NCBI RefSeq assembly: GCF_003704095.1
Contig: NW_020845440.1
Coordinates: 1-61,021, forward strand
Direction of reading: 5' to 3'
DNA: 61,021 nucleotides
From: Pocillopora damicornis
Lineage: Eukaryota
The notes beneath the pieces are model-generated. The model worked only from the letters and a program-made list of their open reading frames with translations. It did no database searches and was not told the DNA's origin. Below are positions 1-61,021 of this stretch, in pieces. The position numbers and the translations under genes were made by a program. Positions within the stretch are counted from its first letter, which is position 1. Each line of letters begins with the position of its first letter.

Positions 1-128
1 ATAACTGTAGTGTGTGCAAGCCATCAGATGAAGCTAAGAATCCTGAAACAGCTGCCAAGCTTTGGAAACTGAGTGAAAGGCTTGTCAGGCAGATAACATT
101 AAATGATTCACAAGTTGTGGACTTGTAG
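1..128 (+). CDS. WWOX: 3' part of the terminal exon of WWOX (SDR C-terminus), on the opposite strand to exons 1-8
   Basis: Frame 3 reads NCSVCKPSDEAKNPETAAKLWKLSERLVRQITLNDSQVVDL* (TAG 126-128). This resembles the human WWOX last exon as recalled ([29 protein letters not shown]). The exon begins before the window. Confidence 0.8.
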   Translation, partial: NCSVCKPSDEAKNPETAAKLWKLSERLVRQITLNDSQVVDL

Positions 129-1083
129 TCAATGGTTGGTTGCCTTTGACTTGTTAAGGCCTAAGCCATGCTGAAAGCAGCAAGCTGCCATGATAATGGC
201 AGGTTTGTCTAGAAATACTCAAGAGCAAGTGTTTCAAGTTAAAGAACACCTGTTGTTGAAAGAGGCAACAAGAGAAAATCTCAGTTTAATGTAATACAAT
301 TGCTCAGGTGATTATAGAAATATGTTTGTGCTGACTACTGGAGGATTATCTTGCCATAAAAACTATACACAAAGTGATAGCAATATGGAAGTGCTAACTT
401 TCAAAATGCCCATTCCATGATTGTTTAGGTTTATGACAATGAAAACAAAAGAAAATATGGTTATTGGGTTCCTGAACTGAATTTTTATTAGTATTATTCT
501 CCTCAGGTGGAGCCAAAATAGATTAGTAATTCCTTCAACTTCAGCTTAGAGATTATTCAATAGTAATTTCTTGGCCCTCAACAAGTTATGAACACTGCAT
601 CAAAGGGACAAGATGGACCTTTAAAAAAACTAAACCAGACAAAGTGAATCAACATTTATTAATCACAAAGTCATAAAAATTATCATGTAATTGTTAAGTT
701 AACTGTTTGACTCTGAAACTTAATTGATCATTTTAATTGGACATTTAGATATAAGAATGCCACATGATGGTAGAACATTTTTTTTCAATGAAAATCCAAC
801 ACCATAAAGATGGAAACCAGATACAGTATTGTTACCAATATTTATTGTAAAGACAACCCATATTAAATTATTAAAACATTTTTTTTATATTTCAACTTAA
901 ATTTGGGTTTTATTTCTCTTCCTGACTTAATAAACACTGAATCCAGTTAAGTTCAACCCCAGGGGAGGGGTGGTATAGTTTACTTCACAGCTCATTCTCA
1001 GGCCATTTCTGCACTATTCCACTATCAAAGGAAAAAGTTTGTGTTTAAGATGGTAGAAATTGTCTCCACCCTTGATAATTTAC

Positions 1084-1167
1084 NNNNNNNNNNNNNNNNN
1101 NNNNNNNNNNNNNNNNNNNNNNNNNNNNNNNNNNNNNNNNNNNNNNNNNNNNNNNNNNNNNNNNNNN
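1084..1167. other. assembly gap
   Basis: Run of N. Confidence 1.
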
Positions 1168-1781
1168 CCCCCCCCCCCTTCCCCACCTCCTCCCTCACTG
1201 TTTCTATTTCCACTTTCTTCATAACCTTTTAAGCTTCAATTACAGTCTGGAATCAGTATAGGGGAATAGTTTCTTTTCCATTCCACTTATTTCTATCTCC
1301 TTGTGCTTGCAGAGTACATTTATGTACATCATCTGCTTTAATCTTTGTCTTATTGTTGCACTAACTTATTAAGCATCCCTCCCGGATAAAACACCCTCCT
1401 TTCAAAAAGCTTCCCTCCACTTAGCCAAAATTTTAAGCTTATTCAAGGAAATATAGCATATATCAAGAGAAAATTAGAGGATGGGAATCAGGGCATTAGC
1501 TCTCTATCTAAATAAAAGTTTGTTATCACAGACATCCACTTTTAAAGTCACAATTTCTCTTCTTTCTACAGTAGTTTCTTTGGAAGAAATTACACTTTAC
1601 TTAACAGTATACTTTACAAGTAGGTAATTTTACCCACTAAATTTCTTTCACTAAGAATATCTGATTAAGATTGACCTTTGTGCAGAACCATCTCTGAGGT
1701 GAAAACAAACCAATGTATGGGAGACTATTAATAAATAACTAACTTAAAGTGAAACTGACACAACACAAAGCAAGGCCTGAA

Positions 1782-2051
1782 TTACTCATCAGTAACATTA
1801 CACTTTTCTTTGAAGTCATCTACCAGTAAGGATTCTCTCTTGTCCCACAATTCTTGGAGTCGTGGATCAAGATTTTTAGCAAGGACCATCTCATCAATCT
1901 CATTGTGACTGAAATTTTTATACTTTTCATCCTCTCCTTGTTGTTTAACGAGTTTCCAGATGATGTTGGCTTTATCTTTTTCTTCATTGGTTAAGTAATT
2001 TTTACCAACACCAAGAGTAGCATATTCAATTGAGTATACACTAATAAAACG
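1782..2051 (-). CDS. terminal coding exon of an unidentified gene
   Basis: Polypyrimidine acceptor ctttttcttcag, then 89 open codons RFISVYSIEYATLGVGKNYLTNEEKDKANIIWKLVKQQGEDEKYKNFSHNEIDEMVLAKNLDPRLQELWDKRESLLVDDFKEKCNVTDE and TAA. Composition is protein-like. Absent from the ORF track because there is no upstream start codon. Confidence 0.6.
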   Translation of the reverse strand, partial: RFISVYSIEYATLGVGKNYLTNEEKDKANIIWKLVKQQGEDEKYKNFSHNEIDEMVLAKNLDPRLQELWDKRESLLVDDFKEKCNVTDE

Positions 2052-2139
2052 CTGAAGAAAAAGATGAATAATTCTTAATACCTATCAAGAGTCATTGTAT
2101 TAATATATTCATAGTAAGTAAGGTTAAAAAAAAAAATAC

Positions 2140-2372
2140 TATGTAAGGTTAAGTCTGTACTCAAACCAAGTGGCCAACCCAGCTGCAGCTTATCCAGGTT
2201 TCCTTGGCATGAAGTGATTAGGAGCATCACTACTCCCTCCTGGATGCAATGCTAGTCCATCAAATGCATTTCCTTAGACTTACCCCACTATTCACCAAAA
2301 CCCATTCACACTCCTGGGGTAGAAAGCAGCACTGTAAGAGTGAAGTGTTTTGTCCAAGAATACAACACATTC
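2140..2372 (-). mobile_element. SINE-like interspersed repeat (head end runs into gap)
   Basis: Motifs gcttatccaggtttccttggcatgaag, ctggatgcaatgctagtccatc and gtgaagtgttttgtccaagaatacaacaca resemble the reverse complement of a common anthozoan SINE body (recognised from memory). Confidence 0.55.
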
Positions 2373-2472
2373 NNNNNNNNNNNNNNNNNNNNNNNNNNNN
2401 NNNNNNNNNNNNNNNNNNNNNNNNNNNNNNNNNNNNNNNNNNNNNNNNNNNNNNNNNNNNNNNNNNNNNNNN
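2373..2472. other. assembly gap (100 N, probably unsized)
   Basis: Run of exactly 100 N. Confidence 1.
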
Positions 2473-2511
2473 TCAAGTTTATTATTGTGTATTACAAAAC
2501 TTAGAACTTAC

Positions 2512-5500
2512 TGGTGTCTTTGCAAATGGTCTGGCCATGACAAAGAAGATCCAATAGAACCACGAGGTATGAGACAATGAAGTGTAAATCAAGTTCCCAG
2601 GATGTACAGCATTACATGTCACTCCTTTTGGTTTCAAGCGACGATTCAGTTCCATGGAAAAGAGCAAGTTACAGAGTTTGGATTGATTATATGCCACAAT
2701 GGACCAGTATTTATCTTTAGAAAGGGGTAGCTCTGACAAAGGTAACTTTGTAGAGTAGGTTAGGTCAGGAAACCTAAAGAAGGAGAAAAGACTTAATTGA
2801 TAACTTATCATCCAAATAAACTCAAAATACATCTTTTGTTTCAGAGAAAAAAAATTAATTTTTCTCAAAAGTTTTTGTTGTTTTTTTTTTACCAAGTTGA
2901 ACCCAGATTGCATTATTTATTTTCCACATTCAAAAATCAAATGATCAAATATCAAGATTCTCCTTAATTTTTACTTTCTCTACAGATGTGGAGTTCCAAA
3001 GCTTTGCACTTCTTAATTAATGTTGCCAGGATTTATCAGCAAAAAGTTATCAGTATAATATGAAACAATAACACAGTACTGCTACAATACTTGAAATTAG
3101 CTGACCTTTCTCGTTATTTTCTTATCTCTCTCAAAATTACCATTCAGTGTTTTCTACAGTACAGGTATATTACTTTTTGGAGCTGGCCCTTCCAAATTGG
3201 AAACTGAGGGACACAAAAACAACAGAGTCATTACGGCTAACTTACACTGCACAAAAGCCCAAACTGTGATTTGGTGAAATGAACACAGATTTCTCTCACC
3301 TGTGAGACTCTGAAGACAAAACTACAACTCTGGCAGGAGATGATGAGCAAAGAATATCTTCAATCAACTTCACAAGGTAGAAATGGCCAAGATGATTGAC
3401 ACCAAAAGTGCTCTCAATTCCATCCTCTGTCTTGCTCCATGATAAACCAAATACAGCAGCATTACAAATAAGAATGTGAAGAGGACTGGAAAATCACAAA
3501 TTTGAGAAATAAAATTATACATTTAGAATTACCAACTTGAAGAAGAAACTGCAAAATTTTAAGAGAAATTTGGCAAATGAATGAAAGATAAAAAGCTGTT
3601 TAGGTACATGTGATTTGTGAATTTTTCTAAAAATTAATGCATGAAACAGGATAAGGACTCCTCCTTTGCTTTTCTTAATCAAGTTAACTAGTTTACACTT
3701 TGTGTGCACTTTTTGCATTTTCAAATTCTTACTCAGTGTTTGAAAATTGCACACAGCACATTCCTTTCTTTAAAATATTGCCTTCTGCCAAAATGGTTAA
3801 ATAATTGATTTAGAGTGGGTTTCACTCACAGTTTCCGCCCTCTAAATTCTTCTGCAAAGTTTTTGATACTTGTAAATGATGCCAGGTCTAGCAACATAGC
3901 TTCCACGTAAGCCTCAGGGGTCTACAGCATTTGAGGTAGTAAGAAAATAAAACTAAATTTTAAAACTAGGAAAGTTTGCTGAATGTACTGGTTTTAACTC
4001 CCCACATGCTTGATATAACTTAATAACAAAACTTATCAGAAATTCTGAAAATACATCTGCATTAATGTACATATAAAATTAAATATTGAAAGTACAGTAG
4101 GAATGACCATTGTACTTTTTGATCAAGAACAGGAGATGTAGATTGTAAGAACATGCATGTTTTATTGCCAAGCAAGAAGAACAAAACTAAACTAAGTCAC
4201 ACCACAAGAGCATAATGATTCACCCTTTTTGTATGCAGTGCCCTGGGTACTAATAATATGATGACTGCTGGCTTAAAATGGAGCCTACTGACAATTTGAA
4301 TTTATTTTAGTACTGGAAATATCTAAGAGTATAGTAAATAAACAGTAAAATATTCATAGGAAAGAAATTAACAAGAGTAAACATTTCAGTTAATGACCTG
4401 TACTTGTCTGATCATAGCTGCTGCCCTGTTTGCTTTGTTCATGTTCCTACAAGCTAAGATCACATGAGCTCCGTGAAGTGCCAGTGCCTTGGCAGTCTCA
4501 AAACCTAATAATAAGTGTTGGAAATTCAATTAACAACAAATAAAAAACGAACTCATGATAAAAAAAAAACAACAACAACAAACAAAAAAGATTTCATTAG
4601 TTTAATCCTTTAACTCCCATAAGAGACCAAGACAGAATTTCTCCTTAAAATATCAATACAATATCAAGAAGACAAGTGACGAGGACAAAGAAAGATATAA
4701 ATTAGGGGATTGTTAGTTGATCCAATACCAAATACTCCAAACTAATATTGCAATATTTATATGGCAGACAGTAAAGAGAATTACTAATGAGATCTTGGGA
4801 GTTTAAGGGTTAAGAGGAGCAAAATTTTAAAATAGGATAAAAATCAATTGAATACTGCCTCACTACCTGGGTAGGACTTAACCTTTTGACTCCCAGAAGT
4901 GATTAATATGTTACTTCTCCCCATAGCATCCATACATTATCCAGCAAACAGGTGGTGAGATTACTCAAACTTATCAGGTACACGATATTATCTAGATTGA
5001 ACACCAAATTCTTGTTACCAATTTACAATGAAATGTGTAGCAGCTGGAGGAGAGAATTAACAATCAGATCTTGGGAGTTAAAGGGTTAATCATTACTTCA
5101 TGTAGCTACAGTTTTTGTTGGCTTAAAAACATGGATGAGATCAAACAAAGGAATGTTTTAAACCAGGTAAGAAGAGAGGGCATTGAGATGTAATGATCCA
5201 ACTAGTACATGCTTAAGATAAATCAAAGGACAATTATAGTTAATTTCAACATGTAGAAAGATGGCCATTGAAGAGAGGTTTGGTGTGATAATAGTAATCT
5301 GAGAGCGAAAGAAACGATGCTTGTTGCAGATAGCTGGCCTTCAGGAAAGGTTCAGTTTTATTTTAAAATGGTTCCTGAACACAATGTGTTAAATGTGCTA
5401 ACCTATGCCACTATTGGCTCCTGTCACAATGGCAACCTTTCCACTCAAGTCCTCTCCATTTAACACATGCATGGCTGTAGAGTGACTATCCAACTTTTTT

Positions 5501-6946
5501 GAATTTTTTTTACTTTTGGTGAAGTTCAGGGCTATTCTTGGGTCAGCATAAGTGGTTACTCTATTCACAGAACTGTTAAAAGATTGTACCAATCAATCAG
5601 TGGAAACTAAATTATCTTTAAGAATGGATCCTACCATAACACAAGATGAGAACTTGGATATATGTCAGCTCTCCCACTACGACAAGAAGTCTTTAGGATA
5701 CCAAAAAAATCTCCAGATCAACACCTTGTTAAATTTTCCATAAAATAGTAAATCTTGGAATATGTTTGCATGTAAAAGTGAAATCAAGGGATATTTCATC
5801 TGTACCAAAAAATTGTTACCAGTGACAGATTTTCTTCTTAGGGATGATTGTTTCAAAAGAATTTTTTGGGGGACTTAATCCAGACATGTGCATCTACATG
5901 ACGAGTGACTTCCAGTTTATGGTCAGAGATTGCAACAAAGCAGTCATTTCTAATTTCAAGTTTTTAAAAATAAAATTGGGTAATGGTTCAAACAGCTCTA
6001 AATACTTAACATTTCCAGAGGATAGTATCTCTGTGATATGATTTCAAAGAGATTAAATTACTCACTCAAAAAAGAAAACACTCCCTTTACTGTCATACAA
6101 TTGTTGCCAGCCTTGTGGAAGCTCTACAAAAATAAATGAAAAAAATGGTAATCTATTTGTAAGCCCTATCAGAGCATCAAAATCTGATCAGGAAATCTCC
6201 ATTTCCATTTCTCAACATTCCTTTGTAAACCGATTAGAAGAGTTTTTGGGTATGGAGATAACACCTTGCAGAAAAACTGGCAATTCTCGTTACCTTTCTG
6301 AGTGCTCTATTGACATTTCAAGAAGAAATTACATTTTATACGCTTTTAAGGTTGAAAGGTTTGACATAATTAACAATTTAATTTGTAAATCATGTAATTT
6401 GAAATACCTCCACAGACTTTGTATCTTTTTCCCGACGTTGGATGTTCCCACTGAGTTGATTTTGTCAAATGACTATAAAAATTAAATTTTTATTAAGAAT
6501 AAGGTAAGCAAATGTTTAAATTGTCACAAATCAATTGAGCGAGACCAACAATAAAACGTCCAATATCATTGTTTACATTAAGAAAGAATTAAAAGCGAGT
6601 TTGTAGGACGTTATGTTCGACAAAAATTTATACAGAAAAGGAAAAATGTACCTTATGAATTAACATAAATATCTTTTTCTCAAAAACCCTCTAATTTATA
6701 ACGATCACAACTCAGTTCCTATACTGGAACCTGCATCCGTAAGCCGGACAAAATGTTTTGCAACAGATCCTTTCATAAAACTAGGTTGAAATCACGAATT
6801 AAGCTACGGGAAAAGACCCACTTCGCATAATAGATCCTTCCATCGTCCATTGTTCTTATTTCCCATCCAGGCGGCAAAAAGTGTTCCTCTGGGTTTTTAA
6901 ACTCGCTGGTTTCTTCAAACACCAACCCGCCATCCTTGGCAGCCAT
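2512..6946 (-). CDS. WWOX: WW domain-containing oxidoreductase, exons 1-8
   Basis: GT-AG exons: 6946-6822, 6472-6408, 6123-6066, 5572-5403, 4504-4398, 3921-3830, 3485-3300, 2773-2512. They encode WW1 ([30 protein letters not shown]), WW2 ([19 protein letters not shown]...TTYADPR), and an SDR with [25 protein letters not shown], the catalytic YNQSK and VHPG. Confidence 0.97.
4602..4813. mobile_element. TTAA-flanked MITE, subfamily A
   Basis: Ends ttaa-tcctttaactccca ... tgggagtttaaggg-ttaa. The body matches the copy at 55952-56163. Confidence 0.85.
4878..5089. mobile_element. TTAA-flanked MITE, subfamily B
   Basis: Ends ttaa-ccttttgactccca ... tgggagttaaaggg-ttaa. The body is similar to the reverse complement of 55209-55419. 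Confidence 0.85.
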
Positions 6947-9759
6947 TTTGTACCTTCGGCCGACAGGGGACTGGGTCGGCCCTGAAGCAATACGGACAAC
7001 CCACGGCCGCAGGGGGTGGGGGGAGGAGGGGGAAGTGATAGGACGTGGTAAATAGGGTAAAGTACGTCAAAAAAGAAAAAAAGCGAAAAAAAAAATCACA
7101 GGAACAACAATGAAGAAACAGTGGGAAAGATTGTTATTATCAAAGTCTGAACATACATTGAGCTCTGTCCTTTTTAAGAGGTATGTATTAAACATTCATT
7201 GATACTTTTAAAGAACTTCCCCCCTAATTTAACCATTGTCAGCACCCCTAAAGTTGAGTTTCATTCCACCCACCAGGTCGAAAGATGGAATTACCCTGTG
7301 ATGAGGCTGTAGAAGCTGGCTGTCTCATTTTAAGGGTGCAAATTGAAGAAACAGATGGAGTAAAGGGAAAGTTTTTTTTAGTCCCTATTCTTCATTCTTT
7401 TGAGGTCATCTGAGGCTTGAGTCATTAGATCACTTTATCTTTGCAGTTTGATTCATACTAAACAACTCCAGTTACACAATGTGACTCTTTTCTTCATATG
7501 AAATTCCCTTCTTGGGGTACAATTTCTCAATACATCCTTCTTTCAAGGTTAAAAACTTACACCCAAAAGTACCCTTTCCTTTGAGTTTGAGACAACAAAA
7601 CTTGATGGTTTAATCAGTGGAAAGGGAGGAAAGATACAAAGGAACAGAAGCCACAGTTTAAAAAGAAAGGGACAAATGACACTGGACTTGAGGGAAAAAT
7701 AATGAAACTACATGTAAAATTCCAATGTTCAGTCTGTTTAATACAACCTTACAACCAAAGTACATAACTGTACATGGTGAAAATTTAATAACCCTTCTGC
7801 TGGCTGTTAAGTAAATGACACTTTAACCTTAGAGAAAGTAATAAAATTAAATTGAAATGTAAAATTGTTAAAAACTAAAAGCGAAGCAAAAATGGAATAT
7901 TTACCTTATGGACTAAATTTTCTTAAATACAATGGTAAGAACGCTGACAGGGTTCTTACTAAAACAAATAAAACCTGCTATGCATGTTACTTAAGTCCAT
8001 CTTACAGTTTGCAGAAAATGATATGTTCCATGAGAACATTTTCTACAAACCCAAAATAACTCATTCACTCCAGCAGACAGTCTGTGACCAATAAGCAATT
8101 TTTCCAATATAAGTTCAGTTTTAAACTAAGAATTGATGAGAAAGACCAGGGAATATTGTTTGATATCACAAAAAATTATCATGGCTAAACTCATACAAAA
8201 TGTATGGCCGACAGTGCAGAGAATTGATATTTGATGCTTGGTATTGGGAGTAAAGTTTTGAGACACCAGCATAATTTTCTCAACAATCACCAACAACACA
8301 ATAAAATTCACAACATTTGCAAACAGATCTAAGTATACTAATTTACATAATTAGCACCTTTTAAGGTAAAGCATTTCTGCACTGACCTAGAGTAACCTTG
8401 GAACAGTACCAGCCTAGTGGTTATAGCATACCACATATGTTTCTTTGAAATGCCTTTCACACCTAAATATCCATGCTGATATAATGAATGAAAATTGCCT
8501 TAACTTGCTAAGCAACACAATGTGCTTCACAAGAATGACATTTTGTTAACCTTTCAACCCTCATGGGAGTGCCAATTTGTTGATGGTGATATTTTTGCTG
8601 TCAACACTTATTTAAGCAAACATATGGAAACACCAAAAATTGAACAGTGACCTTGTTGTCAGAAATAAGGCAATCTGTAGTTGAATGGAACAACTACAGG
8701 TTACCAGTAACATACTATCTGCTCAAAGTGCACTTATCTGCTGACAAAATCTAGCATTTACACATCAACAGCTATGTGCCCTAAATATTACCTTCTGCAA
8801 GTTACTTTAGATTAAACAGAATTAATGTGCCTCCAAACCAGCTAGCTTAGCCTGCAATATCAAACCCTTGGTTTTTGCTTTTCAGTTGGTCTGTGGAACA
8901 AAACACCTCTAATAGAAACTATTTGCAACAGCAAAATATTGCTGATCATGCCGCTTGGATTTCTAGAGTTCTGTTTGTAAGAAGCTGTCAGTAAGCAAAC
9001 AATTAACCCATTCAGAGTCATCTTGGTCGAGAGGTTGTTTGCAACTCTACACATTCAAAGTCTGAACATAGTGAAGGACACTTGTATAAACTAACTGTGA
9101 TGCTGGTAGACAAATATAATCACACAGTTCATATACAATAATAACCACTCAATTATTAAATAGAAGATAAACTGTTACTTTCAACAAGGCAAACTTCAGT
9201 CTTTTGCCATAGCACTTATTTTATATCCAAAGATGATAGAAACACCAAAACAACTTCATGAACCCAAAATTGATAACGTATGCATGAATGCAATACTGAA
9301 TCAACAGTTAAGAATAACTACATGTACAGTACCACTCATATATATGTTAACTAGCAGATGCATGTCATACACTCAGGCACAGAACATCAGATGCGCACAC
9401 ACATTTTTTTTATATTTCTAAAAACTTCCCCTCCATTAAATCTGTTATTACCCTCTAGTCCAAAGAGTGAACAAATACATGTGTGAATCTTACACTTAAA
9501 ATAAACTTGTTAAAAAACTTACTAATGTTTCTGTACAAAATGCGAGTATGATAAAGAACCATGGTTATATTACAAGTGTATGATGGTAAAATAAGTGGGC
9601 AGTATTCATGCATATGTACATATGGTCTTTGCAAGAAACATTTAAGATTGTATCATGATGGTTAGCTATAATAATAATAATAATAACAATAATTAACACC
9701 TTTCCCTCCCTCTCTTTAATAACCAAGAAAAGTAATCCTCAACACTGACTTGATTTCAC

Positions 9760-12700
9760 TTAGGAAATGAGAATTGGAGAATTCCTAGAAAAGAGGAGAT
9801 AAACAGCGTTACAAATATTTGTAATTTCTGTGATGATTACTACAATATCTTCAATACAACTACTGTTATCAATATTATCATCATTGTCTCTGATGAAATG
9901 CACAGACCACACATCCTTTACTGTTCTTTACATGTGAATTAGACTTTTTAACAAGTGTCATTCCATACCGGCTAAAAGAGGACTCCTCAAATGCCATATC
10001 CATGGGTTCCATTTCAAACTGTTCATCTTCATCAGACTGGTATTGAGCAATGGACCTGTTGTAAATTTCAACTTTGATCAGTTCTTTATGAGTGATGAGA
10101 AGAATAACAATTCTCACAATAGAGAAACAATTAGGAGGATGTGTATTTTCAAGTTTCCAGTAGCTCACTTTGTTTACTCCAATACTCTAGCAAAAGCATT
10201 GTTTTTCCTTTCTCTTTAGAGGATTGCTGGTCTCAAAAGAATTTCAAGGAAAGTTTAGGCACAGTCTTGGAAGGTAAAGAGATTATCTCGAGATACGAGG
10301 TTGCTTCAGACTGTTTGGATAAAGTTCTACTTCATATCTGTGATAGAAACTATTCTGTTCCCACATTTTCCTGAATTAAAACAGGGGACTTCATAATAAC
10401 AAGACAAATATGGGGTTTCAGTAGATTATGGTCCTCAGCCTCTAAACAGTACTGTAGAACTTCACTAAAGATTTTCCTCTACAAAATGTGCTTCCTACCT
10501 TGTTGCTCTACATGTAAAGAACAATATTCTCTTCATTTTCTTGTTGTAGAAGAAATAGTTGAAAGACCACAGGCTTCCTTCCTCACCATAAGGGTCTGAG
10601 TCAAGATCAGGATTGTAGCTAGACATAAATAAAAAAAATATTTCCAAAATTACAAACAACTCAAATAACTTGACTTCAGTAATAATGTATTTGGCACCTC
10701 TTTGGTAATTGGGAATGCCTAAACAAATTGGATAGGTAATATGTTGAACAAAAGTTTGTTTATTAGTTAGCTAGTAAGTGGCAAATCAACTGGCCAATTA
10801 CAAAAAAAAACAGTATGGTGACTGAACTTAAGACTGCTGTGAAACAAATGGCTGTGAGAGAAAGTGTGAAAAGTTAGAAACTGCATGAACCTCTAAATTT
10901 TAAATCCAGCACACTTTCACCACCTACATTTTGTACCTACCATAAAAATACATTCAAGTTCAGTAGTCATGAACCCTTACATCTAACTAAATATTTTGGC
11001 ATCAAGTGGTAAATCATAATATAAATATGAACTTTACTTATAATCCATGCAATTACCTGAATATGTCACACTCCACCAGATTAATCTCTTCATCAATTGC
11101 ACTCCACAATCCTGCCCTGAGAGCAACATATGTCTCACCATTAATGGCAGACAGATTCCCATTGATTGCATCTACCACCAATTGAAGGTTTGGTTCACGC
11201 GAGAACTCATGAGACTTCACATTACTGAAATCATAATCTGGGTTAAATGATGCATTCAGGGTGGAAATCAAATAGAACAACATCTTGCGACTGATTGTGT
11301 CACACAGCACAGCTTCCTCTTGACTTCCTGTGCTCAGCCTTCTCTGCCGTGCACTAGTAAGGACTGCAGGGTAATTGCTGTTGGTAGGTGATATGCTTGC
11401 TGAGTGTGTAGTTTGTGGTGGTGACAAGGCCTGAAGTTCATGAGGGGCACATCCTTCATTCAGACTCTTATATAGTTTTTTGTCACTACCAGCCATCTTA
11501 CAAGAGTAACTTTCAATTCTAGGAATAAAATACATTCATAAATATCATATCCTATAGTATATGACTTCACACAATAAAGGACACAGGCCTTTAGCATTGC
11601 CTTCCATTCAATTTGACAAACAGTCTTACTGGAACTCTGACAGTTCCCTTACATCATCAACCATTGTCAGATTTGTGGATTCCTTCCTGGTTATGTCTAA
11701 AGGTGTCAACCTGTTACTGTGGGGTCCTGCCACCAAGACCATTTAAATAGAGGATGGATTGTCTAATTTTAATGAGGGTGGGTTAACAGTCCAAACCCAA
11801 CCCCCAGCCTGGAGCACCAGGGGATCACACTTTGTCTGGTCTCTACCCTTCGACCTGTTCGGCATGGGTGACCCTACCAGGAGTTCAAGACTCCAGCCGA
11901 CATAGCTCTAGGGGTTACTGAGACACACAAACCATCCCACCGCGATAAGGTGGTGACCCTTGGGATGGAGTTACAAAATCTGGTTGTCAAAAGTACAAGT
12001 GATCCTGCAGTTACTGTAGTTTAGTTAGTGATACAGATACAATGATGTCTAAGAGTGTTGTTGACAAACTGAAAAAGATTTCTCTATACTGACAAGCAGC
12101 ATGCCTGTCAGTTGCTGATTTGTAGGTACAGTCGCTTAACCCTCTGACGCCTAAGAGTGACTATCACCTAATTTTCTCCACATGAAATTACCTCTAAATC
12201 AAACTGAAGGGTCTAACGTCATACTAAATGATCACCAACTAAACCTCTTGACTAATAAACAAATTCTCCTTATCAGTGCCTTACAAAATTTACAGAGAAA
12301 AGTATTGAAAATAAGTATACTGATGATTCTAGGCCATTAGTCTCTAACATGAAAAATCTGTATTTGTGTTGGAAGTGACAAACCGACATAGGTATACTAA
12401 AAACCAACAGAATTAGCAATTGACAGGTAGTAAGAGCCACAATTGTGTAGCGCAGAGATTATTTTTGATTCAGAGTTTGGTAGATTTTTGGGATAGTCCT
12501 TGATCAGCATGTTAAATAAATTTAGGTGGAAAGCCTCTCAAAATGCAGCATTAAATTGATTCTCCTCAATCAAATGAAAATCATCACATGCAAATCAAAA
12601 GTCAATTCAAGTTCCCAGCCAAAATTTTATTAGTCTCGAGCCAATAAAATTTGTTTCTAAAAAGAACTTAAAAATTGCAATTCCGCAAGAAAACTCAGGC

Positions 12701-13231
12701 GCTCCAAAACTTTCTTTCTCTAAGAGCTATGTCAGCTGAAGTCTTGAAGGAAATTTTCGTGTACCAGTATCTACAGCCTCAGATAGTTAAGGTTGAAATA
12801 ACACTAAAAATACAGAGAGAGTGGACAAATATTACACCATAAAGTGATCCCCGACACAAGAGTTAGTGAATGACTGTCAGCTGATATGGAATATGCTGAG
12901 CCTCGCAAATTCATTACGACCTTCAAAGTTTATTTTTTCTGGATCAGATAATTTCGCTGTTCATGGCTAATGGCTTATCGACACTGAGTAAACTTATGAC
13001 AATCTCAAATGTGTAGGGTAAGCTTGGAAATACAAATATGGTTCAAGCGAAGAATTACCGAACGGAATTAGATACAAAAAATTTAAATACATTTCAAAAC
13101 AGAGATAAACAACAAACTGTAGACGTATTCATTATCTAGATACCTTACCTGCCATCAATTTGGCTGTCTCCCTTGTCCGTGGAAATGGCTGCACTTAGAG
13201 TGTCCAAACGGGCGTTTTCCAAGAGCTTCAT
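9760..13231 (-). CDS. MAF1: repressor of RNA polymerase III transcription MAF1
   Basis: Exons 13231-13149 ([10 protein letters not shown]...IDGR), 11518-11057 ([17 protein letters not shown]...[16 protein letters not shown]...LWSAIDEEI), 10618-10499 ([34 protein letters not shown]), 10055-9969 (acidic tail) and probably 9784-9760 (NSPILIS*). The last exon is less certain; read-through to TGA at 9881 is the alternative. Confidence 0.96.
11560..11965 (-). mobile_element. internally deleted RTE-clade non-LTR retrotransposon remnant in MAF1 intron 1
   Basis: GC-rich island. The minus strand reads ccaccttatcgcggtgg...gagctatgtcggc...ctcctggtagggtcacccatgccgaacaggtcgaagggtag...ctccaggctgggggttggg, resembling recalled RTE 5' leaders. 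It ends tggaaggcaatgctaaaggcctgtgtcc...tgaag, like RTE 3' ends. No RT ORF remains. Confidence 0.6.
12136..12326. mobile_element. TTAA MITE subfamily C, truncated
   Basis: Starts ttaa-ccctctgacgcctaagagtgac and is similar to 29035-29248. The right terminal repeat is missing. Confidence 0.65.
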
Positions 13232-14678
13232 ATTGTTTTCACCAACTCGACCTTAGGACTGATTAACTTTTTCGTTCAAGGAGAGAAATTTTGTTTATTC
13301 TCGTACCTGTTTACCAACCTTCGCTTCGTATAAGCTTAATAAAGTCTCTGTCGATGTAAAATGGGCTTGCTATGCGAACTAATAATCGACTTCTTCTTGT
13401 AAAAGGGTTGACGTCCGGGTTTTCGTCCACTCTGGGCGCCAATTTTTTCCACAAAGAAACAGAGGAAGGGTGAACTGTCGCTTGGATGCATGTAGAAGAC
13501 TTCCTTCTAAGCTCAAAAACTGCTTGACTTAACTCACAATTACGTGAGCGGATACTAAAACACTTTTTTTAAACTAAACTGCAGCTATTTAGATGCTAAA
13601 ATACTGAGAAAAGCGAGGAGAAGATGCTTTTGTCAGAGCACAAGATGGCGGGTTCATAAACAACAAATGTCTAGCACTGAAACCGAAAGATGACGTCATA
13701 GTTCCTAAAGTAGGATTTAGGAAAAAAAGGATGAAAGGGAAAAAAGGAAATGAGATGAGGCAGAGAGAAACGATAAATCTAACAACAAACCAAATACAAA
13801 CGTTGTTATGAGGAAAGTGAGAACTTTTTCTGCTTTCATACTGAGTTAGAAGTTCATTGTCACATTCGAAAATTGTTACGTGATTAGTACTAATTGGAAC
13901 TAATTACATGCGAAGGTTTTGTCAATTGTACTTCGAGATTGAATCGGCATTAAATCGACATCGAGCAAAACGAGTCAAGAAATTTGAAATAGAGGAAACG
14001 GAAGGCCACGATAGAGGAAAACAAGAGCACCCTCGAAGATTACTGGATCAGTCGCAGCCATCAAAAGAAGTACGAGCTAAACTCAGTGGAGGTTGTGAAG
14101 CGCCTGACTAGTGAAGGGTCCCATAAAACTGCGCACTCACAGAACTAGAGCGGCCAGAGAAATGGGAATCGTGAACAGCTTTGTTTGGAGAGGATGGTAA
14201 TCAGTAACAATAGCAGAAGATAGTAAAGTTCTGAAGTTTGCCACGTGACGTACATTAGCTCTGCTGCCAGTTGTTTCTAATCACAAATTGTTTTTTTTAC
14301 AAATAGTGGGCGGCGGGTGATACTTTTGAGACGGATATGAACCAGACTATACAAAGAAGTAACAAATTGATTTAGACTCAGCAGTACAATTCGTTTCAGA
14401 CCTATAAGTAAAGAAGGAAAAACGACTCGTAAACTGGATTTTATTTTTTTCCGTCCGTTTATTATAAAATGAGGTATGCAATGTGCAACAATGGGATAGC
14501 CACTTATTAGGCTAAACAGTAAACTCTGAGGAAGTTGCATTGTGCGATTCTTGGGAAAAGTGGTTTATATTGACTCCCTGATCTTCAACATAGTCAGAAT
14601 GTTCCTTCCTTGCCTACTGAGGTATTTTACTGAATCAATTTGATGTTAAGTGATGATCTTCATTCTCACAAATAGAAT

Positions 14679-14961
14679 NNNNNNNNNNNNNNNNNNNNNN
14701 NNNNNNNNNNNNNNNNNNNNNNNNNNNNNNNNNNNNNNNNNNNNNNNNNNNNNNNNNNNNNNNNNNNNNNNNNNNNNNNNNNNNNNNNNNNNNNNNNNNN
14801 NNNNNNNNNNNNNNNNNNNNNNNNNNNNNNNNNNNNNNNNNNNNNNNNNNNNNNNNNNNNNNNNNNNNNNNNNNNNNNNNNNNNNNNNNNNNNNNNNNNN
14901 NNNNNNNNNNNNNNNNNNNNNNNNNNNNNNNNNNNNNNNNNNNNNNNNNNNNNNNNNNNNN
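14679..14961. other. assembly gap
   Basis: Run of N. Confidence 1.
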
Positions 14962-15051
14962 ATAAGTCAAGCAGCGAAAAATAAATCTTTATATGCTTAT
15001 TGCAAATCAGCGATTAAAATGGATCACATATCAACTAGTTAGATAGACTAC

Positions 15052-16191
15052 TTATCTAGTATGGTCGTCAGCAGGGACTGTTCTCGTGGTGATGCTGATC
15101 TGTTCGCCCGATGTAATTTCCTCTGGATCCCTCGCATCATCTGGTTGGATTTGATTACATCCTTTATTCACTTTTCTTTCTTGTCTAGCTTCAAGTCTCA
15201 CAGCCATGACTCTTTGTCTAAATCTAAACAATTTCCTCTCATTTTCCTCAGCTTCTCGAGGAGTTTTTCCCAACAACATCTCGATAAAAGAAACTCTAAA
15301 ATGTCTATTTCGAACTGTGTAAATAATTGGATTGACAACGGAATTAAGAGTCACTATCCCGAGACAAAATTGACGAGCGGACATCTTAACTTCATCCGAG
15401 AATCTTTTCTCGAATATAAACCACGTGAAATTAAGGAAAGTAAATGGGACCAGGAAAAAAAGTATAACTATCAGAATTAAAAGGGTGGTTGATTTTAAGG
15501 CTTTCTTCTCTCTTTTAAATTTAGCTTTTGCTTCCATAGAAACTTGGTGGGTAAGAATACTTTTTTCGTGACGACGGGCCTGTTTATAGACCAGAACCTG
15601 AAGTATAACAATCGAAGAAAACACTGTGATCTCTAAAATGGCGAACGTCATCATAGTGTTTGGCAAAATGAAATAGAGAATGACTGCTGTGATCCAGGTT
15701 AGAAACGATGAAACTATAACGCTGGTATTTGTGAGCACCTCGTTGTGTCTAAGAGAGTACTTTATGGTGAGGTAGCGTTCTCCACTGATCAGAATCAGGT
15801 GGCTCATAGATATCAAGCTAACTTCCATAAAAGAGAAGCTAAACGCCAAATTAACTTCGCACACTTCGTGGAAATCTTTACCTTGAAGCAGAAAAATCGC
15901 CAGAGTTGCATTCAGGGGTTGAACCAGCACGCCATTCAGTACATTAGTGAGTGCGAAACACGCCAGCATGATGTTTGAGTGTGTTTGAAGTCTTCGTTTT
16001 ACCTTCACGGCTAAAATGACTAATCCGTTAAAAAAGCAGGTCAAAGGACAAGCAACGAAACTCAGAACGGCTGCTGCGATGAGAAAGTTGCGAGTAAGTT
16101 CGGAAGAAAAATCATATCGCCGAAGAATGGTTTGAGGAACTAATGAGCTGTTGCAATTGTTTCCAAGGCCAACAGACGAAGAGTAATTCAT
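15052..16191 (-). CDS. intronless class A (rhodopsin-family) GPCR, orphan
   Basis: Seven hydrophobic segments, TM1 FFNGLVI, ISGERY at the end of TM3, basic IL3 KREKKALK, TM6 FFLVP and TM7 NSVVNPIIY followed by helix 8 (FRVSF). The likely start is MNYSS (ATG 16191), with N-glycosylation sequons. Confidence 0.93.
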   Translation of the reverse strand: MNYSSSVGLGNNCNSSLVPQTILRRYDFSSELTRNFLIAAAVLSFVACPLTCFFNGLVILAVKVKRRLQTHSNIMLACFALTNVLNGVLVQPLNATLAIFLLQGKDFHEVCEVNLAFSFSFMEVSLISMSHLILISGERYLTIKYSLRHNEVLTNTSVIVSSFLTWITAVILYFILPNTMMTFAILEITVFSSIVILQVLVYKQARRHEKSILTHQVSMEAKAKFKREKKALKSTTLLILIVILFFLVPFTFLNFTWFIFEKRFSDEVKMSARQFCLGIVTLNSVVNPIIYTVRNRHFRVSFIEMLLGKTPREAEENERKLFRFRQRVMAVRLEARQERKVNKGCNQIQPDDARDPEEITSGEQISITTRTVPADDHTR

Positions 16192-16429
16192 TTTCGATAT
16201 GCTGTTCCTCAGTTGATGTCCCAACTTCTTGATTAACTTCGAAAAGGGCCAAAGTTCGTTTTGGATCTCTTTCAACTGTCAGTCCACCTTTAAATGGGCC
16301 AAAATTTCAATATGCCCCCTAAACAATCCACGTATCGCTGAATAGACTCAGGATGGTACCTACATTTATTTGTAAAATAGAAGTGAGTGGTTCAATTACC
16401 CGATGAAATTTTCAGCTCACCTAGCCGTC

Positions 16430-17438
16430 AGATGAACAGAAATGACTATGTAACATCCACTCTTTTATTTTTGGAGAGCGGGTGACTTCAAAAGTTTGAC
16501 GATTGAACCGAGTTTTCTTTCATTTGAGAGAATTCGGCATAATTCAAATGGGTGTCATTGTTGAGAGAGCCGGAGAGGTCAATAAATCATGAAATTAAAA
16601 GCGTTTAAAAGCATTGCGTGCGAGTTTTGCCACTTTAGGCATCTGTTGCAAAATGTTTTATAATGATGGGACTTAAGTTAAAATGAACGCAAAGGAAAGC
16701 TTTGCGTCATCAAAAGTCGGGGCTTGTCGAATTGGTCATTGATTTTCACGAGCCCTCTTGCTTTGGTAGATACTTCTTCTAAATTTGGAGAATTTTTGCT
16801 TCTGATGTGAATGTAAAGATAGGTTTTAACTTGTTTATTGAAAATTAATGATAAAAATGTCACTTTTGCATTGTATTTTCTTTTTTCTTAGGCATATTTT
16901 TTACTAATGACCTTCTATACTTGTAATTTCTAGAAATATATTACAACAGAGATGGAGAAAAAAAAAAATAAAAATAGTTAAAACGGATCGCATGTAAACC
17001 TTGTTAGCAGTTGCATTTGGAGAGACAACTTATCTTGTGGAAATAAGATTTGTAATTACCCACTAAAATATTCAATCAGCGTGCCGCTTGATGAACAGGG
17101 ATGAATTGTTAAATCCCTTCTTTTATTGGTTGAGAGCCGGTGACTTCAAAATATTTGCGACTGGACTAAGTTTGCTTTTATTTCGGTTGGGTGTTTTTTT
17201 TTTTAAGAGGGCCGGTGAAGTCATCACATCATACAACGTCAAGAAAATATCAACTGCTCTTGACAGCGGTTGAAAGTATTTCATGTCAGTTTTGCCACAT
17301 TAGGAATCTGTTCCTAAAAGTTATAATTACGGGGATGAAAAATAAATGAATAAATAAATAAAAATGAACGTAAAGGAAAGCTTAGCGGTAACAAAAGTCA
17401 AGGCTTCCTTGAAGTAGTCGCTTTGTTTCGACGAGCCT
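16430..17438 (+). repeat. diverged direct duplication of about 330 bp (approx. 16430-16755 and 17089-17438)
   Basis: Shared blocks in the same order: gatgaacag, gagagc(g/c)ggtgacttcaaaa, gttttgccac(t/a)ttagg(c/a)atctgtt, aaaatgaacg(c/t)aaaggaaagctt...caaaagtc and acgagcc. Confidence 0.8.
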
Positions 17439-18989
17439 CCGTGACCAAAGCGTTTGAAAAATTAAGTTGGGAAGAACAAATTACGAAAGGCAATAAAGTT
17501 GAAAACTATGCTTTAAATGTGTGATTTGGTAGAACATAAGGAAGGGAAATCTTTTTCATGTTTAGTCCTAAAGCAAGTTTGTCCCCAAATGAAAACTGAA
17601 CTTAGATCCTTACACTTGTCAAAGACAAACTTAGCATTTTGGCAGCATATTCTTTTTATCACTCCTAGAATTGAAACCAATCGAAACCAAGCTTGTTTTG
17701 TAAAAGTCTAATTTTCGATTTCTTTCAAGTGCATGATTAATTCAAACTGAAAGTTAGTAATCCGCATTTTCCGAACTGTTGCAAAAGGAATTCTAATTTT
17801 GTGTTCCAAAGTCGTTCAAAGAAAAGTTGGAATGAGTCTGTCTTCTTGCGCTGTTTTATTCTAGCGCAACAACTGTTTCAGTTTATCAAAAGCTGTCTTT
17901 GATCCTTGCTGCCTTGAAACGAAGCGATTATACTTTCAGTGTACTATACTCTTGGTGCAGTGTGTATCAGCTTTCAGTTATAATGCAAAGTTTTTTAGCG
18001 GACAAACAAATACAGCTTCATCTCCATGTTCTGTCAGGCAACTTGGTCAACATTCAAATTTTTTTACCTTCGATTTCACAGTGAGGTATCACTATATTCA
18101 CAGACAATAGCAGGTGACTCGAAGCGAAACATATCATCACTATGCGATACTTCTGATACTACACTGGCTTCGTTTTCTCAACAATCACAGAAAATGTGGG
18201 TTTTATTTTACAAAGATTAAAGGCAGACTCAGCTCCTGCCGTCATGTTTTTTTAGTTTTGCGGCTCTCTTCCACGTGGATTAGATATTTAAGGTGAGGAA
18301 TTATTGCAAGAAATTCAGTTTTTATTTGTATTCGAAACGCTATTTATAGATATGTCAAACAATCCGATATAATCATTAAAACGGGGCTAATTTGCGAGAT
18401 TAGAAACAAATTTCCATTTGCTATTAACTGAAAATCAACCCATTAGCTGCTTATTTTCATAAAGCGAGAAAGAAGCTGTAAGCTAATAAAATATTCCCAA
18501 GAAAATCTACTTCTGATAAGCGTCAAGCTCTAAGTGCTTGATTTTTTTAAAAACAGGCGGAGAGTTTTTGCCAAGTTCCATTCGTTTCGTTTGAGGCTTT
18601 CACTGACGAGTATAGCTACAGAGGTTGCCTTTTTATATTCTTGGTGCTAAAATCCCAAGTGGAGTTTCATACCTTTTGAATCGGTCCTTGTCAAGGGCAT
18701 GTTAAGTGCTTCTTAAGTCTGTGCACCTTTGAAAATTGAATTCGTTTGAGTAAACCTTTCAGATTTCAAACCGACCAAAAATTATCCGTCGGTTACTTAG
18801 TCACTTGATTTGGAGAATATTTTGAAACAGTTTTGGTCGTAAATGGTCGCCATTTGATGTGAATTCTCCCTTTAAGATATAGCTGTCTGTTTCAAACTCT
18901 TACAGAAAGAATGAAAAATCTGTTTAGTTTTTCCAACTGAAGTCCTATATTATTCGTGATCGCTCTTGATTGCTAGTGAAATCAAATGT

Positions 18990-19500
18990 CTTTTTCGCGC
19001 GGACATTTTAGTAGGCTTAACGCCTTTCAATTTACGAATCAGTATTTGCAATCTCTTTGTTTATTTCTCATTCCCTTTTCAGTTTGGTGAATATTCGGCT
19101 AAAACTGACCATCTCAACTTCTTTAAGCAGGCCCACCGCCACGAAAAAGACACTCTGACCCATCAAATCTCTAGCTATATAGAAGCCAAAAAAATTCCAA
19201 AAAGAGAAAAAAGCCCTAAAAACAACTACAATAATGATACTGAGGACTTTTCTGTATTTCCTTTTGCCCTCTGCTTTCGCCCTTGCATGAAATTCTCTCA
19301 GATGGAAAAAGACTCGAACAACAATTCGTCGTTTTATCGTTGCGATGGTAAATTCGAATTCATTTCTTAAATAAATCCGGTTATGTTCGCCATTCGAAAA
19401 AGGCACTTTCGAGTTGCATTTATTGAGTTGCTGCTTTCGAGAATAAAATTTTCAAGAAGCTGAGGAAAAAGAGAGCAAACTATTTAGATTCAGACGGAAC
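18990..19500 (+). pseudogene. frameshifted, partly deleted paralog of the neighbouring GPCR
   Basis: Fragments in different frames: ADILVGL (TM2-like), FKQAHRHEKDTLTHQIS (vs YKQARRHEKSILTHQVS), KREKSPK, NPVMFAIRKRHFRVAFIELLL (vs NPIIYTVRNRHFRVSFIEMLL) and EAEEKESKLFRFRR (vs EAEENERKLFRFRQ). Confidence 0.85.
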
Positions 19501-19890
19501 GGAAGAGAGAGACCAAATCCCAACATCTGCTTCAAAAGGTTACGTGAGCACTTAAGCCATCGTCGCCACGCAACAGTCACTGTAAATAATTATATAAAGG
19601 CTGTCTCTCCAAATAAATCGACTTTCGAAGCAGGGAGAATAAGGAAATACCACTGTATACACTGCACTATGCAAGAGTCTCAGGAAGCTCTGGGGTCTTG
19701 AATTTATCAGTGATGGTCCGAGTCGAAGGGGAGAGGGGAGGGGGGTGACAATTTGGCAGCGACTTTTGATAAAGTCCACCAGGGAGCGGCGAGCAATTTG
19801 TCCGTTTGCAACAACATTTGGATGTTAGGAGTAGCTATACCCAAGTGAATGTCAGATTTAAAAGTTAGGGAGTGATTACAATTAGTCTTT

Positions 19891-19970
19891 GGCTCTCAAG
19901 ATCAATACCAACCGTACAGTTCAAAAGTCAGGCTCTCAAGATCAATACCAACCATACAGTTCAAAAGTCA
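19891..19970 (+). repeat. 40-bp tandem duplication
   Basis: ggctctcaagatcaataccaacc(g/a)tacagttcaaaagtca twice, with one mismatch. Confidence 0.95.
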
Positions 19971-20667
19971 GGGAAGGACAATACGTCAGCGAGTGTCACA
20001 ATCAAAAGTCAGGGGAGGGGGCTTGAATTGTTTCAATGATCCCGAAAATCAGTCTTAAGGGAGTAGCAATTTGTTTCTCGGTTTCCATGTCAAAGGACAG
20101 TGGAGAGGAAATTGTCGATGACGATCAGAATCAAACGTTAGAGGTATAAAAATGTTTTAAAACAATGTGTTTCTGTTTGTCTTAATTTTCTTAACTTTAT
20201 TGACTAATCCACTATACACCGAGCACTTTTTCATTTTCTTTTTATTAATTGTATGTCATAAAACAGTTGACCATCATATATTCTTCCAAGATCAGTTCTA
20301 TAAATTGCTCCATGTTTACTTTACTTTCCATGATTTTCCTTTACAGGCATGTTCTCTTGGCGGGCGCTAATTGCAAACCTTCTGAATTTTGGGTATGGTC
20401 TTCGTCTCACGAGTCCGAATTTCCTAACTTAAAAGACACTGGGCAAAGCTTTAAATAAACAACAGTTTGCCAAGGCTCATAAGACAAATGCAAGTCCTTC
20501 ACTACAATTACCCGAGTGATGGAAAAGCTAGTGTTAATTATACCAGTTAATTAGTAAGTTTTTTTAATTTGTTCCAACAATTTCCATCAATGTTTGTTAT
20601 CTAAACAGCATGTATTGCTCGCAGGGTATCTTGGCTCCACTTTATAAAATGATTTTGGCAATTAATT

Positions 20668-23479
20668 TTATATGTGGATGTGGAAATTACTGCAAGAATA
20701 AAAGAAATTAAGATGTTGAGTGATGCTAATGGCATGATAGAATTGAAATCTTCGGCATGATTGCTTTTCGTTGGGTGCCGTGCGCTTTAATATTTGCGCT
20801 TTGGAAGGGACTAGCACAATGAAACAGCGCTTTGACTTACTTCATGAACTCGGGTGATCTTGCGATTACGTTTTCGAACTCTGAATAAGATAAGAATCCA
20901 TCCTCATCAATATCGGCCTCTTTTAGTAACTTGAAGGAAGAATAAACATGAGATAAATATTATTTTTTGGCTGTCGTCACTGTAATCACATGCACCTGCC
21001 CAACATAAATTCATTGAAAAAACAAAACAAAACTAAAGATTTGCAAACGAAGGCTTTGACTGAAAACACTTCATTCGTCGTTTTGGGCGAAGATCATTTG
21101 TAGGAAGAGAGATGAATTGATTCATGGATTTAAAGTTAGCAAGTAATGCGTGAAATTTTGAATATTATACCTCATCTGAAACAAACTCCATCTCTTCATC
21201 AGTAAGTTCCTTTGCTGTGATAGCTCTCAACGTTTGTTTGAGATCTTCCTTGCCGAGGTAATCATCTTGGTCAAAATCTCGAGAAAAAGAAAGAAAGGAA
21301 GTGAATGAGGAAAAAGGGTTATGCACGTCAAGGAAACATAAAACCCATAGAATGAAAGAGAGAAAGTGTTACAGCCCGGTTATAACTAAAACATTCAAAT
21401 GAAAATAGCCACGAAGGGTAAAATTTAGAAACGTAGTTAATTAAAGAGAAGATCTTTACCAAATATCCTGAATGCATATTTTGCTTTGAGCTCTATAGGA
21501 GCCTGTGAAAACCAAAAAAAAGGAAAAAGTTTAGTGCATCGTGCCTCTGCTCCAAAGGAGAAAAATTGATCATATAAACATTTAGATCTTGATTTGATTG
21601 GCTTTCATATTCATTTGTTGCTATGGATGTAGAATCTGGGTTGGTGTTAATAGACTCTTCAATAGTGCTGTGAGAAACTCGACCCTGTTCGACTAATCAA
21701 AATGCAGAGGTGACGTCTCATCGCGACAATCAAGAAATCATTTCTGTGTTCAAATTCGCCTGGTCCAAACAATTTCTTTTCAATGTCTCGAAACGATCGC
21801 TTTTAAGGAACATTCCACTGAGGTTTGCTGCACCCTCGCTCTCCTTATTCCAATTATCAACAGCCGTACGCGTTTATGTTACCGTCATAATGGTACTAAG
21901 CTGTAATAGTACTCCTAAATAGATACGTCTACAAAGAAAACTTACAGATTCACTGAGCACTGACATCATGTTTAAGAAATCGTCGAATGTCAGGCTGCCA
22001 TCTCCACTAGGGGAAAACACTTCACAGATTCGTCGCCTGAAGGGATTCTCCTATTATTTGAAAGAAATATTAATATAATATCTGGAATCTTGAAAAATTA
22101 ACATACCAAATTTAGCTCAGGAGCATTCATGATCGACATGGAGAACTTTGGTCAGTAGTAAGTCAAACGTCGGGCATGCGAAATTGATTCAACTTTGGCC
22201 AGCCACGCGCCAAATAAAATTTTAAAGGAACCTTCGACAAAAAAAAAGGGATACACAAGAACTATGAATGCAAAGTTTATCCAAAGTTTATTGGTTAACT
22301 AAGCCAACTTGGATTTTACAACCCGAAAGCACGATTTTGGGCCTCTATTTTGGCCGCCTTTCAGATTTTCTAACGTTCGCGCACGTGCAGATGCAGTTTA
22401 AACCAGTTCTGTGTACTTTGTTCGTAATTCATCATATTTAAATTAGAGTACGAAAAATAACGGCTCTCAAAAAAAAATTAAATAATAATAAAAACTGAAC
22501 TAGTGGCTTGAAAAACATTTCCCATATAAGACCCCTTCCCTCCCCCCGCCGGTTAATTCATTGTTACTTATTGGCTCACCTTGAGTTCTGGTAGTTGCTG
22601 GAGAAATTTGTATTTCAGTTTTGGCTGAACATCAAGTTCTGTAAAATCTTCTGGTATAAGGTCTGTATTTAAATCTCGATATCGCCGGTGAATCCTGATA
22701 ATGAATGAACTTGTGATTTTTAAGAGAATTACAATTATAAGAGAACTGTAACAACAACACTCGACCACGACAACAACAGGAACAACACGAACAACAAATA
22801 CATCCGAACTTTTCTCTATCTCAAGTGATTTTGATACATTCGAATGAAAGATAGTCAGCTCTCCTGATACGACTAGTTTTGAAAACTATATGGCTGCGAT
22901 TCAACAACAGAGCTCCAGTGATCCACGTTCATTTATAACTGAAACTGAGTTTGCGAGGATAAACACAATCCGAAAAAGAACAACAATGGTTAATTTTAGG
23001 TGAAGAGACCAGTGAAGATGCCGAATGAGAGAACTGGAAAATGTTTGCTAAATTTTCTTAATTAATGTGATGATAGAAATATGGCTTTCTCACTGATCAT
23101 TTGAAATTATAATGCGCTCTGCCTTCCCCACATCACAAGTGACCATACCAACTGAAAACACTAAATGAAGATTGAAAAGTATTAATCGCAAATGATGGTA
23201 TGAGCCTACATTGAATTCTAACGCAAACAGTCCATAAGGTGTGATTATACAAATCATTTATAAATCAAAATAAAATCAGTTGAAACACATACCTTAAAAT
23301 ATCAGCCCGATTGAAGTATGTACAGTCCTAAACGATAAAAATAACAAAAATAGGTTATTAAGAGATCGGGAATGATGATTCCGCGAGGAATCGCTTAAAA
23401 TGAAATAATGACATGCGAATTTATAAACCTGATAGTCTTCGAGCTGATCTTCTGTAAAAGCTGCTTGCTTGTTTCCCAT
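20668..23479 (-). CDS. calcium- and integrin-binding family protein (CIB2/CIB3-like EF-hand)
   Basis: Exons 23479-23429 ([17 protein letters not shown]), 23327-23293 ([11 protein letters not shown]), 22694-22580, 22050-21946 ([13 protein letters not shown]...[13 protein letters not shown]), 21502-21460 ([14 protein letters not shown]), 21277-21171 (EF loop [13 protein letters not shown]), 20929-20841 (EF loop [13 protein letters not shown]...SPEF) and 20689-20668 (NFHIHI*). Gly2 fits N-myristoylation. Confidence 0.95.
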
Positions 23480-23944
23480 ATCTTGAAAATAAATTAATTG
23501 CACTTGAGGTTAAAGTGAAATATTTTTTCCGTGTTTTGTTGACGGACAGGCGAGATTTTTTGCTTCAAAACAAGGCGATTTATGATAAATTTAGAGATTT
23601 TCCTTGGAATCGCAGTCCTACACCTGTTCATGTATTACACACAAGAAAAATTCAATAAACAAAACAAGTAATTGTATTGGTCGTCGTTTTAAAAAAACCA
23701 TGTGGTTTGAATTTGTTTTTGTGTTTGGAATACAACAAGCACTGATTTGACCTCATTCCCGCTGTTACAACCTCATTTTACAACAAGTTGTTAATAATTG
23801 ATATTACCCATGTAATAATCACTTTTTTTTCATTTTACCAAGGTCTGATAACTCTTGTCTTGATGTATACACCACGGGCATATTTAAAAGGTCGCTTAGG
23901 GTCACCTTGAGACTGTGATAACAAGGGAAAGAGAAATTGGAGGA

Positions 23945-24212
23945 AGGTGTTTGTCGTCTTAACACGAGCGTGGGATAAAGAAATAACTCTCAGTCCCCAT
24001 GAAGAATCGAACCACAGACCTTAAGATTCCGCTCCGATGCTCTACCACTGAGCCACAGAGACTTAGTGGTGGGCAAATTCACTACGGAAATAGAGACTTT
24101 GATTTTAAAGTTTTGATTTTTTCTTTGTCCCACGCTCGTGGCAAGATAAAAAACATCTTTCTCCATTTATTTAACGAGCTCAAAATTTACCATATTTCTT
24201 ATTCTATTCACA
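23945..24212. mobile_element. tRNA-derived SINE-like repeat, two partial copies in inverted orientation
   Basis: 23945-24080 is the reverse complement of the tRNA-like head seen at 49360. 24115-24212 is its 3' body on the plus strand (ttttctttgtcccacgctcgtg...ttattctatt). Confidence 0.8.
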
Positions 24213-26679
24213 AAAAGAAATCAGAAAGCAATTACTACCTACAATGTAAACATAGAGCTCTTGTTCCAGGTTTTGGGGGAGGGGTTGGTTTATCTGATGT
24301 CACTTTGCATCCATCTATCGAGGCGTTGGTTTCCGTCGATCCTCTTGCAGTCTAAGCTATTTCACTGATAGATTTTTGCATTTCTTCTTTTAATAAATTA
24401 ACAAATCACTTCAGTACAGGTTAGGTGAAGGGGTGAAACCAGAGGAAAGAGGAAAGACGCCAGCGTCACCACGCACTTTAGCATAGGTTTTGAAACGTAT
24501 GAGACACTATAGCGCTCGCCCGGAAGAGTTTCATTCGAGTTTCAATTACGGTACTTGGGATGCGGTCTCTCTCTCTCTCTTTTTCTCTCTTGGTTTATTT
24601 AAATAGGTAAATTTGGTTTTGTATTGTCTCACTGATTTCCAATGATCATTGCACATTTATCCAGATTTTTTTTTCATAATTCTTTTACCCCGGTCCTCTC
24701 TCGGTCGATAGCTTGGTTGTGAATAGGAATTGCCGAAATCACGCAGGGGGAAAGTTGACTGCGCTAGACCAATAGACGAGCTTTGTTATGTTCTGTGAGT
24801 TAGTGCTGCAGCAGTGTCTACAATCTCTGCTCTTATGGAAACCTACAGACTGAAGAAGGTAAACTTCTGTATGTTACCTGAGGTTTTCGCTAGTTTTTGG
24901 CACAGTGAAAGGAGTGTGAAAGTTTAAACGGAGCGGTTGCATGGATGCCCGTTTAACTGTATTACATAATGAACCTGCCAATTCCAAGATTATAATTCAT
25001 AAACCTTCCATTCACTTCGATGTTTTGCATTTTTTGCATAGTTCTATCTCCAACAAATTTAGGGACGACCTTAGCCAGTCCCCATTTCACCCGCAACCTG
25101 TTAGCAGTTATTGAAGAATAGTAAGAATGTTTGTATATACATTTCTTGTGTGATGTAGTTTTCGAACGTCGATCTCCCGGAACATAAAGCTCAAAGGAAT
25201 CAACTTGGGGCGAACTTTAAAAGATACTAATTCGAAAAGACCGAATCTGAGAAAATTCTAAAATGTAGTCTTTTAATGACTACATACACAATCCGTTGAC
25301 ATGGAAAAGTTGATTTGCTGCCTACGAAAGAGTGAGACCCTCGATCGTATAGCCGTCGATTGCGACGTTGCAGGCATATCGATCACCTTTGTGGGTCGGG
25401 TGGTGGAGAGGGGGTCAGAGTTCTGAAATAATCGTGGTACCCCTTGAGAATAAATATAGAAGCATCTGAGTGTCCAAAAGCAGCCTTGCTGACTGGGATC
25501 CAACAATAGCCTCCATTTGGCGCAAAAATATGCACAGATATTTGTCTGCGGATTACCAGTTTCAGGATGCGAACAGTTTTCTGAGAGGGATGCTTGTGGT
25601 ATACTGTGAGCCTTGAGGAACAGATAATGTCTAAGGACAAATGTACAAGCATATTGTAAAAAAATTTTGTAACACGTTTTACGAAAAAATGTTTACAAAC
25701 TGCTTAATGTTGGCTCTATGGGACGTTCACTTTGTAGTGTTCTCTGCAGGTACAACTTTATAAACAAAAAAAAAGTCTTCTTCTGTTACAACCTCAAAGC
25801 ACTCGCTCATCTTGAATTAAAATTTTAATGAAGATTGACCTATTATTTAAGTAGACATGGGGTCTGAAAATTGGGCAAAATCACCTAGGGTTTCTCCTTG
25901 GATCTGTTCTCTAGTTTTAGCTGTGGAATCAATGGTCATGTGATGCATTAAGACCAATTGCATGTGCCAAAGGAAAAGTATTTGATGTATTATGAGCAAA
26001 GTTATCTTGGAGTCTTCAATCCATGGCAGCTATCCATGGTTGAGATGGCATATTGCAGGCTGGTGGTTTATGGGCTTGCATGCTTTCTTTATATGAATAC
26101 CTGACCTAGGTAGAACTTTTAAGGTTACGATGATGGAAACAATTGTAAGTTGAAACTAAAGAGAGCAGAGGGATAAGAAAAACAAACAACACCACTATGA
26201 AAAACAGTAACATGCAATACTAAATTTGAGAGAAATGCACAAGCGGCATTACCATAGGGTAGTAAAGGGTAGTGACAATTTTAACATTTTCTCATACCAT
26301 TTATGACGTGTTTTTTGACCATTTAACTTTCAGGAGTCACTATAGATTAATTTTGCTTTACAGTATTAAATACACTTGCATTCTCTCCAAAGAAATGGTT
26401 TGACTTAATACCAAATTCCTTGAACTGCAGTACTGTAAAGTCTCTTAATACACCATGCAGTCATAACTTGTAAAAACCTTTAATCAATTTCCACATCACT
26501 ATCCCATTTCATTATGAATATCATGGAAACATCTGATCATTTTTTGACTTTTGTTTGCAAGTCTTGCTAGAGTATGACTTCAGTTTACAGTCTGTGGCAA
26601 AGGTATCACTAAAATCACTCTGCAGTAAATAATTTTTGCTAAAATAAAATTCCTATCTCACTCTGTTATGTCTGCAATT

Positions 26680-26901
26680 ATAACCCTTTCCACCCTAATA
26701 TCAGTATGCATGTTCTCCTTACTGTTCTCCATACATTTCTTAAGGTGCTAACAAGAAGAATTTGTTTAACAGTCAATGGCTTCTTTGGTTGGTGATCATT
26801 TCCTTTATTTTCATGACCTTAATCATTAAATTGTGTGATTCAGGGGTTAAATGCTGTTAAGAGAAATTAGTTGCTGGTCACTCTTAGGGGCCAAAGGGTC
26901 A
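26680..26901. mobile_element. TTAA MITE subfamily C
   Basis: taaccctttccaccctaatatcagtatg ... cactcttaggggccaaaggg. Matches the outer element at 55071-55488. Confidence 0.8.
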
Positions 26902-27139
26902 GGCAATTTGTGTGAGCTTGTAATTATAAAAGCCCCACAGTAAACAATCAAGATGTTAGTTAAGGAGAAAGTTTGATTTGATCTGAAGTAGAAATGAAAT
27001 GCCTCTGAGATCAATTAAGCTGTCATCATGTTTGGCCGTATTTATCCTTGCTAGTACAATCATCATACAAAATTCCAAGCCAGATCTCATTTGATTTAGA
27101 AAATAATTTGTTCAGTTTTCAGACTGAACAGTCACACAT

Positions 27140-27655
27140 GCCATAATGATTCAATTTAGCGCTGCTCCTTTCAATAAAAGCCCCCTCTCCGATAAGCCCC
27201 CCCTCTTGAATTTGGTTTTTGTGAATAATTGCCCCCATTCTAATTAGCCCGCCTATATAAGCACTCTCATTCCATTAAGCGCCCCTAATAAGTGACCCTA
27301 TTATATTCCAGAGGTAGATTACTGCTACAAGACATGTACATTGAGATCAATTGTGGTTCATCTTCTTCAATTTTTAACTTAAGACTCATGATTATAAAAA
27401 CAGTGGTCCATGTCTTAGTCTCTCAACTATTATGTCCAAAAAAAATTTCCATTTGAGTGCACAGTTCCTTCAAATGATTGATCTCCTCTTAAAATTTGAT
27501 TGTTCTAGTGAGGAAGGCAACAAGTCTGTTTTCCAGTCTTCTTGATCCTCTTCAAAGAAGCATCAAAGCTTTGTTTTGCACATTCTGCTGTTTCTGGAAA
27601 AAAGTAAGCACCCTGTCCCTGATAAGTGCCCTTTTTTGAATAAGTACCCTTCCTT
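27140..27655. repeat. degenerate element with clustered ATAAG(C/T)GCCC-like motifs
   Basis: Repeated variants (gataagcccc, ttaagcgccc, ataagtgaccc, gataagtgccc, aataagtaccc) at both ends, consistent with subterminal repeats of a DNA-transposon relic. Confidence 0.4.
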
Positions 27656-29034
27656 GAGTTGCCAATCATTGTCAGTGGTAAATTATAGGTAACAGAAAAT
27701 AATTTGATGGAATATTAAAGTAAGGAAGGACAGTCAGGTAGTTTGTGATGACTGTTTAATAAATTTATTGCAAAATCAGTATCTGATGAGGTTTAATTTG
27801 ACCCTTTATCAATCTGATTGTTAATTAATCTTATTTTTTAAGCTCAGAGAACTTGTACAGAGAGTATTCAGAGACTACAATAACACAGATTTGCCTAAAG
27901 CTCAATAATATGTAATATGGTTTACTTTGATTCTGATGCGAAAAGGTAACTTTTACAAGATCAAAATATCCAAAAAGTGTCAAACATCTGTAAAAGCAAG
28001 ATTTTTAAGCATAGCAACCAATAATCCTTTAACTCCTAGGAGTAGCCAAAATACCATCCAAGTATTGTAATTTTATGGTATAATCTAACCAACATAAAAA
28101 CATCACATCCCCACAAACTCAACTACTTTATTAAACAGTGAGTAATGTTCTCAACTAGGAGCAACTCCTTAAAGCAGTAAAATACTTATCATTGATAAAC
28201 TTAATTAAGCCCAACACAGTCTATATCCTAGCTCACCATTGACACAATCTCACAGCCATCTCCAAAGTTTCTTGAAAATATGAGAAATCTTCTGCAGTAA
28301 CTCTCTCTTGGCATAGCTTTCAAAACAGTTGTTGCTCCTGTCAGCAACAACTACTCCTACTACATATAAGTGAGTCTTTATGTGTGTTCTCAAAGTGTTC
28401 TGGAACCTTCGAGAAGTTTACAAAAGAGATATTTTAGTAGTATTACATAATAAATGCGTGACTTGATGAAATGCTGTAAAATATTCTATGATATGCATGT
28501 CAGCATGACTAAGCAGTCTGGGGATTTCCAAAAGCTTATATTTACAAAAACAATTACTCAACAGTATCGATATAGGCTATTTTCTTTGCATTTTAAATAC
28601 ATTGTCCCAGACAGCTGGAAGATGTGCAGAGACTATGAGATATCCTTTTCTCAGAGATGGTGTTTGATTGAGCACTAAATTCTCAGCACTAACACAAGAA
28701 ATATGTGGTAAAGAGTAAAGTGATGTGAATTTGAGATCTTTGGTTGTCAGTACTCACAAAAATGAGCTGATGATTTCCATAACTTTTTAGTTTATTGGAA
28801 ATGGGGTCCGAGATCAGAATGTTAGGACTTCTGCTTCCAGTTGTGATCAAAAGGGAATTTTTTTCATACAACATAAATCATCTTTTTTAATGAGAAAGAT
28901 AATGAGATAGAAAAATATCAATAATAAGATGCTGTTGAAATGGAGTGAAGTTCTTAAAGCAAGTATTGTCGGTAATAAATAAATAGCAAAATGTGTGGGA
29001 AATTTATATTTGGATCTTTGAAGGTTTGAAGGTG

Positions 29035-29248
29035 TTAATCTTTTAGCCTCTAAGGGTGACCAGCATCTGATTTCTCCTTCCAATATCACCCCAGAATTTC
29101 TCATTAAGGTCATGAGAATTAAGAAATTGATCACCAAATCAAGAAGTTCTTGATTTTTACATAATTTCTCCTTGCATGCACCTTAGGAAAAATATACAGA
29201 GAACAGCTTGGAGAATATGTATTCTGATGTTAGAATGTGAAGGGTTAA
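29035..29248. mobile_element. TTAA MITE subfamily C (opposite orientation to 26680)
   Basis: ttaa-tcttttagcctctaagggtgaccagc ... ctgatgttagaatgtgaaggg-ttaa. Confidence 0.8.
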
Positions 29249-30064
29249 GTTATAACAATAACATAAAGTCAAAAGGATAAGTTACAACATGGATTTTATT
29301 TCAACATAAAATGTTACACAGCTTTAGACAAAACACCAAAGAATCTTAGAAAATGTTTCTTCACTACCAGGTAATGGAAAAACTAGAGTCTGACTGTCAT
29401 AGCAGCCTGTCCAATTTGTTAATGTATTTACATAACATATCAAAAAATGTTTTTCCTTTTTTTTCACTATACACTACTTGACAAAAACTGTTGCTTTGGC
29501 TGAGGTACTGAAAAAAATACTTCCCTTAATATTGCCAAAAATTCACATCAACTTGTGGAGGGTATACAATGAAACTAGTTACATCTTTTTTTTTTTTTAA
29601 TTAGATAACATTTCCAACATTTTTTTCAAATGTTATTTCTGTATTTTTTGTTTTGTTGGGATTTTGTTTTCCTTCCTTCTTTTGTATTGGTCTAGAAAGA
29701 ATAACCATTTATGTACACAAGCCGCCCGTACATTAGATTGGCCTATGTCAGCGGCTTACTTCATAAATAAAAATAACTCATTACGTCACGCAACATTCGA
29801 AAACGTTCTTCGACGTTTTGGTAGTTTCAAACCATCTCATTAACTATCGAGCTAAATTGCCAAGGAAGGCTAAAAAACTCTCTAAGATAACAACAAGAAA
29901 ACATCAATGTTAAATTCACGGGTTCAAAGCTAGGATATTGCTAAGAAAACTTAATTTGTCTGGTGAACAGTCAAACTCGTTGTCGATCATGACCCAATGC
30001 TTTCGGAGCAAGCACTTGTACGTGTCCAAAGTATTTGAATTCAAGTTTTCCTAAGTCCCTGAGT

Positions 30065-30736
30065 TCACTTTTCCAATGGATTGATCTTCAGTACCTTTCC
30101 TGGCAGCTTCGTTACATGTGACAGGAGCTTTACATATTTGTTCTTGAAGAAGTCTCGCTCTCGGAGAGCTGTAGCTACCTGTTGTTTTAGGCCTTCTAGC
30201 TCTTTTTGAAGACTGTCTCGCTCGACTTCCAAGTTATTCTTGGTCTCGATTCTTCGCATCCTTGAATGCTGGGCATAGCCTCGGTTTTTCAATGTCCTTC
30301 GCCTTTGTTTTACCCGAGCGATTTCTTCCTTCGAAAGCCCTCTGCTTCTCAAAAGATTGTTGATTTCTTTGACAGAGAGCTCTCGTAGCTCTTTCTCTGT
30401 AAACAGAGCTTCTTTAGCGCTCATTTCAGTGCTGAAAAAGTATCCTGTGCTCGTAGAACTGCACTCAGATGGAGATGGGCTTGGATTTGATATCTCTGAG
30501 GCTACATCGTCCTCTGGAAAATTGCGCGATGAATAAGTCTCGCTCAGCCAGGCGGGCATTTCATCTAAGTCCAGGGTGGTGTCTGGAACACTTTGCGCGG
30601 GTTCCTCCTTTCCCTCTGCAGGAATAAACCAGAACTGCTGGATCTGCTCTAAATTCGAGAGATCAAGGTCGCTCAAAAATGAATCGCCAGTGAAACTCAG
30701 CTTTGAGATATCGTTGCTGTCGTTCGTAGGCATCAT
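30065..30736 (-). CDS. Maf-family bZIP transcription factor, large-Maf-like, intronless
   Basis: Extended homology region [31 protein letters not shown], basic region [14 protein letters not shown], a leucine zipper ending [11 protein letters not shown], and an acidic, Ser/Pro-rich N-terminus. Confidence 0.93.
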
Positions 30737-33693
30737 CTTGGTAAGACAGTTATTGGCGAGTGTAAAATTCTATGGGATGAGCGGCTTTCAAATCAGATGA
30801 GAACGAAACAACAGGATCACCTGTGTACTGACAGTGCTTGATTTACTTTGAATCAGCGTCGAAGCCTTCGAAATAGAAGATAAGATGGAGGACTGAAATT
30901 TGTTCGCGGGTATAAAGTGACGACTTAATCAAAACACGTGCTTTCACTTCGATTACTGGAGATAAAGTGAGGTGCTTTCACCCAAACGACCGGTTAAAAC
31001 CAGTGTAAGAGGGGTTCATGATTGCACCATGCTTGCTCGCAACATTTATTTATTTGATGATGTCATGTTTCCAAAAAAAAGTTGATCGTTATCTGACCAA
31101 TCACAGGCCGTAACGAGGGACATGTCCGGGCGGTTGTCAAGACGACGTTGAGGGTCGATGACGAACGGGGAATCCCCTACTAGCTATCGTGACAAGTTTT
31201 CGTCAAGTCGACCAGGCTTTTGGTTTATTGCACGAAAAACTCTTAAATTATGCGGAATTTTTTATTTCTGGCGATTCAACAATATGGCTAGTAAATTTTG
31301 ACTTCATTTCGGATCGAATGAAACAAAGCAAGAGCTGAACTTTGTTTGTAGCTCATAACGATATTTGTATTATCCAACATTTATTTTACGTCGAATCAAG
31401 CTTCTGAAAAAGTGTGTTTAATCTGAAACAAGGTCATTGTTTTCTATGTGGTTAAAACCAGATACTTGCAAGGTTTTTGACGACGAGCGTAAATGAAAGG
31501 GAGTAATTTTTAGACCTTCCATAGACTAGCACGATCGATCTGGTGAAAATCAAAACAAAAGCGTAGATTTTGCTTTGTGATCTATAGAGCGTAAAAATCT
31601 GACACGTCACCATGAAATGCGTTTACCTTTCCAACTTACTAATTGTCAATAGCAATGATTGGATATACCCTCTACATAACTGTACCCTCTAATTGTCTGT
31701 TCGTGGACGGCAGTTTTAAATATAGCCGTGATACAATAATCATATTATTCAAATGAACTCGATCCGTTACACTGAGTTAAATTGAATTTCATTCATGTTT
31801 AAAGTGCTTTGTGGTTGTCAAAATTCACCGCGTCATCCCCAAACAAAACATAGCAATTTAGCTCTAAATCGTGACAAGAGATTGTAAATTGTCTTCTTGG
31901 CCGCAATGAGTGGCATTTTTGTAAAGTCTGAGGGATTTTGAAAGCTGACATTGACCTGTGAAAATTATTTGTTTCAAGTGCAAGAGAAATCAAACTAGTT
32001 TGTTATTAATGCAACAATGTTGTTGCAATAATTTCGTCATTTTCCCGAATTAGGAGACTCCTTGTATAATTTGAATTACCGTAAACGAAATGGAGCAATT
32101 TCCCAAGAATAAGTAAAAAAAAATGGAAATACTAACATAACGTAGACAATAACATTAATTCATTCGTCTCCCTCCTTTTAATTATAGCCATTTTAAGCGA
32201 TTTTTCAACAGCGTGAGTCAGCGTTTAACCCGCTCCGGTACCAAAAGGAATTGATTGTTCGTAAACAATTTATGTAAAAAACTTGAACTTAGTTTTTACC
32301 TTAAAAGGTCACGGTTTAGTCTGTTTTATTCGGCGGGAAAATTACCAAAAAATTTTTAAATAAAAGATCGTCTTATGCGTGTTTGTAAGCTTTACAGATT
32401 GTGTGAGGCCTATAATTAGAGTTCATGGAACCTGTTTAGAATATGATTAACTCGGCAGGGTTTTTTTCCTTGATAGGCTGTCTCTAAAAGTTATCATATG
32501 AATGGAATCACTTGAAGTGATCCGTATTTCACGAAATAAATATTGAAGTAGAAGTGGAATGAAAATCCGAGACAGTGATCAGAGGCGATTTAAATGATGG
32601 TCCTTCAATGTGACACCCGCAAACGCACATGGCTTGTCAAATTGCGTGGGTTGATTCTTTGTTTTGAACGTACTTCGACGGAAGGAATCATTTTTCTTGT
32701 GTCACTAACGAAACATAATCTCGTGAGTGATGAAAATCGCGTGTACGTTATTTGAATTTATAGCAATGTTGAAAGATCTTGTTGTGATCGCACGTGAGTT
32801 GTTTGACATCGGACTTCACCACCTGACGTAAAGAAATTAGAACTTTAGTATATCTGACGCAAATCGACGCTAGAAAATCCCAAATAATGTAACAAGATTA
32901 AGATTTAGATCGTAATTTTAACGGCCGTAAGAGTACCTCGTGGCTTAGACATTTTATGCGTTTGCCGGCTCAGTCTTGCTCAAATCTGCCCTGTTGTTTC
33001 CAAGGTGACGTCACATTGTAATTCCCGCGCGAGTAGCACCAGTCTTCTTGAAATTCGCGCGCTGATGCCTTGGGTACCAGTTAGGAAATGAGGAGCGTTT
33101 GGAGACTATTTGTAATGTAAATTACAAGAAAAAGCTTTAGTAAATCGCACTATCTTGTTAAAGCTTTAAAGATGATAGAAAAATTTAGCTTATGCTTTTA
33201 TTATTTTAGGTTTTCACTCTTAATATTGCATATATTCAAGCGATTTTTCAAGAGCGTCACATAACGATGTTGAATTGGGCAGAATCGAAAACGTAGTCGA
33301 AATTGTAATTTTGTTAAGGATTGTTTTCCGAATTTACCAAATTCTTTATTATTTTGCAATGTTGATTTATCTTAAAAAATTATGTAACATGCATGTTAAG
33401 TTTTGTGAAATTTATTCAGTTTTAGAAAACGAATGAAAGTTTCCTGAGTGTATTTTTGGTAAAGTAACTTTCCATGTGCTTTGTTTGTGGTTCGTAACAC
33501 CTTTTCCTTGATTTTTCTTAAACACCGGTGATATTACTTCTGCTTTTCAACAGCGAAGTTAAATATCTCTTTTGTGTTCGAAATAAACAGGCCTGTTATA
33601 TTGGATTAACTAATAATAAACTTCTTAGGCGATATTGAATTTTTCAATGGTTTTAGAACATTTCGCACGCAGTCAAGTGCCTGAAACAAAACT

Positions 33694-34507
33694 ATGTCTT
33701 CTCGCATTGTGTCCTCGTTCCCTGTCGGTCAGGTTCTTGTCGTAGAAGGGATCGAACTCGAGATACAAAATAAGCTTGGTAGCGGAGCTTTTGGCGTGGT
33801 CTTCAAGGCAAGAGACTTACTTGCGAGTGAAACTGTCTTTTATGCATTGAAAGATGTAGTGTGTTCGAATTCGGCTTCAATTGGCAAAGCAATCAGCGAA
33901 GTGGAAACGCTTCGTCGTGTGAAGCACGATTTTATTGTGAAAATTATAGCTGCCGACCAGTATGAAGACTCACGCGGTGGATTTCACGTGCTGATCTTAA
34001 CCGAATACTGTTCTGGTGGGAATTTAAACGACAGGCTGTCGCAACCAAGCAGCGAGGAGAAAACTCTTAAATGGCTTAGCCAAATAGCGAGTGCGCTGAG
34101 CTATTTGCACTCGCTTCAGATTGTTCATCGTGATGTTAAACCAGACAACGTAATGCTGACAGACTCAACAAGAGAGGACTTAAAACTTGGTGATTTTGGT
34201 TTAGCGAGAGAGTTTCTTGCGTTGAAAAGAGTAGAAACACTGTCGGCTTCAAACTGTGGGTTGGCGCAATATTACATGCAGTCAGGGACCGGCCCTGCTC
34301 ATTGGATGGCTCCTGAGGTTTTCACATGTCACTATACGGAGAAAGCAGACATCTTTTCCCTCGGTGTTCTGTTCAACGCAATCCTTGTGCGAGACTTCGC
34401 TTACTCGGCTAACGAGAGGCGATGGTACGGCGCATTCGTGAAGGTTTCTGGTGGAGTAAAACTTGGCCTCGGGTATGCGATGGCAATACTCGGCCCAGCG
34501 GCCATGA
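33694..34507 (+). CDS. intronless protein kinase, STK35/PDIK1L-like; C-terminus falls in gap
   Basis: GSGAFG, YALK, alphaC Glu (ISEVE), HRDVKPDN, DFG, WMAPE and HYTEKADIFSLG (compare recalled STK35/PDIK1L HYTAKADIFALG). Confidence 0.92.
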
Positions 34508-34607
34508 NNNNNNNNNNNNNNNNNNNNNNNNNNNNNNNNNNNNNNNNNNNNNNNNNNNNNNNNNNNNNNNNNNNNNNNNNNNNNNNNNNNNNNNNNNNNN
34601 NNNNNNN
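34508..34607. other. assembly gap (100 N)
   Basis: Run of exactly 100 N. Confidence 1.
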
Positions 34608-35174
34608 CTTTTAAGGCATAGAGTTCAGAGCCCGCTTCGTCTTTCACTTTGTAGACATTCCAAATGCACCACTACCAAGATGCTGTTCGACTTTTACTAT
34701 TTCGTCGCCTACATGCAGTCTTGGGGGAAGATCAATCTAGGCTTGTTGCATTTCGCGTTTTACAGGCCACAACTGTTCTCTTTCAGGCCACAACTGTTCT
34801 CTTTATCTAAAAGTCAATTTGATGGAAACAACGAGTTTAGCCGCTGCGAAATAGTTGGGTCTGATTTCTCGGAAAAACGAACTTGGCAATTGATTTGACT
34901 CATGGGAACGTACAGGGGTGGTGTTATTTCAGTAGTACTCGGTATGAAGGCGATAGTTTGATTGTGCACGAGTTTAACACCTTTCGGTTAGGCCAAATAT
35001 GCTACATTGCAGGGTTTGCTTGAAGGTAGGAGCTAAAACCGATTATTTCTGATGTTAGTTTGTTCTTAGTTATCCCTATCCATTTAGTAAGTAGTAGTAC
35101 CCATAATGTATATTTGAGTGATTTTTTTTTCTTAAAAAAAAACCTCTATGCTAGCTTGTAGAGTGATATGTTGC

Positions 35175-35296
35175 TCGCACCAATCAGATCGTTGCATTAG
35201 GGTATGTATCTCGCACTAATCAGATTGCCGCATTGGGTTATGTATCTCGCACCAATCATATCATAGCATTTGGATATCTTGCACCAATCACAACGT
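35175..35296 (+). repeat. short tandem array of approx. 30-35 bp units carrying (C)CAATCA
   Basis: gcac(c/t)aatca...gcatt...tatct recurs about four times. Probably internal to an interspersed repeat. Confidence 0.7.
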
Positions 35297-36929
35297 TTGG
35301 ATATTTTGTTCTTGCCAATGATGTCATGGAATCAGGAAGCTGTGCACAAAGAATGATAGTAACCAGAAATTTTGGGCCCATTTGATATGTGTAATGGTTT
35401 GTGGCCTTCGTGAGAACCTCGTCGACTAACTTCGAGATTTATCGGGATATGAAAGGTTCGCATTTAACTTTTTGCATCATTTCTAAGTTAAAAAATGTTT
35501 CTCCGCTCCTTTACCCACAACGCACACGCCAAACAACTTACATTCCATCACGTAATATGAAAAGTCCAGTCAGAACATACCCAATCATTGCACCACATGA
35601 ACATTAGCCAATTTTCCACGTGCTTGAATTGTATTGCACCAATCAAATTCCATTTTGCCACCTTAGCCTTCGCTCCACTACTTGTCATTTCCTTGTAAAC
35701 AACCTGAATTTAATCACGTATTATAACTGCATTGTCCAACCCCACTGAAATAGATTCACATGGAACTAAATGTTACTAATAGTGAATTTTCCACGCAATT
35801 CTCAAATGTATCTTCACTTATTCGAGATCGCAATATATCTTTGGTTAGGGCATATTGGAGATACAACAGAGTTCCAGTTTGCTTTTCGTGGTAAAAGTAC
35901 GTGGAATTATACTTTCGAGGCGAATAATTTTGATCTTCTCACTGTTAAAGGAACGGCAGTAAGCGTATTCCCTTTCGCAACCGTTACTTAGCCTCGTCAC
36001 GCAAAGCGCGTTCTCTCTCCAGAGAGGAATAGATGGCGTTGTGTGACGAGACCAAGCAACAGCTGCGAAGGAGACAACAGTAAGCGTGACACCAATGCAT
36101 TTTAGTTTGCTTAGAAGTATTTAGATTTCTCTCTCTTAAAGTGAAGTAATGTGATATTTTAATTCTTTGAAAGTTATGCTCTTTTTTAGTTTCAAAAATG
36201 AAAACATCAGGTACCCAAAGTGTCCCATCTCAACCTACCCAGCCGAAAAAATAGCTCTTGCATGCTGCGCATGCCTATGTTTATTAAGAACTTGAAGGAG
36301 AGTGCTATGAACAAAACACCAAACAAAACACAAACAACTGGCTATAAGCGTGGAAGTCATGGGCTTCCAAAATTCCTGTAACACAGCCCATACTTCAAAC
36401 TATGTTTCCAAGAATTTCGTAATCCGTAGCTTCCCTGGTCTTGCATTTGCCCAGGTTTATCAACTAAAGATCCTTACAAGGAAGAATTCTATTCACACTC
36501 TCAGATGCCAGACTTAGATAGCATTTTATTGAAAAGGTTCTTATCTCAGACACGAATTGCAGTGTAACGTTTCTCAGAAATTACTCGTGAAACCAACTTA
36601 TGTTGATCTTACATTATGTAGCGAATTTCACTTTCTCTGTATTTAGGCATCAAAAGTGAAAAAAAACCAGTCATTTCATAGAAAATTTATTGCTCAACTT
36701 TAGAACCCGACCGAACCATCGAAACATGATACGAACGAACTTTCTGCTGAGAATTCTCTTGTATTCCACGGCGCACAATTAGAGTGAAACTTCAAGGGAT
36801 AAGTGCACGATCTCGATGGATCTCCACTTTCCGTCACTTGTTTTAGTTTCTATAGATTAAGTACCTCTTTACATTTTCTTCGCCTAGTTCGAGAGATTGT
36901 GGTAGACGTTGATTAAAAGAAAAGGGCCA

Positions 36930-36986
36930 ACAAGGACTGTGATGTAGCGATGTTGACAAGGACTGTGATGTAGCGATGTTGACAAG
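36930..36986 (+). repeat. 26-bp perfect tandem duplication
   Basis: acaaggactgtgatgtagcgatgttg twice, followed by acaag. Confidence 0.95.
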
Positions 36987-37227
36987 ACGCTTACATGTCC
37001 TTTAGAAACTCACAGCCAAGATATATTCCTGAAATTCTTATTTGCATGCCTCTTACCTTAATTTCTGTAACTTAATCTTGCAGCTAATAATCATGTGGCA
37101 ACGCTTTACTTTAAAGGACAAGTGTTACATGTATAGTTTTTAAGTTCTCTTTTAAGTTTCTTGTCCGGTCATGTACCAAGGTACGGAAATGACATTACAC
37201 CTGTTCGGCAGAGTTACATATATACGC

Positions 37228-38202
37228 TTAGAAGCACGAGCCAGCCTCATTCGAATCAGTCGAAGACTGTCCAAGTCCTATATTCTCTTGAATAACTCTC
37301 AAATGGTTGCAAATCTCTTGAGCGGTCGGCCGATCATATGGGTTGTATTTCAGCAACTCATGAACGTTTCTCTGTAGAGCGTTGGATCCTTGAGCGTGAC
37401 TTGAAAATTGAATTCGTATATTCCTATCAAAATTCTCCATCGCAAAGCCGACGCCATACTTCCCTCTACCAGGAACACTTACGAAGGCCCCGTAAATGGC
37501 TTTCCCGTTGATCACGATGTAATCCCGCTCGAGTATTGCAAAGAGGAGCGTTCCGAGAGAGAAAATGTCGGCTTTTTCAGTGTAATGGCCGCGGAAAAAT
37601 TCTGGAGCTACCCAGTGGATTGGACCTGTTCCCGATTGCATGTAGTATTGCGTGTAAGTTGTCAGCCACGAACCATCATCTTGTTGCACGCTAGCTCGTT
37701 TTAGTGCGATATACTCACGGGCAAGGCCAAAGTCGCCCAATTTGACATCTTCTGATGCAGTCAAGAGCACATTATCTGCCTTCAGATCGCGGTGAACTAC
37801 GTTGCACGAGTGAAGATGGGCAACAGCTTCGACGGTTTGGGTCATCCATGTCAGATTTTGTTGGTCGCTGCTTGGTCGAGCAAGGCGATCATTTAAGCTT
37901 CCGCCTGGGCAATACTCGGTCAAAAGCAACATGTGCGAACCTCGGCTATCGCGAAACTCGCCAACACTCACGATCGCAATAACATTTTCATGAGAGATTC
38001 GGTTTAGTGTTGAAGCTTCGCGGATGGCATTACGAATGGCTGAATCATTCAAACAAAGGATATCTTTCATAGCGTACACTTTGGACGTTCCTTCTTCTAT
38101 TACTTTGTAGACGACACCAAAAGCGCCGTTACCAAGTCGCTGTTGGATATTTACTATTTTTTCACCCACTTGAAGCTGTGTTGGAAGGTTAGTTTGGGCC
38201 AT
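37228..38202 (-). CDS. intronless protein kinase, STK35/PDIK1L-like (paralog of 33694)
   Basis: Complete 324-aa ORF with GNGAFG, YAMK, IREAS, HRDLKADN, DFG, WVAPE, HYTEKADIFSLG and DRPTA. Confidence 0.95.
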   Translation of the reverse strand: MAQTNLPTQLQVGEKIVNIQQRLGNGAFGVVYKVIEEGTSKVYAMKDILCLNDSAIRNAIREASTLNRISHENVIAIVSVGEFRDSRGSHMLLLTEYCPGGSLNDRLARPSSDQQNLTWMTQTVEAVAHLHSCNVVHRDLKADNVLLTASEDVKLGDFGLAREYIALKRASVQQDDGSWLTTYTQYYMQSGTGPIHWVAPEFFRGHYTEKADIFSLGTLLFAILERDYIVINGKAIYGAFVSVPGRGKYGVGFAMENFDRNIRIQFSSHAQGSNALQRNVHELLKYNPYDRPTAQEICNHLRVIQENIGLGQSSTDSNEAGSCF

Positions 38203-39804
38203 TTGAAAGTCACTTCACAGAAATTACCTAGCCAGACGCAAAATGTAAATTGAAGTCGGAGCTTCGATCGACGCGGGGTCGTTTTCTGGGAAAAGTAACG
38301 TGTGTTTATCAGAGCTTCCTAATTCGAACTAGCGTGCATTGCGGCCTTTTGTGAGTTTTTACTTCCGGTTATGAAGGTACTGGTTGAACCCCATAACTTG
38401 AGTAGGATGATAAATATCAGCTAGTGAACGTTCCGAAAAAGACAAAAACGGGAACAAACTTTGCTCATTTACGATTGCTAGTTGTAAAAATACTTAATGC
38501 AGTGGGCCTGGACGAATATGGCAACTCATCAAACAAAGTATCAGAGAAATTTGATTGAGAAAGTCAATGTAGGGCCATTCTTGATAAGGAAAAAGTTGTC
38601 GTTCTTTTTATGTTGCTGAAGTTGTTTTTTTTGTTGTTGTTCTCTTTGTGCAATTGCGATAGCAAAAGAAGAAGCCGGAAATTGAATCGATGTCGAGTCC
38701 ATTCCTTTAAGTCCTTTAGAGTCTTGCAGACTCGTCTCTTGTTCGGAGACGAAATGGTCAGGTATAGCAAAGTTTATGGGGAGAAGAAAAGTGAAAAATA
38801 TTGCAATGAATCAATCAGTGGGATTCACCAGATATTATGCAACAGACTGGATGAAGATGCAATGAGTACCTTATTACGTGAATAAGTTAAGAGATTATTC
38901 TCTTCACTACTCATAATAGCATAAAAACAAAACAGACAAAACAGTGACAGACGGCGGAAATTGATACACCAAAGCGCTAGCAAATAGCAATTCAGCTCAG
39001 GCAGGACTGGGCTGATTAGTGTGATGGAGGAGCAGGTGCTTGCTTATGTGATTAACCGTTGAGATCTTTGAGACTGGTACTCCTGGAAGGTCAACACTTT
39101 GAAAGTTAGACTTCACGTGCGCTCTCCTGCTGAGTTGGCATTTGCATCTGAATGAAAGTTATTGTGGTGTGGCTTAGCGGAACAGTCATCTTAACCAGCC
39201 GTTCATTCAGCCGGATCAGCCAGTAGAGCTCCTAAATCACACCTGAATTTGCACAATTTTGTAAGCAAAAGAGTCTTCATCCCTGTAACCCAACTGTTAA
39301 CTAGCCTACAAAAACTGACTACTTTTAACTTTCGAAGCTAATTTCAATCCAACCTCTGAAGCTTTTCAAATTTGTTTCGAAAGGGGTCCGATATAAATTT
39401 CCTGTTGATAACAAAGAGTTCGAGTATGTCACTGGCTTAGGTTTCGCGTTTCTATAGCAACACTTATCTTTCGCTGAGGGTACACAGGCTGGCGGCTGGC
39501 GCGGATTGGAGTTGCATAGGAACTGACGTACAAACGATCCTCAGTCTTGTTGTGCAACCCGTGATAAATTTGCCAAGAATTAAAATTTTTATGAAAAGAT
39601 ATATGTTGATCGTAGTCAAGCAAAGGGCACTTGACAAACTTTAATTTTTGTTGAAGACATAACTGACCATGATTCAACCAAGGTCATCTTTTGTTTGCGA
39701 GTTGCGAGCTCGCATGTAAGCGGCTCGCACGCTTACTGCGCGTACGTGTGGTAGCGTTTTGCGGCTTGAGGGTCAAATCTTGAGAATGTTTTTGCGCAGG
39801 TGAT

Positions 39805-40293
39805 TTAGCAGGGTTGGTGGTCTTTTAGCAGATAATTTTTCGAAAAATGTCTTGATTTGTCTTTGCTATCGCTGGTGAACAGTTCAATTTTTGTCCATGA
39901 GGATAAAGAAGACTTAGTCAGGCATGCGGCGTAGTGTTGATATTGGTTATTTAAAGAATACAGTGTGTTTATGTCTTCTTTTTTAATTGAACGTACAACT
40001 TCGGTTAATATATTTTTAATACTGTGCCTATTTGCTTGTGTTGTATCAATTATTTGTAAGAGAAATTGAGTGTCTTTTTGCACTGGATAACCTTTTTTCG
40101 AAACAGCCTGAAAAGCCGGTGGGTGTATTACTTGGCGAATAAATCGAGTGATAGCGGCACTCGGTGGCACAACTTCTCTTGTATGGTGTGCAGCATTAGA
40201 ACCATGAACAAGTGTGAGAAAGGCCCGAGTCAATGACTGTCTTGATTGACCTGCACCATGTCTTAAATAATCGCTGTTACGACAGGCCACCAT
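39805..40293 (-). CDS. possible orphan protein, 162 aa
   Basis: Long open frame in AT-rich DNA. The ATG is in an aaaATGG context just after an acceptor-like cttcttttcag. No recognisable domain. Confidence 0.3.
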   Translation of the reverse strand: MVACRNSDYLRHGAGQSRQSLTRAFLTLVHGSNAAHHTREVVPPSAAITRFIRQVIHPPAFQAVSKKGYPVQKDTQFLLQIIDTTQANRHSIKNILTEVVRSIKKEDINTLYSLNNQYQHYAACLTKSSLSSWTKIELFTSDSKDKSRHFSKNYLLKDHQPC

Positions 40294-42552
40294 TTTATAA
40301 CAGCCACCTGAAAAGAAGCTCCCTTGCTTTTTCATTCGTTTTTTTTTTTTTTTTTAAAGCTCATGGTGTTCGTTGGTCTGTTTGTTTGTTTTTTCATGTC
40401 GTTTGTCGTCTTTGACTCGAAATTGCCAAGAATTCTATGGTTTAGAAATAGTTTGCCAAATCTGTCAAAGTATGCATTTAGTATTATGAATTATAATTTT
40501 TTTTTCAGAGCTCAGTTGAAAACATTATCATATGGCTACCGCTATGTTACAGGTGTACTGCGTGGAGAGGATAGAATCACGCAAAATTGCAAATTATCCT
40601 TGATATCTTTGTTATCAAAGTCATTTTGTCGCATCAATACATTTTTTCAATGTTGATATGTTTTTCTTAAGTACATTTTCCCAAATTTTCAATCAGTACA
40701 AAAAGCCGCAAACAAACTCAGCAAATATGTTGTTCGGTTACTAGCGCAAATGGTGCCAAGCAAACACAGACCCCAGGGAAAATTAAAATTAAATTTTATA
40801 GTTAGAATATAAAGGAATGATTTTTTTCTCATTAAAAAAAAAAAAAAATGAAACCAGGACAACTAAGGTAATCGAAAAACATTCGAAAGTGGCTTTGTGG
40901 TAAAAGAAAAAAAAGGAAAAAAGAAAGGAAAATCTGTGGTGTCTCAATTTTAATTCAAAACAATGAAAAGATAAATATTGATCTGTTTCTATCGATGATT
41001 TTTTTATTGTTTGTTGTAGGGGTCTGATATGGCTTCATTCATTTGCAAAAATGACCGTCGTTAACTCATGCCAAAATAACTTGCTAGTATTGTGGAAAGT
41101 GTGATTAAAATTTTTTTTCTACTCTTGCCGTGCTGTGAAATTTGACATTTAACTCCTCCACTAGTGTTGCGAATGATTAACTGGAAACAAAACCATAAAA
41201 TTAACTTTTGTCCACTAAGAAGAGATCTTCACAATGAGGGCGAAACTGCTTTGAACCGAGAAATAAGAAAAAACACAAATAAAAGAATCTATCGGAAGGT
41301 GCAAATGTCTCTTTCCTGTTACAAAGGCAACTTTTATTTTTACTCATGACAAGGTGACCAATGAATAAAGCCTGCTGAGGCTTTCAATAATTTGTTTTGA
41401 TCCTGCGATTTCCAACAGGGAAAGGAACCTTTTACAGCTTTTTAGCACTGCGCGCCAAAGAGTATTTGTAAACATAATTTTGTTTTGACAGCGAATCGCT
41501 AATTTGCCTCAAATCGATGTTAATCTAAAACTTAATAATTGAAAGCCGTCTTTATGTATGCAAAAACATCAGTGGCAACAGCGACTGATAAAAATCTTAT
41601 TTAATTTAAACTGTGGAATACTGTTTTAAAAGCATCTTAAAAGAAGCTCGTAACACCGTATCCGACATAGAAGATGAAAATAACATCTAAATATGCCCTT
41701 TATGTCAGTGATAACCTTATTTTCTTCTATAATGTGAATTTGCTTCATTCCTCTTTTTTTTTTTTAATTCTGGCAGCTGTTTCTCTTCAAGGTATTCTCG
41801 TAAGGTGTTATAAATATTCTGACTGAAACTTCTCTCGGTCAAATGTGCATTATTTATAACAATAGCTGAAGGTGTCTTCGTAGTTTTGCGTTTCTGAATA
41901 CTCGAGTGATACGTAGTCTATAAGTAAATACTTTCGACTCTCTCCATTCGTTTTGTATCTAATTCATGATGTAAAAACTCCCTTGGAACTTGACCAGAGT
42001 TAGGTATTGAGATTGAAAATGATGGAGTTTGGAGGTTGACGAGTCAGTGTGTTTGTTAAACGTTTTGAGGCTGTTTGTGGTCTTAAATGCGATAAGAAAG
42101 CGTTAAGGAAGCAATTCTTCTGAGCTGTTCCAGCTATTGTTAAACAAAGAAAAATTTCTGGCGGGTGTCGTAAAATTACTCGCTTAAATTTGCATCAGTG
42201 ATTAGTAATAATTTAAGAACCCGTTTCTTCGTCTCCTTCCCCTTGTTTTTCTTCAGTCCTCGGTCGTTCGCACCAAAGCACAATTAAAACAACTTCCGAT
42301 TCCTTGCTTCCAAAAAGCCAGTCAGATAACATTCAAATTTCTTAGGCAAACAAGACACAAGACAATGATCAGGTCGGAAATACTTTTCTTAGTTCTAATT
42401 ATTTATTACAAAACAAACAATTCATCGTCTTCAGTGGATTCTCATTTGAATGAATGGTTTAAAAAAAGAAAAACTAAAAACCATTTATTGTCATCTGTGA
42501 GTATTAATGATTGTTTTGTTTCACGGCACTGTGTGTAAAGCATTTCAAACGA

Positions 42553-43521
42553 TCAGCCGAAAAACTTCATCCACTGAACCAAAATGTCTGCATTTGCGGT
42601 GTATTTGTCTTCCTTCGATTCGTCGGAATCCAGCTCTTGGAGTTCTTCGTTTACAAGATATTCATTAGCGTTAACAGCAGTTGTGGCGCTTCCCTTTGCA
42701 GCTTCACTCTGTCTGTTCAAACATGGTAGACTACTTCGTCTATTGTAGATTTTTTCGCTGGGAGGGAATGATAAAGGGCGGCTATTTGATACCTTAGACT
42801 GAGCTTCTTTTATCTTGTGCTGCGTCGAGTGAAAAGGCACAGGGACGAGCGAAGACTTTCGCCGTCTCACAGGTTGGCCAGTCTGTTCATTATCAATTCT
42901 CGTTTTGGATTTGACACAGTCTGATAAGTTTTTCGTTTTGAGGCATGTAATTGACTCCTTACCTGTCGATTTACCTCGCCGTTCTCTAGAAACCCCTGAT
43001 CGATCCACGTTTTCTCTCGTGTAACACATCGGATCAGAATGACGTCGAGGCGTTACTACATCCGCAAGACAGCTCTCGCGAACCGAATACCTTGCCTCCG
43101 TGCTTTTAACCGAGGTTCTTTTGCAAAAGCCATTTTCACTTTCACTGCTGTCACTCGAAAGTAGCGATAAGCGATGAATAATATGCTGCGTCGCGATTCC
43201 ACCTGGCTCCGAATATCTGCGCTTACAAGGGCTCAATGCATTTGAGCAGCGCTTAATTCTTAAATATGAGCCGTCCCTGTAGATCGCTGGTAAGGACATT
43301 GTCCGAGGTCGACGGTAAAAGATTGGGGCGTCGTTTGCTGTGTTTTCTTCAACGTTAGTTGCGTAGGTGGACGGCGGGCACTCGTCGCCAGTTTCGGAAA
43401 TTGTGTTCAAATGCGTCGATTGTACGGAAAGCCGTCTTTCTGTTAGTCGCGGCTGAAAAACATTTCTTTCATGGCAGTTTAGTGGGTACGAAGTTTTTCC
43501 TCCAAAAATACTCTCCACCAT
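42553..43521 (-). CDS. uncharacterised Ser/Arg-rich, probably disordered protein (322 aa)
   Basis: Single 969-nt ORF, accATGG start context, raised GC, many RRxS motifs, and an acidic patch before a hydrophobic tail (DILVQWMKFFG). Confidence 0.8.
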   Translation of the reverse strand: MVESIFGGKTSYPLNCHERNVFQPRLTERRLSVQSTHLNTISETGDECPPSTYATNVEENTANDAPIFYRRPRTMSLPAIYRDGSYLRIKRCSNALSPCKRRYSEPGGIATQHIIHRLSLLSSDSSESENGFCKRTSVKSTEARYSVRESCLADVVTPRRHSDPMCYTRENVDRSGVSRERRGKSTGKESITCLKTKNLSDCVKSKTRIDNEQTGQPVRRRKSSLVPVPFHSTQHKIKEAQSKVSNSRPLSFPPSEKIYNRRSSLPCLNRQSEAAKGSATTAVNANEYLVNEELQELDSDESKEDKYTANADILVQWMKFFG

Positions 43522-46500
43522 GGTAAATTCAGTTGATCTGTGGTGTAACCAAAATCAGTGAAACTTTGATCTTAAAACATCTGCGACTGCTTCGAAAATC
43601 CGGCCGATCTGATTGGATTGTCATTTCAAATCTCGTGTAAATCTCTCAAGTTCAAAACCCACCTTATTTCTCTTGTAGTAGCTACGAAGGTGAACTCTGT
43701 TTTCCAAAACCACAAGGTGAAAATAACTCCAGCCTTCGTGAAAAAGTCTGAGACGTCCCACTTACACCGCAAAATCTTTCCTTGCGGTCTTATCTCGAAT
43801 CAAAAGATTCTTATAAATATTAACTATGCGGTTAGAATGCACATAAAATTAATAACAGCTAGCAAAAGTGATCTTTTTTTAGAACAGAACCAGTCAACCG
43901 TACTTCACTTGTCAAACGTGTTTTGAGTATGCGGCTATCTTGCCCGTATCTAGTCGCGTACTTAATGATACGTAAACACATTTGCACCAGTAATGACTTG
44001 GTTTTCAATGATTTTAGCCCTCATGGATGACCTTGTCATGGTAAAATTACCGTTTTGAAGATTCTTTCCTCACAACGAGAAATTTCTTGATTAAAAGTAC
44101 CATTTTTACTCGCACCTTATGTGTTTATCTTTTGCGAACGCCAGGTGATATAGAAACTAATGAATACTGCTAACTACACGTAACATTTTTCAATGTTTAC
44201 TTGGTTTTTGCTTGAAAAAAAACTAGAACTAATTTAGCGATAATCTTTGTTAGTGGCGGCGAATACTTGTCCTTTCAGTTTTTCCGGTTTGGCTTCAATT
44301 AACTGTGTCGATCCAAGAGATTATCCAGACTTGTTTTGCGGCAGTTTCGTTAACCAGCTCTCCTATTAAATGAGCTCCGAGACGTGAAAACATGCAAATA
44401 ACATTACGGCTAAATTTTTGGGGAAAATTGCTTTTTATCCGAGAAAATATAACAAGACTAACCTTGTTTTTAAATCGAACAGTTGACTCTCATTGTCGTA
44501 AAAATTTTATTTCAGTTGACCAAGATGAAAGGCCTTCAACGAAAACTAAGAAATAACAACTGAGAGAACCACTTAGACATTCAGTCGTCAAAGATGCACG
44601 AGTTTTTGTTTTATGGCAATCAAGCTGTATTCTAATATCTCTCACTTCTAAAAATATCTCTGAACAAATTAAAGTAGACGACTTGAATTTTTTTTATTCA
44701 TCAAGCATTCAATTCTATGATTGTAGCTCTCGGCTGTTTCAAACACATCTTCCTATAATCTTAACCTTCGTTACTTTCGTTATACGTCCTTCTTATACTG
44801 AATAATAAAAAATTACAGCTTACAAGTTTTTAAAGTTTTAAATTGCATCGTGACCTTGGCGAGTTAAATTTGTTCAGAAAATGAATACATTAGCTTCAAT
44901 ATTTGAAGAAGAGATTTTGGCTGGAGCAGTTTTGAACGATTTGTGTTCAAAGACACTTTTCACTTTTCTTATTAAAGACAAACCTACGAAGAACTTTCAG
45001 GGCGCCCAGTTCGTTATGAACTTAAACGATTGAAACATCGTCGAAACCTTGTAGAACGTTCTAGCCGCGGTTGCGATAACAATCTCAATTAAAATTCGTC
45101 GAGCAAATATCCATTCAGTTGACGAAGCTTATTTTAGATTGAAGCGTCACCAATGATTTTAATCATGTCCCCCGCTGACCATAAGGACCAGAAACACTGA
45201 GGGCAAGTTTCACTTTGAAGGTCAAACTCCTATAGCTTAAAGGCCTGGGCTGCTACAAGATGTTTTCTTCTAACGCTTGCTTTAACCCGCAAACAGAAAT
45301 CTTTACATTAACTTAAGAACAGAGTTGTAGTTAACACACGTGTCCTGATTATGCTTGTAAGATGTTGGAAAGTGGCTCACTGGAATGCCAAAATGTTGCT
45401 AAAAAATTGCTGCTCAAAAAAATTTCAAAAGCTGCTGCCGAAATTCTTGATATTTTGATAATTTAATTCAATAACTGCTAACATCCGCCAAGAAAAATAA
45501 CTTGAAAATTAGCTTTAAGGAGTTGCTCGCAATATGGGCGACATTTAGGGATAATGGTTCATTTGACGTCCTGCCGAGCGTTATTTCAGCCGATTACCGT
45601 TATAATATTAGATTAACATCGCAAAAGGTCTGCGAAACGTTCTCTGGTGACAGTTAATGCGTTAATTTTTTAAAAGATCGTCGAATTTTTCGAGCTTGAT
45701 ATATGTTCTAAACCTACATTTTGCTCAAAAGGCAAAAGGTTGCTCGAAGTTGCTAAAACCGCAAAAAGTTGCTTAAAAGCAAGCCGGTATAATTAGGACA
45801 GCCCTAATAGTTACTGCCTTCTCTTATCTTGATGGTGTTAGTTTATTGCGGCTATGTAATGCCAGGAGATCGGCTTTGAGGAGATGCTTTGGGATACTGA
45901 TGAGACCCTCTCTGAACTGTTTATAGATGGCGAAATAAGGGTGTTTCTGCCTTTTTCCGGCCGATTCTTAATTAATAGTGTTGAATTTACTAAAATCTTT
46001 CGTTTTTCACGAGAATTTGTTGAAATCTCGTGAGAACTAAATCGGCCTAAGACTTGGCACCTTTGTCAAGAATGAGGCGATCGCCGCATTCTTGGACCCA
46101 TATTTTCCTGAATCTGGTTTGAAACGGTTAACTATAAAATCCTACGGACTTAGTAAGCTCCACCATGCTGAATTGAGTTTCAGAGGTGTTTCATTGTTTG
46201 TATGAAAAATGGAAAAAATTACTGACGTCGCTTGGAATCGACCAAGAAAGCAATTGGAAACGGTCTATGTCTAAAGCCTTATATGAAAGAGTTATTTTCC
46301 AAAGTGGGGTAAATATCCACCACTTTCGCGGACACTTGGATGAATAATTGTTTTGTATATACCACACAGATACCCAAAAATTACCTTATTTCTCTCAATG
46401 TACCGAAAAATAGTCGGAGATTAAATGCTTGACGCGCGGTTTTGTCTCTTCGGCTGCTCGGAGGTGAATAGTACTTGCCATTCACATCTCAACTAGCCAA

Positions 46501-48932
46501 TCAGCGCACAAGTGTGATATGTACAAAATGATGTATTGAGATATTCAACTTAATTTCCTACAATAATGTTTTGCAAATAAATGAAATAAACCGTATTGTA
46601 ACCCTAGTGTCGATTATAACAAATAATGAAGCGATTCTCACGAGTAAATTGCAATCAAAGAAATTGCAGTAAAGAAGCCTGAAAAAAGTTGGGCCTCTTT
46701 TTTGCAATTTCTTTAACTGCAGCTCAACTGTGCTGAGAAGATCGGTTCGTCATCAATCAAAACTGTGACAAATTTTGTTTTTAAAGAAAGGTGGGTCAAG
46801 AAAATAATATGTGATCACACGAGGATTTTAATCTTAAGCCTTCATAATTTACCTTTCGTTGGCCGAAATATAACTTGTAGTTACGTTTAACAAAAACAGG
46901 TGGCCGTTTTCACGTTTCTTGACGCAAAATTCGTCGTTCTCATAACCGACGATTGTAAATTAAAAGTATATTTTTTTGTCCTGGCAAATATGATGTTGTC
47001 ACTAGTATTCTACTCAAAAGAAAGAAGTGGAAATTGTCAAATGAACGAAACAAGCTCCAAATACAACACCAGCATACTTTTAAGTGAAAAAGACTGTTTA
47101 AAATTAGAAATTTCCCTCTCAAGTGTTGACGTCTGAACGGGGGCTTGTGATAATGCCCGTTTATGATTTTAGAGAATATACAATGGGTAAGTGATAGCCG
47201 GCTACATGTACGTATTCCACATTTTCTCCCACAGGATGTTAGTGGAAATTAATTTCAGTTGTCTGTCTGAGTTTGCAGGTTAGTGCTTTTCCATCTTTTT
47301 ATTTCTGGAACTGTAAGAATCCCTTTCGATTCTTTAATTGATAATGTCAGTAGAGGTTTAGGTGGCCCTCGATTTAAACGTGACCCTTCAAATTTCGTTT
47401 ATTTGTGACTCAGCAAAAAATGCTCACGCTCTACTTCTTAATCCCATCAAATTTACAAGGGCTCACTTGTACACGAAGATAGAAATGTTGACTTAATCAG
47501 AATGTGGTTATATTTTTAGTTCTTACGATTTTTACGTTCAGTAGCCCACTTCCCATTTGCCTTTGTTTAGGTAATCTTACTGATTTGTTTTCGTGCTAGT
47601 CCAAAGGCTTAAAGAATCGAGTTTAGTCTGCTAGAACTTTTGTTCACAATGTACAGGATTATCTAGGGAAATTTTCCGATTTTGCAAGTTCTTATTTAGG
47701 TTATTCTACTCACATCTCTTGACGAACGGTGGACTCTCTTTGCGAAATGGTCAGCTCTCTTACATCCAATGTGATACTCGGATGTGTGACCGACGTAGTG
47801 CGTTGACTTAAGTAAGTTTAAGAAAGAAAAGAGTATCCTTGGTACACTTTCTTATTAGACGTAAATCAGTACAGCGAAGAGTTAAAATTTGGGAGTAACA
47901 TTTGTTTGTCTAGTATGATAAGGACGTCTCGATAATCTCTTTTTTCGTCTCGCTTCAGATTACCAGTATATTGGTAGACCAACGCACAAAAATTTCACTG
48001 AAGCGGATTATATATACCAGTTGTGTACTCAGTATTATTTTTTTTTATGGCTGTTACTATTTTCGACGATAACCTAGTTTCGTCTGCTAGACAATAATAC
48101 CAGATATTGTTTTGACCACGTGAACAAATGAAAACAAAATACATCCATATTGAGTTAAAATCGGAGATTACATTTTGGAGCTAGAGAAACCAACACAGGC
48201 TCCTCACTAACAACCACAAAAGAAAAATAATGATAATAATGATATAATCTGCAGGAAACAGGTTTAGTTGTAGAATAATCTGTACAAACGTGTGGAGGAT
48301 GCTGTCGTGGCCTTCGTTACCTCTCTTAAAGATCCTGTCTACCAGAATGAATAATTTTTCTCTCAAGGAATCTATAGGAGGTAAATTTCTAGGGGCGAGG
48401 GAGGAGAGGGGGGGTTTGCATTTTAACGGGTTGTGTTGTGTATTCATGTATTTACTACTCACACTTGAAAATTATTAGGTCACTTGATGAGGGTTATTGA
48501 TCCCCGGGAGTCACAGTGAAAGCAACACCAAATAAAAGCACTTTTGGTTAAATCTTGCTAATGTGGCAAAATATATAGATTTAACAAATCTTCACCATAC
48601 TGCGATTCTGGCTGACATGAATCGTGTACTAAAACGTAATTCTTAGAATAATTTTAAAACTGGAAATCTCCTGCTTCGTAGTCCAGGTGAGTTCAACCTC
48701 TCGTCACAACCACAGAAAAATGCGTTGCTTTAAGGCAACTGGGAAGCTCCCTGAATTCTTCAGCTTCCCCTCTTTAGGTTTGTGGATGAGTTTTACCATT
48801 ATTACACTTATTAAGCTGAGTTTACAAGTTCTAGCCCCTCAAATGACCATTTCCGAAGACTTCATCTATGCCCACGAGATCTCAGTGGTATGATGAACTG
48901 TCGATCTACCTTCTCTCAGTGGAAATAACACT

Positions 48933-51900
48933 CTACGGCAATAAATCCCGGATGTTCTCTCCCCGATCAATTCTCTTGTCAATTTCAACTAGTAAAGTCA
49001 CACTGTTGATAACTTGTTGAAGAATATCAACCTGCAAAATTATATTTAAAACAATTAGAAATAATCATCATTTCAATTATTGAACACCGGTGTTTTATAT
49101 ACTATACTACCTTCAAATTGAGTTTTGATGACGTCGTTTGCCTAACACTTGAACTCTTCTATGTGATTATGATATCACTTCTCACAATATCAATGCATCA
49201 TCGAGATAAATAGCGAAGACGTAAGACATTCATTAAGTAGATAGGGTGCCATGATTGCTTCAAATTCTCCGCCCGTAAAGGAAATAAACAACTACCAAAA
49301 ATGAAGTTGTACAATTAAATCTTGAAACTAAAGCTTCGCAATGGGCCTTGCTTACCATAGAGTCTCTGTGGCTTAGTGGTGGAGCATCGGAGTGCGGAAT
49401 CTGTAGGTCTGAGGTTCGATACCTCATGGGGATTCAGAATTTTTTCTTTGTCCCACGCTCGTGACAGGACAGAAAACAAATTTCTCTATTTCTTTACCGA
49501 GCATAAAAACTTGCAATCTCTCTTATTCTATTAATAAAAGCGTTATCTTGGTCTAAAAAGCGAAAATGTGAGATCCATCGCCAAAAGCGACCTAGAAAAT
49601 TTAAAAATTGGTACTGACATATCTCAATATCTCTCCTGAATATACTTTTCACACAACTGATTGATTCATCTTATGGTTCTATAAATAATTACCTCCGTCA
49701 GCTGCATTTTGTATTTATTTCGTATGCAGAACACGTCTTGAGCTTGTGGATCTACTGAAAATGGGTAACAAGAGTTAGCTCTATTTGTACTGCGGACACT
49801 ATCGAGTGGAAAGAACTGTGCGCTGTGCGGTTATACCCCGGGTTGGTGAAAGTCTACCAGACATGAAGCCCGAGGAAGTAACAGAACACAATAGAGAAGA
49901 GGGTTGGAAGAAGCAGGAACTTTCAAGAATTCAGATGTCACTGCTTTTGGCGCATTTTAATCTATCAATTTTAAAAGTGGAGAACGCGGAACGCATAGAA
50001 TCCTTTTTGTCTTTCATCTCAACTAACCACCACTATTACGAAGAGCAAAAAAAATATATCACCTCCGGCTTTACTGATAAGCAACAATTGAGATCGCCTA
50101 AGTACCAAATGCAACCTATTCCACTGTAACATTACTCAGTTCAGCTCTGATACAGAATCGGAAATAAAAATTATTCAACCTTTCAATTTAAATTGTTCTA
50201 TTGGTTTTGCTGTTACACGCTGTGACTGAGCGAAGCGGGGTTTGCCCCTCCACGGGGTTTTCCCCAACCGCCCCATAAATGGTAGTCCAGATTGCCGGTA
50301 ATACCTCCCTAAGTCGCACTTTACTGACCAGTGCTTTAATCACTCTGAGCTTCCTGATCAGCGCTCACGTTGAGTGGTTCATTTTCCTTTGAGAATCTCC
50401 AGCTCACCTGCCTCGTCTAGCTTCACTGGGAGTACATGTATAATGCGCTCAAATCTTGGATCCTTGAAAAATTTAGAGGTAAAGCACTAATATCAACAGT
50501 GTTACTTGCTAACACAAAATGGCCAACTCTTACAAATAGCATAACGGAACTTTATACTTGAATGAGTCTGTTTAATTCGACCGACTAAGATACGGGAAAT
50601 TCAGTGAAGCAATGAGCACAGGGTATTCCACAGCTTATGTCGTCTAACACTTCCCACCAAATGCCATTACTCTCCCACCTTGTGACGATGATTAGTTTGT
50701 AGAAATTAAACTTACCAACCTTGCAGAGTTTTGACAGCCGAACTTCTACTTCCACCTCAAGTCCGGTGCCGATGTTACGTGGCGAGCTTGTCAAATATCC
50801 ATATTTTGAGCTCCACATGAACTTCTTTTCATTTCGTTTTAAACCTTCCTCTATACTTGAGAGTATTTCGCTGTATCGCCTGAATGCCCTTTGTATATCC
50901 CCGCCAGTTTGAGTTATGACAACCTTCAAATGATCCTCGAAATTTATGAATATCTGACATTGTCTGTTCTCAGCTAACCACACGAACCTTCCATGAGGCC
51001 AATCGCGTGACAGCTGGGGCGGCAGTGAAACAAAGCTTGATCCATACTCTTCCATCGCAGAATTACTGTTTTGCCATGACACCGAGAGAAAAGAGTCCCC
51101 GATGTTTTCTGTGAAGACAAAGTAGTATATCTCATGTGTGATTTCTAAGAAATACTGACTTGCGAAATTTCCTTCAGAGCTCGAGTGAGCGAAACCAAAC
51201 GTCGTGATTATGATGAGTCAGGAAAATAAAAAAATAGAAAAACAAAAAGTAACGAAGATAGTTACAGATGGAGGAGATGAACACAGATTGCAAACGACTA
51301 TCTTTCTTCCATCAAATTTAGCGAAGAAAAACTAATGAAACGGAAAGTGACTGACTAAAACCCTCCGGCCGCTTTCTTCTCCGAGCAGTTAAAAACTCGA
51401 CTTAAAGTAATCACCTCAGCCAATCAAAACAAATGGGAATATTACAAGAAGGCAATGAGAACACAAAGTGAATTTATTTAATGCATACTGAGATTTACTC
51501 ACGAAAAAAAAAAGACCCGCTTAAATTTTTTACGAAATACACAACCAACCAATCAGAAGAGCGAACAACTGTGAAAATATATCGTTCGTCCTATCAGAGA
51601 CAAGAACGATAGTACTTTACAGTGGAGGGCAACAAGCACGCAGCTTTCTGTTAAAAAAAAATGGATGAAGACGTGCCAAGATTTGCTCTACATGAAGGAA
51701 CAAAAGATGACTCCATAGGTGAGCAAGAAACTGAAAGAACACCAGAGCAGAGACAGATAGAGACGTAAGACATTTTCAGTTATTTTAAAACCGAGGTTGT
51801 CCCATTTTCTTTCCAAGTTTTCATACTTCATAAATGTAAGCATTTGCAAATCCGCGATGCTATTCATAAATTGAAAAATTGAATTTCAAAAATATAAATT

Positions 51901-53279
51901 ATCGTTGTCTCTCTTTTAAAAGTATAGTACGTCAGTCGGCAAATTTGTGTGTAAACAAATAACAACATAAACAACACAGACTGAATATCGAGCCACGTTG
52001 CAGATTTAGCGGTGTTTATTATTGAAGAAATGTAAGATGGTTTCCGTGTTTACATAGCCTGATGTAAACACGTGGAAGGTTGGGAGAACACGAGATAAGC
52101 GTAGGAAACCACGACGCGAAGCGGAGTGGTTTCCAGCTTATCGAGTGCATGTTCTCCCAACCTCCCAAGTGTTTACATCAGGCTATGTAAACACGGAAAC
52201 CATTTTACATTTCTTTTATAAAATAACTAATGAAAGAGGAACGAAAACCGTGTTTACATACACTCATGTAAGATGGTTTTATGGCCAATTAGAGCGCGCG
52301 TACTATTTGAATTATTTTATTAAAAAAATTGCTCTTGCTTCCAATCTTTGAAATGTGATGGTCAGTAAGAGAAAATCTCACTATATATGAAATAAAAACA
52401 GCATTCTATGGAAAGTGCTTAAACGTTTTTTATTCACAATTTGCGATGCTTCAGAAACCTTACTCGTTCGCGGCGTTCACTCGTTCATTTTTTTGACCCA
52501 TCGCAATTCGTGAATAAAAATCGATCGTGCGCACCTTCCATAGAATAATCTTTATACAAACAATCTGTCCAAAGCGCGGGAAAACGTGGGTCGCGATAAG
52601 TTGTTCATTTTGCCACTTCTTGGTCGAGAGGGTAGGGTGAAGTTTCTGGATCAATGGCGGAGCAAACAAAACCACAACTTCCCTAAACCTCTTACTTACC
52701 CCAAATAGACTCCACTATCGGGTGACTCACATCTAATAGTTCTGTTGCTCGGCTGGCGGGAACCATTCGGTATCCTTCTATGTTTCTTCTACCAGTCAAT
52801 CTGCAGCATAGCACGTTTGATCCATACAGCTTTCCACCTCTGATTTGCTCCCAATCCAAGTTAATTTCTGAATTGAAATTCTGATCCACCTCATGTAGCT
52901 CTCTAATGACAGGGTCCATGAGTTTATTAAAAACATCATAACATTCTTCATCTCCCGCTAGCAGCCCCGCGGGGTTTCCAGCGAGTGAGCTGGGGCCAAC
53001 TGAACCTAGACCCGACTCGATCAGTTGCTCTATATCATAATTTTTAGTTGTGCCCCTGTCTTTCAACTTGGAGAATAAGTCTGGTGTAAGATACTTTGCC
53101 ATAATAGTTATGTTGTTTGTGAGGTCCGGAAAGCTACTCATGCGGCGCTTTTTCCTTGGATAGTTTGGATGGTGACTGCTTAGAGTAAAGAAAGCTGTCA
53201 CACTTACTGCTACACAAACCCCAATCACAGCATAAGGATTGCCTAAAAGATCTCTAAACTTTTGAAGAGTAAAAGCCAT
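48933..53279 (-). CDS. creatine-kinase-like (ATP:guanido phosphotransferase fold) protein with N-terminal hydrophobic segment; likely pseudoenzyme
   Basis: GT-AG exons 53279-52700, 51108-50720, 50462-50408, 49754-49693 and 49031-48933 join in frame (394 aa). CK-like motifs: FPDL...MAKYLTP, AGDEECYDVF, RDWPHGR, NFEDHL, FMW...GYLTSSPRNIGTGL, and the C-terminus TEVDILQQVINSVTLLVEIDKRIDRGENIRDLLP. Confidence 0.92.
49360..49535 (+). mobile_element. tRNA-derived SINE-like repeat (intron of the CK-like gene)
   Basis: A-box-like tggcttagtgg and B-box-like ggttcgatacc, followed by a non-tRNA body shared with 24115-24212. Confidence 0.8.
52025..52215. repeat. long imperfect palindrome (foldback/MITE-like core)
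   Basis: aagaaatgtaagatggtttccgtgtttacatagcctgatgtaaacac... pairs with ...gtgtttacatcaggctatgtaaacacggaaaccattttacatttctt. The loop is near cgacgcgaagcgg. Confidence 0.92.
52403..52546. repeat. second imperfect palindrome (MITE-like)
   Basis: attctatggaaagtgc...ttttattcacaatttgcgatg pairs with catcgcaattcgtgaataaaaa...gcaccttccatagaat. Confidence 0.8.
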
Positions 53280-54844
53280 TATTTAGTTTCCTATATCGTC
53301 TACTAAAATCGATCGTTTGAAGCTCGACACTCAAGACGTCACAATTAGGGCATGACATCACGTGTGACGAAACAAAATTACATCCGTCATAATTGCTCAG
53401 TATGAAATACACTTTCATCTCGGTTTTTCGCAGTTAGAGTCATGTCTGATTTAGTTTCACATATTAATTCATAAAAAGGTCCCAAATGCATCGTAATTTT
53501 TGCGTAAAATCACAACGAAGTCTATTGGATTAAAGGGGTGTACGTTAACTAATCACATGCTCTCTTGACTAATACGCGCGCCTGGTGTTGGAATAAACTG
53601 GGTCCTAATTAGAACAGTGTTAGCCATGTTAGTTCAGGCTGGTGTCCTCGCACATCTCGCTTATCAGAGCTAGCTATGTGACTGTCTCGATCTCCGGACA
53701 ATAGGATACATTCACGGAAGTAATGGTGAGTGTAATTCTTGTAGATATTTATTACAGTGACCCGGAGGTCAAGAGATTAGAGTGAATACAAGTGATAAAG
53801 AAACTGTTTACTCTTCCATTTTTGCAACTTAATTTAAGTGAGTCCTAGATTAAGCTAGTAAGATATACTGTGGGTTACGCAAATATTTAAAATGTTTTTA
53901 TATGTATGGTTCCTAATTCAATCATGGGACCGAGGCGACTGATGCTCACCATAAACAAAGAAACAAAGTTCAAGGAGACACAGAAATGTAGCAAGAATAA
54001 CAGTGTCGCACTCGGCTGCAGCCCGTGTACCACTTTCTTTTTCCTACCGCACTTTGAAGTCATCTTTGATTCAAAACCGAATAGACGCACGGAAATATGG
54101 ATTGTATTTGTGAAATAGAGCTTAAATAGTGGTCTTTCGTTAGTGTAAGGCCAAAAAATGATATGGCCTGTGTCGCCCCTTGAACATTTGTAGTGAAAAA
54201 CAGTATTAAAAAATCACTGTATGAGGACCATGTGAGATGGAACACGCAAGGTTGAAGAGAGATGCATACCGCATACCGTTCTAGAAAAGGAAGAAAAAGA
54301 AAGAGTGGTAGTCATATGACTAAGTACTTTGTGACTGAGGTTTGCAGAGGCTAGATGTGAAAATGTTTGGCTCTTGCTGGTCATGACATATTTACCTCAC
54401 TTTGCTCAGTTAATTGGCATGCCATGAAAGGGAGCAAAATATTACCTTGTGTGGCCCTTCCATTAAGTTGAGAAAACTTCTACATCCCCCTCCCCCATGG
54501 GCTTTTAAAATTTTGATATTAGTTCGTTCAGATTCCTGTCTCCTGGCTCACTTAAGTGCGGGATTTCATTTGTAGAAGGCACAACTAGTGATGGTGACTT
54601 TCTTGTTGAACTTTTTTCTTCTAGGCCATCTATTTTCTTAAGTGAAATTTTTACCTTTAATTACACCACTATTACTAAAGATAAAACACGTTTATTTGGC
54701 TGGAAAGACTTGACAGTTTTAGTTCAAATTCCCCACCCCACCAGGATAAAATTCAAATTTCCACCTTAGGCATGGACAAGAGTCAATGCCCATGGGGGGA
54801 GGTGAAGTTGAAGCTTAGAAATTGACTGCCGCATATGTGATTCA

Positions 54845-54968
54845 TACATTATGTATATCTCATATTTAAGGCTCAATAAAAATTAAGTCATCTCTTACCA
54901 TCTGTACATTATGTACCCCATATGTAAGGCTTAGTAAGAATTAAGTCATCTCTGACCATCTGTACATT
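54845..54968 (+). repeat. approx. 58-60 bp tandem duplication
   Basis: tacattatgta...taaggct...aattaagtcatctct(t/g)accatctg twice, followed by tacatt. Confidence 0.85.
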
Positions 54969-55070
54969 GTATATTAACTCACCAACTAACAAGCTCCAAA
55001 AGATTTTGACAATTACACCCATGTTAATTTCCTAGTTTCAGTGTTTCAATGTTTTTCTTCAACTGTTCAC

Positions 55071-55488
55071 TTAACCCTTTACACCCTAAAATCAGTATGT
55101 ATATTCTCCAAACTGTTCTCTATACATTTCCTATGATGCTGAAAAGGAGAATTTGTGTAACAATCAAGAGCTTCTTAAGTTGGTGATTGTTTCCTTTTTA
55201 TCTTGATATTAACCTTTAGCTCCTGAGAGTTAATTTTTGAGTCTCCCCTCAAGTTGCTAGAAATTTCTTTGTAAATTAGTATCCAGAATTTGGTGTTAGA
55301 TTAAGATAACAACTTTGAACTGATAAGTTTGAGTTTTCCTTTGACCTGTTTGTTGGTTGAGGTGAGGATATTATAGAGAGAAGTAATATGTTAATCACTT
55401 CTGGGAGTTAAAGGGTTAATGCTTTATTCAGGGGTGATTTTATAGCGAGAAGTTAGATGGTAGACACTCTCAGAGGTTACAGGGTTAA
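55071..55488. mobile_element. subfamily C MITE interrupted by a nested subfamily B MITE (55209-55419)
   Basis: Outer ends are ttaaccctttacacc and ggttacagggttaa. The inner element is bounded by TTAA at 55209-55212 and 55416-55419. Confidence 0.85.
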
Positions 55489-55951
55489 CTTGAAAATCTT
55501 TGAAATTTCCCATTGCATTGTGTGGATCTCATTTGAAAGGTATGCCTTGCTAGTCTATCCATTTCATTAAAAGGGTAAGGAAGCAGTGCTTTGAAGATGG
55601 CCTTCCTTTGAAAGACCATAAAATTTTATGTGAGTATTTGAACAATACCAAATTACTTCTTAGTATACTAACTGATCGGTGCTTCTAACAAGATAGATAG
55701 CAAATTTGTTATGTAAGAGTTAAGCTCAAAGTGGGTGGGTCTAAGTGCTGCCAAAGACACATCCTGCTTATTCTTTTGCTTCATTTGTTTGGTTACATTG
55801 TGGTTTCATTTTTTATTGTATTGATTGTTATTTCTTTGGTTTTTGTCTAGGTAGTACCTGATATAATGTAATGGGTTTGAGACAGTGAAATAAGATTTAA
55901 ACCACAAGTCAGAGATTAAACCACTGCAGTTATATAAGATTCCCATCCCCA

Positions 55952-56163
55952 TTGACCTTTTCATTCCCACAAGTTACCAAGACAGAATTTCTCCTTACAA
56001 TATCAATACAATATCAAGCAGGTAGGTGATGAGAATAGAGAAAAATATCAATTATGGGATTATTAGTTGATCCAATACCAAATTCTCTGAACTAACATCA
56101 TACAAATTGTATAGCAGATAGTAAGGAGAATTATTGATTAGATCTTGGGAGTGAAAGGGTTAA
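55952..56163. mobile_element. TTAA MITE subfamily A
   Basis: Body accaagacagaatttctcctt.caatatcaatacaatatcaag...gatcttgggagtgaaagggttaa matches 4602-4813. Confidence 0.85.
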
Positions 56164-58187
56164 GAAGATTCATCTCTGTATACTCTGTCTGCTAACTTAA
56201 TAGGGTGGAATAACTTAATTTATTAATGTCCAATGTCACAACAGAGTGCATTTCATTTAGGGGGTCATCAGTGGTAGCTAAAGCACAAAATGCTTTTGAA
56301 ATGTTCACAAACTAAGGCTGATTTATTAAATACAAAAACATATAATTCAGTCATCTGTCTCAAGAGAAACACTTCCTGATGAATCTTAGAAACATTAGAA
56401 AGATCATAGTGTACATTATCATAGACAACTGTCATATTGTTTGATAATATGGTTCCTCACTGTAGCATACACTGTAGCATGCACTACAGACATCTTATAA
56501 GGTTGAACTAACATGATAAGCTCATGATTGTTTATCCAGCCAACCATGTTTGATTTGGAATTAGAGTGGACGGTGGGAGTAGGGGACAGGGGAAGGGTGA
56601 GACTGTCCCCTTGGTCAAATTTTTTTCTTTCCCCAGCCTTCCACTACCATTTAAATAAAGGATGGCAGCCATAATTTTTTTTAAGAAAATACCCAGCACT
56701 TGCTTGCCAAAATTACGCCTGCTCTGCAGGCTAATATTGTATCAGTGTAAGTATAAAGAAATCTGTAAGGTCTAATCTATCAGCTAAGTTTGTGCCTAAG
56801 CATAAGACTCATTCTGTGAGAACCAGGTTGATTATACGTAACCTTACTTTTGTAAATTTCAGCAATCAACTGAATCAATAACTCTTTTCATTTTGGTCTC
56901 CAGGTTTCCAGGAAGGCCATTTCTAAGGTACTGTACTAATTTCTAGATATTTTAGGAATCAGCAGTAAGTGTAACTATAAGCAAAAGTGTAAGTTTCTCT
57001 AACTTGTAACCATAACATCTTTACAGCCTGTAAAGTTTTTAGAAAAATACAAAACCAATGTATCACCATCTATACTTAGATAAATACACCCCACGCCTGG
57101 AAAAATTATTAACATGAGACACAGAAATTTTAAATTAAAGATAATTATATCATAGTAACTCTAAATATCACTGATGTTTTTTTTAGAGAATACCATCAAA
57201 CACATCCTACAAAATTTGGAAATTACAGCCTTCCTCAAAATTATAGATTGAAATAGATAAAGAGGAACAGTAGCTTACAACAGCAGTGGCTGGCCAAAAC
57301 TTCAAGTCTTTTCTTTGGGATTATAAGACTTTATATTAGTAATTTTAAGTGCAAGAAAATGAGTGTACATGTGTAACAGGCGAAATTATTACTATGATAT
57401 GATTCATTTTTATTTTACTTGTTTATCATCACTCCACTATAAGTTCAGTTTAAGATTTTGATACTGTGAATATGTCTCCTCACCATAGTTCTTTCTGTTG
57501 AAATTTTGAAAAAATTTGAACTTAGTTTATACCTGACAGCATGTTACTAACTTAATAAACACAAATTTATGTCAAGAGATGTGTAAATCTCATATTATAA
57601 TGACTTGTAACATTAATAGTGTATTATCTCCCTAACTGGAAATACCAGTTCAGCATACAGTTCTGGCTCTTCACAAAAGCCAACCAATTTTGTCTGCTTC
57701 AGGGAATCTCCATTCTGCCTGGAAACTAACAAAGACAAAACTGATTGAGTTAATATGTAATATTTGCTGCATGAGTAGACACAAATTGTTTGGGCAAAGT
57801 CATATAAACTCTGACAATCTTTGTTTTAAAGCAGTACCGTTTCCTGGTTTTGAGTGGTAACCTACGGTTAAGGAGTTTTTCTCAGTCAGGATAAACTCTT
57901 AGGAAAAATTGAACACTTAAGAGTCCAAAATCCCTAGTTGTATTGTAATCTTAATGTAGAGGGTGCATATGAGAGATAAGATGTAAATTTCATTCTTAAG
58001 ATTTAGATCTAGACATATTTGTTATTTTGTGTTTGAGTTAATATCAGTGATATCTACATTGACTCAGTAGAAAGGAAAGTGGATCACATGTCTGTTGTCT
58101 GGGTTTCCTCGTTGGTAGCATGGTTTAGTAAACTTAGTGGTAGAGAGTTTGGCTATTTACCTTTTCAAGTTAAGGTAACTCATTCAG

Positions 58188-61021
58188 CTATGGTATTATC
58201 CAGTCCTTCAGCTCATCTTCAAAACTTTTGTTGACACAGTACAAAAAGGCAGTCTTATCTACTTGACGGCCAGGCATGATATTGAACACATGTCGTCGGT
58301 AATGACGATCTGGTGTGTGCATGTAGTTGTCTAGGTAACCAGGGCATTCGGTGGAGGGGCACGCAGGTCCACAGTGAAACTTTACAAAGGGGAAACTCCT
58401 CTTGCAAATCCCCTCTACCATGGAGTACACTTCGCACAAGACATCAGAAGGCTTCTTTCCACGACTATTGCTGGAAAGTAATGGAATATGTTGTTTTACG
58501 TTAGTGGAGAAAAGGTTTAGAAAAAAATTTGCAACTTTGTTGCAAGCTGGCACATTACCAACCTGGCCATAAGAATTTTCACTTAAGCCAAGTCACTTGC
58601 GTAATGACTATTTTCAAGGCTACAAGTCATTTAGTATAAAGAAGATTCTGGTTAGAGAAACTCAGAAACACACACACGATCCCCGAGCAAAACTATGTAC
58701 ATTCTCGCAAACAACCCACAGTATCATTTCTGTTAGCCACCAAACATTATGAAAAGTCTAAGTCCCCTAAGTTTTTGAGGAAAGGGTGTACAACTACCTG
58801 GTACTGAATGTAACTTCAATAACACCCTCTTTCTTCATCAGCTTAAGCCTGTAGGGCTGCCGAGAACTCATCCAGAACTTTCCAACATCTCTGAACACAA
58901 CAGTTGCACCATTGGCAAACTCCACCTTACTTTTCTTGTGGGCACGAGACAACAGGCGATGGAACAAGGGTTCTGGTAGGAACCTCTCGAAAAACACCAA
59001 GAACTTTTTATCTCTCTTGTCATCATACCATGCTGGGTTGCATACATCTTGAGACTTCGGTAACAAGGATGGAACAAAGTGAGTTGGCTGGAGCCTCTCT
59101 TTGTCTCGTAAGGTAACAATTTTGACTTTGGTGTTGGTTAATGGGCAGATCAAATCGTACTTTTCAAGAAATGCACTCATGGCTTCTTCATTTTCCTTTA
59201 CGTTGGAAATGATGCTGATTAGGAGTGGTTTTGTTAGCAGTCCCTTTTCCTGGAGAAGTCTCCAGTCACTCCTCAATCCTCTCGTCTGGGTCATTTGAGG
59301 GGATGACGTGACCAGCTTGGTAATGATATCCACCAGAATTTCTGGTTTGAGTAGAACCCAGTCGGACAGGTCTTTATCTTTGGCAATGTATATTATCAGG
59401 CCTTGTTCGTGGAAGTACTTCAAGGTTTCTTCAGACCGGTTGGTGTGAATTATGTTACCAAATGCCCATGGAAACTCTCTCAGTGTGACACAGTATCTGG
59501 CAACCTTCCTTTACCTTAACTGGATGATCGCATCTTGTATTCTTATCCATGACAAAGGAATTTTGTCATCTGTAGTTGGCTTGCATTCCTCAGCAGCAGC
59601 CATGATTTTGATTCGAAGCATTTGAACTCCAACATCATTATCCCCCTTTGAGTTCTCAACTGGAAAGAAGATCAGATCTTCATCTTCGTTAACAACCAGC
59701 TCATCACAGTAGGATGTCCAAAGAATTTGTTTTAACTTGCTATTAAAGTTTTGCATGTGGTTCTTGTCTATGTGTTCACAATGTGTTCCAACAAGGAAGA
59801 TTGGTGTTTTTGGTTGTACATGACCACAGACAGACTCAAACCAAACGAGAAGCCTCTCGGCCTTTAAATTCTGAAATTCCTCTAGTGCAAAATCAGACAT
59901 GTTGAATACAACGACATAAACAGCCTGGTTCTTTAGAAACATGTGATGATAAGCATAATATTCTTCGTCACCTGCAAAATCCAGGATCTTCATTTTCAGA
60001 AAGGGATATTTCTTGTTCAGCGCAGTTTGTATCATTTTTGTGTTGATTTCACCGTTTCCAATAAGCGCAATTGTCATGAAACTGTTAAAGGGGTTCACAA
60101 ATTGTGTTTTACTGCCGTCTGAATTGCTGCAAAACAATTCCTGGTAGAAGGTTAAGCCCACGTATGCAGGAAATGTTATGATAAAAAAATAAATTGCTAT
60201 ACGTGGTGTAGTATGAGCTTGATATGCTACTTTTATGTGATAATAGGTCCAAACGATCAACAGTGCTATTTGAGGTACTGATCCCAGTGATCTGTCCTTT
60301 TTAATAGCTGATTTAGTAACATTTCTGACGTAGTTTGTGTCCAAAATGATAAGTGGGAAGTCAACCACGAAAATTGCAAAAATACTAGTGATAATTCTGT
60401 CATTACTTCGGGTACAGGCTGTGAGCTTCGCTAAAGTTTCCGCATCTTTAATTTCATGACTAGGTGACGCTACTGAAAGTTCTATAGATGCATGCTCCCA
60501 GAAACAGAGTCCTTCTAGTCTCCAGAAGGACCTTGCAACAATAAAGCCAGAAATTAATCCGATCAAGATTGATAAAGGTAACCGACAAAAACATAGGAAC
60601 TTCATCAAGGTTTGATTCCTGATCAGTCGACCTGTAACACAGGGTAGTCGTTGCGGTCCGATGAAAAGGAACAAGGTAACGAATGCAGTACCTGCAACTG
60701 TGCTCAACATGAGAAATTCGCGAGTACTTGCAAACTCTAAGTAACTGTTGTTAAAGGGACATATCATTATAGCCGAATATAACCCAATCAATAACCCTCG
60801 GCGGTTCAAGATGAAAGCCACAGTAGTGAGTGTCAATCTGATGTCATGACTCTCGAAGAAATTCACACAAATCGGAAACATAAGATAACCATGATAAATG
60901 TAGTAAAATAAGAGGTATTTCACAGGATATCTGTATATTGTCCCAATGACGAATAAAAGTGTTATTACAATTCCACAGAAATACAAATAAAGCCGCAGAA
61001 GACTTGTTGTCATCATGAACT
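58188..61021 (-). CDS. ROCO-family protein, 5'-partial: multi-pass hydrophobic region, Roc G3-G5 and COR; one in-frame TAA at 59511-59513
   Basis: Roc motifs ILDFAGDEEYYAYHHMFL...VYVVVFN, WFESV, PIFLVGTH and FFPVEN. COR motifs IPLSWIRIQ, LKYFHEQGLIIY, WVLLKPEILVDIITKLV, HFVPSLL and FLPEPLFHRLL. The long exon runs to a donor at 58798, and the last exon is 58470-58188 (Cys/His-rich). Confidence 0.85.

Follow-up and report, generated by a model that had tools for sequence, protein, structure and literature searches.

A minus-strand gene in the window, by which we mean the whole stretch of 61,021 nucleotides of Pocillopora damicornis DNA that was analyzed, probably encodes a catalytically dead pseudo-enzyme of the creatine kinase (CK) lineage, and its features taken as a whole are best explained by a membrane-tethered, non-catalytic descendant of a mitochondrial-type CK. 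We consider it very likely that the product is a conserved, expressed protein that is not a phosphagen kinase. Phosphagen kinases are textbook enzymes whose active site is nearly invariant. The gene (53279..48933) consists of five exons separated by four introns, all of them GT..AG, and its coding sequence of 1185 nt comprises 394 codons and a stop. Its features are the following:

53280..53308, at least, minus strand: 5′ UTR (record 5 of RNA contig set X1 spans 53019-53308)
52700..53279, minus strand: exon 1, 193 codons plus 1 nt, ending at the phase 1 donor GGG/gtaagt (from the open reading frame and frames)
53181..53231, minus strand: Gly/Ala/Val-rich hydrophobic segment AVIGVCVAVSVTAFFTL, codons 17-33, a candidate for anchoring in a membrane or for mitochondrial sorting
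53142..53156, minus strand: basic cluster RKKRR, codons 42-46, directly ahead of FPDL, where the kinase fold begins
50720..51108, minus strand: exon 2, central part of the catalytic-domain fold, corresponding to about CK 176-304 (from PF00217 and RNA junctions)
50408..50462, minus strand: exon 3, DPRFERIIHVLPVKLDEA plus 1 nt, in place of the QKRGTGG loop, with R320 replaced by D
49693..49754, minus strand: exon 4, (V)DPQAQDVFCIRNKYKMQLTE, with D335C and R341K and a tandem CAG/TAG acceptor
48933..49031, minus strand: exon 5, C-terminal helix (CK 347-378), with the stop codon at 48935..48933
48718..48932, at least, minus strand: 3′ UTR (record 7 of RNA contig set X2 is unbroken over 48718-49033)

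A preliminary description of this DNA had proposed that the five exons splice to an intact reading frame of 394 amino acids. This is borne out by the frames, the GT-AG introns and poly(A) RNA contigs, in which all four splice junctions (51108/52700, 50462/50720, 49754/50408 and 49031/49693) were found. The evidence for expression comes from one study only (runs X1-X4), with the junctions contributed by X1 and X2; RNA depth is high across 48577-48930. The acceptor of exon 4 is of the NAGNAG type, with a second site 3 nt downstream (49751) giving a 393-aa isoform, and both acceptors (49754 and 49751) are joined to 50408 in RNA contigs.

Homology searches were run exon by exon. Exon 1, which runs from the start codon through the N-terminal tail, the hydrophobic segment and the basic cluster, covers the full N-terminal phosphagen-kinase domain and reaches into the C-domain, aligns with CK and arginine kinase structures of the PDB and is matched by PF02807 at residues 55-126 (3.8e-19, 69.3 bits versus a Pfam cut-off of 25.7), while exon 2 is matched by PF00217 (8.9e-27, 94.2 bits versus a cut-off of 22.4) and aligns without gaps to residues 203-304 of rabbit muscle CK (2crk_A). 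The C-terminal exon 5 aligns with CK-B 346-377 (phmmer E = 2.8e-4). As judged by homology over both domains, the gene product thus belongs to the superfamily of phosphagen kinases (ATP:guanido phosphotransferases).

The positions of active-site residues were taken from HMMER alignments with CKs of known structure and are numbered according to rabbit muscle CK 2crk_A. All of the substitutions listed in the preliminary description were confirmed in this way. Compared to 2crk_A, the protein carries R96L, R132T, W228F, E231F, R236K, C283S, S285R, R292E, H296E, D335C and R341K; R320 is replaced by D in a loop that is three residues shorter than in CK, and the DHFLF region of CK is replaced as well. 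F228, F231, E232, K236, S283, E292 and E296 are all encoded by exon 2. In uMtCK, five arginines hold the phosphates of ATP, E226 (equivalent to E231) is a Mg ligand and the variant R315A (equivalent to R320) retains 2% activity (PMC5133464). Only one of these five phosphate-binding arginines, R130, is kept in the coral protein, where the others read T132, K236, E292 and D320. The NEED(H) motif reads FINFEDHLK, such that the Mg ligand E231 is gone and the catalytic base E232 is kept in the Pocillopora protein, and the reactive-cysteine motif CP(S/T) reads SSPRN. Six of the eight family members have Ser at position 283, whereas L024 has Cys and L021 has Asp.

R130, E232, N230, D233 and H234 are retained relative to CK, a point that the preliminary description had not raised. 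Since these residues (E232 in the case of the Pocillopora protein) are present together with K236 and K341, residual or altered chemistry is possible, and the protein might still be an enzyme that employs R130, E232, D233, H234, K236 and K341 on a phosphagen-kinase fold with an altered substrate or chemistry, be it another phosphoryl donor or acceptor, or hydrolysis. The family does show invariance at N230, D233, H234 and R215 as well as in the GTG motif, purifying selection and conserved new residues would suit a new active site equally well as a scaffold, and the protein-arginine kinase McsB provides a precedent for this fold switching its substrate class. However, orthologues have L, I, Q or F in place of the catalytic base E232, L017 has M in place of R130, and all eight family members carry Phe at position 231, which leaves none of them with the Mg ligand. 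Position 292 is occupied by E, R or H, residues are missing from the 320s loop, the guanidino-specificity loop differs in length by 0 to 10 residues among family members, and the old pocket possesses no polar constellation common to the whole family. We therefore regard a surviving enzymatic function as quite improbable.

As read from the alignments, the consistent change across the family is one towards hydrophobic residues. F228, F231 and K236 are invariant in the family residue table, and positions 96 and 216 are hydrophobic in every member, replacing R96 and G216. The acidic reversal of the pocket pointed out in the preliminary description holds in part: position 292 is E in most orthologues, but R or H in three members, and positions 294/296 vary (Q, D, M, R, K). 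A binder of a cationic ligand, which had been suggested as one possible role, is weakly founded because this reversal is only partly conserved, and we rejected such binding via the EVEVEV patch as a feature of the family.

Five-exon orthologues with the same splice sites are present in at least three other coral assemblies (L026, L019/L020 and L018), and partial orthologues in four more (L017, L016, L024 and L021); microsynteny is shared with L019 and L017. Exon 3 matches its orthologues at 75-100%. An exhaustive HMMER search with exon 2 retrieved the family only as exon-sized ORF fragments, with no full-length family protein present, and its best-ranked rows were mostly multi-domain kinases; a word-based search with the same exon returned only four matches. 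Selection was assessed by the Nei-Gojobori method on counts pooled from exon-wise alignments, with a Fisher test against 1. The dN/dS ratio is 0.24 (19 synonymous to 17 non-synonymous differences, p = 4e-5) in one comparison, and 0.25 (p = 2e-22) and 0.18 (p = 9e-34) in two further ones. A dN/dS near 0.2 would probably be high for an active CK, which is expected to be under tighter constraint.

These data bear on whether the gene was recently inactivated and is drifting towards a pseudogene, its transcripts being noise. Many catalytic residues are missing, dN/dS is not very low and exon 1 differs by 14 non-synonymous changes from a relative that is 92-98% identical, all of which such drift would produce. 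Yet all five exons have open frames in four lineages at dS values of up to more than 1.5, their splice sites are kept, the replacement residues are invariant among lineages that are just 32-54% identical, and the poly(A) RNA is correctly spliced. With dN/dS significantly below 1 in each comparison, a decaying pseudogene is ruled out, and recent inactivation is extremely improbable. The gene family is maintained by purifying selection in several stony coral lineages. The earlier proposal of selection for a non-catalytic role is hence supported by spliced expression, by the exon structure of the orthologues, by dN/dS of 0.18-0.25 and by the invariant F228, F231 and K236.

In trees with CK and arginine kinase (AK) sequences, the family is monophyletic (100/99 and 100/98); this strongly supported clade has a long stem and lies within the CK lineage and outside the AK clade. 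In the exon 1 tree, the AK-type genes of the genome make up a starred clade, which does not include the family. The family sits in a CK polytomy and its sister group is not fixed by the trees; in AU tests, a union was rejected neither with the mitochondrial-type CK genes (p = 0.17) nor with the AK-type genes (p = 0.15). The same genome harbors a second degenerate copy, C694, which the tree puts near the mitochondrial-type CK genes and whose joint clade with the family is likewise not rejected (p = 0.26). The two active mitochondrial-type CK genes of the genome, C3794a and C3794b, have three introns at the same position and in the same phase as the gene, namely intron 1 in phase 1, intron 2 in phase 0 after K304 and intron 3 in phase 1 within codon 323.

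The N-terminal extension aligns with the presequence of uMtCK. Its hydrophobic segment has a Kyte-Doolittle mean of 2.36 over 17 residues and is found at positions 17-33 in every orthologue, as well as at 17-35 in the active paralogues C3794a/b. In the HMMER alignment to 7u5i, the basic cluster RKKRR lies opposite ERRR, at the N-terminus of mature human uMtCK, and basic clusters are kept in orthologues as RRRKR, WKKR and KKIRPR. Together, the mitochondrial-type gene structure and this N-terminus point to a membrane-tethered, possibly mitochondrial role. What speaks against this reading is the C-terminus, whose end is like that of cytosolic CK and has no long basic tail.

Judged by its sequence, a basic cluster following a hydrophobic segment would also fit an outer-membrane or ER signal-anchor, or a furin-type site. 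The dead protein could hence reside elsewhere, its N-terminal segment being an ER/secretory or mitochondrial outer-membrane signal-anchor and its basic cluster a proprotein-convertase site that frees a soluble CK-like domain, or the domain could face the cytosol. Over 17 residues, the segment attains a hydrophobicity of 2.0-2.4, which falls within the transmembrane range, and it is followed by a charge of +4 to +5, and an R-x-K/R-R pattern is kept in three lineages, both in line with such a location. The shared position of the segment in the active mitochondrial-type paralogues and the match of the basic cluster to uMtCK argue against it. Moreover, the C-terminal flank of the segment is the more positive one, which by the positive-inside rule argues against a lumenal or extracellular domain, so that a convertase would not reach the basic cluster. 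We consider a location of this kind unlikely.

Within our preferred reading of a tethered, non-catalytic mitochondrial-type descendant, the following course of events emerges. A mitochondrial-type CK gene was probably duplicated, and the copy kept the two-domain fold, three intron positions and the N-terminal hydrophobic targeting or anchor segment. Gone from it are the Mg ligand E231, the reactive Cys283, four of the five arginines that bind phosphate (R132, R236, which became K, R292 and R320), the DHFLF region and a guanidino-specificity loop of fixed form, and purifying selection has since retained the gene in stony corals. By analogy to the active paralogues, the N-terminal segment would hold the protein at a membrane, most likely a mitochondrial one and on the side of the intermembrane space. 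Structural roles, namely membrane bridging, organization of contact sites and partnering of transporters, have long been proposed for mitochondrial CK. The coral protein may function without phosphotransfer by partnering active mitochondrial-type CK oligomers and contact sites in a structural or regulatory capacity; alternatively, it may bind a ligand via a pocket remodeled with hydrophobic residues (L96, F216, F228 and F231). This specific mechanism involving mitochondrial partners is offered tentatively. It is similarly a conjecture, and one we hold with more doubt than conviction, that in stony corals, and possibly in cnidarians more widely if the medusozoan clade described below is related, a dead tethered CK derived from mitochondrial CK acts as a subunit without enzymatic function or an organizer of the mitochondrial CK and contact-site machinery or as a hydrophobic-pocket sensor.

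If the interpretation as a pseudo-enzyme is correct, the family would be the first clade of pseudo-enzymes among phosphagen kinases and would enlarge the list of pseudo-enzymes by a family. With a dead, tethered paralogue that is under selection, the structural roles of mitochondrial CK would come apart from catalysis and could be tested in a natural protein. A word of caution also follows for annotation, as domain matches alone would miscount the gene as an active creatine kinase.

The preliminary description had known of no comparable family. Literature searches on phosphagen-kinase pseudokinases, CK pseudoenzymes and cnidarian CK isoforms agree, with a single exception: medusozoan 'clade 1', a basal or long-branch group with phosphagen-kinase domains that lacks annotated CK-binding motifs (PMC13679545, 2026). 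This clade is an observation in jellyfish data sets, for which its authors allow incomplete assemblies (PMC13679545), and, to judge by its description, it resembles the coral family as a set of motif-less cnidarian phosphagen-kinase proteins.

Among characterized systems, a distant homologue is bacterial McsB, which shares the fold of the catalytic domain (PDB matches of 4e-9 to 6e-6) and has left energy buffering for another function. McsB is, however, catalytically active as a kinase and has a domain architecture of its own. As the coral protein is much less similar to it than to CKs, it is no member of the McsB family. The two-domain AK of the sea anemone Anthopleura (PDB 4rf6), which is a cnidarian representative of the CK lineage, obtained the top summed PDB score with both exons, but it is enzymatically active, with two contiguous domains and a full set of catalytic residues. 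The best single-domain PDB matches are the cytosolic M- and B-CKs of rabbit and human (PDB 2crk and 3b6r), and the C-terminal helix and the ending ..DLLP of the coral protein resemble CK-B. Relative to these cytosolic enzymes, the coral protein shows the same catalytic losses, and they do not possess an N-terminal hydrophobic extension. Mitochondrial CK (human uMtCK, PDB 7u5i and 9b04, and the C3794 genes at G000:C3794) differs from the coral protein in that R132, R236, R292, R320, E231, C283 and the DHFLF region are replaced in the latter, which also has a shorter 320s loop, one extra intron (346/347) and no long basic C-terminal tail. Both share the two-domain ATP:guanido phosphotransferase fold and the succession of a hydrophobic N-terminal segment, a basic cluster and (F/Y)PDL, and with C3794a the coral protein has 33-36% identity in exons 1 and 2 in addition to the three introns in common.

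The exon limits of the creatine kinase (CK)-like gene were derived from three-frame translation and splice-site inspection.

53279..52700, minus strand: exon 1
51108..50720, minus strand: exon 2
50462..50408, minus strand: exon 3
49754..49693, minus strand: exon 4
49031..48933, minus strand: exon 5

The coding sequence comprises 1185 nt (394 codons plus stop) with GT..AG borders at all four introns, reproducing the 394-residue, five-exon reading frame of the preliminary description. In two poly(A) metatranscriptome runs (X1 and X2), RNA contigs over 48400-53700 contain each of the four modelled junctions exactly (raw positions 51108/52700, 50461/50719 (+1), 49754/50408 and 49029/49691 (+2)), with a depth over the exons far above that of most intron sequence, and the transcript extends to 53308 or beyond at its 5′ end and to 48718 or beyond at its 3′ end. 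The gene is expressed, as seen in one study; runs X5 and X8 from other studies mainly cover intronic repeats of this region. A second exon 4 acceptor at 49751, 3 nt downstream (tandem CAG|TAG, NAGNAG, 49751-49754), is also used and removes one valine, so that 394- and 393-residue forms both occur in RNA. This choice is impossible in L019, a coral orthologue whose acceptor reads CAG|GTG.

RNA contigs also cover sequences within the introns. A tRNA-like element in intron 4 (49362-49435, plus strand; Rfam tRNA, 34 bits), to which ARAGORN assigns an odd 4-nt anticodon, reaches RNA contig depths above 1000 in four of four runs with many differing flanks and looks like a tRNA-derived SINE family. 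An inverted repeat in intron 1 (52019-52221; 72-nt arms, 93% complementary), with depths of 2000-13000 in every run and varied internal deletions, looks MITE-type. Unspliced contigs at 49728-50437 span intron 3 at a depth below that of the exons and may reflect intron retention or an antisense transcript; a plus-strand ORF of 114 aa (49785-50129) matches the orthologue L026 at 100% identity.

Pfam places PF02807, the N-terminal phosphagen-kinase domain, in exon 1 (3.8e-19) and the catalytic-domain family PF00217 in exon 2 (8.9e-27). Both exons match solved structures of creatine, lombricine, glycocyamine, taurocyamine and CK-lineage arginine kinases (1e-19 to 1e-26), and exon 5 matches CK-B residues 346-377. 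Since exon 2 aligns without gaps to residues 203 to 304 of rabbit muscle CK (2crk_A), its residue numbering is secure.

Table. Mapped positions of CK and their counterparts in the window gene, from the alignment to CK
R96: L
R130: R, kept
R132: T
W228: F
N230: N, kept
E231: F
E232: E, kept
D233, H234: kept
R236: K
C283: S
S285: R
R292: E
H296: E
R320: D, surrounding loop 3 residues shorter
D335: C
R341: K

All substitutions read by eye in the preliminary description (R96L, R132T, W228F, E231F, R236K, C283S, R292E, H296E, the R320 loop and R341K) recur in this alignment. In addition, LSVSWQ..YG..LPPQLS replaces the CK stretch DHFLF..PVSPLL before RDWP, and the N-domain guanidino-specificity loop is 2 residues longer than in CK. 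In human ubiquitous mitochondrial CK (uMtCK; CK numbering minus 5), the five arginines serve as ligands of the ATP phosphates, E226 (=E231) as that of Mg and E227 (=E232) as the catalytic base, and R125A, R287A and R315A retain 30%, 10% and 2% of activity, respectively (PMC5133464). Because only one of the five arginines remains and both the Mg ligand and the reactive cysteine are absent, it is very unlikely that the protein catalyzes the phosphagen kinase reaction. By homology it is assigned to the CK lineage of the ATP:guanido phosphotransferase superfamily, but it lacks the arginine cluster, E231 and Cys283 that define functional phosphagen kinases. Annotation as a creatine kinase should be avoided.

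Orthologues were sought exon by exon on metagenome and assembly contigs. An exhaustive HMMER search with exon 2 and a word-based search returned exon-sized ORF fragments, 48-98% identical; the HMMER search contained no full-length family protein.

Table. Coral orthologue loci, with amino acid identity per exon to the window gene
L026, Tara coral metagenome scaffold: all five exons, 92-100%
L019 / L020, 832-kb contig and Logan contig: all five exons, 60-85%
L018, 2.6-Mb contig: all five exons, 45-75%
L017, metagenome scaffold: exons 1 and 2 (exon 3 match weak), 37% / 54%
L016, JGI coral metagenome contig: exon 2, 59%
L024 / L021, JGI / Logan contigs: exons 1 and 2 / exon 2, 32-51%

The reading frame is open through each of the five exons of L026, L019 and L018, with splice sites at the same places and in the same phases as in the window gene. 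Microsynteny is apparent from the gene downstream of L019, which matches window 43.2-44.7 kb, and from a bZIP_Maf ORF adjoining L017, which matches 30.1-30.7 kb. This downstream neighbour (window 42553-44751, L019 14653-16227) is conserved, with amino acid identity of up to 84% in one exon, a higher value than for the CK-like gene itself. Between the window gene and L026, dS falls from 0.145 in exon 1 through 0.025 in exon 2 to 0 in the last three exons, and nucleotide identity rises from 92% at the 5′ to 98% at the 3′ end, which suggests recombination between diverged haplotypes or species.

Pairwise dN/dS was estimated by Nei-Gojobori counting, exon by exon and then pooled, with Fisher tests on the non-synonymous and synonymous proportions. 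The window gene gave 0.24 against L026 (19 synonymous, 17 non-synonymous differences; p = 4e-5), 0.25 against L019 (dS 0.74; p = 2e-22) and 0.18 against L018 (dS 1.6, near saturation; p = 9e-34); L019 against L018 gave 0.22. The gene is under purifying selection. A decaying pseudogene, for which a ratio near 1 would be expected, was rejected because the values of 0.18-0.25 are well below this, significantly so in the window gene comparisons; with frames open, splice sites conserved and RNA spliced as modelled, such decay is almost certainly the wrong reading.

More telling than these values, in our reading of the alignments, are the conserved replacements. All eight family members share F228, F231 and K236, C335 and K341 are identical wherever exon 4 was recovered, position 96 is L, I or V and position 216, glycine in the enzymes, is F, V or I throughout, while Ser283 occurs in six of eight. 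Other positions vary: 232 is E, L, I, Q or F, 130 is M in L017, and length differences of 0 to 10 residues are seen in the guanidino-specificity loop. The acidic reversal of the pocket proposed earlier holds for the window gene, which carries an EVEVEV patch, but only partly for the family: at 292, five members have E, two have H and one has R, and 294 and 296 vary freely. The patch is thus largely specific to the window gene's genus. The family-wide change is instead the loss of phosphate and Mg ligands, with hydrophobic residues in the old pocket. Since no polar constellation is kept there across the family, an enzyme with a new chemistry appears distinctly improbable.

To place the family, trees and gene structures were compared with the PF00217 loci of the same genome.

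Table. Other PF00217 loci of the genome
C3794a/b: two mitochondrial-type CK genes, active
C2813: multi-domain CK
C2178: cytosolic-type CK
C983: two CK-lineage arginine kinase (AK) genes
C1502: divergent intronless gene
C694: second degenerate gene

The family forms a single, long-stemmed clade in the maximum-likelihood trees of both the exon 2 region (100/99) and the exon 1 region (100/98). The exon 1 tree has the AK-type genes in a starred clade without the family, whose members branch in the order L024, L017, L018, L019 and finally the window gene with L026, which looks like a species ladder. Several sister groups are compatible with the AU tests, which did not reject union with mitochondrial-type genes, AK-type genes or C694 (p = 0.15-0.26). 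Outside the trees, every family member begins with a short tail, followed by a hydrophobic segment rich in Gly, Ala and Val (residues 17-33, hydropathy 1.6-2.4), a basic cluster and then (F/Y)P(D/N)L. C3794a/b have a hydrophobic segment at the same position, and in the HMMER alignment to human uMtCK the N-terminal stretch of the window gene, along with RKKRR, falls on the presequence and ERRR. Introns 1 (phase 1), 2 (phase 0, after K304) and 3 (phase 1, codon 323) share their positions with C3794a/b; introns 1 and 2 are common to C694, the intron 1 site is read through in an AK-type gene, and C2813 and C1502 have no introns at these sites. N-terminus and intron positions thus point to a putative mitochondrial-type CK ancestor.

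Three of these loci have peculiarities of their own. The C694 gene (L011, 55061-58489) encodes a hydrophobic stretch at the N-terminus and the substitutions R132H, W228F, E231Q, E232D, R236Q, C283D and R292E. Among active genes it is closest to the mitochondrial-type CK at C3794 (48-53% identity). It may represent an independent loss of catalysis, a joint origin with the family not being rejected (AU p = 0.26). At the counterpart of window intron 2, the active gene of the C3794 locus L006 seems to use a GC donor (AAG|GCAAGA) at the end of its ..HLAK exon. The C1502 gene (L003, 93812-97456), which falls with the AK-type genes, is an intronless 394-aa open frame containing the motifs WLNEGDHIR, where position 232 is Gly, and CCPTNLGTGLRGGV.

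The predicted protein has thus kept its fold and a conserved hydrophobic N-terminal segment and lost its catalytic apparatus. Like its active paralogues, it would be attached to a mitochondrial membrane or be sorted through one, and it would act without phosphoryl transfer. A different compartment, with the N-terminus acting as an ER/secretory or outer-membrane signal-anchor and the conserved R-x-K/R-R cluster possibly cleaved by a convertase, is unlikely given the homology to the mitochondrial CK N-terminus and the charge distribution. The most economical model would give the protein a structural or regulatory role as a partner of CK oligomers of the mitochondrial type and of membrane contact sites, a specific proposal that we regard as possible rather than probable; alternatively, it might be a binder acting through its remodelled, more hydrophobic pocket.

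Pseudo-enzymes are a well-known kind, and this family would be one within a protein family not known to have any. As the preliminary description had supposed, a literature search for a non-catalytic phosphagen kinase family found no description of one; a possible exception is a basal clade in a 2026 survey of Medusozoa, for which its authors consider either divergence or incomplete assembly as the cause (PMC13679545). The clade is described as having phosphagen-kinase domains without CK-binding motifs (PMC13679545), a description that may also fit the coral family.

What the first reader, a model, noticed from the sequence alone, without database searches (positions are those of the whole stretch)
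59950..61021. Polytopic-membrane Roc-COR protein: about 7-8 hydrophobic helices directly before the Roc G3 motif
Seen: about 290 residues of successive hydrophobic segments (LYLYFCGIVITLLFVIGTIY, YLLFYYIYHGYLMFPICVNFF, GLLIGLYSAIMICPF, FLMLSTVAGTAFVTLFLFIG, LPLSILIGLISGFIVA, IITSIFAIFVVDFPLIIL, IALLIVWTYY, IAIYFFIITFPAYVGLTFY) run in one frame into DFAG, LVGTH, FFPVEN and a COR domain. No GxxxxGK(S/T) occurs in the roughly 345 residues before DFAG. Established: characterised ROCO proteins (LRRK, DAPK1, MFHAS1) are soluble, and Roc G1 usually lies a few tens of residues before G3. Inference: either the membrane bundle is inserted inside the GTPase fold with G1/G2 beyond the window, or the P-loop is lost. 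A GTPase split by a membrane domain would couple nucleotide state to a receptor, channel or pore, as a candidate cnidarian sensing or immune system. No C-terminal kinase or death domain is evident.
Basis: partly seen in the sequence, partly recalled or inferred. Interest (0 to 1): 0.85.

Follow-up and report, generated by a model that had tools for sequence, protein, structure and literature searches.

The report
Roc GTPase split by membrane bundle
This coral gene encodes a LRRK2-type (Roc-COR) GTPase whose nucleotide-binding domain is cut in two by a bundle of about eight membrane helices, an apparently undescribed design shared by animals from sponges to amphioxus, where it is often fused to cell-death domains.

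Summary
The minus-strand ORF 61021..59514 runs from about 290 hydrophobic residues straight into Roc G3 (DFAGD), LVGTH, FFPVEN and COR. The window is a whole contig, so it cannot be extended. Two coral metagenome contigs (99.7-99.8% identical) carry the same gene as one unbroken 859-codon ORF. Its first 118 codons, absent from this assembly, hold an intact P-loop (GDPRVGKTS) and a switch-I Thr.

Three paralogs in this genome and over 100 homologs show the same G1-G2 / about 8 TM / G3-G5 / COR order. AlphaFold2 joins the two halves into one G domain: whole Rabs align at Z about 17, LRRK2 Roc-COR at Z 24. The insert sits in the beta2-beta3 hairpin between switch I and switch II. It has no Pfam family and no PDB fold match.

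The family forms one clade (support 98), with members in a sponge, corals, a limpet, echinoderms, hemichordates and amphioxus. Non-coral members carry C-terminal Death, CARD or caspase domains.

I infer a membrane sensor coupled through the Roc switch to death-fold signalling.

Caveats: no RNA evidence; the helix count is 6-8; the window allele has a TAA stop at Gln621. Another first-reader note (s1-769286) reports the same design on other DNA of this genome.

The parts
59514..61021 (-). First part of the single long coding exon present in the window (codons 119-620 of the 859-codon ORF): TM insert, linker, and Roc G3-G5 half. The ORF is open at the contig end; the 118 N-terminal codons (G1/G2) are missing from this assembly.
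60138..61004 (-). Membrane insert, residues 124-412: eight predicted helices. TM1 61004-60936, TM2 60923-60858, TM3 60848-60753, TM4 60725-60660, TM5 60614-60531, TM6 60401-60339, TM7 60287-60231, TM8 60212-60138. A hydrophilic loop specific to this subfamily lies at 60530-60402.
   Evidence: AF2 of the insert: pLDDT 79, pTM 0.78; hydropathy; coordinates
60009..60092 (-). Return 'neck': a strand (MTIALIGNG) and a helix that lead from TM8 back to beta3 of Roc. It is not a degenerate P-loop; it aligns with IEKxALNFQKL of the paralogs.
59967..59999 (-). Roc beta3 plus the G3 motif (LKMKILDFAGD).
   Evidence: aligns with LRRK2 LVLNVWDFAGR
59772..59801 (-). G4-equivalent IFLVGTHCEH. THCE aligns with LRRK2 THLD, so the base-contacting Asp is Glu here. 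It is Gly in most coral paralogs.
59646..59672 (-). IFFPVENSK, in the G5 region of Roc.
59511..59513 (-). In-frame TAA in this assembly at codon 621 (CAA, Gln, in L023 and L024). Either a nonsense allele or an assembly error.
58798..59558 (-). COR domain (COR-A and the start of COR-B), residues 606-858 plus the first two bases of codon 859. It runs to the splice donor AG|GTAGTT.
   Evidence: Pfam COR-A; LRRK2 Roc-COR Z 24 for the paralog model
58471..58797 (-). Predicted 327-nt GT..AG intron in phase 2. The unspliced frame stops at TAG 58796-58794.
   Evidence: the same donor position is seen in L027
58188..58470 (-). Predicted last coding exon, about 93 aa plus the stop. It encodes a conserved Cys-rich C-terminal module (FHCGPACP...CPGY...RRHVFN...YC).
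   Evidence: It matches the C-terminal extension of P0025, P0067, P0044 and P0003 and is conserved in the sponge to amphioxus alignment

Best explanation
The window holds the 3' four-fifths of a coral gene for a polytopic-membrane ROCO protein. SHOWN. (1) The protein has a complete Roc G domain whose chain leaves the fold after beta2 (after G1 and the switch-I Thr). It crosses the membrane in a bundle of about 300 residues and about 8 helices, returns just before beta3/G3 and continues into COR. (2) The two Roc pieces are complementary halves of one domain, not two domains. (3) The arrangement is one ancient clade, found in a sponge, corals, a limpet, echinoderms, hemichordates and amphioxus. 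(4) Non-coral members end in Death, CARD or caspase domains. INFERRED. An even helix count puts both Roc halves in the cytosol. The bundle hangs from the beta2-beta3 'interswitch' hairpin, which is flanked by switch I and switch II. Movements of TM1 relative to TM8 (ligand, lipid or membrane state) should therefore reach both switches directly, or the reverse. The most likely function is a membrane-embedded sensor. Its Roc-COR nucleotide switch would control downstream cell-death or innate-immune signalling: through fused death-fold or caspase domains in other phyla, and through COR, the Cys-rich C-terminal module or unknown partners in corals. The insert is the fastest-evolving module, as expected of a sensor part. 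The window copy itself is incomplete at the 5' end through an assembly break and carries a TAA at Gln621 that sister contigs lack.
For: Three paralogs in this genome carry P-loop, switch-I Thr, about 330-350 hydrophobic residues and G3 in one ORF. The full-length product P0227 lies on metagenome contigs L023 and L024, 99.7-99.8% identical to the window, as one uninterrupted 859-codon genomic ORF. All 113 aligned family members have GxxxxGK[ST]; G, K, T of the P-loop, the switch-I Thr and D..G are invariant from sponge to amphioxus. The Pfam Roc model hits in two complementary stretches, profile 2-47 and 49-119. In the AF2 model of paralog L005, complete Rabs (166-177 aa) align 164-173 residues to model range 60..580 at Z about 17, and LRRK2 Roc-COR aligns at Z 24. 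There are eight family-wide hydropathy peaks and eight long helices in two AF2 models, with insert pLDDT 79 and pTM 0.78. K+R counts favour loops 2-3, 4-5 and 6-7, summing to 6.0 against 3.1. In a tree built without the insert, all TM-class proteins form one clade with SH-aLRT 98. Pfam finds Death in the Oscarella protein P0158 and the amphioxus proteins P0123, P0157 and P0341, CARD in P0176 and caspase in P0127 at E 9.5e-57. The insert is the most variable region, for example 83% against 98% identity. It still looks coding: dN/dS is 0.54 and the indel is in frame.
Against: By Kyte-Doolittle only 5 of the 8 segments of the window protein exceed 1.6. No dedicated topology predictor was available, so the helix count (6-8) and its parity are inferred. 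AF2 confidence for the full-length paralog is moderate (pLDDT 66). Coral members lack any death-fold effector. Most coral members have lost the G4 Asp (THRG; THCE in the window), so their nucleotide specificity or affinity is uncertain. Allosteric coupling is pure inference, since no coordinates could be inspected. The window allele has a premature stop. A dN/dS of 0.54 in the insert could also reflect weak constraint.
Confidence: 0.7

Rival explanations
1. The bundle is only a membrane anchor or localisation device. The beta2-beta3 loop is simply a permissive insertion site, and the nucleotide cycle is not coupled to the membrane part.
For: Soluble Roc relatives carry long disordered inserts at the same site: about 130 Ser/Pro-rich residues in the two C1630 paralogs, and G1-to-G3 gaps of 110-270 aa with no hydrophobic peak in about 40 clusters. 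So the site tolerates unrelated inserts. The insert is the least conserved region and has few invariant residues across phyla.
Against: One or two helices would be enough for anchoring. A bundle of about 300 residues and about 8 helices has instead been kept at constant size from sponge to amphioxus in a single clade. AF2 predicts a compact bundle with pTM 0.78 from co-variation.
Confidence: 0.2
2. It is a GTP-gated channel or transporter: Roc acts as the gate or motor for a pore formed by the bundle, in the manner of FeoB.
For: A G domain is covalently joined to a polytopic membrane domain. The weak top rows of the fold searches are transporters (ABCB10, MsbA, PfNT1, MCT10), but at noise level.
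Against: There is no significant fold match (best Foldseek E 0.8; best VIA Z 7.2, below the stated noise level for helical bundles). No FeoB or transporter Pfam hit was found. Fusion to Death, CARD and caspase points to signalling, not transport.
Confidence: 0.08
3. The copy in this window is a dead gene. It is truncated at the 5' end and carries a nonsense codon, so nothing functional is encoded here, whatever the family does.
For: There is a TAA at 59513-59511 where L023 and L024 have CAA. The 5' 118 codons are absent from the whole assembly.
Against: The 5' loss coincides with a contig end next to a dispersed repeat, which fits an assembly break. Apart from that one base the window is 99.7-99.8% identical to intact ORFs over 4.1-4.3 kb, with no frameshift. 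Every hit at 85% identity or more in the listed search output is 852-859 aa long; no product truncated at residue 620 appears. A single C-to-T difference may be a rare allele or a sequencing error.
Confidence: 0.25
4. The hydrophobic stretch is not part of the mature protein: it is an intron or 'exitron' removed by splicing.
For: One annotated gene model (P0053, Desmophyllum pertusum, 499 aa) skips the insert exactly.
Against: The frame stays open through about 300 codons in over 100 genes across six phyla. Indels are in frame and dN/dS is 0.54. The equivalent boundaries in paralog L004 show no GT donor. P0053 nests deep inside the TM clade, so it is a secondary loss or a model artefact. RefSeq models from Stylophora, Branchiostoma, Ptychodera and others keep the insert.
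Confidence: 0.03

Closest known systems
ROCO proteins (LRRK1/LRRK2, DAPK1, MFHAS1, bacterial Roco such as Chlorobium tepidum Roco)
   Same: A Roc G domain is followed directly by COR. The structural match of the paralog model to LRRK2 and LRRK1 Roc-COR is Z 22-24, and to archaeal and bacterial RocCOR Z 18-22. The window sequence aligns to the LRRK2 Roc G3-G4 region (DFAG, LVGTH).
   Different: The Roc domain is interrupted between beta2 and beta3 by a bundle of about 300 residues and about 8 helices. There are no LRR, ankyrin or kinase domains. The G4 Asp is replaced in most coral members. Some members carry Death, CARD or caspase at the C-terminus. Characterised ROCO proteins are soluble (my knowledge). 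The only membrane link I found in papers is a C-terminal domain 'homologous to transmembrane proteins' in Ectocarpus ROCOs (PMC4104024), which is not an insertion in Roc.
Soluble coral and invertebrate Roc-COR proteins with long beta2-beta3 inserts (for example the two C1630 paralogs of this genome)
   Same: They belong to the same Roc-COR subfamily (32-33% identity in the G3-G5 half), have the same insertion site, and share the LVGTH and FPVEN motifs.
   Different: Their insert is about 60-220 residues, low in complexity and not hydrophobic. They fall outside the TM clade.
FeoB (a G domain fused to a polytopic membrane domain)
   Same: A small-GTPase-like domain is covalently coupled to a multi-helix membrane domain. 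This is a functional analogy drawn from my knowledge of the family.
   Different: In FeoB the G domain is intact and precedes the membrane domain. Here the membrane domain lies inside the G fold. No FeoB Pfam hit was found.
Arf/Arl/Sar1 interswitch toggle; heterotrimeric G-alpha helical-domain insertion
   Same: In the Arf family the beta2-beta3 hairpin links nucleotide state to the membrane-facing element (established knowledge). G-alpha shows that a G fold tolerates a large domain inserted near switch I.
   Different: In those proteins the inserted or moving elements are soluble or amphipathic. Nothing known to me threads a polytopic membrane domain through the interswitch.
Death-fold NTPase receptors (STAND/NLR, Apaf-1-like) and death receptors
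   Same: A nucleotide switch is combined with Death, CARD or caspase output in the sponge and amphioxus homologs, and a limpet homolog is named 'Death domain-containing' by UniProt. The putative sensor module is variable and the genes form tandem families in corals.
   Different: The switch here is a Ras-like GTPase, not a STAND ATPase. The putative sensor is an integral membrane bundle, not LRR, WD40 or TNFR repeats.

Membership tests
ROCO (Roc-COR) proteins | Roc G1 P-loop GxxxxGK[ST] | tested here: met
   It is not in the window (contig end). It is present in the same gene on L023 and L024 (GDPRVGKTS, residues 39-47), in the three paralogs and in 113 of 113 family members.
ROCO (Roc-COR) proteins | Switch-I Thr (G2) and G3 DxxG | tested here: met
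   Thr64 and D465-F-A-G468 are invariant across 14 sequences from sponge to amphioxus. G3 lies in the window at 59981-59970.
ROCO (Roc-COR) proteins | G4 base-specificity motif ([NT]KxD; THxD in LRRK2) | tested here: inconclusive
   The window has THCE, with Glu where LRRK2 THLD has Asp. Fifty-six of 87 coral-type members have THRG; non-coral members mostly have TH[RK]D. Nucleotide binding was not testable here.
ROCO (Roc-COR) proteins | COR domain directly after Roc | tested here: met
   Pfam COR-A hits at E 3.4e-6 (window piece) and 1.3e-7 (P0227). Both are below the gathering score, but several homologs score above it. LRRK2 Roc-COR aligns to the paralog model at Z 24 over 322 residues.
ROCO (Roc-COR) proteins | Contiguous, soluble Roc domain, as in all characterised members | tested here: not met
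   The Roc profile is hit in two pieces about 350 residues apart, with about 8 hydrophobic helices in between.
Small-GTPase (Ras-like) fold, single domain | Both sequence halves assemble into one six-stranded G fold | tested here: met
   This rests on a prediction only. Whole Rab structures align 164-173 of 166-177 residues to model range 60..580, at rmsd about 3.4 A and Z 16.6-17.4.
LRRK / DAPK1 / MFHAS1 subfamilies | LRR or ankyrin repeats, and/or a kinase domain | tested here: not met
   No such Pfam hits were found in P0227, L005 or any of the 16 homologs scanned.
Polytopic membrane protein | Several hydrophobic helices of membrane-spanning length, with an even count so that both termini lie on one side | tested here: inconclusive
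   There are eight family-wide hydropathy peaks and eight AF2 helices, and a positive-inside bias consistent with N-in/C-in. But three segments of the window protein score only 1.08-1.41 on Kyte-Doolittle, and no dedicated predictor or experiment was available.
Death-fold signalling proteins | Death, CARD or caspase domain | tested here: not met
   These are absent from the window protein and from coral members. They are present in homologs: Death in P0158, P0123, P0157 and P0341 (E 1e-9 to 2e-11), CARD in P0176 (3e-11) and caspase in P0127 (9.5e-57).
FeoB-type G-domain/membrane-domain transporters | FeoB_N G domain followed by a FeoB membrane domain | tested here: not met
   No FeoB Pfam hits were found. 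The insert model has no significant fold match.

The most novel reading that the evidence does not exclude
This would be a previously unrecognised class of metazoan transmembrane receptor. A polytopic membrane bundle is threaded through the interswitch hairpin of a Roc GTPase. A membrane-level signal (ligand, lipid, or damage by a pore-former or pathogen) would then be converted directly into the GTPase's nucleotide state. From there it would drive COR-mediated assembly and Death/CARD/caspase activation. This would be an ancient cell-death or immune switch, present from sponges to amphioxus, expanded and diversified in reef corals, and lost in vertebrates.
Probability: 0.35. Interest if true: 0.9.

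Novelty: new variant of a known kind. Interest (0 to 1): 0.8.

Why it matters
Small GTPases are textbook soluble or peripheral switches. A G domain with an integral membrane domain threaded through the hairpin between its two switch regions would be a new way to couple a membrane event to a nucleotide switch, or the reverse.

The family is a close structural relative of the LRRK2 Roc-COR core. It could therefore serve as a natural experiment on how the Roc interswitch communicates with neighbouring domains.

Its fusion to Death, CARD and caspase domains in a sponge and in amphioxus (a limpet homolog is also named 'Death domain-containing' by UniProt), and its expansion with a hypervariable membrane module in reef corals, make it a candidate for an unexplored branch of early animal cell-death and immune signalling. 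That bears on coral stress, symbiosis and disease.

All public copies I could identify are labelled 'uncharacterized', or are misnamed 'pats1' or 'roco5' kinases. A correct description of the family would therefore also improve annotation.

Tried and rejected
- **Extending the window.** This is impossible: the contig ends at 61021. The missing 5' end is not on any other contig of the assembly. Only a dispersed repeat (L023:1-170) matches elsewhere. The small contig C1364 (L018) is a different, soluble Roc gene.
  - Logan contig L027 retains the intron donor, so it is not a transcript.
  - JGI contig L025 has the two exons fused in one ORF, which fits a spliced mRNA, but it has no poly(A) and I could not verify the sample type.
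- **My first reading of 59424-59510 as a short intron.** Rejected: it is coding, and the stop is a single-base difference.
- **'IALIGNGEINTK' as a degenerate P-loop directly before G3.** Rejected: it aligns with the linker helix IEKxALNFQKL of the paralogs, and the real P-loop is upstream.
- **Fold of the insert.** Foldseek against PDB gave a best E of 0.8. VIA wide gave a best Z of 7.2, within the tool's stated noise for helical bundles. ESM Atlas returned no usable hit on two inserts.
- **Internal 4+4 repeat in the insert.** hhalign of the two halves gave probability 0.1.
- **A seven-sequence alignment of inserts alone (A4).** It aligned too poorly at its 3' end to serve as a profile, so I ran no further search on it.
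- **Genomic loci of the RefSeq models P0044 and P0067.** Neither is on record.
- **Literature.** Six full-text searches found no description of a Roc or other small GTPase domain split by transmembrane helices. This covers an open-access subset only.
- **Spliced model.** No search or fold was run on the joined model. The two exons were searched separately, and the junction was only translated in a script to check the frame.
Full report
**What is in the window**

The feature lies on the minus strand. ORF 59511..61016 (501 aa) is open to the last base of the window.

Pfam places the Roc model on residues 333-413 of this piece, but only profile positions 49-118, that is from G3 onward (E 1.3e-8). 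The next ORF (58794..59423) hits COR-A. No GxxxxGK[ST] precedes DFAG in the window.

The window is the complete contig C2075 of a 234-Mb, 4393-contig assembly, so it cannot be extended. From memory of the assembly statistics the organism is probably a pocilloporid coral. I did not test this. The nearest named relatives of the protein come from Stylophora pistillata.

**Where G1 and G2 are**

Three paralogs in the same genome settle the question: two on C4151 and one on C2489. Each encodes the following in a single ORF:
- an N-terminal CL(I/V)LGDxxVGKTSL P-loop;
- an EPxTxG(V/I)E switch-I segment;
- about 330-350 hydrophobic residues;
- LKLKILDF(A/S/G)GD, LVGTH, FPVE and COR.

For the window gene itself, a database search returned P0227 (859 aa), identical to the window exon except for one residue. 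P0227 is encoded on two coral metagenome contigs, L023 and L024. They are 99.7-99.8% identical to the window over 4.1-4.3 kb and reach 816 and 648 nt beyond its end.

In these contigs the whole 859-codon frame is uninterrupted genomic DNA. The 118 codons missing from the assembly contain GDPRVGKTS (residues 39-47) and Thr64 in QRTQGID. That 5' sequence is nowhere else in the assembly. Only the first 170 nt of L023, a dispersed repeat, match other contigs, which probably explains the contig break.

**One domain split in two, not two domains**

Several results agree.
- Pfam's Roc model hits family members in two complementary stretches: profile 2-47 on the N-terminal piece and 49-119 on the C-terminal piece.
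- AlphaFold2 of the complete paralog L005 with a 39-sequence alignment gave pLDDT 66 and pTM 0.59, with the Roc and COR-A parts mostly at 75-90.
- In that model, entire Rab structures of 166-177 residues align 164-173 residues to model range 60..580 (rmsd about 3.4 A, Z 16.6-17.4). This is impossible unless the N-terminal piece supplies beta1, the P-loop, alpha1 and beta2.
- LRRK2 and LRRK1 Roc-COR align at Z 22-24, and archaeal and bacterial RocCOR at Z 18-22.
- By sequence, the window's G3-G4 region aligns with LRRK2 1383-1471 (DKRKRDLVLNVWDFAGR...LVGTHLD). This places the insertion in the beta2-beta3 loop.

**The insert**

Mean hydropathy over 39 homologs shows eight peaks. AF2 gives eight long helices for L005.

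For the insert of the window protein, folded alone with a 114-sequence alignment, AF2 gives a confident helical bundle (pLDDT 79, pTM 0.78). Beta strands flank it on both sides and form a 'neck' to the G domain.

On the Kyte-Doolittle scale the eight segments of the window protein score 2.36, 1.24, 1.41, 2.18, 2.08, 2.27, 1.08 and 1.76, so three of them are weak. I therefore give the count as about 8, possibly 6-8.

K+R residues favour loops 2-3, 4-5 and 6-7 (sum 6.0) over loops 1-2, 3-4, 5-6 and 7-8 (sum 3.1). This fits both Roc halves being cytosolic.

Searches for relatives of the insert all came back empty:
- no Pfam family;
- no significant PDB fold match (Foldseek best E 0.8; VIA wide best Z 7.2, below the tool's noise level for helical bundles);
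- no Atlas look-alike;
- no internal repeat.

**Family and history**

A scan of 1.84 billion cluster representatives with the window exon found 864 relatives. The best 150 fall into two classes.
- About 55 clusters have a G1-to-G3 distance of 370-440 residues and 5-9 hydrophobic peaks.
- About 40 have a distance of 110-270 residues and no hydrophobic peak. This soluble-insert class includes two paralogs on C1630 with a Ser/Pro-rich insert of about 130 residues at the same site.

I built a maximum-likelihood tree from the Roc halves plus COR, leaving the insert out.
- All 46 TM-class rows form one clade with SH-aLRT 98. Three TM-poor rows nest among them.
- Inside it are a sponge branch, a bilaterian clade (99) and a cnidarian clade (98).
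- All but one of the other soluble-insert proteins lie on the other side of the root. The exception, P0073, joins the TM clade only through a weak (62) branch.

The insertion therefore looks like a single early-metazoan event. The few TM-less models, such as P0053 from Desmophyllum, are secondary losses or annotation artefacts.

Named members come from the following species:
- Oscarella lobularis (sponge);
- Stylophora, Acropora, Desmophyllum and Orbicella (corals);
- Patella (limpet);
- Asterias and Amphiura (echinoderms);
- Ptychodera and Glandiceps (hemichordates);
- Branchiostoma floridae and B. lanceolatum (amphioxus).

Nearly all are labelled 'uncharacterized' or 'hypothetical'. The exceptions are coral entries with kinase names (pats1, roco5) although no kinase domain is present, and the UniProt name 'Death domain-containing protein' for the limpet homolog.

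Across phyla, the P-loop residues G, K and T, the switch-I Thr, the D and G of DxxG, and GTH are invariant.

**Clues to function**

- Pfam finds C-terminal Death domains in the sponge protein and three amphioxus proteins, a CARD in one protein, and a complete caspase domain (E 9.5e-57) in Branchiostoma floridae LOC118405396. The limpet homolog is named 'Death domain-containing' by UniProt; I did not scan it.
- Coral members lack these domains. They share with all phyla a Cys-rich C-terminal module of about 95 aa.
- In the window this module is a separate exon (58470..58188), reached through a predicted 327-nt phase-2 intron. The intron's donor, AG|GTAGTT, overlaps the TAG that ends the long ORF.
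- The insert is consistently the most variable region: 83% against 98% identity among near-alleles, and 41-45% against 66-87% among more distant paralogs.
- Between L023 and L026, dS is about 10-fold higher in the N-terminal and insert half (0.14-0.22) than in the Roc-C and COR half (0.013-0.017). This suggests mosaic alleles or gene conversion.
- dN/dS in the insert is 0.54, and it has an in-frame 7-codon indel.
- Other coral genomes carry several paralogs on single contigs.

**Mechanism (inference)**

The bundle hangs from the beta2-beta3 hairpin. Switch I precedes that hairpin and switch II follows it. In Arf-family GTPases this 'interswitch' element relays nucleotide state to the membrane-facing side (established knowledge).

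I therefore propose that the bundle is the input of a Roc-COR switch. The output would be death-fold signalling, fused in other phyla and recruited or replaced in corals. The reverse direction, a GTP-controlled membrane activity, and a plain anchoring role remain possible and are listed as rivals.

Coral members mostly have THRG in place of TH[RK]D, and the window has THCE, so their base specificity needs testing.

**State of this copy**

Besides the missing 5' end, the window has TAA at 59513-59511 where both sister contigs have CAA, Gln621. It is the only disabling difference. Every hit at 85% identity or more in the listed search output is 852-859 aa long, with none truncated at residue 620. 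Reads are needed to decide between a nonsense allele and an assembly error.

**Limits**

- No RNA data could be obtained.
- Model coordinates could not be inspected.
- Topology rests on hydropathy and AF2.
- Six literature searches of the open-access library found no earlier description, but that library is incomplete.
- Another first-reader note in this genome (s1-769286) reports the same architecture on another contig. My paralog analysis agrees with it.
- The two exons were searched separately. No search or fold was made with a joined model.

Noticed in passing
window 59511-59513 (-): A TAA stop sits at codon 621 of an otherwise intact ORF. Two 99.7-99.8% identical coral metagenome contigs (L023, L024) have CAA (Gln) there. 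It is either a nonsense allele of the sequenced colony or an assembly error.
   Followed up: partly
window 58188-58797 (-): A predicted 327-nt phase-2 intron (58797-58471) has a donor that overlaps the ORF's TAG. It is followed by a last exon encoding a Cys-rich module of about 93 aa (FHCGPACP..CPGY..RRHVFN..YC). The module has no Pfam family, yet it is conserved from sponge to amphioxus between COR and the Death/CARD/caspase domains.
   Followed up: partly
L023 against L026 (orthologs or alleles of the window gene): Divergence is mosaic. dS is 0.14-0.22 in the N-terminal G1/G2 piece and the insert, but 0.013-0.017 in the Roc-C and COR half. The insert is always the least conserved region among relatives. 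This suggests recombination or gene conversion, or diversifying pressure on the membrane module.
   Followed up: partly
G000:C1630:12246-15383 and 18876-22004 (L021, L022): Two tandem soluble Roc-COR paralogs carry a Ser/Pro/Gly-rich, apparently disordered insert of about 130 residues at the same beta2-beta3 site. About 40 database clusters do likewise. So this loop is a general insertion hot spot in this Roc subfamily.
   Followed up: partly
Family alignment A3; window 59772-59801: The G4 Asp is lost in the coral clade: THRG in 56 of 87 members, and THCE in the window. Most non-coral members, including the named sponge, mollusc and deuterostome proteins, keep TH[RK]D.
   Followed up: partly
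L023:1-170, and G000 contigs C2498, C1363, C3290, C666: A dispersed repeat (84-88% identity in at least four contigs) lies about 300 nt upstream of the gene's start codon. It is the likely reason the contig breaks inside the gene.
   Followed up: no
P0053 (Desmophyllum pertusum OS493_003440), P0055, P0085, P0054: A few family members have the insert missing exactly (P0053) or shortened to roughly 2-6 helices. They nest inside the coral TM clade, so they are secondary deletions or gene-model artefacts. If real, they would be natural 'bundle-less' controls.
   Followed up: partly
P0227 residues 96-108 and 432-444 (window 60042-60080 for the second): The strands entering and leaving the bundle have similar sequences in this subfamily (DVQVALIGTGRQN and FMTIALIGNGEIN). 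Other subfamilies lack this similarity, so it may be chance.
   Followed up: no
G000:C4151:296512-300060 and 312297-315899 (L005, L004); C2489 (L006): This assembly holds at least four TM-class loci. Two lie about 15 kb apart on C4151. L004 and L006 contain runs of N inside the ORF. Other coral genomes carry three or four paralogs on one contig.
   Followed up: partly
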